The notes under the pieces: generated by a model | Database searches by the model: none | Told to the model about the DNA's origin: nothing | Seen by the model: only the letters and a program-made list of their open reading frames with translations | Position numbers and translations under genes: made by a program | Assembly: GCA_020845635.1 (NCBI GenBank) | Contig: JADLFI010000030.1 | Location: forward strand, 54,678 to 118,677 | Direction: 5' to 3' | DNA length: 64,000 bases | Source: Bacteroidia bacterium | GTDB taxonomy: Bacteria > Bacteroidota > Bacteroidia > UBA4408 | Shown: in pieces, positions 1-64,000 of the stretch | Layout: the number at the start of each line of letters is the position of its first letter | Position numbering within the stretch: position 1 is the first letter of the stretch

Positions 1-884
1 TGGTCTATTCCATTAGACTCTTCATATTTTTGTGCAAACGAAACACTTTTATATCCTCTCCCTGAATTTCCACTGGTGCTTGAAGACATTCTAGGACCAT
101 AATAATAGGTGTTTTTATCATAGCCATTGTAGTAATACCCATTATTTACACCGGCATAAAACCCATCATAATATCCGTTATGATATCCATTGTAATAGCC
201 GTTATAGTATCCATTATAATAGCCGCCCCATCCGTGGTGATGGTGATGGTGGTGTCCCCAACCCGAATAATATCCATTTCCCCATCCGTAGTATGAGCTA
301 TAAATTGGGTATCCCCATCCATAATAATAAGAAGGTGTGTAACCCCATCCCCAGCACGAAGTATATCCCCATCCATAATAATTATTCCAAGAATAACCCC
401 ATGTTGGAGAATAAATTACGGTAGTAGTATAACCCGGCCCCCACCAATTATAGCCTAAATAAATGCTGGTACCATAACTATATGGGTTATAGTTGTAAAA
501 ATAGGTATTGGTATAGTAAGGGTCGTAATACCCCAAGTAGGTATTGCCTGAATAAAATCTTCTAATTCGTGAGGCATAAGCATAATCATAATAATCATCG
601 TAATCAAAACGAGTGTCATTATAATTATTTGTAATATAAGTGTTCCCAGAGTTTGTAGTTTGCCCTGACTGGGTATCATAATTCCCGCCACTATTATTAG
701 AAGGCGTATAATCAGAACTGCTTGGGGCACTATTGGCGGCTGAATTGCCGTTATTAGAACCATTTGATGAGTTGTTAGCATTAAAGTAAACATCATCATT
801 GTAGTTTCGTGCTGTTTGTTTAGTCCCTGTACAGCCGGTTATGGCCAAAGCACTAATTCCTAATATTGCAAAAAATGTTTTCAT
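1..884 (-). CDS. Partial (3'-truncated by window start) Gly/Tyr/Trp/Asn-rich low-complexity lipoprotein with His7 tract
   Basis: Hand translation of minus strand from ATG at about 884. It begins MKTFFAILGISALAITGC, a lipoprotein signal peptide with lipobox Cys. It continues as N/S/G-rich then Y/G/W-rich repeats (GWGY, YYNGYY) with HHHHHHH, and runs off the window start without a stop, so it is absent from the ORF track. The track ORFs 146..376 and 455..799 are alternate frames of this gene. Confidence 0.55.
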   Translation of the reverse strand, partial: MKTFFAILGISALAITGCTGTKQTARNYNDDVYFNANNSSNGSNNGNSAANSAPSSSDYTPSNNSGGNYDTQSGQTTNSGNTYITNNYNDTRFDYDDYYDYAYASRIRRFYSGNTYLGYYDPYYTNTYFYNYNPYSYGTSIYLGYNWWGPGYTTTVIYSPTWGYSWNNYYGWGYTSCWGWGYTPSYYYGWGYPIYSSYYGWGNGYYSGWGHHHHHHHGWGGYYNGYYNGYYNGYHNGYYDGFYAGVNNGYYYNGYDKNTYYYGPRMSSSTSGNSGRGYKSVSFAQKYEESNGID

Positions 885-997
885 GCCTTTTATATTTATT
901 TTGGTTTGACAATTCATTTCCTAAAAAGTTTAATTTATTTTTGAGCCCTGATTAATCAGGTTATTTTACAAAAATACAAATTCTATACCAAAAAATT

Positions 998-2473
998 ATG
1001 GCAAAAGATTTTTCGACCAAAGAAGAAGATTATTCTAAGTGGTACAACGATTTAGTAATTAAGGCCGATTTGGCCGAAAACAGCGCTGTAAGAGGCTGTA
1101 TGGTTATAAAACCGCACGGATACGCTATCTGGGAAATGATGCAACAGGCACTTGATAAAAAATTCAAACAAACAGGTCATGTTAATGCTTATTTCCCGTT
1201 ATTTATCCCTAAATCTTTCTTTAGCAAAGAAGCATCGCATGTTGATGGTTTTGCAAAAGAGTGTGCCGTGGTTACACATTATCGCCTAAAAAATTCGCCT
1301 GATGGCAAAGGAATAGTAGTGGATGATGATGCCAAATTAGAGGAAGAACTAATTGTAAGGCCTACTTCCGAAACTATTATTTGGAATACTTACAAGGGTT
1401 GGATTCAATCTCATCGTGATTTACCTATATTGGTAAACCAATGGGCTAATGTAGTTCGTTGGGAAATGCGTACCCGTTTGTTTCTAAGAACTGCCGAGTT
1501 TTTGTGGCAAGAGGGGCATACAGCACACGCCACAGCCGAAGAAGCTGTTGAAGAAACCGAAAAGATGTTAAATGTATATGCTGATTTTGTAGAAAACTTT
1601 ATGGCTTTGCCCGTAGTAAAAGGCAAAAAAACTGCCAATGAGCGATTTGCAGGAGCACTTGACACTTATTGTATAGAAGCATTAATGCAAGATGGTAAAG
1701 CCTTACAGGCCGGAACCTCACACTTTTTAGGTCAGAATTTTGCTAAGGCTTTTGATGTGAAATTTACATCAAAAGAAGGAAAACAAGAGTATGTATGGGC
1801 TACATCATGGGGAGTATCAACTCGATTAATGGGCGCTTTAATTATGGCACATTCTGATAATGAGGGATTAGTTCTGCCTCCAAAGCTTGCACCTACACAG
1901 GTAGTTATTATCCCAATTTACAAAAATCAAGACCAATTAGAGAAGATAAACCATTGGGCAGAACAACTAAAAGCAGACCTTGAAAGTAAAGATATTCGAG
2001 TAAAATATGATAATCGTGATAATCAGCGTCCGGGTTGGAAATTTGCCGATTATGAGTTTAAGGGAGTGCCTATAAGAATAGCCATTGGAGGTCGTGATTT
2101 AGAAAATAATACCGTTGAACTGTATCGTAGAGACATTAAAGAGAAACAAACTGTTAAACAAGAAGGCTTAACTGAAACAATAGCCAACTTATTGGTTGAA
2201 ATTCAACAAAATATGTACAACAAGGCTCTAAAATTCAGAGACAGTATGATACATAAAGTTGATCATTATGAAACTTTTAAAGATGTTCTGGAAAATAAAG
2301 GTGGATTTATATCTGCTCATTGGGATGGCACCTCCGAAACAGAAGAAAAAATTAAACAAGAAACGAAAGCAACCATTCGCTGTATTCCGTTAAACAATAT
2401 CCAAGAAAATGGAGTTTGTATTTATTCTGGAAAGCCTTCAAAACAACGTGTGTTATTTGCAAAGGCCTACTAA
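998..2473 (+). CDS. proS: Prolyl-tRNA synthetase (archaeal/eukaryotic-type class II)
   Basis: 491-aa ORF with class II aaRS motifs and a ProRS anticodon-binding and C-terminal domain, as recognised from the translation. Confidence 0.9.
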
Positions 2474-2635
2474 TGAGTGGGTTAAAAAAATACAACCATC
2501 GCTTTTGAAAAATCTTTAAAGTATAAAAAATAGCCAAAAACAATAAAAACGAAAAAAGTGCAAAAAATATCATAATTTTTTTTGGGGATTATAAAAAATA
2601 GCATACATTTGCGCTCCGTTTCGTAAAAAATGAAC

Positions 2636-2707
2636 GGCCCGTTCGTCTAGGGGTCAGGACGCCAGGTTTTCATCCTGGAAACAGGGGTTCGATTCCCCTA
2701 CGGGCTA
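2636..2707 (+). tRNA. tRNA-Glu (anticodon TTC)
   Basis: Cloverleaf read by hand. Acceptor GGCCCGT/ACGGGCT, D-arm GTCTAGGGGTCAGGAC, anticodon stem CCAGG/CCTGG with loop TTTTCAT (TTC), T-arm GGGGTTCGATTCCCC. Confidence 0.85.
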
Positions 2708-2751
2708 CTAAATATAAACGGAAGTATTATTTATTTTAAAACAACATCGAA

Positions 2752-3009
2752 ATGGCTAATCATAAGTCAGCAATTAAAAGAATCAGATCAAACAATGCCA
2801 AGCGCGAAGAAAATCGCTATTATGGTAAAACAACGCGAAATGCCATAAAAGTACTTCGTAATACTTCAGAAGAAAAGGAAGCAAAAACCCAATTTCCTAA
2901 AGTAGCGGCCATGATTGATAAATTGGCTAAGAAAAATGTTATTCATAAGAATAAAGCTGCCAACTTAAAGTCAAAACTTGCCAAACGAGTAAATTCTTTA
3001 GCAAAGTAA
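2752..3009 (+). CDS. rpsT: 30S ribosomal protein S20
   Basis: 85-aa basic protein [12 protein letters not shown]..., a typical S20 N-terminus. Confidence 0.9.
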
Positions 3010-3034
3010 TTTTTGGTATTTATATATATACAAA

Positions 3035-3068
3035 ACCTCTGAGGGACTCTCAGGGGTTTTTTGTTTTA
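3035..3068 (+). terminator. Rho-independent terminator after rpsT
   Basis: GC-rich hairpin CCTCTGAGGGACTCTCAGGGG followed by TTTTTTGTTTT. Confidence 0.7.
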
Positions 3069-3163
3069 TATTTGTTTGGTTTTATACATACTTTCATTAT
3101 AAGCATGAAGTAATTGCATAATTTTAAATTAAAAAACATTATATTAGCTCTCCGAAAAATATT

Positions 3164-3874
3164 ATGCAGCCAATTATCTCTCTTCAAAATATTACACGTA
3201 AGTTCAGTATTGGTGCTGAAGAAGTAAAAGCTCTTAACGGAATAAATTTAAGTATATACAACAATGAATATGTAGCTTTAATGGGGCCCAGTGGTTCAGG
3301 AAAATCTACTTTAATGAATTTACTGGGTTGTCTTGACACTCCTACTTCCGGTTCCTATATTCTCAACGGAACCGATGTGAGCAGTCTTAATGATAACCGC
3401 CTGGCCGAGATTAGAAATAAAGAAATCGGATTTATTTTTCAAACGTTTAATTTACTGCCAAAATCTACAGCTCTTGAAAATGTTATTTTACCGCTTATTT
3501 ATGCCGGAATTGATAAAAACGAGAGAGAGCAAAGAGCCAAAAAAGCTTTAGAAGATGTAGGCTTGGGAAACAGGATGAAACATAAGCCTAATGAACTTTC
3601 TGGAGGGCAAAGACAGCGTGTGGCTGTAGCCAGAGCTTTGGTAAATAATCCGGCCATAATACTTGCCGATGAGCCTACCGGAAACCTTGACTCAAAAACT
3701 TCAATTGAAATTATGGCTTTGTTTGAAGAAATCCACCGAAAAGGAAATACCATTATTGTGGTTACGCACGAAGAAGACATTGCGCGCCACGCCCACCGTA
3801 TTATTAGACTTAAAGACGGACTGATTGAACATGATGAAAAAAACACAGAAATAGTGCAGGTTGTGCCTGTTTAA
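3164..3874 (+). CDS. ABC transporter ATP-binding protein (LolD/MacB-type)
   Basis: Walker [10 protein letters not shown], signature [15 protein letters not shown], Walker [13 protein letters not shown]-loop. Resembles the MacB/LolD ATPase subfamily. Confidence 0.85.
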
Positions 3875-3896
3875 TAATAATAACAATAGTACCAAA

Positions 3897-5072
3897 ATGA
3901 AAATATTTAAATTCATAAAATCTTTCTTCAAATGGTTCTTTTTGTTCCTTATTATAATTAATGTTCTCATAGTTGTTAGCGGAAACACCTATTTATACAC
4001 TACTTTACAACATACTGTATTTAAAGGACGTCTAGGACCTTCGCCCACCGAATACAAAATATTCTACAACCATGAAATTAAAGCCGGAAAAGAAAAACCT
4101 TGGGCTTTGGCAACTCAATACAATCAATTAAAATTAAACGAAAATACACGAGCCGAATTAGAAAAATACAAGTCACTAGCCTACTTAATCATCAAAAATG
4201 ATTCTATTCTTTATGAAGAATATTGGGATGAAGGAAGTAAAATTTCAGTAACTAATTCTTTTAGTATGGCAAAAACTTTTGTAAGCATCTTGGTGGGTAT
4301 TGCTATTGATGAGAAAAAAATAAGCAGTGTAGATCAGCCGGTAAGCGATTTTATAGATGAGTTTAAAACAGAAAATAAAGCCAAACTAACTATTAGGCAT
4401 TTGTTAACCATGAGCTCCGGAATTGATTTTGATGAAGATTATTTAAACCCATTGGCCTACCCTGCAAAAGCCTATTATGGTACAGATATTACAAAGTTAA
4501 CCCTTCAATACAAGGTAAAAAATGAACCGGGTAAAATATTTGAATACTTAAGCGGAAACACAGAGTTACTTGGACTTGTTTTACAGAAAGCCGTAGGAAA
4601 ACCTATCAGTGAGTACGCTTCAGAAAAATTATGGATTCCTCTTGGGGCTTCAAGAAATGCATATTGGAGTCTTGATCATGAAAACGGAATGGAAAAGGCA
4701 TACTGTTGTTTCAACAGCAATGCCCGTGATTTTGCTCGTTTTGGTTCATTGTACCTTCACCATGGTAATTGGAACGGTAATCAATTAGTTTCTGAGGATT
4801 ATGTAAAACAATCTATAATGCCTGCTCCATTACTTGACGAAAACAACAAGCCAAACAACAAATATGGTTATAGCTGGTGGCTGCTAAACTATCAGGGTTT
4901 AGATATATTTTATGCCCGTGGTATTTTGGGGCAATATGTGGTTGTTATCCCCGCAAAAAATTTAATAGTGGTACGATTAGGCTATAAGCGTAGCAAAGAA
5001 AAAATCAACGATCACCCGAAAGAATTATATTCATATATTGATGCGGCTCTTGAAATGGATGAAAAAAAATAG
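3897..5072 (+). CDS. Serine hydrolase, beta-lactamase/transpeptidase-like family, N-terminal membrane anchor
   Basis: Track ORF 3861..5072. The likely true start is ATG 3897 (MKIFKF...) followed by a hydrophobic TM segment. Class C beta-lactamase-like fold features are present (SMAKTF, YxN-like, HHGNW). The poly-Asn leader from 3861 is unlikely to be coding. Confidence 0.7.
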   Translation: MKIFKFIKSFFKWFFLFLIIINVLIVVSGNTYLYTTLQHTVFKGRLGPSPTEYKIFYNHEIKAGKEKPWALATQYNQLKLNENTRAELEKYKSLAYLIIKNDSILYEEYWDEGSKISVTNSFSMAKTFVSILVGIAIDEKKISSVDQPVSDFIDEFKTENKAKLTIRHLLTMSSGIDFDEDYLNPLAYPAKAYYGTDITKLTLQYKVKNEPGKIFEYLSGNTELLGLVLQKAVGKPISEYASEKLWIPLGASRNAYWSLDHENGMEKAYCCFNSNARDFARFGSLYLHHGNWNGNQLVSEDYVKQSIMPAPLLDENNKPNNKYGYSWWLLNYQGLDIFYARGILGQYVVVIPAKNLIVVRLGYKRSKEKINDHPKELYSYIDAALEMDEKK

Positions 5073-5074
5073 TT

Positions 5075-5479
5075 ATGATAAAGGATATACCTGAACTAAA
5101 AGTTGAAAATGTAGGCATTGCCATTATTCCTGAATTAAATGAGTTGAATGAAAAAGTATGGAATAGCTATTTGATAAATTTAAAGGAAGAGATAATTGAA
5201 GGAGTATTGGTTACATCAACAGGTTATGGCACACTTAATGAGCAAAACGTAAAAACTTCAACCTTAAGACACTTTTTAGATACAGTAATGCCTAATTCAT
5301 ATATAAAAATTGAACCTATTGTTGAAGAAGTTTTTGGGGTAAACAATGAGTACTGGTTAAGTTTTTATTCAAATAACAAGATGTATGACAAACGTTTTGT
5401 ATTTTTAGCTGAAAGTATTGTGGAATCAAACTTTACCAATATACCTCTGATTAATAAAAAAGGCGTAATGATTATTTAA
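5075..5479 (+). CDS. Hypothetical protein
   Basis: 134-aa ORF tightly packed between neighbours, with coding-like composition and no recognisable motif. Confidence 0.45.
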   Translation: MIKDIPELKVENVGIAIIPELNELNEKVWNSYLINLKEEIIEGVLVTSTGYGTLNEQNVKTSTLRHFLDTVMPNSYIKIEPIVEEVFGVNNEYWLSFYSNNKMYDKRFVFLAESIVESNFTNIPLINKKGVMII

Positions 5480-5500
5480 TACAATAAAAAACTTACAAGT

Positions 5501-6220
5501 ATGCCCGATATATTACCTAGAGAGTTATTGTTTATTGACATTGAAACAATACCTCAACATGAAAACTACCAAGCTTTACCCGAAACAGAAAAAAAGTTGT
5601 GGGGGAAAAAAGCTCAATTTTTAATAAAAAGCGAAGATTCTGTTGAAGATATTTATCAGCGTGCAGGTATTTATGCCGAGTTTGGAAAGATAATATGTAT
5701 TTCAACAGGCTATTTAGTTGAAAAAAACAAAGCCTACCAATTAAATTTAAAATCGTTTTATGGGCATGAGGAAGCAACTTTGTTGACTAGCTTTAAAGAC
5801 TATTTGGTTAATGAAATGATTCCAAAAAAAATAACTGCCTTGTGTGCCCACAATGGAAAAGAGTTTGATTATCCCTACATTATCAGGCGTATGCTTATTA
5901 ATGGGATTAGCCTCCCTGCCATACTTAATTTATCCGGTAAAAAACCTTGGGAAATATTACATCAAGACACTCTGGATTTATGGAAGTTTGGCGATTATAA
6001 ACACTATACTTCATTGGAGTTGTTGGCATATATTTTTGGTGTTAATTCTCCTAAAGACGATATTGATGGAAGTATGGTTGCTGAAGTTTATTATAAAGAA
6101 AAGAACCTAAAACGTATTGTAGAGTATTGTAATAAAGATGTGATTACTCTTGCTCAACTTTATTTAAAAATGAAAGGTGATTTAGGATTTGATGATAAAG
6201 AGGTTAATTATTTGCCTTAA
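5501..6220 (+). CDS. DEDD-type 3'-5' exonuclease (PolB-exonuclease-like, RNase H fold)
   Basis: Exo motifs FIDIETIP (Exo I DxE), CAHNGKEFDYPYI (Exo II) and YCNKDV (Exo III YxxxD). Confidence 0.65.
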   Translation: MPDILPRELLFIDIETIPQHENYQALPETEKKLWGKKAQFLIKSEDSVEDIYQRAGIYAEFGKIICISTGYLVEKNKAYQLNLKSFYGHEEATLLTSFKDYLVNEMIPKKITALCAHNGKEFDYPYIIRRMLINGISLPAILNLSGKKPWEILHQDTLDLWKFGDYKHYTSLELLAYIFGVNSPKDDIDGSMVAEVYYKEKNLKRIVEYCNKDVITLAQLYLKMKGDLGFDDKEVNYLP

Positions 6221-6231
6221 TTTTTTATGAG

Positions 6232-7950
6232 ATGAATGAAGAGTTATTATTAAGCATTAACAACCTAAGTGTTAATTTTAGAGGAACAGAAGGAGTTGTT
6301 CATGCCGTAAAAAATCTGTCTCTTGAAATAGCTCGAGGCGAAACTATTGGAATTGTGGGCGAAAGTGGTTCGGGAAAATCAGTAAGTTCTTTGGCCATTA
6401 TGGGATTACTGCCTCCACAAGGAGAAATAGCCTCAGGTAGTATTCTGTTCAGAAAGAAAAATAATGCAACAACTGAATTAGAAACATTAAGCGAACACCA
6501 ATATCAAAAACTAAGAGGAAACGAAATTAGTATGATTTTTCAGGAACCTATGACCTCTTTGAATCCTGTACACACCTGCGGAAATCAAGTGGCCGAGGTA
6601 TTGATGCTGCATAATAGGTTAAATACTCAACAAGCCAAAAAAGAAACCCTGTTTCTCTTTGAACAAGTATTGTTACCTCGCCCCGAACATATTTTTAAAT
6701 CGTATCCGCACCAGCTCTCAGGTGGACAAAAACAAAGGGTAATGATTGCTATGGCCATAGCCTGTAAGCCACAATTGCTGATAGCCGATGAGCCTACAAC
6801 CGCACTGGATGTAACCGTACAACAAACCATTTTGGATTTGCTTATTAAATTGCAGCAAGAATATAAAATGGGAATGCTTTTTATTACCCATGATTTAGGC
6901 GTTGTTTCGCAAATTGCACATAAGGTGTTGGTTATGTACAAAGGTGATGTTGTTGAGCAAGGTAATGTTCATCAAATCTTTCATCATCCGCAACACCCCT
7001 ATACACGTGGGTTGTTAGCTTGTAAACCGCCTTTGGACAGTCGTCCAAAAAAGTTACTTACAGTAGTAGATTTTTTAAATCATCCTGAAAAAAAAATAGA
7101 AGTAAAACTTATTAGTAGGGAAGAAAGACAGAATGAACATTCGCTTTTATATAACGGAACTCCACTATTGCAGGTAGAAAAGCTTACCACCCGGTTTGTG
7201 AGCAAAAGTGGATTTATTAAGCCCGTAACCCATATTGTTAAAGCTGTAGACGAGGTAAGTTTTAATGTTTTTAAGGGCGAAACACTTGGTTTAGTAGGTG
7301 AGTCGGGCTGTGGTAAATCAACCTTGGGGCGAAGTATATTACGGCTTATAGAACCTCAACATGGAAAGGTTTTGTTTAACGGAACAAATATATTGGAGCT
7401 AAATGCTAAGCAAATGCAGCAATACAGAAGAAAGATGCAATTGATTTTTCAAGATCCTTTTTCATCTTTGAATCCTAAAATAACGGTGGGCGAGGCTATA
7501 GCAGAACCAATGATTGTGCATAAACTGGTAAAAAACAAGCAAGAAGTTCAAAACAAAGTAATCAGTCTATTAGAACGTGTTGGGCTTTCTTCTGCACATT
7601 ACAACAGATACCCACATGAGTTTTCAGGAGGACAAAGGCAGAGAATTGGTATTGCACGAACATTAGCCGTAGAGCCTGAGTTTATTATTTGCGATGAGTC
7701 GGTTTCGGCACTTGATGTTTCGGTACAGGCACAAGTTTTAAATCTGCTTAACGAACTTAAAACCGAGTTTAAATTAACTTATATTTTTATTTCGCACGAT
7801 TTGTCGGTGGTAAAGTATATGTGCAATAATATTATTGTTATGCAAAAAGGCAAGATAGTTGAAATGGGCGAAGCCGACTCACTTTATCAAAAACCTCAAA
7901 GCCCATACACACAAACATTAATTAGCGCTATCCCGACAGGTTATTCATAA
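6232..7950 (+). CDS. Fused double ABC ATPase (DppD/DppF-like, YejF/GsiA-type oligopeptide-family ATP-binding protein)
   Basis: Two complete NBDs. Walker A motifs GESGSGKS and GESGCGKS. Signatures [14 protein letters not shown] and [15 protein letters not shown]. Walker B motifs [12 protein letters not shown] and [12 protein letters not shown]. Confidence 0.85.
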
Positions 7951-8406
7951 AACAGCCGATTATTTGCCATACCAAACAACCGACTTATTAAACTAATCTT
8001 CAAATTAAAACCCATACACAAAACTAAATTCGGTAAGTATCACAAGAAAGAACTTATTAAACAATAACTGTTCTTCATTATAGAAAACAATCTCTCTTTA
8101 ACTAGGTATAAATTCTTGATATTTTAGTCTCGAAAAATTCCCGTAGAACGGTAATTCCCCTGTTTTCTCTATAAATACTAAATTTCTAGTGGCAATTCAC
8201 TTAGCTGAACAAACTTATTATTTCTGTTTAAAAACTTAGGTTTTGTATGGCATAATACAAAAGAAAACATTACTTATCTCGGGATAAAATACCGGAACAA
8301 TATAGTGTATAACATTATAAACCACTTAATCTTTTCCCTGCAATTATGTATTCCTTTTTGGTGAAAAGTACGGAAAGCTTTGTTATTGATATCTTCTCAT
8401 AAAAGA

Positions 8407-8784
8407 TTACTCATTCACGTCAAATTCATAGGAGTTTCCGTTTTCGTCAGTTCCGCTTAAAACACCCTCATCTATCCTTTCAACATCTATAAGCGTTTCA
8501 TTACCGGACTCATCTAAAATATATCCGCTTCCGTAATCGCCTTGCATATAAATATTCCCAAAAATACTTTTCCCCTCTTCGTCTGCTCCCGAAATATCAT
8601 AGTTATACTGGTAATTAAAATTAGTATCATCGCCCTCCTCCTCATTCGAATAATAATTATAACTGTCCCTGTTGTTTGAATAATTTGACTTATTACTTTG
8701 AGAACAAGAATAAATTCCCAAAACTATCATTAAACAAATAGAGAGCTTCAGCATCATAAAATCTTTTATTTTCCTGAATTTCAT
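8407..8784 (-). CDS. Small acidic lipoprotein, hypothetical
   Basis: Signal peptide with lipobox-like GIYSC, then an N/Y/D/E/G-rich low-complexity body. It lies between two long non-coding spacers. Confidence 0.45.
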   Translation of the reverse strand: MKFRKIKDFMMLKLSICLMIVLGIYSCSQSNKSNYSNNRDSYNYYSNEEEGDDTNFNYQYNYDISGADEEGKSIFGNIYMQGDYGSGYILDESGNETLIDVERIDEGVLSGTDENGNSYEFDVNE

Positions 8785-9120
8785 TTATGAAATAATGGCT
8801 CGAGTTTTTTAAAAAAGTAGATACGAAGATATTACAAATATTGATATTAATATAAAAAACATTGCTTCCTGTGTTTTAATGTTAAATTTCAGAGATAAGA
8901 AACAATCAACATCAAATTTAGTTCTTATAGAACGTACTTGATGTATTGTTTTAGAGCTTCTTCTATGTTCTTCTATTTGATGTTTGAAAGTGTTGGACAG
9001 CCCAATTTATCGGTAACTCCTTTTGAATACTGCTTATCTCTTAATCAAATACAAAAAAGAATATAATAGCGTTAAAGCTTTTGCCTTAGCTACATTAATA
9101 TTGAATAAATTTGTTGCTTG

Positions 9121-10209
9121 TTATTCGTGAAAGTTCAGAACAGTATGTCCGCCCTCTAACAGATATTTATCACGTTTAAAAGTTTTTAAGTCTGAGGCAA
9201 CCATTTCGGTAATTAATTGCTCAACGGTATGTTTAGGTTCCCAACCTAATTCTTTTCTGGCTTTACTGGCATCTCCTATTAGCAAATCAACCTCGCTTGG
9301 GCGAAAATAACGAGGATCAATCTCTACTAAAGTTTTCCCATTAGCTTTATTAATTCCCTTTTCGTCTATCCCTTTGCCTTGCCACTCAATATCAATATTT
9401 ACTTCTTTAAAGGCTAATTCAATAAACTTTCTTACCGATATTTTTTTACCTGTTGCCAAAACAAAATCATCCGGTTTGCTTTGTTGCAACATTAGCCACA
9501 TTCCCTCTCCATAATCTTTGGCATGCCCCCAATCGCGCTCGGCATCAATATTCCCCATATATAATTTTTCTTGTAACCCAAGACTAATTTTAGCTACAGC
9601 ACGTGTAACTTTACGGGTTACAAAGGTTTCGCCACGCACAGGGCTTTCATGGTTAAATAATATACCATTGCAAGCAAAGAAATTATATGCCTCACGATAA
9701 TTTTTGGTAATCCAGAAAGCGTATAATTTAGCTACTCCGTATGGGCTACGTGGGTAAAAAGGTGTGGTTTCTGTTTGTGGAATCTGCTGTACATCTCCAT
9801 ATAACTCTGAGGTTGAGGCCTGATAAAACTTTGTTTTATTTCCCAGGTTTAAAATTCTTATCGCTTCTAATATTCTAAGCGTTCCAATACCATCGGCATT
9901 AGCGGTATATTCAGGAGTTTCAAAAGAAACTTTTACATGGCTTTGCGCAGCAAGATTGTATATTTCATCGGGCTGAACCTCTTGAATAATCCTAATCAAG
10001 TTGGTACTGTCTGTTAAGTCGCTGTAATGCAAAAAGAAATTAACTTTTTGGTCATGGGAGTCTTTATACAAATGATCTATTCTGTCGGTATTAAATAATG
10101 AACTTCTTCTTTTTAATCCATGTACAGTATATCCTTTGTTTAATAAAAATTCGGCCAAATATGAACCGTCCTGACCTGTAACTCCTGTAATTAAAGCAAC
10201 TTTTGACAT
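9121..10209 (-). CDS. gmd: GDP-mannose 4,6-dehydratase
   Basis: [23 protein letters not shown] Rossmann NAD(P)-binding start (track ORF extended to 10266, internal ATG at 10209 preferred). SDR catalytic region and a characteristic Gmd C-terminus are present. Confidence 0.9.
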
Positions 10210-10807
10210 AATAATTTTTATTTGAGGCACAAAGATACATATTTTTCTCACTTTTGCATAAATCACTCTAACGCCTTGAAAGTTCTTTGTCTTAATTTTT
10301 CTTCTCCTTTCTTATAACATTAATTTTATTAGGCAATATGTAATATCATTTTTGCTCAAAAAAAGACACCAAATGATACTGCCTTGTACTTTTCCAGTAA
10401 ATCACTATCAAAGCTCAACTTTTGCAATAGCAACTCTCCGTATTAGCGGGTAAAGCAACAATACTTTGAATAGAGATTTATTAACGACTTAAAGCATTCA
10501 CCTGGCAGTTTGCTGAACAAAGAAATTAGATAATAATAAGTATTTAATTATAGTGGAAAAAGGGTTAAGTCATTTATGGTTGCTGTATGGTCGGCACTTG
10601 TCGATTTGAAATTGGGCAACCATTTGTTCTTGTTATTTGAAAATCAGAGATTTTAATTATATAAGCTATTTAAAAACTAAAACTCTATTTAACAGCTATT
10701 CCCTAAAATGGTGTGATTTTTGTTGTGCTTTAACAGAATTTACTAAGTATTTACACTAATAAGTAGTTACAAAATATATTTTTGTTTTAAAATAATATCA
10801 TTTAGTT

Positions 10808-12238
10808 ATGAAAAGAAATATTACTTTTATTATTTCACTCCTTTTCTGCTTTCAAACCCTATTGGCAAAAGATAAAGATGCCTACAATATAAAAATAAAA
10901 ATTACCGGATTAAGCAATACCGAGTGCTATATGGGATATCACTATGCCGATAAGCAATATATATCAGATACACTAAAGGTAGATGCCAAGGGGAATATGA
11001 CCTTTGCAGGAACTAAGCCACTTGAAGGGGGAATTTATCTGGTAGTAACTCCTTCCAAAAAGTATTTTGAAGTAATTATAGCAGACGAAACTGAATTTTC
11101 GATGGAAACAGACACTCTTGATTTTGTTAAGCATATGAAAGTAAAAGGATCAAAAGAGAATGAGTGGTTTTATGCATATTTGACTTATATGAGTAGCAAA
11201 GGCAAAGCAATGGAAGCATTGAATAAGGAAGCCGAACTTTACAAAGCCAATAAAGACTCAAGCAATGCCATAAAGGAAAGAATGAGTAAAATTGATCATG
11301 AAATTAAGAACTATAAAATTAATTTTATGAAAGAACACCCAAGCTCGTTTTTAGCAAAGATATTCAGAACATCACAAGAGCCGGATATTCCTGAAGCACC
11401 TACATTGCCAAACGGACGAAAAGATTCTACTTTTGCTTACCGTTATTTTAAGGCTCACTATTTTGATGGGGTTGATTTTAGTGATGCCCGATTACTTCGT
11501 ACACCATTACTATATAACAAATACAAATACTATCTCGAAAAATTAACCTACCAAATACCCGACTCTGTAGCCGAAGCCTGTGTCTATATCATAGAAAAAT
11601 CAAAAGCTAATAAGGAGGTTTTTAAATATACTGTTGTATATACTACCAGCACCTATGAAACCTCAAAAATAATGGGTATGGATGCGGTTTTTGTGCGCTT
11701 GGTTGAAGACTATTATAATACAGGGCAGGCTTTTTGGGCAGACTCAACTCTATTGTTTAAAATTTCGGATCGCGCCCGTATTCTAAAGCCTTTGTTGTTA
11801 GGCAAAAAAGCCCCTAATTTGTTATTGTACAACAACAACAATGTATTGGAACCTTTATGGGCAGTTAAAGCAAAATATACTGTTCTTTGTTTTTGGGATC
11901 CTGACTGTAGTCATTGTAAAAAAACTGTTCCGGTATTAGGCGAACTTTATCATAAATCATTAAAAAATAAAGGAATTTCTGTTTATGCTGTATGCACAGA
12001 AACAGAAGAAAAGAAATGGCTTGATTTTATTGCAGAACATAATCTTGATTGGATTAATGTTGCAGACTTAAAACTTCACAATCACTTTCGTTCAATATAT
12101 GATATAAGCAGCACTCCTGTTATTTATATATTAGACGAGAACAAAGATATTATTGCCAAGAAAATAGGAGTAGAACAGGTAGAAGAGATAATTGACAATT
12201 ACAATAAAATGAAGGAAAAGAAAAGGCCAAAACAATAA
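10808..12238 (+). CDS. Secreted thioredoxin-fold protein (TlpA/ResA-like, with N-terminal Bacteroidetes-specific domain)
   Basis: Signal peptide. C-terminal thioredoxin motif WDPDCSHCKK (CxxC) in a TlpA-like context. Confidence 0.7.
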   Translation: MKRNITFIISLLFCFQTLLAKDKDAYNIKIKITGLSNTECYMGYHYADKQYISDTLKVDAKGNMTFAGTKPLEGGIYLVVTPSKKYFEVIIADETEFSMETDTLDFVKHMKVKGSKENEWFYAYLTYMSSKGKAMEALNKEAELYKANKDSSNAIKERMSKIDHEIKNYKINFMKEHPSSFLAKIFRTSQEPDIPEAPTLPNGRKDSTFAYRYFKAHYFDGVDFSDARLLRTPLLYNKYKYYLEKLTYQIPDSVAEACVYIIEKSKANKEVFKYTVVYTTSTYETSKIMGMDAVFVRLVEDYYNTGQAFWADSTLLFKISDRARILKPLLLGKKAPNLLLYNNNNVLEPLWAVKAKYTVLCFWDPDCSHCKKTVPVLGELYHKSLKNKGISVYAVCTETEEKKWLDFIAEHNLDWINVADLKLHNHFRSIYDISSTPVIYILDENKDIIAKKIGVEQVEEIIDNYNKMKEKKRPKQ

Positions 12239-12248
12239 TAAAAATTAA

Positions 12249-12599
12249 GTGCATAAAATACATATTAATACCATTAAGCTATATGCTTATCATGGCTGTT
12301 TGCCCGAAGAGGCATTGGTAGGAAGTCCATATACTGTTGATATTATATTGGAAACAGATTTTAGTAAGGCTATATTAAGTGATAATTTAGAGGACACTGT
12401 TGATTATTGCTCTGTATTTAATGTAGTAAAAGAAGAAATGGCGGTTAGAGCCAAACTGCTTGAAAATGTAGCCTTTCGGATTATTAAACGATTAAAAAAT
12501 GAACACCCCTTAATTCATAAATGCACCGTTACCATTACTAAAGTAAATCCGCCTATGAATGGCAATGTGCTTGGAGTGTCTGTAATTATTGAAGAATAA
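12249..12599 (+). CDS. folB: Dihydroneopterin aldolase
   Basis: 116-aa protein with IKLYAYHGCLPEE...VDII, the folB/FolX fold signature. Confidence 0.8.
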   Translation: MHKIHINTIKLYAYHGCLPEEALVGSPYTVDIILETDFSKAILSDNLEDTVDYCSVFNVVKEEMAVRAKLLENVAFRIIKRLKNEHPLIHKCTVTITKVNPPMNGNVLGVSVIIEE

Positions 12600-13629
12600 A
12601 TTATTAGTATTATTATTTGTAAATAAAGCTGCAATTTTGAAACACGAACTGCTTGAAGAGCTTGTTTTTAATATACAATCCGATAAAGATTTTGAAGTCG
12701 CTGCATTGGCTGTTTTTCAATTTCAATCATTACACAATGAAGTTTACAAGAAATATATCAATATTCTTGGAATAAAGCCCGAAAACGTAAAAACAATTAA
12801 TGAAATACCTTTCCTGCCTATAGATTTTTTTAAAAAGTATGAAGTAATGTGTGGCAAGTATGTACCCGAACAGGTTTTTACTTCAAGTGGCACAAGCAGT
12901 ACTATTAACAGTCGGCATTTTATAAAAAAAACGGATATTTATATCAGAAGTTTTTTGGCGGGTTTTCAAAAATTTTATGGTTCGGAAAAGGATTATACAT
13001 TTATTTGTTTGCTCCCCTCCTATCTTGAAAGAAGTGGTTCATCGCTTATCTATATGATGAATTATTTGGTAAGCACCAGCCATAATCCTCAAAGTGGTTT
13101 TTATAAAAACATTGATAATAATTTTATAGAACTATTAAAAAGTCTTCAATTAAATTCTGCACATAAAGTAATATTATTAGGAGTAAGCTTTGCCCTACTT
13201 GATTTTGCCGAGCAGCACAAGATAAATTTAAGTAATTTTATAATTATGGAAACCGGTGGTATGAAAGGAAGAAGAAAAGAGCTTATCCGTGCAGAGTTAC
13301 ATCAAATATTAAAAAATAAATTTCACGTTCAATCTATACATTCTGAGTATGGAATGACCGAAATGCTCTCACAAGCCTATTCTAAAAAAGATGGCATATT
13401 TTTTACCCCCAATCACCTTAAAGTATTAATCAGAGATATGAACGACCCTTTTACATTTTTAAAAGAGGGTCAATCGGGTGTGATTAATATTATTGACTTA
13501 GCTAATATATATTCCTGCTCATTTATAGCTACACAAGATGCCGGAAGAATGGTAACTCCACATAGCTTTGAGGTATTAGGGCGTACCGACAATAGCGATA
13601 TTAGGGGTTGCAATCTTATGGTATTATAA
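12589..13629 (+). CDS. LuxE-like acyl-protein synthetase family protein (adenylate-forming superfamily)
   Basis: 346-aa protein with an adenylate-forming-like SGTSS motif (FTSSGTSSTINSRHF) and an overall LuxE-like (PF04443-type) layout. Its start overlaps the folB stop by 11 nt, so the true start may be slightly downstream. Confidence 0.6.
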   Translation: MKNKLLVLLFVNKAAILKHELLEELVFNIQSDKDFEVAALAVFQFQSLHNEVYKKYINILGIKPENVKTINEIPFLPIDFFKKYEVMCGKYVPEQVFTSSGTSSTINSRHFIKKTDIYIRSFLAGFQKFYGSEKDYTFICLLPSYLERSGSSLIYMMNYLVSTSHNPQSGFYKNIDNNFIELLKSLQLNSAHKVILLGVSFALLDFAEQHKINLSNFIIMETGGMKGRRKELIRAELHQILKNKFHVQSIHSEYGMTEMLSQAYSKKDGIFFTPNHLKVLIRDMNDPFTFLKEGQSGVINIIDLANIYSCSFIATQDAGRMVTPHSFEVLGRTDNSDIRGCNLMVL

Positions 13630-13690
13630 AAACAGGAGGATAGTTAGTATTACTAACTATCCTCCTGTTTCATGGTAGTCTTTATGTTTA

Positions 13691-15850
13691 TTAATGACTA
13701 ATCATAACTCTTGCTGTATTTACCCTATTACTCTCTACAACTTTTATTAAATATGTGCCGTTATCTAAGTTGTGTAAATCAAGTGTAAAGTGCGTTTGTT
13801 TATGATTGTTAATATTTTGCTGATATACCCGTTTGCCTGTAATATCAAATACTTCAATATAAATATTTTCTTCATTTTTATTACAGCTAATACTTAACAA
13901 ACCTTCTGAAGGATTAGGCATAATGCTTAGAAAATCGGTATTATCTATTTGTTGGGTGCCTAATAAAGAATTTGGCTGCGGTGCTCCCAATACAATAATT
14001 CCTATATTCCCCGGCAAACTGCTTCTATATACATTGCCTAAGGAGTCAATAGTTATTGTGTCGCAAAAAGTATCAGAGCAATTCAGTAATGAGTCAACAA
14101 TGGTTAAACATATCTCGTACACTCCGGGGTTATTAATTGCTATTATAGGATATGGGTCATTACTCACAATTCCGTTGCCAAAGCTCCAGGTGTAAGATAA
14201 ATTATTCCCTTGTGATGTATTTACCATACTTATTAAACCACTGTTTGAGCCGGCAGGATTGCCGGATAAAATAACAAATCCGGCAGTACAACTTCCCTGA
14301 TAAGGGTTATTTGCCCCCCACCACGATAAATCAATATACAGTAAGTTGCAGGTAGTATAAGTACAACCATTTCCGGTAACAGTTAAACAAACATTGTAAT
14401 ATCCACTGCTTGAATAGGAGTGTGTAGGGTTTGATAGGGTTGATACAGGAGAGCCATCACCAAAGTCCCATGAATAGCTAACAAGGCTTCCTAAGGCGTA
14501 TGGAGTAAAAAACACTTCACCACTATTCCCGAATTGATAATTACTGTAAGTGCCAAATGTTGCAAAGCATGAATTATTTGGTGGATTGTTAGGAGTAGTA
14601 ATAGTAATTACATAACTTGCCACACAACCTGTTGAATCGGTAACTTCTACAAAACCCCAGTTAATTCCATATATAGATGGGAATGTTATAGTTGGTGAGG
14701 CTAATGATGAGCTTGTTCCGTCAGAAAAATACCAGTAATAAGTAAAAGGAGGTACTCCGGTAGGATAAGCTTCAAAAGTGTAGGTGCTAGGATTGGCGCT
14801 ATCAGGTAAGAAGGCAACGGCATAAACTGAACAGTTGTTGCTTGTGCTTCCCGAATTGTAATTATAACAATCGCTAGCTGAACATAATCCATTATAGTCA
14901 ATAGTTACGCAATATAAACCCGTAGCATTAGGAATAATAGTATCTGTATTTATATTTAAAGGTATTCCATCAAGAGTCCATGAAATATTAACCATACCAG
15001 TGTTCGTTGAATCAATATAGGCCACTAAATAATTACCCGATGGGTAAATATATGTATAACAATTTTGAGACCCCTGTATTGTATAACAAGCAGAATCTGA
15101 ACAACCCAAACCATCAGTAATAATTACGCAGTAAGTGCCGGGAGTATTGGTAATAATACTTGAGGTAGTATCTCCGGTAGTCCAACTATATGTAAATGGT
15201 GCCACTCCCGAACTATAGGCATTTAGTCCAAATCCCGAAGCAGTAATATATGCATCACAACTGCCGGGACTGTAACAATCAGTAGCAGTACAACCGGTAG
15301 CATCTTTAATAATTACACAATAATTTCCTGAAGAAGCATTGGGCATATTAAACTGATTGTTTGAACTCCATGTTGTGCCTCCATCCCATGAATATTGAAA
15401 TGGAGCTGTTCCTGTGCCTGATGCTTCTAACAATGTAGTGCCAAGTATAGGATTAAGTGTTGCGGTACATATCAACGGATTAATACCACAACTTTGTGCG
15501 CTAACATAAATGGTAGTATCATTAAAAATAACTTGTGAGAAATAATAGGATTGGTTATTAGAACAAGTATTTAAATGCACCTCTCCGGTGGCAAAAGATC
15601 CTAGGGGATTTAAGACAAAGCTAAATGGTGCAAAGCAATGTGTGGTAGGTAGCTGAGCATTATAAATGGTATCAACCATATATGCCGTAACTCCTGATAA
15701 AGAATCAGAATAAGTTAAAGAAACAATAAATGGGACATTGGGATTAGGTTGCGGCCCGCTAATATTTACACAAACCTGTACGCTAATCGTTTGCGCATGC
15801 ACTGCCATAAACAATAAAAGCCCGGCAATAATGGAGTAAAACTTTTTCAT
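13691..15850 (-). CDS. T9SS-secreted cell-surface protein with SprB/Ig-like repeats and PKD domain
   Basis: Signal peptide. Repeated SGxYCVIIxDxxGC motifs. PKD signature WDFGDGSP...NPTHSYSSSGYYNVCLTV. C-terminal T9SS type-A sorting domain (MPNPSEGLLSI...YLIKV). Confidence 0.8.
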   Translation of the reverse strand: MKKFYSIIAGLLLFMAVHAQTISVQVCVNISGPQPNPNVPFIVSLTYSDSLSGVTAYMVDTIYNAQLPTTHCFAPFSFVLNPLGSFATGEVHLNTCSNNQSYYFSQVIFNDTTIYVSAQSCGINPLICTATLNPILGTTLLEASGTGTAPFQYSWDGGTTWSSNNQFNMPNASSGNYCVIIKDATGCTATDCYSPGSCDAYITASGFGLNAYSSGVAPFTYSWTTGDTTSSIITNTPGTYCVIITDGLGCSDSACYTIQGSQNCYTYIYPSGNYLVAYIDSTNTGMVNISWTLDGIPLNINTDTIIPNATGLYCVTIDYNGLCSASDCYNYNSGSTSNNCSVYAVAFLPDSANPSTYTFEAYPTGVPPFTYYWYFSDGTSSSLASPTITFPSIYGINWGFVEVTDSTGCVASYVITITTPNNPPNNSCFATFGTYSNYQFGNSGEVFFTPYALGSLVSYSWDFGDGSPVSTLSNPTHSYSSSGYYNVCLTVTGNGCTYTTCNLLYIDLSWWGANNPYQGSCTAGFVILSGNPAGSNSGLISMVNTSQGNNLSYTWSFGNGIVSNDPYPIIAINNPGVYEICLTIVDSLLNCSDTFCDTITIDSLGNVYRSSLPGNIGIIVLGAPQPNSLLGTQQIDNTDFLSIMPNPSEGLLSISCNKNEENIYIEVFDITGKRVYQQNINNHKQTHFTLDLHNLDNGTYLIKVVESNRVNTARVMISH

Positions 15851-16093
15851 GGTAAATTAAATTAATGGTTTTATATTAAGTACGTTTGAACCTTGGGTTT
15901 GTTAGTTGATAGTTGAAAAATGTAATTTTTTAATGCTCACATAGATACCTTTCGAGAAACTGAATCTTACAAATTTTGTTTATTATTTGGTTACACCTAC
16001 AATAAAACCTAATAACATTCTCCCCGAAAAGTACAAAATAATTATTTTCAGATAAAAAATTCTAAAGAATCAGGTTATAAATACCTAGTAATT

Positions 16094-18439
16094 CTATTGC
16101 TTAATTAGTTTTTCTATACGGTAGAAACTGTCGTTACTAACTTTCACAAAATAAATACCACTTCGCCACTCTTCGGTGGTAAAAGATATATTATTTTTAT
16201 TTGGAGCAATATAAAACTCCTCTACTAATCTTCCTGAGTAATCGTAAACAGAAGCAGTTAGCGCTTTCCCCGAAACATTTTGTATAGTCAAATTAACAAC
16301 ATCATTCGTTGGGTTAGGCACTAAGTGAAAATACAGTAAATCATGTTGGTCAACAGTGGCTGTTGGTGTAGCAGGAAAACAACTGCCTAATATACTTGCA
16401 GTTGTTCTTTCTGCATTTGAATTTACCACATCTACAATCTCACTGATGCATATCCAACCGGCAGTAACTCCCGAGAAATAAACTCTAACCAAAGGCTGTG
16501 GGTTAGATGAACGCGTTAATACTGAATCTTGTAATGATATACCAAAAATACTATTAGTGGTGGCATTAAATCTCAAATCCACCGGAAAACTACTATTAGC
16601 AAGGCTCACCACATTTTGTATGGTTACCCCTGATACGCTGAATTGAAATGCTGAAATGTCCGAACTAGGATTATGAATAACAACATCAAGAAACCCTCCA
16701 GCTAAATTTACATTAGCAATTTCTAACCCTGTAAGCTCATTAGGGTTAGTTATATTACGAGGAAAATTACAGGTGTAGTTAGGGCTACCTCCAGGATATA
16801 AAATATATGTGTTTTTACTACACCATTTTACTAATGCTGCGTCATAAATCGAAATAAACCCATTTCCGCTAACATCAACACAAGAAGCACTGCTACTAAT
16901 ACTATTTTCAATATCATCTAAATAAATGCTTATATCATCATTATTTAAAACTCCATCATTTTGTCTGTCTCCACCATGTGCTCCACCTCCACAAACTCCA
17001 TTACAATCAACTATTGCATCGCCACCGGGAATACCGTTACAATCAACAAAAGGAGCACATGAAGGCAACATAGTAAATGAAGGACCATTAATAGAATCCT
17101 GCTCAATATGCAAGCAAATCTGTACAGCATTATTAACATAGTTAATTTCATGATGCCCAAAAGCATCAGGCGCATGTGCGGCATTGATAATTACTGCTAA
17201 ACGATAATCTCCCGTAGGAACATCTGTTATATCTATCCATTGGCATTGTGTGCCTAATCCATAAACATCATAACAGTTTGTTGATATCCCCATGTTTCCG
17301 CAATTGTATTGCCCAAACCCACATAAATCCATAACACAAAAACCATTTTTATGTCCGGCAGGTATTACATTGTTGTTTGAGTCGTACAAACGATAATCGC
17401 CATATCCTTCGTAATGTGCATGTCCGTGGCAGTTAGAAGTGTTAAACATTCCCGGCTGGGTTGTTGGGTTTCCAATGTAGTAATCTAGTGTTCCGTAGTT
17501 AAATATTTTTGAAGTAAAACTTAAAACCTTACGAGTACCATAGTTAAGTAAACAACCCTCTTGTACATCACAATTCTGAGCAACAATTGTTTGTAAGGTT
17601 AAGGAATTAATGAGCGACATAGAATCTAATTCTAAGTCAGGTCCCTGACAGCCGGGGTCGGGAAAGTATATACAACTACCATCATCAACACTGGCTAAGG
17701 GATTAAAATTACAAGATGCCGGATCTGTACATCCGGTAATAGGTCCCGAGTAACTAAATTCAAAATGAATTGAGTCTGTGCAACTATCCATAATATCACC
17801 TATCCGAATATAATATGTATGACCGGCAATGAGTGTAGTTATTATTCTAGATTGTTGTCCGCAAAAGTCATCATTAAATGCGTAAGTTCCTGTAGCATCT
17901 TCGGTGTAATTTCCTATACATGATGAGTACATCCAAATAGCAGTATTACAAGTATTAGTAGAACATGTAGAAATTTCGTACAAACCGGTAAGGCTACAGT
18001 TATACACATACCAAGAATCTTCAAAGCCTGTTGTATGTTGTCCTATACTTATCGGCAAAGGAGATGTGCAATAACTTCCCTGAGGGCATCCTACCGCAAA
18101 AGAAGTACCTGAACCAAAGCTGTTTCCTGAACTTATTAAAGTACCATCAAGATAAACCCAATAACCGCCCGGAGCATAAATACCATCGCCATAGGTGTCA
18201 TATATCGAGAAAATCAAACAGCTATTGGCAGCTACACATATTGTATCGGTATTATAGGTTCCGGAGGCTATAATAGTCCCGGAACTGTTTTTAATATTCC
18301 ATGAGGTCTCATTAGGCCAATTATCAGGAATAATTTTTACAATAATTTCTGATTGACCCGGCCCGCAAGCAGCCTGAGTTGTATTTTGTAAAAAAATACA
18401 TAAAATGATTAGAATAAAGTTTGATAAATATTTTTTCAT
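16094..18439 (-). CDS. T9SS-secreted lysyl oxidase-like (LOX copper amine oxidase domain) protein
   Basis: Signal peptide. N-terminal PPC-like domain. Central region is strikingly LOX-like: CHGHAHYEG (H-x-H-x-H copper site, compare WHSCHQHYH), AGHKNGFC (compare GHKASFC, the cofactor Lys), [20 protein letters not shown] (compare [20 protein letters not shown]), [12 protein letters not shown] (compare ESDYTNNVVRCD). Then a Ca-binding-like Asp/Cys-rich linker and a T9SS CTD ([13 protein letters not shown]...IYFVKV). Confidence 0.75.
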   Translation of the reverse strand: [781 protein letters not shown]

Positions 18440-18522
18440 GGTGATTTTTGGTTAGGTAATAACAAAATTAAAAAAGTTTTTTATTATTACAAGAATGAAT
18501 AGTGGTTAAACATTCATTTAAA

Positions 18523-18555
18523 TAAAAAAGGGGAGCAAATGCTCCCCTTTTTTAT
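18523..18555 (-). terminator. Rho-independent terminator downstream of giant adhesin gene
   Basis: Perfect hairpin AAAAAGGGGAGC-AAAT-GCTCCCCTTTTT flanked by A/T tracts, symmetric (bidirectional). Confidence 0.75.
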
Positions 18556-18571
18556 TATTAATTACCAAGTA

Positions 18572-21500
18572 TTAGCGCAACACAACTTTTCTGTTGATTG
18601 TACCATTATCAGTAATTATTTGAACGAAGTAAACTCCCTTAGCAGCAGCACTTAAATCAATTTGATTTTTATACTGACCGGAGTATTGATTTACAACATC
18701 GGTATAAACCAACTGACCATTAACGTTAACTACACGTACAGCTAAACTGTGTGTTTTAGACCCGTTAAACGACAAGTTAATTACATCAGAGGCAGGATTA
18801 GGATACAACTCAAGAGATGTTCCGTCTGATAAAGACTCTATTCCTGTTCCAATAATTACTACTTGTTGGTTAATAGTTATTGAACCGCAATTGTTGCCAA
18901 CAGTTAACACTACAGTATAAGTACCATCACCCATATAAGTGTGAGTAGGGTTAGTAGTATTTGACCAAGGAGTACCATCACCAAAATCCCACTGGCTGGT
19001 TACAAAATCTGTAGAAGTATTGGTAAATGTAGTTAAACCACCAGGTATTGCATTGTAAGTAAATGATGCAGAAGGCAATGGATTAACAACAACAGGTACA
19101 GTAGTTGAAACAGCGGTACAACCTCCAGGAGAAGTATAAGTTACACTGTAGATACCTGTTTCAGTTACAAAAATAGAGTTTGTGGTTTCTCCATTACTCC
19201 AAGTATTACCACTTATCTCGCTACTTAATAACTGTACACTTTCACCTTCACAAATAATGGTAGGGCCACCCACAATGATGTATGGGGTAGCACCGGCACC
19301 AACCGTAGTAACAATTGGTTGTGAGGTAGCAGAACATCCGGTAACTGGGTCTGTTACGGTTACAGTAATAGTTTCGGCTGTTGATACAGTAATGGTTTGG
19401 TTAGTAGAGCCTGTACTCCAAGTGTTATTTGTTTGACTGCTTGAAGTTAAATCAACTGTTGAACCATTACATAAAGCAAGAGGGCCATTAGCTGAAATGG
19501 TTGGAACAGGAACAGCATTAACCGTAACATTAATTGCATTAGAAACTGCTGAACAACCATTAGTATCTGTTACAGTGGTATAGAAACTTCCACTGGCATT
19601 TACCGTAATTGATTGATTGGTTGTTCCATCAGACCATACATTACCATTAGCCTCTGAAGAGGTTAAAGTAACAGTACCGCCTAAACAGAAAGTTGTAGGA
19701 CCATTAGCTGTAATATTTACAACAGGAGCAGGGTTAACAGTTACAATTTCTACAGCAGATATAGCTTCGCAACCATTAGTGTCTAATGTAGAAACAAAGT
19801 AAGAGCCGGAAGTTGTAACGGTAATGCTTTGACCCATGTTACCGGCTCCCCAGTTGTAACTGGCAGCAGGTGTTGAAGTTAAAATAACACTATCGCCTGC
19901 ACAGAAAGTAGTTGAACCACTAGCCGTGATTACCGGTGTAGGAGGAGCCGGGAAGGAGTTAACAACTAACACAGGGGTTTCGGCAGTACAACCTGCAGCA
20001 CTTGTAACAGTACAGCTATAGCTGCCTGCCGATACAGTAATTACCGGGTCGGTAGTAATACCATCGCTCCATAAGTATGTATCGCCACCCGAAGCAGTTA
20101 AATCAATAGTACCACTACCACAAATAGGAAGTGAACCGTTTGCTATAATCTCTGCATGAGGGGTTTCATTAATAGTAACAACTTCTACGGCAGAGGTCGA
20201 GCTACATCCTGTTCCCGGATCGGTAATAGTAACGGTGTAGTTATAAACACCAGGAGTAGAAACAATTACATCTGGGGTTGATTCAAAGGTTGGACTCCAA
20301 GAAATGTCACCATTCCAAACAACTGATAATGTAACAGTATCTCCTTCACATACAGTAGATCCGCTTGACGTAATTACAGGATTTTGAGGAGCTGAAGACA
20401 CAACAGAAATAATATTACTTACAGATTCACATCCATTGGCATCTGTAATAGTAGCAGAGTAATCACCGGTAGCATTAACGGTAATGGTTTGAGTGGTCTC
20501 ACCGGTTGACCAAGTAATTCCACTAATGTCACTCGTTAAATCAACAGTGGCACCATTACATAAAGCAAGTGGTCCATTAGCTGTAATAACAGGTGCTACA
20601 GGTGCAGTAGTAGTTACAGTTAAGGTAAAGTTACCTACCGAGGTACCAAAACCTTGAACTAAAATGTAATAAGTAGTTCCGGCAACACCTGTCCAGCTAT
20701 ATTGTGATTGAAGACCACAGAAATCATCATTTCCACCAACACAAACTAAAGCAGAGCAGTCACCAGAGAATACATTTATTTTGGTATCATATCCTGTACC
20801 GGTACACAAATCTGCTGTAATTTGTCCCCCGTTGCCCACTACTGTGTACCATACCCCCGGAGCTGAAATAGTTGTACCACATGTAGCAACACCTGTTTCG
20901 GTAGTTGCAAACAAGGTAGAACCATTTATAGGTGTATTACATCCTACTGCAATAGCTCCCGAGCAATTGTCGTTAACCGGAGCACCAGGAATATCATATA
21001 TACATAAAGTAAAGTCAGTAGTAGCAGGAATACCTAATTCTGCATCATAAATACGTACATAATAAGTATTTCCAACTGTTAATCCACTCATTGTACCTGT
21101 TTCAACGGTACCTGCACCAAAAGTAGCATCGAAGCAGGCTAATGAATTGCCTGAACAAGCATCAAACAATTCAATAACAGGGTCAAAAGAAGCTGAACCT
21201 GTAACTTCAATAATACCTGTGGTATTGGTTGCAACAAAAGAGTACCAAACATCATCATTGGCTGTTCCTGAACAACCTGTAATGGATTGAGTAGCGTTCT
21301 CAACTGATCCGGTAACAGGATCGCATGTAGCATTCCAAATAGCAGGAATTGCTCCTGTACATTCGTCATTAGCAGCTACTGTAAGTGGAGTACAATCAAT
21401 TGACATTACATAATTATTATGTGTGCCGCATGGATAACCATAAAAGTCGCTCACAGCTACAAAAGCCCACCATGTGCCCGGAGGAAGGTTGTCAAGGGTA

Positions 21501-24500
21501 AATGTGTTACCGCATAATCCGGTAGTAGTACTTAAGTTAAAGAATACAGGGTTAGCACAACCTAATGAAGCATCAGCAAAGCCTATTAAAGCAGGGAAAT
21601 CAGCATCAATAGTTAAAGTTACAGTACTTGGTTGAGTTAAGGTAAATTCATACCAATCGGTATCTCTTGTTCCGCTATCGGCCCAAGCTGTACCACAAAT
21701 AACATCACCACATTCAATTGGAGTATAGAAAGGAACAGGCATATTACAACCACCATTTACATCGGCACCACATGCTTCTCCTTCTTGGATTGCACCCGGA
21801 GGGCATACAGTGTTACTGCATGGTGTTGTAAAGATATAAGATGGACTAAATCCAAAAGGAGTAGTTCCACAATCGGTTTGTACCTGAAACTCATATTCTG
21901 TATTGGCTGTTAAGCCGGAAATAGCTAAGGAAGTAGTAGGTGCATTAACGATTGAAGGAGTAACCCATGTAGGTGCAGTTCCAGGATCGGAAACTTCTTT
22001 GTATCTTACTAAATAAACAATAGCATCTGTAATGGAATTCCAATTTAATTGGGCATCAGTTGGGCTAAGGTTAGTTACATTTAAACCGCCCGGATATGCA
22101 CAATAAGGTTCAGGCAAAATATTTAAAGTATAATCTTCTACTTCACCAAATGTTGAAGTACCACAAGGCTCAGGAGTATCGGCATAATTAATTCTGATAC
22201 GCATTCTAGTTTGTCCTAAAGTAGCAGTTACCGGTACATCAATATTAGCGGTGTAAGGACCAACCCCTGGTGTTCCGGTTACAGAAATAGCTTCAAAAGG
22301 ATCATCAAAATCGCCATCCTGATTCCAATCAACCCAAATTCCACATTCATCACTTGCCCAGATTGTTACGCCATTAGTTACTGTAATCGGATAACTTAAT
22401 CCTTGGTTTACGTCAGTTGATAAAGCAGTATAATCAGAATAACCTCCGGAACAAGCACTGGCATTGTTAATAGTGCCTATCTCAACATTACTAATATATT
22501 CATCACAAATACTATTAGAAGCAGGGCAATATACCACATTATTATCAGTTTCAAAGCTTATTTCAGAACAACCCGTAGCAGAGCCATTAGCATTTACCGG
22601 AACAACATACCAATAATATGTTGTACCAAAGTTTAACAATCCCGGACTATAGCTATTTGCTACTTGATTTGTGCTTACTAACGGAGGGTTAGGAGTATCT
22701 CCAAAATAAACATCGTATCCGGTTGGAGGCGTGCCCGGTCCTGGCGACCAAGTTAAAGTAGGGTTAGGATTAACAGCAGTACTTAAATCGGCTGGCGATA
22801 AGTTAATAGCACAGCTCGGTGCATTCGCAGCCGAAATACAACTTACAGTAGCTTCCCACCCCGGTCTGGTAACACTTCCATCACTTCTGAATACAAAGGT
22901 TAAAGCACCGCTAGGATCTGAAGAGGTAACTGTTCCGGGGCTGGTAGTTCCATACCATGAGCCGGCAGGGCAGTTGACCACGTTATTTCCGGCAGGCAAT
23001 GGAGAAGCAATCATTGGGTAGGTGGCATCCGGGCCATTATAAATGACTAAGCCATCCCAGCCGCTTTCTGTTTCAAATGAATTAAAAATTACCTGAATTA
23101 AACTGTTCGGAGAATCAGGATAAATTGTTTTGGTGTAGTTTTCATTGCTTTGATAGTTTCCTGAGCCTGAACCTGAATCATAGAACATGGCATTGCATGT
23201 GTTTTCATCATTATTATTATTCATGATAATAATTGGTCCCGGATCGGTAACACAAATATCAAAAGTTAAAGTAGCAGGATCACCCATGCCAAAATCATAT
23301 ACGCGTACATAATAAGTATTACCCGGAGTAAGTCCACTAACGGTAGCCATTTCGGTGGCTCCTATTCCGGTAGAATTTGAGCAAACCAAGCTGGTTCCGG
23401 CACAAGCATCAAATACCTGAACAACAGGATCGAATGAGGCTGACCCGGTTACTTGAACTAATGCTGTAGTGCTAATGGCTACAAAAGAATACCAAACATC
23501 ATCATTGGCAGTACCAACACAACCGGGAAGCGATTGAGTAGCATTTTCTACACTTCCCGAAACAGGGTTACAAACAACATCTTGAATTATTGAAATGGCA
23601 TTTGAGCACTCATCGTTAGCTGCTACCGCTAAAGGAACACAAGAAAGAGTTCCTACATATCTTGTTTTTCCTGAGGTACAACCATAGGCATCGTCAAAGT
23701 TTGAATGTGACACAAACAGCCACCAAGTACCGGCAGCTAAATTTTGAACGGTTGAGGTTCCTGAGCAATCTCCGGCATTTGACGTAACATTAAAGAAAAC
23801 CGGAGACCCACAACCTGCTGATGCATCAACAAAACCCACATTGGCAGGAAAATCGGCATCAACACTCCATGTAACAGTGCTTGGCTGGCTTAGGGTAAAC
23901 TCAAACCAATCGGTATCTCTTGTAGTTGACGATGACCAAGCAGTACCACAAATAGTTTGACCACAGCTAATAGGTTCATAAGCCGGAACAATCATATTAC
24001 AGCCGCCATTAGCATCAGTACCACAAGCTTCATTTTCCAGAATTGCTCCCGGAGGGCAATCAGTTAATGCGCATGAGGTGTTAAACGTATAACTGAAAGA
24101 GAAACCACTAAAATCACCACCTCCACAATCAACATTTATTTGAACTTCGTAAAGGGTGTTTGGTGTTAGCCCCGATATACTATAATTAGATACTGCAGTA
24201 GGTGTTGGAGTATCCCACGTTGGAACGGTAACAGGTTCAGAAACGGCTTTCCAACGAATTTCATACCCTACTCCTGTAGGTGAGTCATCCCAATCAACAT
24301 CAGCAGTGGAACTGGTAACATTATTAAACAAAATATTAGAAGCAAAAGGACACGAAGGAGCCGGTAAAACTTCAATAGTATAATCTTCAACTTCCCCATA
24401 GGTAGTATTTCCGCATGGGTCTGGTGTGTTTGCAAAAACAATGCGAATACGCATACGAGTAGTTCCTAATAAAGAAGTTCCCGGAGGGGTAATGGTAGTA

Positions 24501-25690
24501 GTATAAGGTCCAACGCCCGGAGATCCAGTAACGGTCATTGATTCATCAGGGTCATCAAAATCTCCATCCTGATTCCAGTCAATCCAAATACCACATTGAT
24601 CAGAAGACCATGGTGCGCCATTAGTTACTGTCATAGGATATGGGGTTAATTGGCTTAATGGAATGGTTATAGCAGTATAATCTGTATAACCACTAACCCC
24701 ACATGCACTCGGGTTTGTAACCCCTGCAATAGATACATCACTAATATATTCATCACAAATAGTTGCCCCTGCAGTACAATAGCATTGTGTTGGAGGATTG
24801 GAAGTTACCATTAAAAAATCTGATGGTACACTAGAAAGACCACATGTAACCAAGCATCGGTAATAAGTGGTTACCGTTTGGTTAGTCATATATGATGGGT
24901 TAGTAGCCCCAATAATTGGCGACCAGCTAACACCGTCAGGTGAACTTTGCCATTGATAGGTTTGTCCAGAACCTGTAGATTGCCCTTGTAATGAAAGAAT
25001 TAAATTCTCGCTCGGGCAAATAGGGTTAATATTAGCTACAGTAACACCGGCTGTGGGTGGATCAACACAAGGAAAACCTCCGATAATCTCAAAATACATA
25101 TTAGGTCGGCTGGTTGATGCAGTAACTGCTCCAGGAGTTGAACAAACATTCGCATTATCTCCTCTGTAATAAACAGCAGAGTTAAAGGAAGTGACTGTTC
25201 TGTTAACTATAGCATTGTTAGTGTAACTGCTGTTGTTAAAACAAGTTTCAATAATTAAATTACTTACTCCATCCCAGTTAAAGGGTGTAAGAAATGTGTG
25301 CATATTGACACCGGCTGTTTCGGTATAACTGGCAATAGTATATACCGAAGTAAGTCCTGCTTCAAAGGCACTTAAGTCGTTAAGCGCAGTTGTGCCAATT
25401 TTAATCTCAAAATTACTGAGAGGAGTTCCTTGGGCTGTAACAACATCAAATCCCAATGCAGTAATATCACCATTAGAAGCTCCGGCAGCGGTAAGCTCGG
25501 CAGCAGTAACTAAAAACTGATGTTTAGCTCCCCAATAAAAGTTACCATAAGGAGCAGGGTAATTGGTGGTAGTGTTTTGGTTTGTACCATTACCAACCTG
25601 AAAGGGTTGTGCCGAAACTACGTTACATAGAAAGGCAAAAACAACCAATAGCACTCCACACTTTGTAAAAAAGTTGTACCTGTTTGTCAT
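18572..25690 (-). CDS. Giant (2372 aa) T9SS-secreted multidomain adhesin-like protein (GEVED, FN3, PPC, CUB, Ig-like x7, PKD, CTD)
   Basis: Signal peptide. Two copies of [GEVED(GEVEDYT)-FN3-PPC-PPC]. A CUB-like domain. Seven ~73-aa Ig-like repeats. PKD (WDFGDGTPWSNTTNPTHTY). T9SS CTD (LYPNPASDVINL...VYFVQI). Confidence 0.85.
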   Translation of the reverse strand: MTNRYNFFTKCGVLLVVFAFLCNVVSAQPFQVGNGTNQNTTTNYPAPYGNFYWGAKHQFLVTAAELTAAGASNGDITALGFDVVTAQGTPLSNFEIKIGTTALNDLSAFEAGLTSVYTIASYTETAGVNMHTFLTPFNWDGVSNLIIETCFNNSSYTNNAIVNRTVTSFNSAVYYRGDNANVCSTPGAVTASTSRPNMYFEIIGGFPCVDPPTAGVTVANINPICPSENLILSLQGQSTGSGQTYQWQSSPDGVSWSPIIGATNPSYMTNQTVTTYYRCLVTCGLSSVPSDFLMVTSNPPTQCYCTAGATICDEYISDVSIAGVTNPSACGVSGYTDYTAITIPLSQLTPYPMTVTNGAPWSSDQCGIWIDWNQDGDFDDPDESMTVTGSPGVGPYTTTITPPGTSLLGTTRMRIRIVFANTPDPCGNTTYGEVEDYTIEVLPAPSCPFASNILFNNVTSSTADVDWDDSPTGVGYEIRWKAVSEPVTVPTWDTPTPTAVSNYSISGLTPNTLYEVQINVDCGGGDFSGFSFSYTFNTSCALTDCPPGAILENEACGTDANGGCNMIVPAYEPISCGQTICGTAWSSSTTRDTDWFEFTLSQPSTVTWSVDADFPANVGFVDASAGCGSPVFFNVTSNAGDCSGTSTVQNLAAGTWWLFVSHSNFDDAYGCTSGKTRYVGTLSCVPLAVAANDECSNAISIIQDVVCNPVSGSVENATQSLPGCVGTANDDVWYSFVAISTTALVQVTGSASFDPVVQVFDACAGTSLVCSNSTGIGATEMATVSGLTPGNTYYVRVYDFGMGDPATLTFDICVTDPGPIIIMNNNNDENTCNAMFYDSGSGSGNYQSNENYTKTIYPDSPNSLIQVIFNSFETESGWDGLVIYNGPDATYPMIASPLPAGNNVVNCPAGSWYGTTSPGTVTSSDPSGALTFVFRSDGSVTRPGWEATVSCISAANAPSCAINLSPADLSTAVNPNPTLTWSPGPGTPPTGYDVYFGDTPNPPLVSTNQVANSYSPGLLNFGTTYYWYVVPVNANGSATGCSEISFETDNNVVYCPASNSICDEYISNVEIGTINNASACSGGYSDYTALSTDVNQGLSYPITVTNGVTIWASDECGIWVDWNQDGDFDDPFEAISVTGTPGVGPYTANIDVPVTATLGQTRMRIRINYADTPEPCGTSTFGEVEDYTLNILPEPYCAYPGGLNVTNLSPTDAQLNWNSITDAIVYLVRYKEVSDPGTAPTWVTPSIVNAPTTSLAISGLTANTEYEFQVQTDCGTTPFGFSPSYIFTTPCSNTVCPPGAIQEGEACGADVNGGCNMPVPFYTPIECGDVICGTAWADSGTRDTDWYEFTLTQPSTVTLTIDADFPALIGFADASLGCANPVFFNLSTTTGLCGNTFTLDNLPPGTWWAFVAVSDFYGYPCGTHNNYVMSIDCTPLTVAANDECTGAIPAIWNATCDPVTGSVENATQSITGCSGTANDDVWYSFVATNTTGIIEVTGSASFDPVIELFDACSGNSLACFDATFGAGTVETGTMSGLTVGNTYYVRIYDAELGIPATTDFTLCIYDIPGAPVNDNCSGAIAVGCNTPINGSTLFATTETGVATCGTTISAPGVWYTVVGNGGQITADLCTGTGYDTKINVFSGDCSALVCVGGNDDFCGLQSQYSWTGVAGTTYYILVQGFGTSVGNFTLTVTTTAPVAPVITANGPLALCNGATVDLTSDISGITWSTGETTQTITVNATGDYSATITDANGCESVSNIISVVSSAPQNPVITSSGSTVCEGDTVTLSVVWNGDISWSPTFESTPDVIVSTPGVYNYTVTITDPGTGCSSTSAVEVVTINETPHAEIIANGSLPICGSGTIDLTASGGDTYLWSDGITTDPVITVSAGSYSCTVTSAAGCTAETPVLVVNSFPAPPTPVITASGSTTFCAGDSVILTSTPAASYNWGAGNMGQSITVTTSGSYFVSTLDTNGCEAISAVEIVTVNPAPVVNITANGPTTFCLGGTVTLTSSEANGNVWSDGTTNQSITVNASGSFYTTVTDTNGCSAVSNAINVTVNAVPVPTISANGPLALCNGSTVDLTSSSQTNNTWSTGSTNQTITVSTAETITVTVTDPVTGCSATSQPIVTTVGAGATPYIIVGGPTIICEGESVQLLSSEISGNTWSNGETTNSIFVTETGIYSVTYTSPGGCTAVSTTVPVVVNPLPSASFTYNAIPGGLTTFTNTSTDFVTSQWDFGDGTPWSNTTNPTHTYMGDGTYTVVLTVGNNCGSITINQQVVIIGTGIESLSDGTSLELYPNPASDVINLSFNGSKTHSLAVRVVNVNGQLVYTDVVNQYSGQYKNQIDLSAAAKGVYFVQIITDNGTINRKVVLR
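19075..20605 (-). repeat. Seven tandem ~220-nt repeats encoding Ig-like (SprB-type) domains
   Basis: Protein repeats follow the pattern PVITASGSTxFCxGDSVxLTS...NxWSDGTTNQSITVxxSGSYxxTVTDxNGCxAVSxxxxVTVN, seven times in a row. Confidence 0.7.
20995..24793 (-). repeat. Intragenic diverged duplication (two ~1.55-kb units about 2.25 kb apart) within the giant adhesin gene
   Basis: Protein blocks of ~518 aa are repeated. DNA is also visibly similar, for example CAAAAGAGTACCAAACATCATCATTGGC at ~21240 versus CAAAAGAATACCAAACATCATCATTGGC at ~23490. Units lie roughly at 20995..22540 and 23236..24793, with a CUB-containing spacer between them. Confidence 0.7.
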
Positions 25691-25696
25691 AATTAA

Positions 25697-26223
25697 TTAT
25701 TTATTTGAATTGTTATTAATATTCATTTGCTTTTCCAAGGTAGCCACCTTATTGTTTATGTCTTCATCAGAGGCTCCACGGGCTTTTAAATCAGCTACTA
25801 ATTTGGCTTTTTTCTTTTCCCATTCAGCTTTTACATTTTCATTGTTAGTGGCCGTTTGGTTGTTGTTAACTTTAGATATGGTTCCAACAGAATTAACAGC
25901 AGAAGTAGAAGGAGCATTTGACTTAACAGTCATTTTTTCTGCTTGTTCTTTTTCAATATTCTGCTTTTTTGTTTCGTTTGCCGACTTGCTCATTCTTTCC
26001 TGAATAGCTTGTTGGCGTTTTAAATCAGCCTCACTTTTTTGGGCTTCTTTAGGAGCCTGATCACTCATTGTAGCAGTCTTTCTGGTACTTGTAGGTACCT
26101 GCTTCTTCTCAGGCTCGGAATTAACTTTATTAGCTTGTGCAAATAAATGTGTTCCCGACAGCCCAAAAATCATTACCATAAGTATCATGGTAATTTTTCT
26201 TAAATTGATAGGTTTGTTTAACA
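25697..26223 (-). CDS. Lys-rich secreted coiled-coil protein, immediately upstream of the giant adhesin gene
   Basis: Track ORF 25697..26329. Preferred start ATG 26223 (MLNKPINLRKITMILMVMIFGLSGTHLFAQA, signal peptide). Mature part is about 16% Lys (EKKQ, TKKQ, EKKKAK) and polar and helical. Its stop is 6 nt before the giant gene start. Confidence 0.55.
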
Positions 26224-26546
26224 TAATTAAATAAAATAGATTGTGGTTTATATAAATTTTGATAGCGCAATTTATGCACAAAATTACTTTTAACAAATAT
26301 TTTTTTTGTTTTCGAAACATCTTTAACATTTAAACGTAATGCTTCTTTTGTATTATTGCAATATAAACAGCTTATACCGTGATTGTTACAAAAAGAAATG
26401 GGGTTATTTTTTCAAACTAAAAAATATTGATTTATTATCCCTAACTTTCAACTTTGCTCATAGTAGAATAATTTTTCTAATTTCGCCACCTTGAAAACAG
26501 AGTATTTAATTTTTCTTTTAATAAAAACACTTATTTAATTTATAAT

Positions 26547-29500
26547 ATGACTTACAAAAAAATTAATACAATTACAGGTTGGGTTGTTTTTGTTGTTGCG
26601 GCTTTTGTTTATCTTTCAACAATTGAGCCAACGGCCAGTTTTTGGGATTGTGGAGAGTACATTGCCACGGCATATAAGTTAGAAGTGGGGCATCCGCCAG
26701 GAGCTCCTTTGTTTAATTTAATTGGTCGATTTTTTACATTATTTTCTGACCAACATGGGGCAGCACGAATGGTTAACTCCATGAGTGCCTTATGTAGTGC
26801 TTTTACTATTTTGTTCTTGTTTTGGTCAATAACGGCTTTTGCTAAAAAAATTGCCTTAAAAGCCGGTGAAATTAATAACGACAAAATTTGGGTGATTATG
26901 GCCAGCGGTATCGTTGGAAGCTTAGCCTATACTTTTTCGGATTCTTTTTGGTTCTCGGCAGTTGAAGGAGAAGTATATGCTATGTCATCGTTTTTTACCG
27001 CTATTGTATTTTGGGCCATATTAAAATGGGACGAGTTGGCAGATGAACCGCATAGCCTACGTTGGATTATCTTAATTGCCTATTTGGTAGGCTTGTCAAT
27101 AGGTGTTCACTTGTTAAATTTATTAGCCATTCCGGCAATTGTATTTGTTTATTATTTTAGACGATATGAGTTTACTCGTAAAGGATTTATTATTACCGCT
27201 TTTATTGCTGTATTTACCTTAGGAATTGTGCAGGCAGGTATTATCCCGGGCATTGTAAAATGGGCTGCTAATTTTGAGTTGTTCTTTGTTAATTTCCTTG
27301 GGTTACCGTTTAATTCAGGAACCATTTTTTATTTCTTAATATTAATTGGTTTATCTGTTTGGGGGCTTTGGTACACACATAAACATAATAAAACAGTCTT
27401 AAACACGGGTATTTTAGCTATTACTATGTTACTGATAGGATATTCTTCCTTCTTTACCTTGGTTATACGCTCACAAGCCAATACCCCTATGGACGAAAAT
27501 AATCCTGAAAATGCCATTAACATGCTGGCCTATCTAACTCGTGAACAATATGGCGACTGGCCAATTGTTTACGGTCAGTACTATAATGCTCCTCTCGACC
27601 AGTCACAACCATACAAAGATGGTAATCCTGTATATACAAAAGATAAAAGAGCAGGTAAGTATGTTATAACGCAGGATAAGAAAAACAGTATCCCGAATTA
27701 CGATAGTCGTTTTAATACCCTTTTCCCACGTATGTATAGCGACCAGAGAAATCATGTAAGCGGATATAAAGATTGGGGTGATGTTAAAGGAACTCCCGTG
27801 AGTTATACTGATTATAACGGAGAATCAAAGACCGTTATGAAACCTACTTTTGGTGAAAACTTAACCTATTTCTTCCGTTATCAAATTGGACACATGTATG
27901 CACGCTATTTTATGTGGAATTTTGCCGGAAGACAGAATGATATACAGGGACATGGTGGGGTACTAAAAGGTAATTGGGTAAGTGGGGTTAAACCATTAGA
28001 TGCATTGCGACTAGGGCCACAAGAAAACATTACTTCCAGCCTAAGCTCTAATAAAGGATACAATCGTTTTTATTTCTTACCGTTGGTTCTAGGTTTAGTT
28101 GGAATGTTTTTTCATTTTAAGAAAGATAAATCAGATGGCTTTGTGGTGTTCTTATTATTCTTCTTAACCGGTTTGGCTATTGTTATTTACCTGAACCAAA
28201 CTCCGTACCAGCCCCGTGAACGTGATTATGCTTATGTAGGCTCTTTCTATGCTTTTGCTATTTGGATAGGTTTGGGCGTATATGCTTTGGCTGATTTGTT
28301 TTCAAAGAAAATATCATTTAAAGGAAGCACCCTGTTAGCTTTTGTTATTGGTATGCTTGCAGCTCCGGTAATTATGGCCAAAGACGGATGGGATGATCAT
28401 GATCGAAGTCACCGCTATACCGCACGCGATTTTGCAGCCAACTACCTTAACTCATGCGCACCTAACGCAATATTATTTACCAATGGCGATAATGATACCT
28501 TCCCGCTATGGTATGCTCAGGAAGTTGAGGGTATAAGAACTGATGTTAGGGTAGTAAATCTTAGCTTATCTAATACCGATTGGTATATTGAACAATTACG
28601 AAGAAAAGCCTACGACTCTGACCCGTTGCCTCTTTCTTTAACCGAAGACCAATACCGTCAGGGAACAAGAGATTATTTGCCGGTATATTATAACCCATCA
28701 ATTATAAAAGATAGCACCAAATACTATAATATTAAACAAATAATGGAGTTTGTTGGTAGCGAAGACCCAAAAGCAAAAATTCAAACCCAAGGTGGCATGG
28801 ATCTAAGCTATCTGCCTACCGAAAAAATAGCTATTCCGGTTGATAAAAATGCAGTAATTAGTAACGGTACCGTTAGCAAAGATAAGGAAGATCAGATATT
28901 AACCGAAATTCCGTGGAAAATTACCAAGAGATATATTATGAAAAACGATTTAATGATTATGGATATAATTGCAAATAATAACTGGAAAAGACCTATTTAT
29001 TTTGCAGTTACTGTAGGCGATGACGCATACTTAAATCTTGAGCCATACTTCCAGTTAGAAGGACTGGCTTATCGCTTGGTGCCTATGAACATGCGTTCAT
29101 CAGACGGACAAACCGGAAAGGTAAACACTGCTCTAATGTTTGAGAATATGATGAATAAGTTTAAATGGGGTGGAATGGGCGAGAAAGATATCTATATGGA
29201 TGAAAATAACCTACGCATGACCATGAACCTTAGAAATAATTTTTCTCGTTTGGCAGATGCTTTAATTTTAGAGGGGAAGAAAGAAGAAGCCAAAAAAGTA
29301 ATGGAAAGGTGTATGACCGAAATGCCTCGCAGAAATGTACCATATAATTATTTTATGCTTCCTTTAGCCGAAACATATTTTAAATTAGAGATGAATAAAG
29401 AAGGCAATGAATTATTGAAAAGCATTGCTGATATTTATGAAGAAGATTTGAATTACTACCTCAGATTTAGTGGTAAACTGTCGGAAAGCATTGACACCGA

Positions 29501-29612
29501 GAAACAACAAGCCATGGCTGTTTTACAAAGAACGGCCCAAGTAGCCCGAATATATAAGCAAGAAGAATTGGCCAAACAATTAGATGAACGCTTGAAGAAA
29601 TTCGGAATATAG
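26547..29612 (+). CDS. DUF2723-family polytopic membrane protein (GT-C fold, PMT/ArnT-like glycosyltransferase) with C-terminal TPR-like region
   Basis: 1021-aa protein. N-terminal region has more than 10 TM helices with FWDCGEY...GHPPGAPLF, typical of DUF2723. The large C-terminal soluble domain is helical. Confidence 0.75.
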   Translation: MTYKKINTITGWVVFVVAAFVYLSTIEPTASFWDCGEYIATAYKLEVGHPPGAPLFNLIGRFFTLFSDQHGAARMVNSMSALCSAFTILFLFWSITAFAKKIALKAGEINNDKIWVIMASGIVGSLAYTFSDSFWFSAVEGEVYAMSSFFTAIVFWAILKWDELADEPHSLRWIILIAYLVGLSIGVHLLNLLAIPAIVFVYYFRRYEFTRKGFIITAFIAVFTLGIVQAGIIPGIVKWAANFELFFVNFLGLPFNSGTIFYFLILIGLSVWGLWYTHKHNKTVLNTGILAITMLLIGYSSFFTLVIRSQANTPMDENNPENAINMLAYLTREQYGDWPIVYGQYYNAPLDQSQPYKDGNPVYTKDKRAGKYVITQDKKNSIPNYDSRFNTLFPRMYSDQRNHVSGYKDWGDVKGTPVSYTDYNGESKTVMKPTFGENLTYFFRYQIGHMYARYFMWNFAGRQNDIQGHGGVLKGNWVSGVKPLDALRLGPQENITSSLSSNKGYNRFYFLPLVLGLVGMFFHFKKDKSDGFVVFLLFFLTGLAIVIYLNQTPYQPRERDYAYVGSFYAFAIWIGLGVYALADLFSKKISFKGSTLLAFVIGMLAAPVIMAKDGWDDHDRSHRYTARDFAANYLNSCAPNAILFTNGDNDTFPLWYAQEVEGIRTDVRVVNLSLSNTDWYIEQLRRKAYDSDPLPLSLTEDQYRQGTRDYLPVYYNPSIIKDSTKYYNIKQIMEFVGSEDPKAKIQTQGGMDLSYLPTEKIAIPVDKNAVISNGTVSKDKEDQILTEIPWKITKRYIMKNDLMIMDIIANNNWKRPIYFAVTVGDDAYLNLEPYFQLEGLAYRLVPMNMRSSDGQTGKVNTALMFENMMNKFKWGGMGEKDIYMDENNLRMTMNLRNNFSRLADALILEGKKEEAKKVMERCMTEMPRRNVPYNYFMLPLAETYFKLEMNKEGNELLKSIADIYEEDLNYYLRFSGKLSESIDTEKQQAMAVLQRTAQVARIYKQEELAKQLDERLKKFGI

Positions 29613-29630
29613 TTAATATTATTTCTTTTC

Positions 29631-29680
29631 AAAAAATCCTCTTTTGATCTGCTTCAGCAGTGTTCAAAGAGGATTTTTTA
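29631..29680. terminator. Bidirectional terminator between convergent genes
   Basis: AAAAAATCCTCTTT...AAAGAGGATTTTTT inverted repeat with an inner hairpin CTGCTTCAGCAG. It overlaps the rsmG stop. Confidence 0.6.
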
Positions 29681-30343
29681 TGGGAAATTTTTAGAATTAT
29701 TGCTACTGATATATACTACTGCTTTTTGTTCAAAAAAGCTTTCCTTGAAAAAATCATTTATGGCAAATACTTTATACTTCATTTTAAGTTCTTTCAACTC
29801 GGCAGTTAAATCACCCCCTTTCAATAACAGCCAACCATTGGGCTTCTCATGAAAATGATGATGGCTTATTAAATGCTTTGTCCAGCCAATCAAATCTGAG
29901 GCAGGAGCCACTGCACGACTCACTACATAATCAAAATGTTCATTTAGCTTTTCAGCTCTGGTGTTCATAACCTTCACGTTTTTTAAACCTAAAGCATCCA
30001 CAACTGCACTAACCACCTGTGTTTTCTTTCCTATACTATCCACTAATATAAAATTACAGTCCGAAAACATTATTGCTAGCGGAATACCCGGAAACCCACC
30101 GCCTGTACCTACATCTAAAATATCAGTGTTAGGTTTAAATTGAATTACTTTAGCAATGGCCAAGCTATGCAGCACATGCCTTTCATACAGTTCATCTATA
30201 TCTTTCCTGGAAATAACATTTATCTTGTTATTCCATTCTTTGTACAAATCGCCAAGCATAGCAAACTGTGCTAGCTGCTGCTGATTTATATTTTTAAAAT
30301 ATTCTTTAATCTTTTCCAAATTCAATTTGTTTTTATAATGCAA
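29678..30343 (-). CDS. rsmG: 16S rRNA (guanine527-N7)-methyltransferase
   Basis: SAM-binding motif DVGTGGGFPGIPLAI and the overall GidB layout. Confidence 0.85.
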   Translation of the reverse strand: MHYKNKLNLEKIKEYFKNINQQQLAQFAMLGDLYKEWNNKINVISRKDIDELYERHVLHSLAIAKVIQFKPNTDILDVGTGGGFPGIPLAIMFSDCNFILVDSIGKKTQVVSAVVDALGLKNVKVMNTRAEKLNEHFDYVVSRAVAPASDLIGWTKHLISHHHFHEKPNGWLLLKGGDLTAELKELKMKYKVFAINDFFKESFFEQKAVVYISSNNSKNFP

Positions 30344-30522
30344 TATTATACAAAACCTACCTTATACCAATTGTCTTTTTTATTTGATTAATAATGAAAG
30401 TTTATTTCCGTACAAAAAGTTTTACGAAACAATTAATTAAATAAAACTAAAAGCATTTGAACATTAAAGTAATAAATATACATTTGTTGAGTTAATAATT
30501 TTAATCAATAATTATATCATTA

Positions 30523-33414
30523 ATGCATACCGATAAATTTGTAAACCGTCATAACGGACCGCGCACACACGAAATAAAATCAATGCTTAAAGTAATTCAT
30601 GCCGATTCGGTTGATACTTTAATTAACGAAACTGTACCTTCGGCTATTCGCTTAAAAAAACCCTTAAAAATTGATGCTCCAATGAGCGAATATCAATATT
30701 TGAATAATTTAAAAAATATTGCTGCTAAAAACAAAGTATATAAATCATATATAGGTTTAGGTTATTACAACACTATTATTCCGGCTGTAATACAACGTAA
30801 TATTCTGGAAAATCCCGGATGGTACACCGCCTACACTCCGTATCAGGCCGAAATAGCACAAGGGCGTTTAGAAGCTTTACTAAATTTCCAAACCATGATT
30901 ATGGACTTAACCCAAATGGAAATTGCCAATGCCTCATTGCTTGACGAAGGTACAGCCACAGCAGAAGCTATGGCTATGTTATTTCACAACCGAACAAAAG
31001 ATGCGGTTAAAAGAAATGCCAATAAGTTTTTTGTTGATGAAAATTGCTTTGAACAAAGTATTGATGTAATTAAAACAAGAGCTAATCCAATTGGGGTAGA
31101 AGTAATCATAGGTAATTATAAAACCATTCAACTCGACAATTCATTTTTTGGTGTACTCGTTCAATATCCGGGCAAAGATGGTGCTGTGGTTGACTACAAA
31201 CAATTTAGCGAAGAAGCAAAAAAACACGAAGCAGGTGTTATTGTTGCAGCCGATATTTTAAGTTTAGCTCTGCTTACCCCTCCGGGTTCCTGGGGAGCCG
31301 ATGTGGTAGTTGGCAATACACAGCGTTTTGGTGTGCCTATGGGCTTTGGTGGGCCACATGCTGCTTATTTTGCCTGTAAAGAAGAGTATAAAAGGGTTTT
31401 ACCCGGGCGAATTATTGGAGTATCAGTTGATGCTTCAGGAAATCCGGCACTACGTATGGCTTTGCAAACTCGCGAACAACATATAAGACGAGATAAAGCA
31501 ACTTCTAACATTTGTACAGCACAAGCTTTATTGGCTATTATGGCCGGAATGTTTACCGTATATCACGGCCCTGAAGGGATTAAAGGAATTGCCAAACAAG
31601 TACACTTATCGGCAGTTACTGTAGCCAAAGCCTTAAAAAACCTAGGTTACAGCATTACTCACCCTTTGTATTTTGATACCATAAAAGTAGAGCTGCCTGC
31701 AGGGGTTAATTGCAGTGAAATAGAAAGTATAGCATTAGGTTTAGGTATTAATTTTAATTACATCAATAGTAATACCTTAAGTATTGCTTTTGACCAAACC
31801 ACTCAAGAAGAGGATATAAAGGCTATTATAGCTTTATTTGCTTCGGCTGTCAAAAAGAGTAACCCTGCTGCTGTAAGTATTAATGAAGCAGATAATATTA
31901 TTGCAACCTCAGCTTTGGCACGAAAATCAGATATCCTTACGCATCCCATTTTCAGTATGTACCATTCTGAAAGTGAAATGATGCGTTATATCAAAAAATT
32001 AGAAAACAGAGATTTATCACTTACTCACTCAATGATTTCATTGGGTTCGTGCACTATGAAACTGAATGCTGCTGCTGAGTTGTACCCTATAACTTGGCCC
32101 GAGTTTGCCCATATTCATCCATTTGTTCCTAAAAATCAAGTCGAAGGATATTATGAAATTATTCATCAGTTAGAGAAAGATTTATGTGAAATTACAGGCT
32201 TTGCAGCAATGAGTTTTCAACCCAACTCAGGTGCTCAGGGTGAGTATGCCGGATTAATGGTAATCAGAGCCTATCATCACTCCAAAGGAGATACTCATAG
32301 AAAAGTTGCTTTAATTCCATCATCGGCTCATGGTACTAACCCTGCATCGGCTGCCATGTGTGGCATGAGTATAGTGGTGGTAAAATGCGATGAGAAAGGA
32401 AATATTGATGTGACTGACTTAAAAGAAAAAGCCGAGAAATATAAAAACGAACTTTCGTGTATTATGATTACTTATCCTTCTACACATGGTGTTTATGAAG
32501 AAAGCATTATTGAAATAGTAGATATTGTTCATAAAAACGGAGGGCAGGTGTATATGGACGGAGCCAATATGAATGCTCAGGTAGGTCTTACCAGTCCCGG
32601 AACTATTGGAGCAGATGTTTGCCATTTAAATCTTCACAAAACCTTTGCCATACCACATGGGGGTGGTGGTCCGGGTATGGGGCCAATTGGTGTAGCTGCT
32701 CATTTAGTACCATTCTTACCGGGTCATGTTTATGTTAAAACAGGTGGCAATAAAGCTATTAATGCTGTTTCGGCTGCTCCTTTTGGAAGTGCGCTAATAT
32801 TGCTAATTTCATACGGATATATTAAAATGTTGGGTGGCGAAGGTTTAACCGAGGCTACCAAAATGGCTATCTTAAATGCCAACTACATCAAAGAAAGATT
32901 ATTTAATGTATTCCCTACTTTATATAGTGGTAATAATGGTCGCTGTGCTCACGAAATGATATTGGATTGCCGTGAGTTTAAGCGTAATGCAGGAGTTGAA
33001 GTCGCTGATATTGCCAAGAGATTAATGGATTATGGGTTTCACGCACCTACAGTATCTTTCCCTGTAGCCGAAACGATTATGGTTGAACCTACCGAAAGTG
33101 AGTCAAAGGCAGAACTCGACCGGTTTTGTGAGGCCTTAATTGAGATAAAAAATGAAATTTATGAAATTGTTGAGGGTACATACTCTAAAGAAGATAATGT
33201 GTTGAAAAATGCACCACATACGGCAAAATCTGTTGTTAACAGTGAGTGGAAACATAGCTACAGTCGAGAAAAAGCAGTATTTCCGTTAAACTGGATTAAA
33301 GAGGCAAAATTCTGGCCAAGCGTTTCGCGTGTTGATAATGCACATGGCGATAGAAATCTAATTTGTGCTTGTCCTCCTATTGAATCTTATGAGAACCAGG
33401 CAGTTGAGGCGTAG
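30523..33414 (+). CDS. gcvP: Glycine dehydrogenase (decarboxylating), single-chain P-protein
   Basis: 963-aa protein. PLP-dependent GcvP N- and C-terminal halves. Conserved lysine region ([16 protein letters not shown]). Confidence 0.95.
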
Positions 33415-33440
33415 AAATATAGTTAAGCATATATTTTCTT

Positions 33441-33761
33441 ATGTTTCTTTCCCATTCCTTTGGTAATTACAATATTAATTATATACCTATTGGAAAATTA
33501 TTTCCTAGTATTGGCAATAGTTTTAATAGTAGCTTATATTCGAAAACAAGCGAAACTGTTTGTAAATATGAAGCTCATAAAGTAATTCAGAAGAGTATTA
33601 CACACAAAGAAATTCTTGCACACCCTACCCAAGGATATATTGTAAGTTATTCTTCTATTACGAGTATTTATCCGGCAAAGTCTTATAACCAAGCCGGCTT
33701 TGCTTTTGTCGCTGAAAGTGATGGTGGAATGTCGGGTTCTAAAGCATTTCCAATAGTGTAA
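33441..33761 (+). CDS. Hypothetical small protein (uncertain)
   Basis: 106-aa ORF in the gcvP-downstream spacer with no motifs. It could be non-coding. Confidence 0.2.
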   Translation: MFLSHSFGNYNINYIPIGKLFPSIGNSFNSSLYSKTSETVCKYEAHKVIQKSITHKEILAHPTQGYIVSYSSITSIYPAKSYNQAGFAFVAESDGGMSGSKAFPIV

Positions 33762-33898
33762 GCCTTTAAACCCCGATATTTCTCACTATGCAGTATCAAA
33801 TACATGGCTTTAGCATTTCACAATAAAGTTTTCAGTTACTTAGTAAAAATTAAATTAATAAAAGTTAATATCCATTTACAAGGTAATTCTTAATATTT

Positions 33899-34840
33899 TT
33901 GAGTTTTCTTAATCATAAATATATGTATAGTAATAGATTCTCTCAATTCGCAGTAATTCTTTGTACCGTTATATCCCTTAATAGTAAGGCTGAGATTTCG
34001 TACTCCCAAAACGACACCCTGAACAAACAGTATTTTGACAGTTTATCCTACAGCCTATATCAATCACCCGGAGGTGGGTATGTGTCGGGCAACAATGCAT
34101 ATCATGATAAAGCTAAGGTTCAAGAGTTTAAAGCCGGGAACTTATGCAATATATTTGCTGTAATGATGAACTTTGGATACAAAGCCTACCACTCTTTAAA
34201 CGATTCTTCATACCTATACATAAATTATTATGCTATGGATAATCTTGGCAAAACTACAGCAAGTAATAGCGCACTTTGCCCGGGAAACATTATTTTCAAA
34301 GATTCCTTAAAGGTAAGTGATATAGATACAACTAATGGCAACATGTTTGTTTATAATAGTCCTATATTTACCGATAGTAATTTTGCCATTGGGATTGATT
34401 TTGAACATTTGTTTCAAGCTGACACGGTTGCTTTGTACACCAACAAAGATGGCGATGCCGGAAACCGAGAACAATCGTGGGAACAAGATGCTTCGGGTCA
34501 ATGGTACAGCCTAAAATATAACTGGCCGTTAAATGCCGATTATGCCATTTTTCCTATAGTTAATACTTCGCTTGGACTAATACCTGTTTCTACCGGAAAT
34601 AGCAATATTATTGTATTCCCTAACCCTTCAACAAATGAAATAATTAATGTTTATGGTCAATTCTCTAATGAGTATGTAGTAAATTTATTCAATGCCTCAT
34701 TTCAGAAAGTTCCATACAAAATAGTTTATAAAACCGATAAAAATTTGCAGATACAACCCGAAATTACCAGCAGAGGAATATACTTTTTACAAGTTAAGAG
34801 CAAAACAGGTATATCGTTCAACAAAATAATTATACAATAA
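33899..34840 (+). CDS. T9SS-secreted hypothetical protein
   Basis: Signal peptide (probable start MYSNRFSQFAVILC at 33923). C-terminal T9SS sorting domain (IVFPNPSTNEIINV...IYFLQVKS). Confidence 0.7.
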   Translation: MSFLNHKYMYSNRFSQFAVILCTVISLNSKAEISYSQNDTLNKQYFDSLSYSLYQSPGGGYVSGNNAYHDKAKVQEFKAGNLCNIFAVMMNFGYKAYHSLNDSSYLYINYYAMDNLGKTTASNSALCPGNIIFKDSLKVSDIDTTNGNMFVYNSPIFTDSNFAIGIDFEHLFQADTVALYTNKDGDAGNREQSWEQDASGQWYSLKYNWPLNADYAIFPIVNTSLGLIPVSTGNSNIIVFPNPSTNEIINVYGQFSNEYVVNLFNASFQKVPYKIVYKTDKNLQIQPEITSRGIYFLQVKSKTGISFNKIIIQ

Positions 34841-35067
34841 AAAAGCGACAAATCAAGGTAATATTAGATAAATAAGTGTCCAAAGAATAATTAAAACTAT
34901 TAATTATCAACAGTTTAAGTAAACACAAAATACTTTTCAAAAATTATTAACCATTTTTTTTGGTATATAGCAAATTTACAATTATTTTTGGGAAACCCTT
35001 TGGCTTAAACAGAAATTAAGCCTAGCGTAAAGTTAAAATTTATTCACTAAAATGGAGGAAATAATCT

Positions 35068-35367
35068 ATGAAAGTCCAAATTCAGTCAATTCACTTTGAT
35101 GCAGACAAGAAATTGCTAGCATTTATTCAGGATAAAGTTGAAAAGTTAAATCAGTTTCATGATGGGATTATTGAAGGTAACGTATTTCTAAGAATAGAAA
35201 AAAACGACACAGCCGAAAATAAAGTAGCAGAAATAAAACTAAGGGTAACAGGTCAGGATTTATTTGCCAAAAGAAACTGCCAAACGTTTGAAGAAGCCAT
35301 AGACACTTCGATTGACGCACTTACCAAACAGTTAAAAAAACACAAGGAAAAGCTAAAAGGAATATAA
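35068..35367 (+). CDS. hpf: Ribosome hibernation promoting factor / ribosome-associated inhibitor A (short form)
   Basis: 99-aa protein MKVQIQSIHFDADKKLLAFIQDKVEKL..., the RaiA/HPF family signature. Confidence 0.85.
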   Translation: MKVQIQSIHFDADKKLLAFIQDKVEKLNQFHDGIIEGNVFLRIEKNDTAENKVAEIKLRVTGQDLFAKRNCQTFEEAIDTSIDALTKQLKKHKEKLKGI

Positions 35368-35435
35368 AAAATTATTTTTTGTGGATTTTTCTTTGAAAAA
35401 ATAAAAATAAGTTTTGTAAATAAAAAATAGATTTA

Positions 35436-35443
35436 TACATTTG
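35436..35443 (+). promoter_or_regulatory. Bacteroidetes sigma-A -7 element (TAnnTTTG) for the tRNA-tuf operon
   Basis: TACATTTG lies about 70 nt upstream of tRNA-Thr. An identical TACATTTG sits at 2604..2611 upstream of tRNA-Glu. Confidence 0.4.
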
Positions 35444-35515
35444 CAGTCCTTTTTTAGAAGAGGGCTGCATTTTTTGTGTAAAAAAATAAGTCTTTTAGAA
35501 ACAAAAGGGAAATAA

Positions 35516-35589
35516 GCCGATGTAGCTCAGTTGGCCAGAGCAGCTGATTTGTAATCAGCTGGTCGGGGGTTCGAATCCCTCCATCGGCT
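35516..35589 (+). tRNA. tRNA-Thr (anticodon TGT)
   Basis: Acceptor GCCGATG/CATCGGC, anticodon loop TTTGTAA, T-arm GGTTCGAATCC. Confidence 0.85.
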
Positions 35590-35641
35590 CGCAAAAGTTC
35601 TTTGAATTTGAATAGTATTTTAATTTTGTAAAAATTAGTTT

Positions 35642-35724
35642 GGGGAGATTCCAGAGTGGCCAAATGGATCAGACTGTAAATCTGCCGTCTTTCGACTTCG
35701 GAGGTTCGAATCCTCCTCTCCCCA
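35642..35724 (+). tRNA. tRNA-Tyr (anticodon GTA), long variable arm
   Basis: Acceptor GGGGAGA/TCTCCCC, anticodon loop ACTGTAA, long variable arm, T-arm GGTTCGAATCC. Confidence 0.85.
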
Positions 35725-35759
35725 CAGAATATTACAAAATCATATATTGTAAAAAATAA

Positions 35760-35832
35760 GCGGAAGTAGCTCATTTGGTAGAGCGTCAGCCTTCCAAGCT
35801 GAGGGTGGCCGGTTCGAGCCCGGTCTTCCGCT
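35760..35832 (+). tRNA. tRNA-Gly (anticodon TCC)
   Basis: Acceptor GCGGAAG/CTTCCGC, anticodon loop CTTCCAA. Confidence 0.85.
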
Positions 35833-35866
35833 CTATTTTTTTTAAAGTTTCGGCTATTCTTTACCG

Positions 35867-35938
35867 GCCGTTGTAGCTCAGTGGCAGAGCACTTCCTTGG
35901 TAAGGACGAGGTCGAGGGTTCAATTCCCTCCAACGGCT
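35867..35938 (+). tRNA. tRNA-Thr (anticodon GGT)
   Basis: Acceptor GCCGTTG/CAACGGC, anticodon loop TTGGTAA (one stem mismatch), T-arm GGGTTCAATTCCC. Confidence 0.8.
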
Positions 35939-36018
35939 CAAAACTTTAAAAAAATTAATATTAAATATCATAAACAAACAACTAACAAAAATAAACACAA
36001 CTTAAATCAATTATTGCA

Positions 36019-37206
36019 ATGGCAAAAGAAAAATTCGACCGCTCCAAACCGCATGTTAATATTGGTACAATTGGTCACGTTGACCATGGTAAAACAACCT
36101 TAACTGCTGCTATTTCTTCAGTATTGGCTGCCCAAGGTTTAGCTGAAAAAAGAGACTTCTCAACAATTGACAATGCTCCTGAAGAAAAAGAAAGAGGTAT
36201 TACTATTAATACTTCTCACGTAGAATATCAAACAGCAAACCGTCACTATGCGCACGTTGACTGTCCGGGTCACGCTGACTATGTAAAGAACATGGTAACA
36301 GGTGCGGCTCAGATGGATGGTGCTATTTTGGTGGTTGCTTCTACCGATGGTCCAATGCCTCAAACACGTGAGCATATTCTATTAGCGCGTCAGGTAGGTG
36401 TACCTAGAATTGTTGTATTTATGAACAAAGTAGATATGGTTGACGATGCTGAATTGTTAGACTTAGTTGAAATGGAAATTCGTGAATTATTATCTTTTTA
36501 CCAATTTGATGGCGATAATACACCTATTATCCGTGGTTCTGCTCTTGGTGCATTAAATGGTGAACCAAAATGGGTTGAAAAAGTAAACGAACTAATGGCT
36601 GCTGTAGATTCTTATATCCCGGTGCCTCCACGTGAAGTTGAAAAGCCTTTCCTAATGCCTGTTGAAGATGTATTCTCAATTACCGGTCGTGGTACTGTAG
36701 CTACCGGAAGAATTGAAACAGGTATTATAAACTCCGGTGAAGAGGTTGAAATCTTAGGAATGCAAGAAGAAAAATTAAAATCAACCGTAACCGGTGTTGA
36801 AATGTTCCGTAAGATATTAGACAAGGGTGAAGCAGGAGATAACGTAGGTTTATTATTACGTGGTATTGACAAGAACGAAATCCGTAGAGGAATGGTAATT
36901 GCAAAACCTGGTTCTATAACTCCACATACTGTTTTCAAAGCTGAAATTTATGTTTTGAAAAAAGAAGAAGGTGGTCGTCATACCCCATTCCATAACAAAT
37001 ACCGTCCGCAATTCTACTTACGTACAACTGACGTAACCGGAGAAATTGAATTGCCTGAAGGACGTGAAATGGTAATGCCTGGCGATAACGTAACAATAAC
37101 CGTTAAATTAATCGTTCCTGTTGCTATGGACAAAGGCTTACGTTTTGCTATCCGCGAAGGTGGTAGAACTGTTGGTGCCGGTCAGGTAATAGAAATAGTG
37201 AAGTAA
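36019..37206 (+). CDS. tuf: Elongation factor Tu
   Basis: [22 protein letters not shown] motifs and a full-length EF-Tu. Confidence 0.97.
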
Positions 37207-37296
37207 TAAATATTGGTATTGGATACTTAATATTAAATAATGGCGATTAATTTCGCCATTATTACTGCTCTAATCCACTACCACTGTTAACACTAA

Positions 37297-37367
37297 ACGG
37301 GCGTAGTTCAAGGGTAGAATAGAAGTCTCCAAAACTTTTGATGGGAGTTCGAATCTCTCCGCCCGTG
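37297..37367 (+). tRNA. tRNA-Trp (anticodon CCA)
   Basis: Acceptor ACGGGCG/CGCCCGT, anticodon loop CTCCAAA, T-arm GAGTTCGAATCTC. Confidence 0.8.
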
Positions 37368-37401
37368 CAAATACATAGAGTCATAAATTTAAGATAGGAC
37401 A

Positions 37402-37596
37402 ATGAACAAAATTAAATTATATATTGAAGATGCTTACCAAGAACTGGTGCATAAAGTAACTTGGCCAACTTGGAGCGAAGCACAAAATAGTGCTGTAATT
37501 GTAATGATTGCTTCTTTAATTATTGCTTTAATAGTGTTAGGAATGGATTCCGGTTTTAGATTTATTATGGAAAATCTTTATAAGCTTGCCAACTAA
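37402..37596 (+). CDS. secE: Preprotein translocase subunit SecE
   Basis: 64-aa protein with a single TM helix, at the conserved position before nusG. Confidence 0.85.
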   Translation: MNKIKLYIEDAYQELVHKVTWPTWSEAQNSAVIVMIASLIIALIVLGMDSGFRFIMENLYKLAN

Positions 37597-37601
37597 AAAT
37601 A

Positions 37602-38174
37602 ATGAACACAACTTCTAATGATATTGTAAAAAAGTGGTATGTTGTTCGAACCGTTAGCGGTAAGGAAAAAAAGGTAAAACAATATATTGAGCTCGAAATT
37701 GGACGTTTGGGGATGTTGGATTATGTTTCACAGGTTCTTATTCCTACCGAGAAAGTTTATCAATTTAAAAATGGTAAAAAAGTAAGTAAAGAAAGGAGTT
37801 TTTTTCCGGGATATATCCTTATTGAAGTAGCATTAGTTGGTGAAATTGAGCATACCATAAAAAATATTACCGGAGTAATAGGTTTTTTGGGCGAGAAATC
37901 AGGTGAACCTACCCCTTTAAGAATGTCGGAAGTAAATAGAATATTAGGAAAAGTTGACGAATTGGCCGAAAGCGAGGCTGAACTTAATATATCTTTCAGA
38001 GTAGGCGAAACAGTAAAAGTAATTGACGGACCATTTAATAATTTTAGCGGAGAAATTGAAGAAATAAATGAAGAAAAGAAAAAGCTAAAAGTAATGGTTA
38101 AAATATTTGAGAGAAGAACTCCATTAGAGTTAAGCTATATGCAAGTAGAAAAAGATAAATCACAAGGAGAGTAA
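37602..38174 (+). CDS. nusG: Transcription termination/antitermination factor NusG
   Basis: NGN domain ([15 protein letters not shown]) and KOW motif ([18 protein letters not shown]). Confidence 0.95.
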
Positions 38175-38202
38175 TAAAAAATATCATAAAGCAATATTAA
38201 AA

Positions 38203-38646
38203 ATGGCTAGAGAAATTACAGGATATGTAAAATTACAAGTAAAAGGAGGAGCAGCAAATCCATCACCTCCAATTGGACCTGCCTTAGGTTCTAAGGGTGT
38301 AAATATTATGGAGTTTTGCAAGCAGTTTAATGCCAGAACACAAGATCGTCCGGGAAAAATATTACCCGTATTGATTACCGTTTATTCTGATAAATCATTT
38401 GATTTTATCATTAAAACACCTCCGGCTGCTGCACAATTAATGGAAATGGCAAAAGTAAAATCTGGAAGTGCAGAGTCAAATAGAAAGAAAGTAGGAAGTG
38501 TAACCTGGGAACAGGTAAGAGCAATTGCCGAAGATAAAATGCCTGACCTGAACTGCTTTACAGTAGAAAAGGCTATGAGCATGGTTGCCGGAACAGCCCG
38601 TAGTATGGGTATTACCGTTACCGGTGAATCGCCTTTGGCAAAGTAA
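38203..38646 (+). CDS. rplK: 50S ribosomal protein L11
   Basis: Highly conserved L11 sequence ([22 protein letters not shown]). Confidence 0.95.
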
Positions 38647-38716
38647 TACAATAGTATTAACAGATGGAGCTTTTTTAATTATTTAAAAGAGCGTTTGGAC
38701 ATCAAAATTTATAATA

Positions 38717-39409
38717 ATGAGTAAATTAACCAAAAACAGAAAAAAAGTATTGGGCTTGGTAGAAAAAAACAAAGCCTATACCTTAGCAGAAGCCAGTAAA
38801 CTGGTAAAAGAAATTACCACCACTAAATTCGACTCATCAGTTGACATCAGTGTAAGACTGGGAGTTGATCCTCGCAAAGCCAACCAAATGGTTAGAGGTA
38901 TTGTAACATTACCGCACGGAACAGGAAAAGTTGTTAGAGTATTAGTACTATGTACACCTGACAAAGAAGCCGAAGCAAAAGCTGCCGGAGCCGACTATGT
39001 TGGATTAGATGAATATATTGACAAAATTAAAGGCGGCTGGACCGATGTAGATGTTATAATAACTATGCCATCGGTAATGGGCAAAGTTGGTGCATTAGGT
39101 AAAATTTTAGGCCCCAGAGGTTTAATGCCTAATCCAAAAACCGGTACTGTTACTCTTGAAGTTGGAAAAGCGGTTACCGAAGTAAAAGGCGGAAAAATTG
39201 ATTTTAAGGTAGATAAAGCCGGAATTATTCATACGGCCATAGGCAAAGTATCGTTTGCCAGTGAAAAAATTGCTGAAAATGCACAAGAGCTATTGCAATC
39301 AATTATTAAATTAAAGCCATCTGCTGCCAAAGGTGTTTACATTAAAAGTGTTTACATTTCGAGCACCATGAGCCCAAGTGTTATGATTGAAACTAAATCA
39401 ATAGCATAA
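38717..39409 (+). CDS. rplA: 50S ribosomal protein L1
   Basis: Conserved L1 sequence. Confidence 0.95.
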
Positions 39410-39456
39410 TTTCAGTAATCATAGTAAAATTAATTTTAAGCTAAATATTTAGAACA

Positions 39457-39981
39457 ATGAAAACAAGAGAGGATAAAGAACAACTAATCAATGAATTAGT
39501 TACCGATTTACAAAACAATCCGAACTTCTACATAACAGACACTTCAACCCTAACTGTTGAAAAGACCAACGCCCTTAGAAAAGCTTGTTTTAAGAATAAT
39601 ATAACTTTAAAAGTTGTAAAAAACACCTTATTGCAAAAAGCAATGTTGCGTAGCGAAAAAAACTATGAGGAATTATTCTCTGTCTTAAAAGGGACAAGCG
39701 CTGTTATGTTTTGTGAGGTAGGTAATGTGCCTGCAAAACTTATTAAGGAGTTCAGAGCTAAAAACGATAGACCTATTTTAAAAGCAGCTTATGTTGAAGA
39801 GTGTTCTTATATAGGTGATAATCAACTTGAAACCTTGGCAAACATCAAGAGCAAAAACGAACTTATTGGCGAAATTATCGGCTTATTACAAAGTCCTGCC
39901 AAGAATGTTATCAGCGCTCTTAAATCAGGCGGAGGCAAAATTGCCGGAATTGTAAAAACACTTTCTGAAAAGCCTGAATAA
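39457..39981 (+). CDS. rplJ: 50S ribosomal protein L10
   Basis: Conserved L10, at the conserved operon position. Confidence 0.93.
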   Translation: MKTREDKEQLINELVTDLQNNPNFYITDTSTLTVEKTNALRKACFKNNITLKVVKNTLLQKAMLRSEKNYEELFSVLKGTSAVMFCEVGNVPAKLIKEFRAKNDRPILKAAYVEECSYIGDNQLETLANIKSKNELIGEIIGLLQSPAKNVISALKSGGGKIAGIVKTLSEKPE

Positions 39982-40045
39982 AAGAAAAAATAAATAATCA
40001 ACAATAAACAACAAATAAATACTAATCAATTAAATAACAATTAAA

Positions 40046-40426
40046 ATGGCAGATTTAAAAGCTTTTGCTGAACAATTAGTAAACTTAACCGTTAAAGAAG
40101 TAAACGAGTTAGCTCAAATTTTAAAAGACGAATATGGTATTGAGCCTGCTGCAGCCGCTGCTGTAGTTGCTGCTCCTGCCGGTGGTGCAGGTGCAGGTGC
40201 CGGTGCCGCAGAAAAAACATCATTCGATGTAATTCTTAAGAATGCCGGTGCTGCAAAATTAGGTGTAGTAAAGGTGGTTAAGGATATTACCGGATTAGGT
40301 TTAAAAGAAGCTAAAGATTTAGTTGACGGTGCCCCAAAACCAGTTAAGGAAGGTATTTCTAAAGAAGATGCTGAGTCAATTAAGAAACAATTAGAAGAAG
40401 CAGGCGCTGAGGTTGAAGTTAAGTAA
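40046..40426 (+). CDS. rplL: 50S ribosomal protein L7/L12
   Basis: Ala-rich hinge ([21 protein letters not shown]) and a conserved CTD. Confidence 0.95.
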
Positions 40427-40459
40427 GAAGTTTCTTAAATACAACTGATATGGTAAAGA

Positions 40460-40492
40460 CCTCCAATGATAAATATCAATGGAGGCTTTCCC
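40460..40492 (+). promoter_or_regulatory. Putative rplL-rpoB intergenic attenuator hairpin
   Basis: Near-perfect inverted repeat CCTCCAATGATA-AA-TATCAATGGAGG followed by CTTTCCC, with no clean T-tract. A partial terminator at this junction is classical in bacteria. Confidence 0.35.
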
Positions 40493-40540
40493 ATTTGTAA
40501 TTTAGTGCAATAATCTTAATAATTTTCAATTTAAAGCACC

Positions 40541-43500
40541 TTGACAACAAAAACCAAAACCCCCAGAATAAATTTTTCATCTATTAAAAATCAGATTCCT
40601 TATCCTGATTTTTTAGATATACAAGTAAAATCATTTCAGGACTTTTTTCAATTAGAAACTACGCCTGAAAATAGAAAAAACGAAGGACTTTTTCAAGTGT
40701 TTGCTGAAAACTTTCCTATTACCGATGCACGTAATAATTTTGTGCTCGAATTTCTTGATTATTTTATTGATCCGCCACGTTACAGTATTGAAGAGTGTAT
40801 TGAACGTGGCTTAACGTATAGTGTACCTTTAAAAGCAAAGCTAAAGCTCTACTGTACCGACCCCGAACACGAAGATTTTGAAACTATTATTCAGGATGTA
40901 TATTTGGGAACTATTCCTTATATGACACCTAAAGGTACTTTTGTGGTAAATGGTGCCGAAAGAGTAATTGTTTCACAGTTACACAGGTCTCCGGGTGTAT
41001 TTTTTGGTCAAAGCCGACATGCCAACGGAACAAAGTTATACTCTGCTCGTATTATTCCTTTCAAAGGCTCATGGATTGAGTTTGCTACCGATATCAACAA
41101 TGTAATGTATGCCTATATTGACAGGAAAAAGAAATTGCCTGTTACAACATTACTTAGAGCTATTGGGTACGAAAGCGATAAAGATATTTTAGGTATCTTT
41201 AATTTAGCCGATGAGTTTAAAATTACAAAAACCGGAATAAAAAAGGCATTGGGAAGAAAATTAGCAGCTCGTGTACTAAAAACATGGGTTGAAGATTTTG
41301 TTGATGAAGACACCGGTGAAGTTGTATCTGTAGAGCGTAATGAAATTATTATTGAACGTGAAACAATATTAGAAAACCATCATTTAGACCAGATTCTGGA
41401 TGCTAATGTAAAATCTATTATATTGCATCGCGAAGATATTAACTCAGCCGATTACGCCATTATTTACAATACCTTACAAAAAGATACATCTAACTCAGAA
41501 AAAGAAGCTGTAGAGCATATATACAGGCAATTGCGTAATGCCGAACCTCCTGACGAAGAAACAGCAAGAGGAATTATTGATAAATTATTCTTTAGCGACA
41601 AACGATATGACTTAGGAGTAGTGGGGCGTTTTAGAATTAACAAAAAACTAAACCTAGATATTGCCGAAGATACAAAAGTTTTAACCAAAGAAGACATTAT
41701 TTCAATTATTAAATATTTAATTGAATTAATTAACTCTAAGGCCGATGTTGATGATATTGACCATTTAAGTAACAGAAGAGTACGTACCGTTGGCGAACAA
41801 TTATATGCTCAATTTGGAGTTGGCTTGTCTCGTATGGCTCGTACTATACGTGAAAGAATGAATGTACGCGATAATGAAGTATTTACCCCTACTGATTTGA
41901 TTAATGCCAAAACATTATCATCAGTAATAAATTCATTCTTCGGAACCAATCAGCTTTCTCAGTTTATGGATCAAACCAATCCGTTAGCTGAAATAGCCCA
42001 TAAAAGAAGATTATCGGCACTCGGACCGGGAGGTTTATCAAGAGAGCGTGCCGGATTTGAGGTTCGTGACGTACATTATACACACTACGGGCGTTTATGT
42101 ACTATTGAAACCCCTGAAGGTCCTAATATCGGATTAATATCATCTCTGTGTGTTTATGCCAAAATCAATAAACTCGGATTTATTGAAACTCCGTATCGTA
42201 AGGTAGAAGGAGGAAAAATAAATGCCGATGAAGATATAGTATATTTAAGCGCAGAGCAAGAATATGAAAAAACTATTGCTCAGGCAAATGTTGATTTTGA
42301 CAATCAAGGAAATATACTAACCCAGCGCGTAAAGGCCAGAAATGGCGGAGATTTGCCAATTGTTGAACCAAGCGAAGTTAATCTAATTGACGTAGCTCCC
42401 AACCAAATTGCATCCATTGCGGCATCCTTAATTCCATTCTTGGAGCATGATGATGCGAATCGTGCTTTGATGGGGTCTAACATGCAGCGCCAAGCAGTTC
42501 CTTTGTTACGTCCAGAAGCTCCAATTGTAGGTACAGGATTAGAACCGCTTGTTGCAAGAGATTCAAGAGTACTGATAAATGCCGAGGGCGAAGGTGTGGT
42601 TGAATATGTTGATGCTAATGAAATTGTTATCAGATACAACCGTACAGATGAAGAAAGATTAGTTAGTTTTGACGGAGATGTAAAAAAGTATAACTTAACC
42701 AAATTCAGAAAAACTAATCAAAATACATGTATCAACCTTAAACCTATTGTTACAAAAGGCGAAACAGTAAATAAAGGACAAGTACTTTGCGAAGGTTATG
42801 CCACACAAAATGGAGAATTGGCACTAGGAAGAAACCTTAAAGTAGCCTTTATGCCATGGAAAGGATATAATTTTGAAGATGCTATTGTTATCTCCGAGAG
42901 AGTTGCCCGTGAGGATATATTTACCTCTTTGCATATTGATGAGTATGTTTTGGAGGTTAGAGATACCAAGCGTGGACTTGAAGAGTTAACCAATGATATT
43001 CCAAATGTAAGTGAGGAAGCCACTCGCGAGCTTGACTCTAATGGGTTAATTAGAGTAGGAGCCGAGGTTAAAGAAGGTGATATTTTAATTGGAAAAATTA
43101 CGCCTAAAGGAGAAACAGACCCATCACCGGAAGAAAAATTATTACGAGCCATATTTGGCGATAAAGCCGGAGATGTAAAAGATGCTTCATTAAAAGCTCC
43201 TCCTTCATTACGAGGAGTTGTTATTGATAAGAAGTTGTTTAGCCGAGTAATTAAAGATAAAAAGGCCAAGAGCGAGGAAAAACCAATTTTAGCCAAACTT
43301 GATGAAGAATACCATCAAGAGGCAGCAGAATTGAAAAACAAGCTTATTGAAAAACTTTTTGTTTTGGTAAATGGCAAAACATCACAAGGTGTTCAAACCA
43401 ATTTTAAAGAAGTTGTTATTGCTAAAGGAACAAAATTTGCTCAAAAGCAATTAGCCGGCATTGATTATGCAAACATTAATCCGGGTAAATGGACTACCGA

Positions 43501-44350
43501 TAAAGATACCAATGAGCAGATAAAGCGATTAATTCATAATTACTCGATAAAAGCCAATGATCTTTTAGGGGTGTATAAACGTAAAAAATTTGCGTTAACC
43601 GTAGGTGATGAATTACCGGCAGGTATTGTTCAACTAGCTAAAGTTTACATAGCCAAGAAACGTAAATTAAAAGTAGGTGATAAGATGGCCGGTCGTCACG
43701 GAAACAAGGGTATCGTAGCGCGTATTGTACGTGATGAGGATATGCCTTTCCTAGATGACGGAACTCCTGTTGATATTGTTTTAAATCCTTTGGGTGTGCC
43801 TTCGCGTATGAACCTTGGGCAGATATACGAAACTGTATTAGGTTGGGCAGGTCAGAAATTAAATCAGAAATTTTTTACTCCAATATTTGATGGTGCCTCT
43901 ATGGATGATATTAATCATTACACTGATAAAGCCGGATTGCCACGCTTTGGTAGAACATATTTAACCGATGGTGGTACAGGAGAAAAATTTGACCAACCAG
44001 CAACAGTAGGTGTTATCTATATGCTAAAATTGGGTCACATGGTGGACGATAAGATGCATGCCCGTTCAATAGGTCCTTACTCATTAATTACCCAGCAACC
44101 TTTAGGCGGTAAAGCCCAATTTGGAGGTCAGCGTTTTGGGGAAATGGAGGTATGGGCTTTAGAGGCATTTGGTGCAGCTAATATTTTGCAGGAAATACTA
44201 ACCATAAAATCTGATGATGTTGTAGGACGAGCTAAAGCATACGAATCAATTGTTAAAGGAGAAAATTTACCTGTTCCGGGTATTCCTGAATCCTTTAATG
44301 TATTGTTGCATGAATTAAGAGGCTTAGGGCTTAATATTTCATTAGACTAA
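40541..44350 (+). CDS. rpoB: DNA-directed RNA polymerase subunit beta
   Basis: 1269-aa protein with all conserved RpoB regions. Confidence 0.97.
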
Positions 44351-44432
44351 TCTTGTTTGAGCTACTTTGCTTATAAGCAAAGTAGCTCAAAATTATACCA
44401 ATAAATAAAAATAAATTTAACCTGAATATAAA

Positions 44433-47400
44433 ATGGCTTTTTTAAAAAGAGATTCAAAAGTTAAAAGCAACTTCTCTACCATTACTATTAGTTTAGCTTC
44501 GCCCGAAAGCATCAGCAAAAGAAGCAGTGGCGAAGTTTTAAAGCCTGAAACCATAAATTATCGTACCTACAAACCCGAAATGGGCGGTTTGTTTTGCGAG
44601 CGTATTTTTGGACCGGTAAAAGACTGGGAATGTGCTTGTGGAAAATACAAAAGAATACGCTATAAAGGTATAGTATGCGACCGTTGTGGAGTTGAAGTAA
44701 CCGAGAAAAAAGTTAGAAGAGAGCGTATGGGTCATATCAGTTTGGTTGTTCCCGTGGCTCATATTTGGTATTTCCGATCGCTTCCTAATAAAATAGGATA
44801 TTTGTTAGGATTACCAACAAAAAAACTTGATTCAATTATATACTATGAAAGATATGTAGTTATACAGCCTGGAATTAAAGCTGCTGATGATGTGAAGCCT
44901 TTAGATTTCTTATCGGAAGAAGAATATTTGAATATTTTAGAAACTTTACCGAAAGAGAATCAGTTATTAGAAGACAATGACCCCAATAAGTTTATTGCAG
45001 GAATGGGTGCAGAAGCTTTAATTGAGCTTTTAAGACGCATTAATTTAGATGAGCTTTCTTATCAATTGCGCCATAAGGCTAACAACGAAACATCACAACA
45101 AAGAAAAACCGAAGATTTAAAGAGATTGCAAGTGGTGGAGTCGTTCCGCATGAGTAACTTAAATATTGAAAACAAACCGGAATGGATGATATTAAAGGTT
45201 ATTCCGGTAATTCCACCGGAGTTGCGTCCTCTTGTTCCATTAGACGGAGGAAGATTTGCAACTTCCGACTTAAATGATTTATACAGACGCGTAATTATTC
45301 GTAACAATCGTTTAAAAAGACTTATGGAGATTAAGGCTCCTGAGGTAATTTTACGTAACGAAAAAAGGATGTTACAAGAATCAGTAGATTCATTACTAGA
45401 TAACTCACGAAAATCAAATGCCGTTAAAACAGAATCCAACCGTGCTTTAAAATCATTAAGCGATTCGTTAAAAGGAAAGCAAGGTCGTTTCCGTCAAAAC
45501 TTATTAGGTAAGCGTGTTGACTACTCGGCACGTTCGGTAATTGTGGTTGGTCCTGAAATGAAACTTCATGAGTGTGGATTGCCTAAGAATATGGCTGCAG
45601 AACTTTTCAAACCATTTATTATTCGAAAACTTATTGAAAGAGGAATAGTAAAAACAGTAAAATCTGCAAAGAAAATTGTGGATAGAAAAGATGCTGTTAT
45701 TTGGGATATTCTTGAAAATATATTGAAAGGTCATCCGGTATTATTAAACCGTGCCCCTACTCTACACCGTTTGGGTATTCAGGCATTTCAACCAAAACTA
45801 ATTGAGGGAAAAGCTATACAATTGCATCCTTTAGTTTGTACCGCATTTAATGCCGACTTTGACGGTGACCAAATGGCAGTACATGTACCTCTGGGGAATG
45901 CTGCCGTATTAGAAGCACAGATTTTAATGCTGGCTTCACATAATATATTAAATCCGGCTAATGGCGCTCCGGTAACGGTTCCGTCACAAGACATGGTTTT
46001 AGGTTTATACTACATGACCAAAGCCAGAAAGAGCGATGCAGAAAAGACTATGCTTGGTGAAGGTATAGCATTTTACTCGCCCGAAGAAGTAATTATTGCC
46101 TATAACGAGAAAAAAGTTGATTTACATTCAATAATCAAGGTTAAGGTTAATGTTTGGGAAGAAGATAAGTTGGTAAATAAATTAATAGAAACTACTGTTG
46201 GACGTGTATTATTTAATCAAGTTGTTCCTAAAGAAGTAGGCTTTATTAATGAATTATTGACTAAAAAATCATTACGTGATATTATTGGTTTGATTCTTAA
46301 AGTATCGGGTGTTGCGCAAACAGCAAAGTTTTTAGATGATATGAAAGACCTAGGCTTTAGAATGGCCTTTAAAGGTGGATTATCATTTAACTTAGGCGAT
46401 GTTATTGTTCCTGAGGATAAAGAAAAAATGATTGGAGATGCCAATATTCAGGTAGAAGAGGTAATGACCAACTATAACATGGGCTTTATTACTAATAATG
46501 AGCGCTACAACCAGATTATTGATATTTGGACACATACCAATAGTAAGCTAACCAAACGATTATTAGATCAACTTGTAAAAGACCGTCAAGGATTTAACCC
46601 GGTGTATATGATGCTTGACTCAGGGGCTCGTGGTTCTAAGGAACAAATTCGCCAGTTAAGCGGTATGAGAGGTTTGATGGCTAAGCCACAAAAATCAGGC
46701 TCAACCGGAGGCGAGATTATTGAAAATCCAATTATCTCTAATTTTAAAGAAGGGTTATCCATCTTAGAGTACTTTATTTCTACTCACGGTGCTCGTAAAG
46801 GTTTGGCTGATACCGCTTTAAAAACTGCTGATGCCGGATATTTAACAAGAAGATTAGTTGATGTTTCGCAAGATGTAATTATCAGTGATGAAGATTGTGG
46901 AACCTTAAGAGGACTTGTAGCAACTACGCTAAAGAAAAATGAAGAAATTGTTGAGAGTTTATACGAAAAAATTCTTGGACGTACTGCCGTTAATGATATC
47001 TACCACCCTAATACCGGTGAATTAATTATTAAGGGAGGAGAAGAAATAAAAGAAGATGACGCAAATTTAATTTCCTCTTCGCCTATTGAGTCTGTTGAAA
47101 TACGCTCGGTATTGACTTGCGAATTGAAGACCGGAGTTTGTGCTAAATGTTATGGTAGAAATTTGGCTACCGGACGAATGGTACAACAAGGAGAAGCGGT
47201 AGGTGTTATTGCAGCACAAAGTATAGGTGAGCCGGGTACACAGTTAACCTTACGTACATTCCACGTTGGGGGTACTGCCGGTAACATTTCTTCTGAGTCG
47301 GTTATTAAAGCTAAATACGAAGGTTTAGTTGAGTTTGAAGAAATTAGAACCATAGAAAGAAAAGAAAATAACTCTTCAAAAACTGTAGTGGTTGGCCGTT

Positions 47401-48734
47401 CGGGAGAAATCAGAGTACTTGATCCAAATACCAGAATTGTGCTTAATACTAGTCATATTCCTTATGGTGCTATTTTAAATGTGAAAGAAAATACAATAGT
47501 AAAGGCCGGTGATATTATTTGTGAATGGGATCCATATAATGCATTAATAATTTCAGAACTATCAGGAAAGATTAAATTTGATGGCCTTATTGAAGGTGTA
47601 ACCTATCGTGAAGAAAGTGATGAGCAAACCGGACATACCGAGAGAGTTGTTATTGAGTCGAGAGATAAGAGTTTAAACCCTACAATACATATTGTAAACA
47701 ACAAAAAAGAAGTACTGAAGAGTTATAACGTTCCGGTAGGAGCCCATATAATTATATCTGAAGGGGATAAAGTTGAGAGTGGACAGATAATTGTGAAAAT
47801 ACCAAGAGCATCAGGTAAATTAGGAGATATTACGGGTGGTTTACCACGTGTAACTGAGTTGTTTGAGGCCAGAAATCCAAGTAATCCTGCGGTGGTTACA
47901 GAAATAGACGGGATTGTATCGTTTGGTAAAATAAAACGAGGTAATCGTGAAGTTATAGTTGAGTCAAAAACAGGTATGGTAAAACGTTATTTAGTTCCTT
48001 TATCAAAACATATCCTTGTTCAGGAAAACGATTATGTGAAAGCCGGTATGCCATTAAGTGACGGAGCAATTACTCCTGATGATATTTTGTCAATTAAAGG
48101 GTCAACTGCTGTTCAAGAATATTTGGTAAATGAAATTCAAGAAGTATATCGTTTACAGGGTGTAAAAATTAATGATAAGCACTTTGAGGTAATTGTACGT
48201 CAAATGATGCGTAAGGTTGAAATTGTTGAGTCGGGTGATACCAGATTCTTGGAAAAACAGTTAGTCAATAAATCAGAGTTTATGGAAGAAAACGACTCGT
48301 TGTTTGGCAAGAAAGTGGTTATTGATGCTGGTGAATCTGAAACAATAAAAGCCGGTATGATAATTAGTGCACGTAAATTGAGAGATGAGAACAGTATGTT
48401 GAAGCGCAAAGACAAAAAACCGGTTGATGCCAGAGATGCTGTTCCTGCAACATCTATTCAAATACTTCAAGGAATTACACGTGCTTCGTTACAAACACAA
48501 AGCTTTATTAGTGCTGCTTCCTTCCAGGAAACAACAAAAGTGTTGAACGAAGCAGCAGTTGCCGGAAAACGCGACACTCTTGCAGGCTTGAAAGAAAATG
48601 TAATTGTTGGACATTTAATTCCTGCCGGAACCGGATTGCGTGAATATGAAAAAATCATTGTTGGTTCGCGCGAAGAGTATGAAAGTTTAATGGCAAGCAA
48701 GCGTGAGAGAATTGGAGAACATATTGATGAATAA
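44433..48734 (+). CDS. rpoC: DNA-directed RNA polymerase subunit beta'
   Basis: 1433-aa protein with Zn-finger CxxC motifs and the NADFDGD catalytic motif. Confidence 0.97.
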
Positions 48735-48779
48735 TTTCTCTTTGTTGTTCGGCAATTAATTTCAATTACTATAGTTAAT

Positions 48780-48817
48780 CATGGTTATCGGTGTAAACTG
48801 ATAACCATGATTTTTTT
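48780..48817 (+). terminator. Rho-independent terminator after rpoC
   Basis: Perfect 10-bp stem CATGGTTATC...GATAACCATG followed by TTTTTTT. Confidence 0.8.
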
Positions 48818-48896
48818 AAATTAGGGGATTCCTCCTAAACAACAATATAGAACGAAAAATTTTACAGGAGAAAGAGCAATATAAAATGTGCAGTAA

Positions 48897-49370
48897 CTAA
48901 ATCAATCTCACTAGTTTTTCTAGCCATCTTTGATCGGTTTGGTCAAAGAAGTTTAACTTATCACTATCAACATCAAGAACTCCATAACAGTTATTGTTAT
49001 GATCAAAAAGAGGAACAACAATTTCTGATTTTGATAAGCTGCTGCAAGCTATATGTCCTTCAAACTTTTCAACATCCTTCACAATTAAAGTTTGTTTGGT
49101 GCTCCAAGCTTTTCCGCAAACACCCTTGCCAAAAGCAATTCTTGTACAAGCCACCGGGCCTTGAAAAACAGACAAAACAAGCTCTTTATGCTCAACCAAA
49201 TAAAAACCAACCCAAAAAAAGTGCATTCCGTATTTTAAAATGGCACACAAATTAGCCATATTAGCAATTCTGTTAGTTTCGCTACCAAGCATTGTTTCAG
49301 CTTGTTGGTATATCAATTTATAATTGTCATCTTTGTTATCAAAATCAGGAATAATAAGTGTTTCAGACAT
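48897..49370 (-). CDS. msrC: GAF-domain free methionine-(R)-sulfoxide reductase (fRMsr/YebR-like)
   Basis: Start MSETLII at 49370 preferred over the track start 49421. Cys-containing GAF domain with a motif resembling E. coli YebR (GKGVCG, GHIACSSLSKSEIVVPL). Confidence 0.7.
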   Translation of the reverse strand: MSETLIIPDFDNKDDNYKLIYQQAETMLGSETNRIANMANLCAILKYGMHFFWVGFYLVEHKELVLSVFQGPVACTRIAFGKGVCGKAWSTKQTLIVKDVEKFEGHIACSSLSKSEIVVPLFDHNNNCYGVLDVDSDKLNFFDQTDQRWLEKLVRLI

Positions 49371-49439
49371 AAGGCTCAAATAAATAACGAAAGTAATAAA
49401 ACGATTAATTATCTTTGACAAAAAATATAAACAATAAAT

Positions 49440-49778
49440 ATGACTGAATTACCTCCTTGTCCGCAATGTAAATCTGTTTACACATACGAAATGGACAGTT
49501 TATTGATATGTCCTGAATGTGGGCATGAATGGAATCATGAAACCGTAAACGAAAATAGTGATATTTTTGAAGTACGTGACAGCAACGGGAATTTGTTGCA
49601 AAATGGCGACTCGGTGGTGATTATAAAAAACCTTCCGGTAAAGGGTTCACCGCAAAGTATAAAAGCCGGAACAAAGGTAAAAAACATAAAATTAGTAAAC
49701 AGTGATCATAATATTGATTGTAAAATTGATGGTTTTGGGGCAATGGCTATTAAGTCAGAGTTTGTAAAAAAGGCTTAA
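49440..49778 (+). CDS. phnA: PhnA/YjdC zinc-ribbon protein
   Basis: Near-colinear with E. coli PhnA: CPQCKS...CPECGHEWN zinc ribbon and C-terminal [22 protein letters not shown]. Confidence 0.85.
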
Positions 49779-49875
49779 TTAATAATTGTTTTGTTGAAAA
49801 TTGCCACAAGTTTTTTCTATTTTAGGTAGCCTTGTTATTTTCCTTTTATTATTTTTGCAAAAAAATCAAAAAACT

Positions 49876-51543
49876 ATGTTTAAAAATTTACTTGCTTTCT
49901 TATTTTTCTTTTCTTTTTCTGTATTTGTTCAAGCACAAAATCGCTACATTGCAGAAAACGGGAACGACACCATCGGTAACGATTGTACTTTACCCGGTAA
50001 TCCTTGTGCTTCTATTTCGTATGCCGTAAGTCAGGCACAAGATTTTGATACCATCATGGTTTCGAGCGGGAATTATGCCTTTGCCGGCACACAATTAATC
50101 AACAAACCTGTTGTAGTTTTTGGTTACGATTCAATAAAACCTATAATCTCTGTTGTGGGACAAGATGTAATTCAGGTTTCTTCTGATAGTGTAACAATTA
50201 ACAATTTGTATATTAAAATGGGCTTAACCGGAAATAGCGGCTTAAGGGGTGTGGTGGCCAATGGCAATTATAACGGATTAACTATTGAGAATTGTGACTT
50301 TATTAGTATAAAGCCTATTGGCTTTGGGATGGTTTTTAGTGCCTACGCTATATTAGCTTATGGAGGCAATGGTCAGTCAATTAATATTATTAATAACACC
50401 ATTCAGCCTCTTGATTCAATCTACGATTCATTTGGAAGAGGTATAGGCCTAGGTCTAAATGCAGCTAATTCGTACGGCCCCGGGGCTACTGTTGATGGAA
50501 ATACGGTTAGAGCATACTATCCTATTCAAGCTATTAATAATACAAACAATGTTTTGGCCAACAATAATTTATTTACAGGTTATCTTCATGTTGTATATCC
50601 TATAGGAACTATAACTGTGAATTTTACCAATAATACTTTTGACGCTTATAATGATGCTATTGCCGAAAATTTAATAGCGCTTCTTGAGCTTCGTAGTTTT
50701 AAAACCGCTTCCGCTATTGTTGAAAACAACAACTTTATAAACTACAAAAACATAGGTTTGTTTAGTTCTGCTTCTCGTAATATACTGGTTAAAGGAAACA
50801 CTTTTACCCCTTCACCAATTGCTAATTCGTTTGCTAGCATAATGGCAAATACAAAATTAATGACTAACGGGGTTCAAACATCAAATTACAGTAATCAAAT
50901 AGAGATTAAAGGTAATACTTTTAATGCGGGTGTGGACAGTACCGGAAAAGCTATTGTATTTGGAGACCACTATGGAGCCTATACTCCAGCATTTGATACA
51001 ATTATGATAGGTGGTTTTGATGCAACAGATAAGAATATTTTTGATACTCAACTTGAATATTTTATTGCATTAGATACTTTAAGCGGTCCAAGCAACAGCC
51101 AGAGTTTTTGGGGTGGTTACTCTGTTACTAATATGGTTCCTTTTGCACAAAGCGTTTATGCTTTAGCCAATCAAAACGAATATACTTATACTGATACTAC
51201 CGAGTTAGAAAATAAAATGCTTGACTCTTTAGATTTTTCAGGAGTAGGCAAAGTTATTTTATTTGACTCATTAATTGTAGTAAAGACTCCAATAGCTGAC
51301 TTATTAAGTGTTTCTGTTTATCCTAATCCTACACAAAGCAATATAACTATAGCCAACAATCAATTTAAAGGCTTATATACTATGGATATTTATGATATTA
51401 ACGGGAAACTGGTAAAAAGAAAAAATCAAACAATTGATGGTAGTAATATAAATATTTCGGTAAGTGAATTAAGTTCAGGTAAATATTTGATTATTATGCA
51501 CAACAACAAACAAGTTTACAAAGGCAGTTTTATTAAAAACTAA
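49876..51543 (+). CDS. T9SS-secreted right-handed beta-helix (pectate-lyase-fold) protein
   Basis: Signal peptide from ATG 49876 (track ORF starts 49801). Parallel beta-helix-like repeats (NGN/GNT-rich). C-terminal T9SS sorting domain (VYPNPTQSNITI...YLIIMHN). Confidence 0.7.
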   Translation: MFKNLLAFLFFFSFSVFVQAQNRYIAENGNDTIGNDCTLPGNPCASISYAVSQAQDFDTIMVSSGNYAFAGTQLINKPVVVFGYDSIKPIISVVGQDVIQVSSDSVTINNLYIKMGLTGNSGLRGVVANGNYNGLTIENCDFISIKPIGFGMVFSAYAILAYGGNGQSINIINNTIQPLDSIYDSFGRGIGLGLNAANSYGPGATVDGNTVRAYYPIQAINNTNNVLANNNLFTGYLHVVYPIGTITVNFTNNTFDAYNDAIAENLIALLELRSFKTASAIVENNNFINYKNIGLFSSASRNILVKGNTFTPSPIANSFASIMANTKLMTNGVQTSNYSNQIEIKGNTFNAGVDSTGKAIVFGDHYGAYTPAFDTIMIGGFDATDKNIFDTQLEYFIALDTLSGPSNSQSFWGGYSVTNMVPFAQSVYALANQNEYTYTDTTELENKMLDSLDFSGVGKVILFDSLIVVKTPIADLLSVSVYPNPTQSNITIANNQFKGLYTMDIYDINGKLVKRKNQTIDGSNINISVSELSSGKYLIIMHNNKQVYKGSFIKN

Positions 51544-51582
51544 ATTATAGTTTCTAGTTCTTAAAACATATTGTTTATTCTT

Positions 51583-51625
51583 AAACAAAGAGGGGGTCAG
51601 CATTTGACCCCCTCTTTGTTTTGCT
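51583..51625. terminator. Strong bidirectional terminator
   Basis: 17-bp perfect stem AAACAAAGAGGGGGTCA / TGACCCCCTCTTTGTTT flanked by T/A tracts. Confidence 0.8.
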
Positions 51626-51712
51626 GTATATACTATATAATTGGGAGTTTCTCAGTTGTGTGACTTGTATAAATTTTATACTTTTGGTAAATTCAATTAT
51701 ATTGTCGGGTAA

Positions 51713-53824
51713 ATGAAGAGCTTTGTCTTTTTACTAATTTCCTTTGTATTTGGAAACATTTCAAATGCACAGATAATTTCTTCAGATATTAATAATCTGT
51801 TGCGTCACAAAAGTATTGAAGAACAGATAAAAATAGTTGACTCTGCTGCTGTTTCTATTCGTGATGTTAGACCTCAGGAAGCCTTAAATTTGTTGAAATA
51901 TAATTTAAGTATAGAAAAACAAAATCAGCTTCATAAAGAATTCATAAATACACTATTAATCACAAGCAGAACCTATAGAAATTTGGGTTCTTTTGATACG
52001 GCACAAAGGTATGTTGATACCGCAATGATGGTTGCAGAAAACTACCAGTTAAAAAGTGAATATGGAAGGATACATGATTTTAGGGGTTTGATATATTTAC
52101 GAGTTCCTGATTATGAAAAAGCTATTGAGAGTTTTCATAAAAGCATAAATTCATCATTAGCCTTAAAGGATTCTTTAATTCTCTATGATGCCTATAATCA
52201 CTTAGGTACGGTATATTTCTACAGGTATGAGTATAAAAAGGCATTATCCTATTATAAAAGAGCCTTAGATTATTTTTCAAAAACCATTCAGAAAAAAAGA
52301 CCACCTAGTATATATGATAATATTGGAATCTGTTATACAAACCTTAACCGGTTGGACTCGGCACTATACTTTCAAATGCTGACCTACAAAGCCTTAAACC
52401 TTAGTAAAGATTCGTTAGTTTTTGCCGAAACTTGTTTGAATATTGGCAGCACCTATATGAAGTTGAAAGACTTAGAGAAGGCTTTGCCATTTTTAGAACA
52501 AGCTAGAGCTATAAATACAAATTTAAAAATCGATTATGGACAAATAATATCAAACTTGTATTTAGGACAACTCTATATTGCCAAAAAAGATTATGATAGA
52601 GCGATTAAATATTTAATTCTTGCTAAAGAGCTTGCCTATAAGATTAACTATTTAAACCAAATTAAAGAAGTATCATTAAGTTTATCAAAAGCTTATGCAG
52701 GGAAAGGAGATTATAAAAATGCGTATAAATACAGCTCAATTTTAGCAGAAGTTTCAACCCAACTTTATCAGGAGGAGAATGTTAAAGCTTTAAATGAGCT
52801 AACTACAAAATTTGAAACACAGCAAAAACAACAACAAATATTACTACTTACCAAAGATGGTTTGCTAAAACAAGAAACCATTAAACATAACAGAATAATT
52901 TTCAGCATTACAGCCGGAGTATTACTGTTAGGTTGTTTGTTTTTCATTTATCGATTTAGAAAAAAGAAAAAAGATAATGAGATATTACATGAAAAAAATA
53001 TTGCAATAGCCCATCAAAAGCAACAAATAGAAAAACAAAAAGAAGAATTACAGCAAAAGAATACAGAGATAACCGATAGTATTAATTATGCTCGAAGAAT
53101 TCAATCATTGGTAATTCCTTCTGATCAGTATATGAAAGAAATATTACCTCATTATTTTGTATATTTTGTTCCCAAAGATATAGTAAGCGGTGATTTTTAC
53201 TGGGTTAGTAATATTAATAACCGAATATATTTTGCAGTGGTTGATTGTACGGGTCATGGGGTTCCGGGGGCTATGATGTCAATGCTGGCCTCAAGTTTGT
53301 TAGATAAAATAATTAATACGGAACAGGTAGTATATCCGGCAGATATCTTGAAAGAATTACATAAAGAAGTGGTAACAACTTTAAACGAAAACATAACGCA
53401 ACGAGATACCAAAGACGGTATGGATATAGCCTTAATTATGTATGAAGAGCAAAGTAACCGACTGTACTTTTCAGGAGCGGGTCGCCCATTGTATATTATA
53501 AACAAAGGGGAACTGCAAATCATAAAAGGAGATAAAAACTCCATTGGCGACACTCTTGATACTGAAACAGCAAGCTTTTCCCAACATGAGGTAAATATAC
53601 TGCCCGATATGTATATATATTTATTTAGCGATGGTGTTCCCGACCAGTTTGGGGGCGATAACTCAAAAAAGCTAATGGTAAAAAACCTTCAACAAATACT
53701 GCTTAATATAAGCAATAAGCCGGTACTTGAGCAGTACTGGGCATTTAAATCGGCCTTTGAAGGCTGGAAAAGAAATACCGACCAAACAGATGATGTTTGT
53801 ATGGCCGGTATAAAATTCTTATAA
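51713..53824 (+). CDS. TPR-repeat / single-TM / PP2C-type (SpoIIE-like) serine phosphatase
   Basis: Signal peptide. Multiple TPR-like repeats. TM segment IIFSITAGVLLLGCLFFIY. Coiled coil. PPM domain with DCTGHGVPGAMMS and acidic motifs. Confidence 0.8.
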   Translation: MKSFVFLLISFVFGNISNAQIISSDINNLLRHKSIEEQIKIVDSAAVSIRDVRPQEALNLLKYNLSIEKQNQLHKEFINTLLITSRTYRNLGSFDTAQRYVDTAMMVAENYQLKSEYGRIHDFRGLIYLRVPDYEKAIESFHKSINSSLALKDSLILYDAYNHLGTVYFYRYEYKKALSYYKRALDYFSKTIQKKRPPSIYDNIGICYTNLNRLDSALYFQMLTYKALNLSKDSLVFAETCLNIGSTYMKLKDLEKALPFLEQARAINTNLKIDYGQIISNLYLGQLYIAKKDYDRAIKYLILAKELAYKINYLNQIKEVSLSLSKAYAGKGDYKNAYKYSSILAEVSTQLYQEENVKALNELTTKFETQQKQQQILLLTKDGLLKQETIKHNRIIFSITAGVLLLGCLFFIYRFRKKKKDNEILHEKNIAIAHQKQQIEKQKEELQQKNTEITDSINYARRIQSLVIPSDQYMKEILPHYFVYFVPKDIVSGDFYWVSNINNRIYFAVVDCTGHGVPGAMMSMLASSLLDKIINTEQVVYPADILKELHKEVVTTLNENITQRDTKDGMDIALIMYEEQSNRLYFSGAGRPLYIINKGELQIIKGDKNSIGDTLDTETASFSQHEVNILPDMYIYLFSDGVPDQFGGDNSKKLMVKNLQQILLNISNKPVLEQYWAFKSAFEGWKRNTDQTDDVCMAGIKFL

Positions 53825-53867
53825 AGTAACTTTGTATTACAAGCGTGCTCCCACGCTGTTGTAATGA

Positions 53868-54596
53868 TTAGTTTCTTCTATCGCCAAATAGGCGCAATAG
53901 CATAAGGAAAAGATTTATAAAATCTAAGTATAAGGTAAGGGCGCCCATAATAGCCAGTTTTTTGCTTGACTCATCGCCATAGGTTGTGCCTTGTCCAATC
54001 ATTTTTAGTTTCTGAACATCATAAGCCGTAAGACCTGTAAATACGGCAACTCCTACATAACTGATGATATAATCCAAAGTGCTGCTATGCATAAAAAAGT
54101 TTATCAATGTGGCTATAATTATTCCTATTAGACCCATCATCATAATTCTTCCAAACGCAGTAAGGTCGGTTTTGGTAGTATATCCAACAACCGCCATAGT
54201 ACCAAACATAGCTGCCGTAATAACAAAAGTTTTAAAAATAGAACTTAGTGTATATACCAACAAAATAAAACTTAAACTAACCCCAACAATTGCAGAATAA
54301 GTCAAGAATAAGATAAGTAATGTGGAATAAGAAAACTTATTAAAACCGAATGACATTAGTAAAACAAAACCTATTGGCGACAACATAACCACCCATCCTA
54401 GTAAGGACATTTTACCTTCTTCACTTACCAACATTCCAATCAAACTTGAGTCGCTGGCAAACCACCAAGCTGTAACCGATGTAATAATTAGCGCTAAAAA
54501 CATCCAGGAAAAAACTCCTGTCATAAATGATTGTACGTTAGTTTTGGATTGCGAGTATCCGTTATTACCCAAAATATTAAATTGATTGTTTTCCAT
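53868..54596 (-). CDS. Bax inhibitor-1/YccA family membrane protein
   Basis: Seven TM helices with a BI-1-like layout. Confidence 0.8.
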   Translation of the reverse strand: MENNQFNILGNNGYSQSKTNVQSFMTGVFSWMFLALIITSVTAWWFASDSSLIGMLVSEEGKMSLLGWVVMLSPIGFVLLMSFGFNKFSYSTLLILFLTYSAIVGVSLSFILLVYTLSSIFKTFVITAAMFGTMAVVGYTTKTDLTAFGRIMMMGLIGIIIATLINFFMHSSTLDYIISYVGVAVFTGLTAYDVQKLKMIGQGTTYGDESSKKLAIMGALTLYLDFINLFLMLLRLFGDRRN

Positions 54597-54693
54597 AATT
54601 ATTATAGTATAATTCGCTACAAAGATAAGCGAATTAATAAAAAAACCATTAAGATATTATGATAGAATTGGTAAAAAAGTAAAAAGGGAAAAT

Positions 54694-55413
54694 CTATTTA
54701 CAAAACTGCGACATTACCGAGTCGCTAGTTTTATATCCGTATTTACGGGCTTTATAATAGTCTTCACAAGCTCCTTCTTTGTCATTTAATTTAACTTTTG
54801 CCTGTGCTCTTAAAATAAATGCTTTTTCATTTTTTTTGTCATTCTGAAGAGCTAAATCACAGTCCTTAATTACACCTTGATAGTCTTGTAAATGAAACTT
54901 ACACTCTCCTCTGCTATAAAACACTTCTGAATCACTCGGTCTGAATTTTAAAATACGAGTAAAATAGTTTGCTGCTGTTCTGTAGGTTTGTTGCTTATAC
55001 TTAATTTTTGCTAAATACTCCCATGCTTCTTCTGCATCGCTGCTATTAGGATTTATTTGAGTAACCTTTAAAAAATCTTTTTCTGCGGCATCGTAATTTT
55101 TCATATTTACATAAGTTTTCGCTCGTTCAACAAAAGCAAAAACATCACTAGAGTCAAGCTCGCAAGCTATCGTAAAATCAGCAACTGCTCCTTTAAAATC
55201 ATCTATAGCGTCTTTGGCTATTCCTCTATAAATATAGGCCTCTGAAAGTTTAGATTCTAACTCAATTGCATAAGTAAATTGTTCAATGGCGGCTTTATAA
55301 TGTTTTTTTCGATAGTGCTTAATCCCACTCTCTGTGTATTGTTCAGCGCTTTGTTGTGCAACTGTTATCGTTGAAAATGCTATTAGAAACAAGAAAGTAA
55401 AAGATTTTTTCAT
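54694..55413 (-). CDS. TPR-repeat lipoprotein
   Basis: Signal peptide. Repeated TPR-like helices (AxxxY/F...A). Confidence 0.7.
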   Translation of the reverse strand: MKKSFTFLFLIAFSTITVAQQSAEQYTESGIKHYRKKHYKAAIEQFTYAIELESKLSEAYIYRGIAKDAIDDFKGAVADFTIACELDSSDVFAFVERAKTYVNMKNYDAAEKDFLKVTQINPNSSDAEEAWEYLAKIKYKQQTYRTAANYFTRILKFRPSDSEVFYSRGECKFHLQDYQGVIKDCDLALQNDKKNEKAFILRAQAKVKLNDKEGACEDYYKARKYGYKTSDSVMSQFCK

Positions 55414-55462
55414 AGCCTTATTTTTGATTAGTTAACCAAATTAACAAAATTTGATTTAAATT

Positions 55463-56860
55463 TCAAAATAAAAATGGCTCAGACATCATTTTTGTTCGAT
55501 GAATCTTAAAATATAGGTCATTATACAAGTCTTGCTCGGCCAAATAATAAATAATATAACCTTTTTTTACATAAGTTTCTATTATTTCGGGGTTAAGGTA
55601 GAAAGCAAATTTTACCCTACCTTCAATAGGGTTTTCCATTTGCTGAATCAGTATTTGATTAAACCACCAGCCACTTATGATAACGGCAGGATAATTTATT
55701 GTTCGGGCTTTTTCAATAACTCGGGCGGTATAGTTCATTTTATTAATTCGCTTAGTATAATCGTTAATCATTGGTCCCGAGAAAAAGTCTAAAAACATTT
55801 CCTGCCCTGCTACTTTTGTTTTTAGCGCATATTTTGAATGCTGTGAGCCTCGATAAGGGTCGGTTAAATTTATACTAAAGCAAAAAGAAGAAATAATTAG
55901 CGAAACCAATAGTATAATAAAATGCATATTATTCAATGAACAAGCTCCCCATAAAATAAAAAATGGGACTATTAGCATTAAATAAGCCGATTTTTGTGGC
56001 AACATTAAATACGACCATGTTTGGATTATTAAAAGGCTCAAAAACAAAATATTTATAGGTTTAAAACCGTGGCCTACTTTATTGCGTGCAAATGGTAATA
56101 TAAAAGCCATGCAGATGAATGCGGGTAATCCAAAAACTCCGATGGTTGCTTTATAAAATATTTTAGCCGCATTGGGGTATGGAAATTGATCGCTGTAGGT
56201 AAAAAATCCACTACCATAAACATATATTATTGGCACATAGCATAAAACAGACACTAGCCCTGATAGTATTGAAAATACAATTATTTTTTTCCACTTCGTA
56301 TTTTGCTCTTCGGTAAATAATATCCACAACACAAAAGGAATATACAAGATAATAGAATTAATGCGACAACCAACAGCTAATGCAAAAAAAACAGCAGCCG
56401 TATAATATTTTTTGGAGATTAATAAATAAAAAGAGATTAATACAAACATTAAAGCCCACAAATAATCAACTGTACAAGTGCTATTAATATAAATTACAGG
56501 AGTAAAAACAAGGGCTAAAGCTGCTAAAACGGGTTGTTTTATAGACAGTTTTTTACCTATTAGGTAAAAGAAAATAAAACTAACTACACTACATAATGCC
56601 GAGAAAAAATTATAAAGCCAGGGGCCGTAACCCCAAAACAAAGCATATATAAACTCATTAACAGGATGCCCTGGAAGTCGTGAGGCTTCCATTACTCCAT
56701 AAAGTTGTGTGTGGTAGGCGGCCACCGCAATACCCCAGCTATCTTCCTCAACCCCATAACCGGCATTTAAAAATGGTATTCTTGATATCAATACCACAAG
56801 TGCCCAAAAACCTATTGATAAATAATTGTGACCAAATATATGAAATCGGTTTGCCTTCAT
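55463..56860 (-). CDS. GT-C membrane glycosyltransferase (PMT/ArnT-like, GT39/83 family)
   Basis: About 12 TM helices. N-terminal loop motif GYGVEEDSWG...RLPGHPVNE typical of the PMT_2/ArnT family. Confidence 0.65.
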   Translation of the reverse strand: MKANRFHIFGHNYLSIGFWALVVLISRIPFLNAGYGVEEDSWGIAVAAYHTQLYGVMEASRLPGHPVNEFIYALFWGYGPWLYNFFSALCSVVSFIFFYLIGKKLSIKQPVLAALALVFTPVIYINSTCTVDYLWALMFVLISFYLLISKKYYTAAVFFALAVGCRINSIILYIPFVLWILFTEEQNTKWKKIIVFSILSGLVSVLCYVPIIYVYGSGFFTYSDQFPYPNAAKIFYKATIGVFGLPAFICMAFILPFARNKVGHGFKPINILFLSLLIIQTWSYLMLPQKSAYLMLIVPFFILWGACSLNNMHFIILLVSLIISSFCFSINLTDPYRGSQHSKYALKTKVAGQEMFLDFFSGPMINDYTKRINKMNYTARVIEKARTINYPAVIISGWWFNQILIQQMENPIEGRVKFAFYLNPEIIETYVKKGYIIYYLAEQDLYNDLYFKIHRTKMMSEPFLF

Positions 56861-56865
56861 ATTAG

Positions 56866-58128
56866 TTATTTAATCACTAACTGTAAAGTATTACGGCTTC
56901 TTTGCTCTACCAGTATTTCTTTATCAGGAGCAATTCTTTTAAGGGTTTCATTGTTGTAATTTCTTACGGTATATAGTTCTACCGCTTCGTTATACTTTAC
57001 AAAAAAATCAGTTGATAGTTTTTTAATAAGTTCGGTTTTCTTTGAAAAATTATCAACGCAAACCGAAAAACTCAAAGCTGAGTTTTGCATCAGATTTACC
57101 TTTACCCTTAGTTGTGCTAATATTGCAAATATTTTACTTATGTTTTCCTCAACAATAAATGAAAAGTCTTTCCCTGAAATACTTAATAAAATTTGATTGG
57201 GCTTATGTATAAAACACTCTTGACTATTGCTTACCGTTTGATTATTGATGATAGTACCCGTGGTATGCGGGTTTACAAAGGATTTAACCAATAAAGGAAT
57301 ATTTTTGTTTTGTATGGGTTTAATGGTTTTAGGATGAATAATAGTTGCTCCGTAATACGTCAGTTCAACCGCATCATGATATGATAAATGTGGAATTAAT
57401 ACCGCCTCAGGGAATTTTTTAGGGTCGCCACTCATTACACCGGGAACATCTTTCCAGATAATAAGCTCTGTGGCCTGGTTTAAAAATGCTATAATTGATG
57501 CGGTATAGTCAGAACCTTCGCGTCCTAATGTTGTTGTAAAATTTTCGGAAGTGCAGCCAATAAAGCCTTGTGTAATACATAAACGATTGGTTGTTGTAAA
57601 AAAGTTGTCCTTTAATTCATCGTACAATTGTTGGGTAACATCCCACTCAATATTGGCCTCTCTATAATTATTATCAGTACGTAAAAAATCTCTAACATCA
57701 ATCCATTTGTTTGTGATGCCAACTTTGTTTAAGTAATGACTAATAATTTTTGTAGATAACAATTCGCCCATACTTACAATTTGGTCATAAGCATTATCAA
57801 AACTCAACCCTAAGCTATCATCCAACATCCAGTCAAGCTCTACAAAGGTATTGTGTATATCATCAAAAACAGGATGGTTGGGTTGATCCTGAAAAAGTTC
57901 GCGAATAATGCTGAAATGAAATTCTTTAATCTTATCTAGATGAGTATGAGCATTGTTAGAATTGACCAACAACTCCCGAGTAAATTCTTCCAGCGCGTTG
58001 GTAGTCTTTCCCATAGCAGAGATAACAACAAAAATATTTTCTTGCTGATAGGAAGACAAAATACCCGCAACGTTTTTTATCGAATCTGCATCTTTAACCG
58101 AGGCTCCACCAAATTTAAATACCTTCAT
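56866..58128 (-). CDS. Aspartate kinase (monofunctional)
   Basis: MKVFKFGGASV... amino-acid kinase fold with C-terminal ACT domains. Confidence 0.9.
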   Translation of the reverse strand: MKVFKFGGASVKDADSIKNVAGILSSYQQENIFVVISAMGKTTNALEEFTRELLVNSNNAHTHLDKIKEFHFSIIRELFQDQPNHPVFDDIHNTFVELDWMLDDSLGLSFDNAYDQIVSMGELLSTKIISHYLNKVGITNKWIDVRDFLRTDNNYREANIEWDVTQQLYDELKDNFFTTTNRLCITQGFIGCTSENFTTTLGREGSDYTASIIAFLNQATELIIWKDVPGVMSGDPKKFPEAVLIPHLSYHDAVELTYYGATIIHPKTIKPIQNKNIPLLVKSFVNPHTTGTIINNQTVSNSQECFIHKPNQILLSISGKDFSFIVEENISKIFAILAQLRVKVNLMQNSALSFSVCVDNFSKKTELIKKLSTDFFVKYNEAVELYTVRNYNNETLKRIAPDKEILVEQRSRNTLQLVIK

Positions 58129-58503
58129 AAATATGATTTTTTTCTATGCAATATTAATGAATTAAAGGTTTTCATCGCTAAACAATTTAAGAAAGCACGT
58201 TAATAATTAAACAACATAATAGGTAGAAGTATAATAATTTCTTATTATGTATTAATTTATTGTTTGAAGAAAAAAGTACTATTAGTAATGAAAACGGCAA
58301 TAGACAAATATCGTTTCGTTTCTATAATATATAAAATTGAACTGTGCTCATCATCTCATCTATTCTGCCCCCTTTATCAGTCAATATTTTATATGTTGAA
58401 AACAAGCTTCAAATACAAAAAATAAAAAAAGTTGTCTTAAAATAATTCCTTTATTTTTGTTAGTTGATTTTGTGACGTATTGATTCAATAATTTAAAAAA
58501 CTG

Positions 58504-59583
58504 ATGCCTAAAAAGAAAATACTAACCGTTGTTGGTGCCCGACCTCAGTTTATTAAGTGTGCTGCATTAAGCAAACAACTAAGAGTATATTTTCATGAAA
58601 TTATTGTTCATACCGGACAACATTATGACCACAATCTTTCGGATAACTTTTTTCAAGAATTAAATATCCCTACGCCTGATTATAATTTGAATGCTTTGGG
58701 AGGTATGGCTATTCCTCAAATAGCTGATATTATGATAAAATTTCAGGATATTGTTCAAAAAGAAAACCCCGATGCCATAATCGTTTTTGGCGATACCAAC
58801 AGCACTGCTGCTGCATCTATTGTAGCTGCAAAGAACAACATTCGTTTAGTTCACATTGAAGCCGGTATGCGCGAGTTTGATAAAAGTATTCCGGAAGAAA
58901 CCAATAAGTTGATTACCGATATTCTAGCTGATTATTATTTTTGTCCTACCCCTACAGCCGTTAAATGGTTGGCAGAGATGGGAATTACAAGTAATGTTTT
59001 TCACTCGGGCGATATTATGATTGACCTGATTGAAACCTACAGAGAAGCAATTGAACAAAACACCGCCATACTCGGAAAATTTAATGTAACGCAAAAAAAT
59101 TATGTATTTGCTACTTGCCACAGAGCTGCCAATACTGATAATGCCGAAAATTTAAAAGTAATTTTGAGCGCCCTCGGACAAATAGATGTAAAAGTAATTT
59201 TTCCTATTCATCCGCGCACTCAAAGTGCAATTAAGGAATTTGGTTATGAGGAGCTACTCAAAGCCCCAAATATTATAGTTTCTGATCCTATAGGATATGT
59301 TGACACTCAAAGTCTTATAAAGTTTGCTAAAATAGTAATTACTGATTCCGGAGGAATAACAAAAGAATGTTTTTATCATGCTACTCCCGGAATTTTGACA
59401 GATAAACAAACAGAATGGATAGAAACAGTTGAGCAAGGCTGGAACATTCAGGCAGGGCCTGACAGTTATAAAATTTTAGAGGCTTATAAAAACTTTAAAT
59501 TGCCTTTAAAACACCAAAATGTGTTGGGGCAAGGTAATGCTGCATTAATAATAGCAGAGCAGTTAAATAATTTATTAAATTAG
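58504..59583 (+). CDS. wecB: UDP-N-acetylglucosamine 2-epimerase (non-hydrolysing)
   Basis: ILTVVGARPQFIK..., HTGQHYD and DSGG motifs. Confidence 0.9.
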   Translation: MPKKKILTVVGARPQFIKCAALSKQLRVYFHEIIVHTGQHYDHNLSDNFFQELNIPTPDYNLNALGGMAIPQIADIMIKFQDIVQKENPDAIIVFGDTNSTAAASIVAAKNNIRLVHIEAGMREFDKSIPEETNKLITDILADYYFCPTPTAVKWLAEMGITSNVFHSGDIMIDLIETYREAIEQNTAILGKFNVTQKNYVFATCHRAANTDNAENLKVILSALGQIDVKVIFPIHPRTQSAIKEFGYEELLKAPNIIVSDPIGYVDTQSLIKFAKIVITDSGGITKECFYHATPGILTDKQTEWIETVEQGWNIQAGPDSYKILEAYKNFKLPLKHQNVLGQGNAALIIAEQLNNLLN

Positions 59584-59630
59584 TATTTTATAAGTTTATA
59601 TTAGCAGAAAAAACAAAAAGCATTTCAACA

Positions 59631-60950
59631 ATGCCTCACGATCACAAAACAAAAGTTCTTATTCTGAGTTACTTTTTCCCACCTTGTAACATAACCTCTT
59701 CACAAAGAGCATATAGTTGGGCTAAGTACCTTGGCGAGTTTGGTTATTACCCCATTGTTATTACCAGAAACTGGGAAAGAGCAGTAAGATATCCTACCGA
59801 CTTACATTACAATACTTATCAAACAACTATACATCAAAAGTTTGGCACTTATGAAGTTTTTTATTTGCCCTACAAGCAGTCGTTAAGAGATAAATTATTT
59901 ATAAGGGATAAAAAAAGATCTAAAAATATTTTTAGAAAGCTGCTCACGCTGTGGGAGCTAATTATGCAAAACTATTTTGACTTCTCCATTCCTTTCAATA
60001 ACTTTTATCATTTTGCCAATGAATATTTAAAGAAGAACAAGGATATTAAATTAATGATTGTAACGGTTAACCCGTACGTTATGTTTAAATTTGCTGCTAA
60101 GCTAAAAAAGCAACATCCGCAAATAAAGTGGATAGCAGATTACCGAGATGATTGGAACACTCGCAAGGAATCACACTGGTACAACGGATTTCCATTAATA
60201 AAAAGGTTTGCAGCTAATATTGAAAGAAACTCCGAATTAAAATGGACAGCCTCTTCATCCCTTATAACTTCTGTATCTGAATTTAATACCGAAAAAATAA
60301 GTCGTTTTTTAAACAAGCCCGGGGTAACGGTTTATAATGGTTTTATTCCTGAAGATTTTGATTCTTTGAAACAAATTTCAGATTATGATAACTTCAATAT
60401 AACCTTTAACGGAACTATTATTGAAATGCAAGAGATAGCCATTTTTATTGCTGCATTAAAACGTATTATTGACGAATACCAGGGAAAGACCAAAGTAAAG
60501 ATTAACTTTATTGGAACCGGATATGATATATATCAGGAGATGAAAATTAAGTCTTTGATGGAAGGGTATGAAAAGCATTTGAATATTACACACCGTATTC
60601 CTCGCAAAAAAGTATTAGAAGTTCAAATGCGTTCGCAAGTATTGTTGCTAGTGGCCTACGGTCATGTAAAAGGTATTACCGGGACTAAAACTTTTGATTA
60701 CTTAGCCACCGGAAAGCCTATAATACTATGCCCTTCAGATAATGATATTTTAGAAAGAATAGTAAAAGAAACCGGACAAGGAATTATTTGTAACAATGAA
60801 CATGAAGCATATATTGCTTTAAAACAATTAATAGATGAGTGGCTTAACAATAAAAGCATAAAAGTTAGCTTAAATACAAAAGCAATTGAGTTTTACACAC
60901 GTAAAAAACAAACAGAAACTTTAAGTAAAGAATTAAATAAGTTAATCTAA
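59631..60950 (+). CDS. Glycosyltransferase (GT4-like)
   Basis: YFFPP N-terminal GT4-like motif and a GT-B two-domain layout. Confidence 0.65.
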   Translation: MPHDHKTKVLILSYFFPPCNITSSQRAYSWAKYLGEFGYYPIVITRNWERAVRYPTDLHYNTYQTTIHQKFGTYEVFYLPYKQSLRDKLFIRDKKRSKNIFRKLLTLWELIMQNYFDFSIPFNNFYHFANEYLKKNKDIKLMIVTVNPYVMFKFAAKLKKQHPQIKWIADYRDDWNTRKESHWYNGFPLIKRFAANIERNSELKWTASSSLITSVSEFNTEKISRFLNKPGVTVYNGFIPEDFDSLKQISDYDNFNITFNGTIIEMQEIAIFIAALKRIIDEYQGKTKVKINFIGTGYDIYQEMKIKSLMEGYEKHLNITHRIPRKKVLEVQMRSQVLLLVAYGHVKGITGTKTFDYLATGKPIILCPSDNDILERIVKETGQGIICNNEHEAYIALKQLIDEWLNNKSIKVSLNTKAIEFYTRKKQTETLSKELNKLI

Positions 60951-60959
60951 AAGAATAAA

Positions 60960-61439
60960 TTAGAAAATCTTCTTAAGCTCGCGATCGGTTAGTTTGCAAT
61001 TAATCCATTCATCATCTAAAATAACCGGCATTTTTTGATAAAAATTTATGGCCGGTTTATTCCAGTTCAATACCTGCCATTCCATACGTCTTACATTTTC
61101 TTTCTTTGCTATTTGTGCTACTTTATCAAAAAGTAATTTTCCTACTCCTGCTCCTCTTTCCTTTTCTGTTACAATAATATCATCTAAGTACAAACAACGG
61201 CCTTTCCAGGTTGAGTATTTAAAATAATACAAGGCCAAACCTATTACTTTGTTATTTTTCTCGGCTACAAAAAAATGAAATATTTTTTTTCGGCCAAAGC
61301 CTAATTCTTTCATCTCTTCAAGACCTACACTAACCTCGTGAGGTGCTTTTTCATATACTGCCAACTCCTTAATTAAGGATAGCGCATGTGGCAAATCGGC
61401 CGGTTTTCCTTTGCGAATAATGATTTTATTTGTTTTCAT
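60960..61439 (-). CDS. GNAT family N-acetyltransferase
   Basis: Start ATG 61439 (MKTNKIIIRKG...), right after the permease stop. The track start 61526 would overlap the permease by 83 nt. Acetyl-CoA motif RGAGVGKLL is present. Confidence 0.7.
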   Translation of the reverse strand: MKTNKIIIRKGKPADLPHALSLIKELAVYEKAPHEVSVGLEEMKELGFGRKKIFHFFVAEKNNKVIGLALYYFKYSTWKGRCLYLDDIIVTEKERGAGVGKLLFDKVAQIAKKENVRRMEWQVLNWNKPAINFYQKMPVILDDEWINCKLTDRELKKIF

Positions 61440-61443
61440 AACT

Positions 61444-62649
61444 TTAATTGGTAGAACGTGTATCAAGTGCATCACGCAACCCGTTTCCCAGCAAGGTAAA
61501 CGATAATACCAGCAGCATAATGGCAACCCCGGGAATAATGGCTAAATAAGCTTTGTCTAACACTATGTACCCGTAATGTTCTTTAATCATATTTCCCCAA
61601 CTAGGCATGGGGGGCTGCGCTCCAACGCCCAAAAAACTTAGTCCGGCTTCAATTAATATGGCACTTGCAAAGTTACTTGCCGAAATAACAATTAACGGGC
61701 TCCAGGTATTAGGTAGTATATGCTTAAAAATAATGCGCCATGTCGGAAATCCCAAGGCACGTGCCGCCTCAACAAACTCTTTTTCGCGAAGGCTCAAAAA
61801 CTGACCTCGTGTAATACGGGCTACTTCAACCCACATAGTTAATCCTACTGCTATGAATATTTGAGAAAAGCCTTTCCCTAACAATAAAGTAATAGAAATT
61901 ACCAGCAATAATGTAGGTACCGACCATATTACATTAACCAACCAAGTAATTACAGCATCGGTTTTACCTCCAAAATATCCGGCTAAGGCTCCCATAACAA
62001 TACCTATGAGTAATGAAACAAGAACTGCAATTAACCCCACCGATAATGAAACAATGGTTCCGGCTAATAAACGACTAAGCATATCACGTCCATATTTATC
62101 TGTGCCAAGTAAATAAGTATCTGTGTTGATATGTTGCTTTTCAACTATCTCTGTTAGTTCTTCTCGGGTGTGGGTAATAATATTTCCCTTACTGTCTTTA
62201 AAACTAATTTGTTGGTTAGTGCTGTTATAACTTGATGTATTGGTGCCATAAACTATTTCAGATAAATTGATAGTTTTTTCGGGCAAGGAAATTGTATCGT
62301 TATCATCATATTCTTTGTATATTAGCTTATCATCCTTATAGCGGTAACTGTTTATAGGAACAATCCTGTTTTCGTTTTCCTGACTTCCAAAAAGCATTTT
62401 CTCAAAAAAATTTTTCTCTTCTACCTCTTTTCCTTTATTTATCAATAGAGTTTTAACCATAAATCCGGGCGGTTTTGAGGCAATAGGCAACATCATTTCA
62501 TTCGCCATTTCAGTCTTATCCTTTCTAAGGTTTGCTCCTAACAATGATATAAACACTGCCAACAAAATAATTATTAACCCTAACATTGCAGGTTTGTTTT
62601 TAAATAATTTGTTTAATGCTATTTTGCCCGGAGAATTGTTTTGAAACAA
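61444..62649 (-). CDS. ABC transporter permease (OppC/DppC-type) with large periplasmic loop
   Basis: BPD_transp_1 signature region EAARALGFPTWRIIFKHILP and six TM helices. Confidence 0.8.
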   Translation of the reverse strand: MFQNNSPGKIALNKLFKNKPAMLGLIIILLAVFISLLGANLRKDKTEMANEMMLPIASKPPGFMVKTLLINKGKEVEEKNFFEKMLFGSQENENRIVPINSYRYKDDKLIYKEYDDNDTISLPEKTINLSEIVYGTNTSSYNSTNQQISFKDSKGNIITHTREELTEIVEKQHINTDTYLLGTDKYGRDMLSRLLAGTIVSLSVGLIAVLVSLLIGIVMGALAGYFGGKTDAVITWLVNVIWSVPTLLLVISITLLLGKGFSQIFIAVGLTMWVEVARITRGQFLSLREKEFVEAARALGFPTWRIIFKHILPNTWSPLIVISASNFASAILIEAGLSFLGVGAQPPMPSWGNMIKEHYGYIVLDKAYLAIIPGVAIMLLVLSFTLLGNGLRDALDTRSTN

Positions 62650-62808
62650 GTTGTTTTTTGAGGGTAAATCTACTATCTATTTTAATTTTTTTCAAAAAAA
62701 TAATTCATAATTGATGCTTTCTTGTTTCAATGCTTATGCAAATAAATATTGCTCATAACTTTTTTACTACGTATTCAACAATATCTATTTTAATCTTATT
62801 TTTGAAGA

Positions 62809-64000
62809 ATGGTAACAAAAGAAAGAAATATTATTTTTATTTGGATGTTGCTGCTTATATCCATATTTACACACCCCTCTTACGCCCAAAATTACACACT
62901 CTCCGGCATCATTAAAGAAAAAAAAACAGGCGAAACTTTGCCCGGTGTTAGCTTGCGTTGCGACTCATTAAAAACATATATACAGTCAAATAATTATGGT
63001 TTTTACTCTATAAGTTTACCTGCCGGAAATCATAAAATTACGGTAAGTACCTTAGGCTTTACGGCTATTGATACAATTGTTTCCATGAGCCAAAACATAA
63101 GGCTTGACTTTTTTCTTACCCAAGGAATTACTTTGAAAGAGGTTGTAATAAGTGCTGAAGAGAAAAGAAAAATAAGTGAAGAGTCGCAAATGAGCGTTAT
63201 TAATATTCCTATTCAGCAAATTAAAGATGTACCTGCTTTATTTGGCGAGAAAGATGTTTTAAAAGTAATTCAACTAATGCCCGGAATACAAAAAGGAAGC
63301 GAAGGTAACAGTGGTATTTATGTGAGAGGCGGTGGACCTGATCAAAACTTAATAATTTTAGATGATGCTACCGTTTATAATGCCTATCACTTGTTTGGAT
63401 TTTTTTCATTGTTTAATGGTGATGCGCTAAAAAGTGTAGAGTTAATTAAAGGCGGTTTTCCGGCTTCTTATGGCGGAAGATTATCATCAGTAATCAATAT
63501 GCAAATGAAAGAAGGGAATTTAGAAGAATATAAAGCCGATATAGGCATTGGTCTTATTGCGTCACGACTTATGGTGGAAGGCCCTCTTAAAAAGCAAAAA
63601 TCTTCTTTCCTGGTGTCGGCTCGCAGAACCTATATTGATATGCTTGTTTACCCATTATTGCCAAGCGATCAAAAAGCCGGATATTACTTTTATGACATGA
63701 ATGCCAAGCTTAATTATATTCTTGGCGACAAAGACCGTTTGTATGCCAGTGGGTATTTCGGAAAGGATAAATTCTACTTTTCCAATAAAAATTCATCTAA
63801 TAATTTCTCGGGAAACCTCAACTGGGGCAATGCTACCGGAACTTTACGATGGAATCATATTTATAATGGTAAATTATTTTCAAACACTTCACTCATTTTT
63901 ACCAACTACCAACTTGGTATAGGTTCAAAAGAAAAATGGGGGGGCAATTTTTTTGAGATGAAATTTAGTTCGGCTATCCAAGACTATACCTTTAAACATG
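62809..64000 (+). CDS. TonB-dependent outer-membrane receptor, 5' partial (continues beyond window)
   Basis: Signal peptide. CarboxypepD_reg-like N-terminal domain (YTLSGIIKEKKTGETLPGVSL). TonB-box/plug region (DVPALFGEKDVLKVIQLMPGIQ...SGIYVRGGGPDQNLIILDDATVYN). It is not in the ORF track because no stop falls inside the window. Confidence 0.8.
   Translation, partial: MVTKERNIIFIWMLLLISIFTHPSYAQNYTLSGIIKEKKTGETLPGVSLRCDSLKTYIQSNNYGFYSISLPAGNHKITVSTLGFTAIDTIVSMSQNIRLDFFLTQGITLKEVVISAEEKRKISEESQMSVINIPIQQIKDVPALFGEKDVLKVIQLMPGIQKGSEGNSGIYVRGGGPDQNLIILDDATVYNAYHLFGFFSLFNGDALKSVELIKGGFPASYGGRLSSVINMQMKEGNLEEYKADIGIGLIASRLMVEGPLKKQKSSFLVSARRTYIDMLVYPLLPSDQKAGYYFYDMNAKLNYILGDKDRLYASGYFGKDKFYFSNKNSSNNFSGNLNWGNATGTLRWNHIYNGKLFSNTSLIFTNYQLGIGSKEKWGGNFFEMKFSSAIQDYTFKH

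Follow-up and report, generated by a model that had tools for sequence, protein, structure and literature searches.

In the window analyzed here (a 64-kb stretch of DNA from a Bacteroidia bacterium), an intact ORF on the minus strand (positions 16,094–18,439; stop codon at 16,094–16,096) encodes a 781-residue protein that is a genuine member of the lysyl oxidase (LOX) family, to which the animal enzyme that cross-links collagen belongs, by every sequence and fold criterion tested. We infer, with a probability of roughly 0.8, that this protein is a catalytically competent Cu- and lysine-tyrosylquinone (LTQ)-dependent amine oxidase carried as a cargo of the type IX secretion system (T9SS). The combination of a LOX domain, a T9SS type-A C-terminal sorting domain (CTD) and a PPC-like N-terminal region points to an exported enzyme, and these features belong to a six-module architecture that recurs in a large family of Bacteroidota proteins.

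The LOX catalytic domain and its active site

The LOX catalytic domain (positions 17,054–17,647, minus strand; residues ~265–462) was identified with Pfam: residues 296–449 match PF01186 (Lysyl_oxidase; E = 1.2e-26) with a score of 94.1 bits, where the cutoff is 20.4. The same profile matches all 42 members of the family analyzed. Human LOXL2 (5ZE3; E = 1e-17) is the only significant sequence match in the PDB, with the HxHxH, Lys and Tyr positions aligned. The fold is that of a LOX catalytic domain, with pLDDT values of only about 58–88 for this domain in the predicted model.

LOXL2 provides a detailed reference for these residues. Its metal site comprises His626, His628, His630 and Tyr689, its LTQ precursors are Lys653 and Tyr689, its Ca site is formed by Asp549, Leu550, Glu722, Asp724, Asn727 and Asn728, and its catalytic domain harbors the disulfides C573–C625, C579–C695, C657–C673, C663–C685 and C732–C746 (PMC5899467). 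The 5ZE3 template is a Zn-bound precursor in which Lys and Tyr are 16.6 Å apart, and the LOXL2 active site is surface-exposed and reachable by protein substrates (PMC5899467). In the protein described here, the Cu ligands H338, H340 and H342 align to LOXL2 H626, H628 and H630, and K364 and Y393 occupy the positions of the LTQ precursors K653 and Y689; all five residues are invariant in 42 sequences. Invariant as well are the Ca-site residues D268 and L269 (in PDL) and E431, N433, N436 and N437 (in ExNxxNN), spaced as in LOXL2, an equivalence that rests on motif and spacing because these segments fall outside the HMMER alignment to 5ZE3. The protein departs from LOXL2 at two points: one Ca ligand is Asn (N433) in place of Asp (D724), and eight residues are missing downstream of the second ES1 Cys.

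Ten Cys of the catalytic domain (C290, C296, C337, C368, C373, C380, C389, C399, C442 and C461) are invariant and spaced like LOXL2 C573, C579, C625, C657, C663, C673, C685, C695, C732 and C746. Here, C290 and C296 are equated with C573 and C579 by their shared CX5C spacing, since the HMMER alignment is shifted at its N-terminal edge. With the pairing taken from LOXL2, these residues would form five disulfides, C290–C337, C296–C399, C368–C380, C373–C389 and C442–C461. In our conservation alignment (42 homologues with 41–71% identity to the query), conservation is highest in the LOX block, with a mean column identity of 0.8–0.9 vs 0.35–0.65 elsewhere, and 32 of the 34 Cys in the whole protein are invariant, as expected for a disulfide-rich exported protein.

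A preliminary description of this DNA had claimed a LOX domain with all catalytic residues conserved, and this claim is supported by the PF01186 match and the invariance of the Cu, LTQ, Ca and Cys residues in 42 homologues. Each of the motifs that it quoted is present: CHGHAHY at residues 337–343, GHKNGFC at 362–368, CYDVYG at 389–394, CQWIDITDV at 399–407 and NNAV at 436–439. The profile search that it proposed, with PF01186 and TIGR04183, returned significant matches to both.

Export signals and accessory modules

Both ends of the protein carry candidate export signals. A predicted Sec signal peptide (positions 18,371–18,439, minus strand; residues 1–23) was recognized by inspection as MKK, a 14-residue hydrophobic core and TQA/A; the family consensus in this region is MKKxLLxL...AxC, and the predicted model places a helix at residues 2–17 followed by a low-confidence linker. 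At the extreme C terminus, the T9SS type-A CTD (positions 16,097–16,333, minus strand; residues ~703–781) matches PF18962 (Por_Secre_tail) in Pfam (E = 1.3e-12; residues 708–779) and TIGR04183 in NCBIfam (E = 3.1e-11), in agreement with the sorting domain proposed in the preliminary description. Judged from its sequence, the protein is probably exported as a T9SS cargo. At least five CTD proteins are encoded in the window, and the source is a Bacteroidia MAG, both of which we count as indirect support for a T9SS-bearing host; no core T9SS machinery gene lies within the 64-kb window.

The N-terminal region is predicted to form two β-sandwiches of a PPC/collagen-binding-domain-like fold. The first (positions 18,083–18,370, minus strand; residues ~24–119) contains conserved ETSW and D-x-YGDG motifs, and the second follows directly (positions 17,735–18,082, minus strand; residues ~120–235); fold matches were assigned to modules through the domain boundaries of the model and a separate model of the N-terminal region. 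The modeled fold is a PPC/CBD β-sandwich of the PF04151 class, and its closest structural matches are the collagen-binding domains of clostridial ColG and ColH and the PPC domain of a Bacillus collagenase, at an identity of only 8–14%. Residues 1–295 gave no match to PF04151 or any other Pfam family, and the N-terminal family profile found no significant match among PDB sequences. In hhalign, this profile scored a probability of 18% (E = 0.0013) against the GBD_T9SS_assoc domain of the neighboring protein. The single N-terminal PPC-like domain proposed earlier thus becomes two on the basis of fold matches. A short Cys-motif linker (positions 17,648–17,734, minus strand; residues 236–264) of low pLDDT connects the second sandwich to the LOX domain; the family shows no variation at C237, C243, C256 and C264. 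No tie was established between the GCTDxxxCN[FY]NP...DDGSC motif and published "cysteine-rich repeat" HGT work.

The LOX domain is followed by a Cys-rich linker (DCNG...DCNGVCGG) and a dockerin-like two-loop, two-helix module (together positions 16,802–17,053, minus strand; residues ~463–546). The match to Pfam Dockerin_1 (PF00404) is subthreshold, at 12.7 bits vs a cutoff of 22.9 (E = 0.16), and 11 of the 42 members match this profile, with a best E value of 0.0017. When the family profile of the middle region was searched against the PDB, seven of nine matches were dockerins, with E values of 0.25–1.3 and thus not significant. On account of the score below the cutoff and the weak PDB matches, we term this module dockerin-like rather than a member of the Dockerin family. 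In the predicted model, the segment has helices at residues 500–511 and 531–542. The second Ca loop is canonical in the family consensus, where DLNGDGxLSVYD fits the EF-hand-like pattern DxNxDGxhxxxD, and the first is degenerate. A cohesin-like β-sandwich (positions 16,364–16,762, minus strand; residues ~560–692) lies between this module and the CTD; its modeled fold is a cohesin jelly roll, and at E ≤ 1 the cohesin profile PF00963 matches none of the 42 members. The preliminary description had overlooked both of these modules between the LOX domain and the CTD.

This arrangement sets the protein apart from its animal relatives. In contrast to LOXL2 and the animal LOX family, it lacks SRCR domains and a LOX propeptide and has in their place a pair of PPC-like sandwiches, a dockerin-like and a cohesin-like module and a T9SS CTD; its predicted route runs through a bacterial periplasm and the T9SS rather than the eukaryotic secretory pathway, and its host shows no evident collagen or elastin. 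Compared with T9SS type-A cargos such as Tannerella forsythia mirolase, or NucA in the T9SS complex, the passenger here is of the LOX type and not a protease, nuclease, glycosidase or adhesin. Cohesin and dockerin modules are known from cellulosomal and noncellulosomal proteins, whereas both modules here fall below Pfam thresholds and sit side by side in one polypeptide; relative to the cellulosomal cohesin–dockerin system, the first Ca loop is degenerate and the cellulosomal context is absent.

Family distribution and genomic setting

The protein is a further bacterial LOX homologue, in a large family that databases already label. NCBI already lists an identical protein under the title [quoted passage not shown] The window matches contig WBZO01000120.1 of the MAG GCA_009612915.1, and three further sequencing runs contain this protein as well. 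The best 120 homologous clusters are nearly all ~775–805 residues in length, with full-length coverage and 41–71% identity. The PF01186 plus PF18962 architecture is precomputed for more than 100 of these 120, a few others being partial or without a recorded CTD match. Several homologues bear the name "lysyl oxidase family protein" in NCBI records or "Lysyl oxidase/Secretion system C-terminal sorting domain" in those of JGI. The suggestion that a LOX domain in this setting is rarely if ever annotated is therefore not upheld.

We searched the LOX domain exhaustively with phmmer against 1.84 billion cluster representatives and retrieved 2170 clusters at E ≤ 1e-3, of which 1281 passed a stricter cutoff of E ≤ 1e-10 and 232 one of E ≤ 1e-30. 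The LOX domain is thus globally uncommon, but the present clade is not, since relatives are encoded at at least 570 loci in GTDB species genomes; the earlier characterization of bacterial LOX as rare holds for the former and not for the latter. The best 80 of these loci come nearly all from uncultured Bacteroidota MAGs, with record names suggestive of lakes, rivers, glacier-fed streams and wastewater plants. Among nine relatives of different size that we sampled, six end in a T9SS CTD, accompanied by fn3, PKD or GBD_T9SS_assoc domains or by fifteen MopE Cu-binding motifs, so that LOX is a recurrent T9SS passenger; in one more of the nine, LOX is joined to a MAM domain and no CTD is present.

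Bacteroidetes were already among the LOX-bearing bacterial clades in the survey of Grau-Bové et al. in 2015 (PMC4448552), and the present protein is likewise a prokaryotic LOX family member from that clade. Nearly all of the prokaryotic LOX proteins known at that time had the LOX domain as their only domain, in some cases preceded or accompanied by a signal peptide or transmembrane segment (PMC4448552), whereas here we find a conserved six-module architecture of ~780 residues with a T9SS CTD. The literature searched yielded no paper tying LOX to a T9SS cargo, and as far as we found, the conserved accessory architecture of this family is previously undescribed.

The gene encoding this protein is flanked by two minus-strand T9SS cargo genes, one upstream for a 2372-residue GEVED/fn3/GBD/PKD protein and one downstream for a 719-residue PKD protein. 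Its GC content (0.36) equals that of the 64-kb window, and this comparison gave no signal of horizontal transfer. The window is chromosomal, as indicated by a tRNA cluster and by ORFs at ~36–49 kb that, from their position and size only, look like tuf, rpoB and rpoC. A hairpin resembling an intrinsic terminator (GGGGAGC-ATTT-GCTCCCC then TTTTTT; positions 18,524–18,547, minus strand), read by eye, sits between the LOX gene and the giant upstream gene, which it closes. A candidate Bacteroidetes-type -7 promoter box, TAATTTTG (positions 18,463–18,470, minus strand), also read by eye, lies 24 nt upstream of the ATG and fits the TAnnTTTG consensus of published Bacteroidetes promoter work. Given the hairpin and T-run toward the upstream gene and the box before the ATG, the LOX gene is probably transcribed on its own. 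A promoter/terminator consensus scanner found sites no more numerous than in shuffled sequence, and the hairpin at 18,524–18,547 was not among them.

To look for conserved neighbors, we compared the ORFs of 85 related loci and of the window in an all-vs-all BLASTP analysis. The commonest neighbor, a DUF3089 lipoprotein-like hydrolase, occurs at 19 of the 85 related loci and is absent beside the LOX gene here. As no neighbor family exceeds this count, and the flanking cargo genes are not retained even in relatives of ~70% identity, the gene has no operon partner. None of the 85 loci contains a collagen-like (GXY)n ORF or a conserved Lys-rich neighbor. A Lys-rich ORF of 210 residues upstream, considered as a substrate lead, was rejected when no homologue was found elsewhere. 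The adjacent T9SS cargo proteins contain only 0.5–1.0% Lys and are for this reason poor candidates for LOX substrates. Low Lys content as a LOX-specific trait of self-protection was also rejected, as each of the three adjacent T9SS cargo proteins has just as little Lys.

Proposed mechanism, substrates and biological role

In the mechanism that we propose, the Sec signal peptide would direct the protein to the periplasm, where the 32 invariant Cys would form disulfides, H338, H340 and H342 would take up copper, and Y393 would be oxidized and cross-linked to K364 in a self-processing reaction that yields LTQ. The type-A CTD would then mediate export via the T9SS translocon and be cleaved off, after which the enzyme would be anchored on the cell surface or set free. 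Its LOX domain would then oxidize extracellular primary amines to aldehydes, with ammonia and H2O2 as by-products, with the two PPC-like sandwiches as possible target-binding modules and the dockerin-like/cohesin-like pair as a putative Ca-dependent device for protein–protein docking.

The only biochemical precedent for a prokaryotic LOX homologue is the archaeal HTU-LOX, which shows that such homologues can be active: it is a BAPN-sensitive amine oxidase that acts on Lys-containing polymers and many free amines and was called "cryptic" by its authors (PMC6452851). For the protein described here, we regard the ε-amino groups of Lys in extracellular proteins or peptides as the most likely substrates, at about even odds, given the surface exposure of the LOX active site and the presence of four conserved binding or docking modules. 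The relaxed specificity of HTU-LOX argues against assuming peptidyl lysine, and small or polymeric free amines are a real, if less probable, alternative.

Several readings of the biological role follow from these substrate classes. The preliminary description proposed a protein cross-linker in a putatively gliding host. In this vein, the enzyme might cross-link the bacterium's own surface or matrix proteins via allysine aldehydes, as a bacterial analogue of extracellular-matrix maturation, which would suit a LOX-family enzyme with predicted surface export, dockerin-like and cohesin-like modules that could tether it to partners or to itself, and, by analogy with LOXL2, an active site open to protein substrates (PMC5899467). 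We nonetheless view this role as unlikely, as the 85 loci contain neither a conserved partner or substrate gene nor a collagen-like ORF, the neighboring cargo proteins are poor in Lys, bacterial collagen-like proteins were judged unlikely targets by Grau-Bové et al. (PMC4448552), and the characterized prokaryotic LOX has broad amine specificity (PMC6452851). In a more specific and speculative version, to which we give little weight, the adjacent dockerin-like and cohesin-like modules would let the enzyme assemble with itself or dock at the cell surface, where it would introduce covalent cross-links into a proteinaceous surface layer or biofilm matrix. Tentatively, and with somewhat better prospects than own-matrix cross-linking, the protein may instead be a broad-specificity extracellular amine oxidase that functions in nitrogen scavenging (as ammonia from amines or peptides) and/or H2O2-based antagonism and makes no cross-links. 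Bacterial quinoprotein lysine-ε-oxidases of the LodA type provide a functional likeness for such a scavenger or antagonist. A solitary gene with no dedicated partner is in keeping with this role, as are the free-living freshwater, river, glacier-stream and wastewater Bacteroidota MAGs in which the family is found, judging from record titles, and the many primary amines oxidized by HTU-LOX, including taurine, glycine, aminoglycosides and polymyxin (PMC6452851). Weighing against it, four conserved accessory modules for binding or docking seem more than a small-molecule oxidase needs, and the LOX active site is surface-exposed and has no small-molecule funnel (PMC5899467).

Two further explanations carry less weight. 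That the N-terminal region has its closest structural matches in collagen-binding domains (of ColG and ColH) and in the PPC domain of a Bacillus collagenase raises the prospect that the two sandwiches are targeting modules and that the enzyme acts on foreign proteins of prey, algal or animal-matrix origin, such as collagen; this is improbable in view of the low identity to these domains, the absence of a PF04151 match, the generic occurrence of PPC-type sandwiches in secreted bacterial proteins and hosts that appear to be free-living in water or wastewater rather than animal-associated. That the LOX domain is a pseudoenzyme, retained as a noncatalytic binding or structural module, gains some encouragement from HTU-LOX, the full-length form of which was inactive before truncation and refolding (PMC6452851), but is very improbable given that the three Cu His, the Lys and Tyr precursors of LTQ, the residues of the Ca site and the ten disulfide Cys do not vary among 42 homologues with identities as low as 41%, and that no other part of the protein is as conserved as the LOX block.

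As matters stand, this work correctly annotates a member of a family already labeled in databases, and it will not surprise specialists. An exported amine oxidase of the LOX type, our preferred reading, makes the LOX/T9SS family a defined handle on the native role of prokaryotic lysyl oxidases, itself a niche question. The family comprises at least 570 loci, and its members share six modules in a fixed layout, an active site that is intact and a clear route of export, so that recombinant, docking and T9SS-mutant secretion tests can be designed directly. Should a protein substrate be found, the finding would extend to enzyme-made covalent cross-links in the bacterial surface or matrix; should free amines be oxidized, freshwater and wastewater Bacteroidota would gain a LOX-type oxidase as a further element of their extracellular nitrogen and H2O2 chemistry. 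If surface self-assembly and cross-linking were to prove true, the enzyme would represent a prokaryotic, T9SS-delivered counterpart of animal extracellular-matrix cross-linking, and this large uncultured Bacteroidota clade might be relevant, too, to the bacterial ancestry of eukaryotic LOX.

Composition and architecture of the adjacent cargo proteins

The three adjacent T9SS cargo proteins encoded at 13691-25690, namely the 781-residue lysyl oxidase (LOX) protein (16094-18439, minus strand), the 2372-residue protein upstream of it and the 719-residue PKD protein downstream, resemble one another in amino acid composition. Lys and Arg are strongly depleted in all three (0.5-1.8% and 0.6-1.8%, respectively) and Cys is enriched (3.5-4.4%), as compared with cytoplasmic proteins of the same window, which contain 6-12% Lys and ≈1% Cys. 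Among the modules of the LOX family (homologues of the 781-residue protein), only the type-A C-terminal sorting domain (CTD) has a normal Lys content, of ≈6%. The giant cargo gene directly upstream of the LOX gene (18572-25690, minus strand) encodes a protein with just 0.5% Lys and 3.5% Cys; this protein harbors an internal block duplication, with two copies each of the GEVED, fn3 and GBD_T9SS_assoc domains. Beyond this block come Ig-like repeats, then a PKD domain and a type-A CTD.

In the LOX protein itself, the junction between the N-terminal β-sandwich (PPC-like) domains and the LOX domain is marked by a short invariant motif, GCTDPxxCN[FY]NPxAxxDDGSC (residues 236-264; 17648-17734, minus strand). 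The sole resemblance to this motif among PDB sequences, 24 residues of MPEG1/perforin-2, is not significant (E = 0.23), and no link between the motif and the published "cysteine-rich repeats" could be established.

Flanking elements and other genes of the window

A textbook hairpin followed by a T-run is found on the minus strand at 18524-18547, with a 7-bp stem (six G-C pairs), a 4-nt loop and T6; because an A-run flanks it, this putative terminator is potentially bidirectional. It is absent from the output of a consensus terminator scanner. A small ORF of low complexity (25697-26329, minus strand; 163 residues long in the NCBI version), in which Lys makes up 14.8% of the residues, stops 6 nt ahead of the start of the 2372-residue gene. 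Its sequence contains an internal start (MILMVMIFGLSGTHLFAQA...) that resembles a signal peptide; the ORF lacks a Pfam match, and none of the other 84 LOX loci encodes a homologue of it.

Two further type-A CTD proteins, of 313 (33899-34840) and 580 residues (49801-51543), are encoded on the plus strand, and this 64 kb therefore contains at least five T9SS cargo genes; the passenger regions of both lack a Pfam match. Two membrane glycosyltransferase-like genes are also present: one (26547-29612, plus strand), divergent from the cargo cluster, encodes a 1021-residue homologue of the TMEM260-like protein O-mannosyltransferases (E = 5.8e-77), and the other (55463-56860, minus strand) encodes a PMT_2/EpsG-like protein.

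LOX architectures and gene neighborhoods

Of two LOX-domain relatives retrieved by a phmmer search of cluster representatives (P0136 and P0123), one, of 2152 residues, carries 15 MopE-type Cu-binding motifs in addition to LOX, along with PKD domains and a T9SS CTD, and the other pairs a MAM domain with LOX. In one subclade (loci L038, L041, L048, L049, L054, L071, L085 and others), a DUF3089 lipoprotein-like α/β-hydrolase gene directly precedes the LOX gene on the same strand, and β-lactamase-family, penicillin-amidase and DDAH-like genes come after it. This arrangement looks like synteny within a subclade rather than a universal link.
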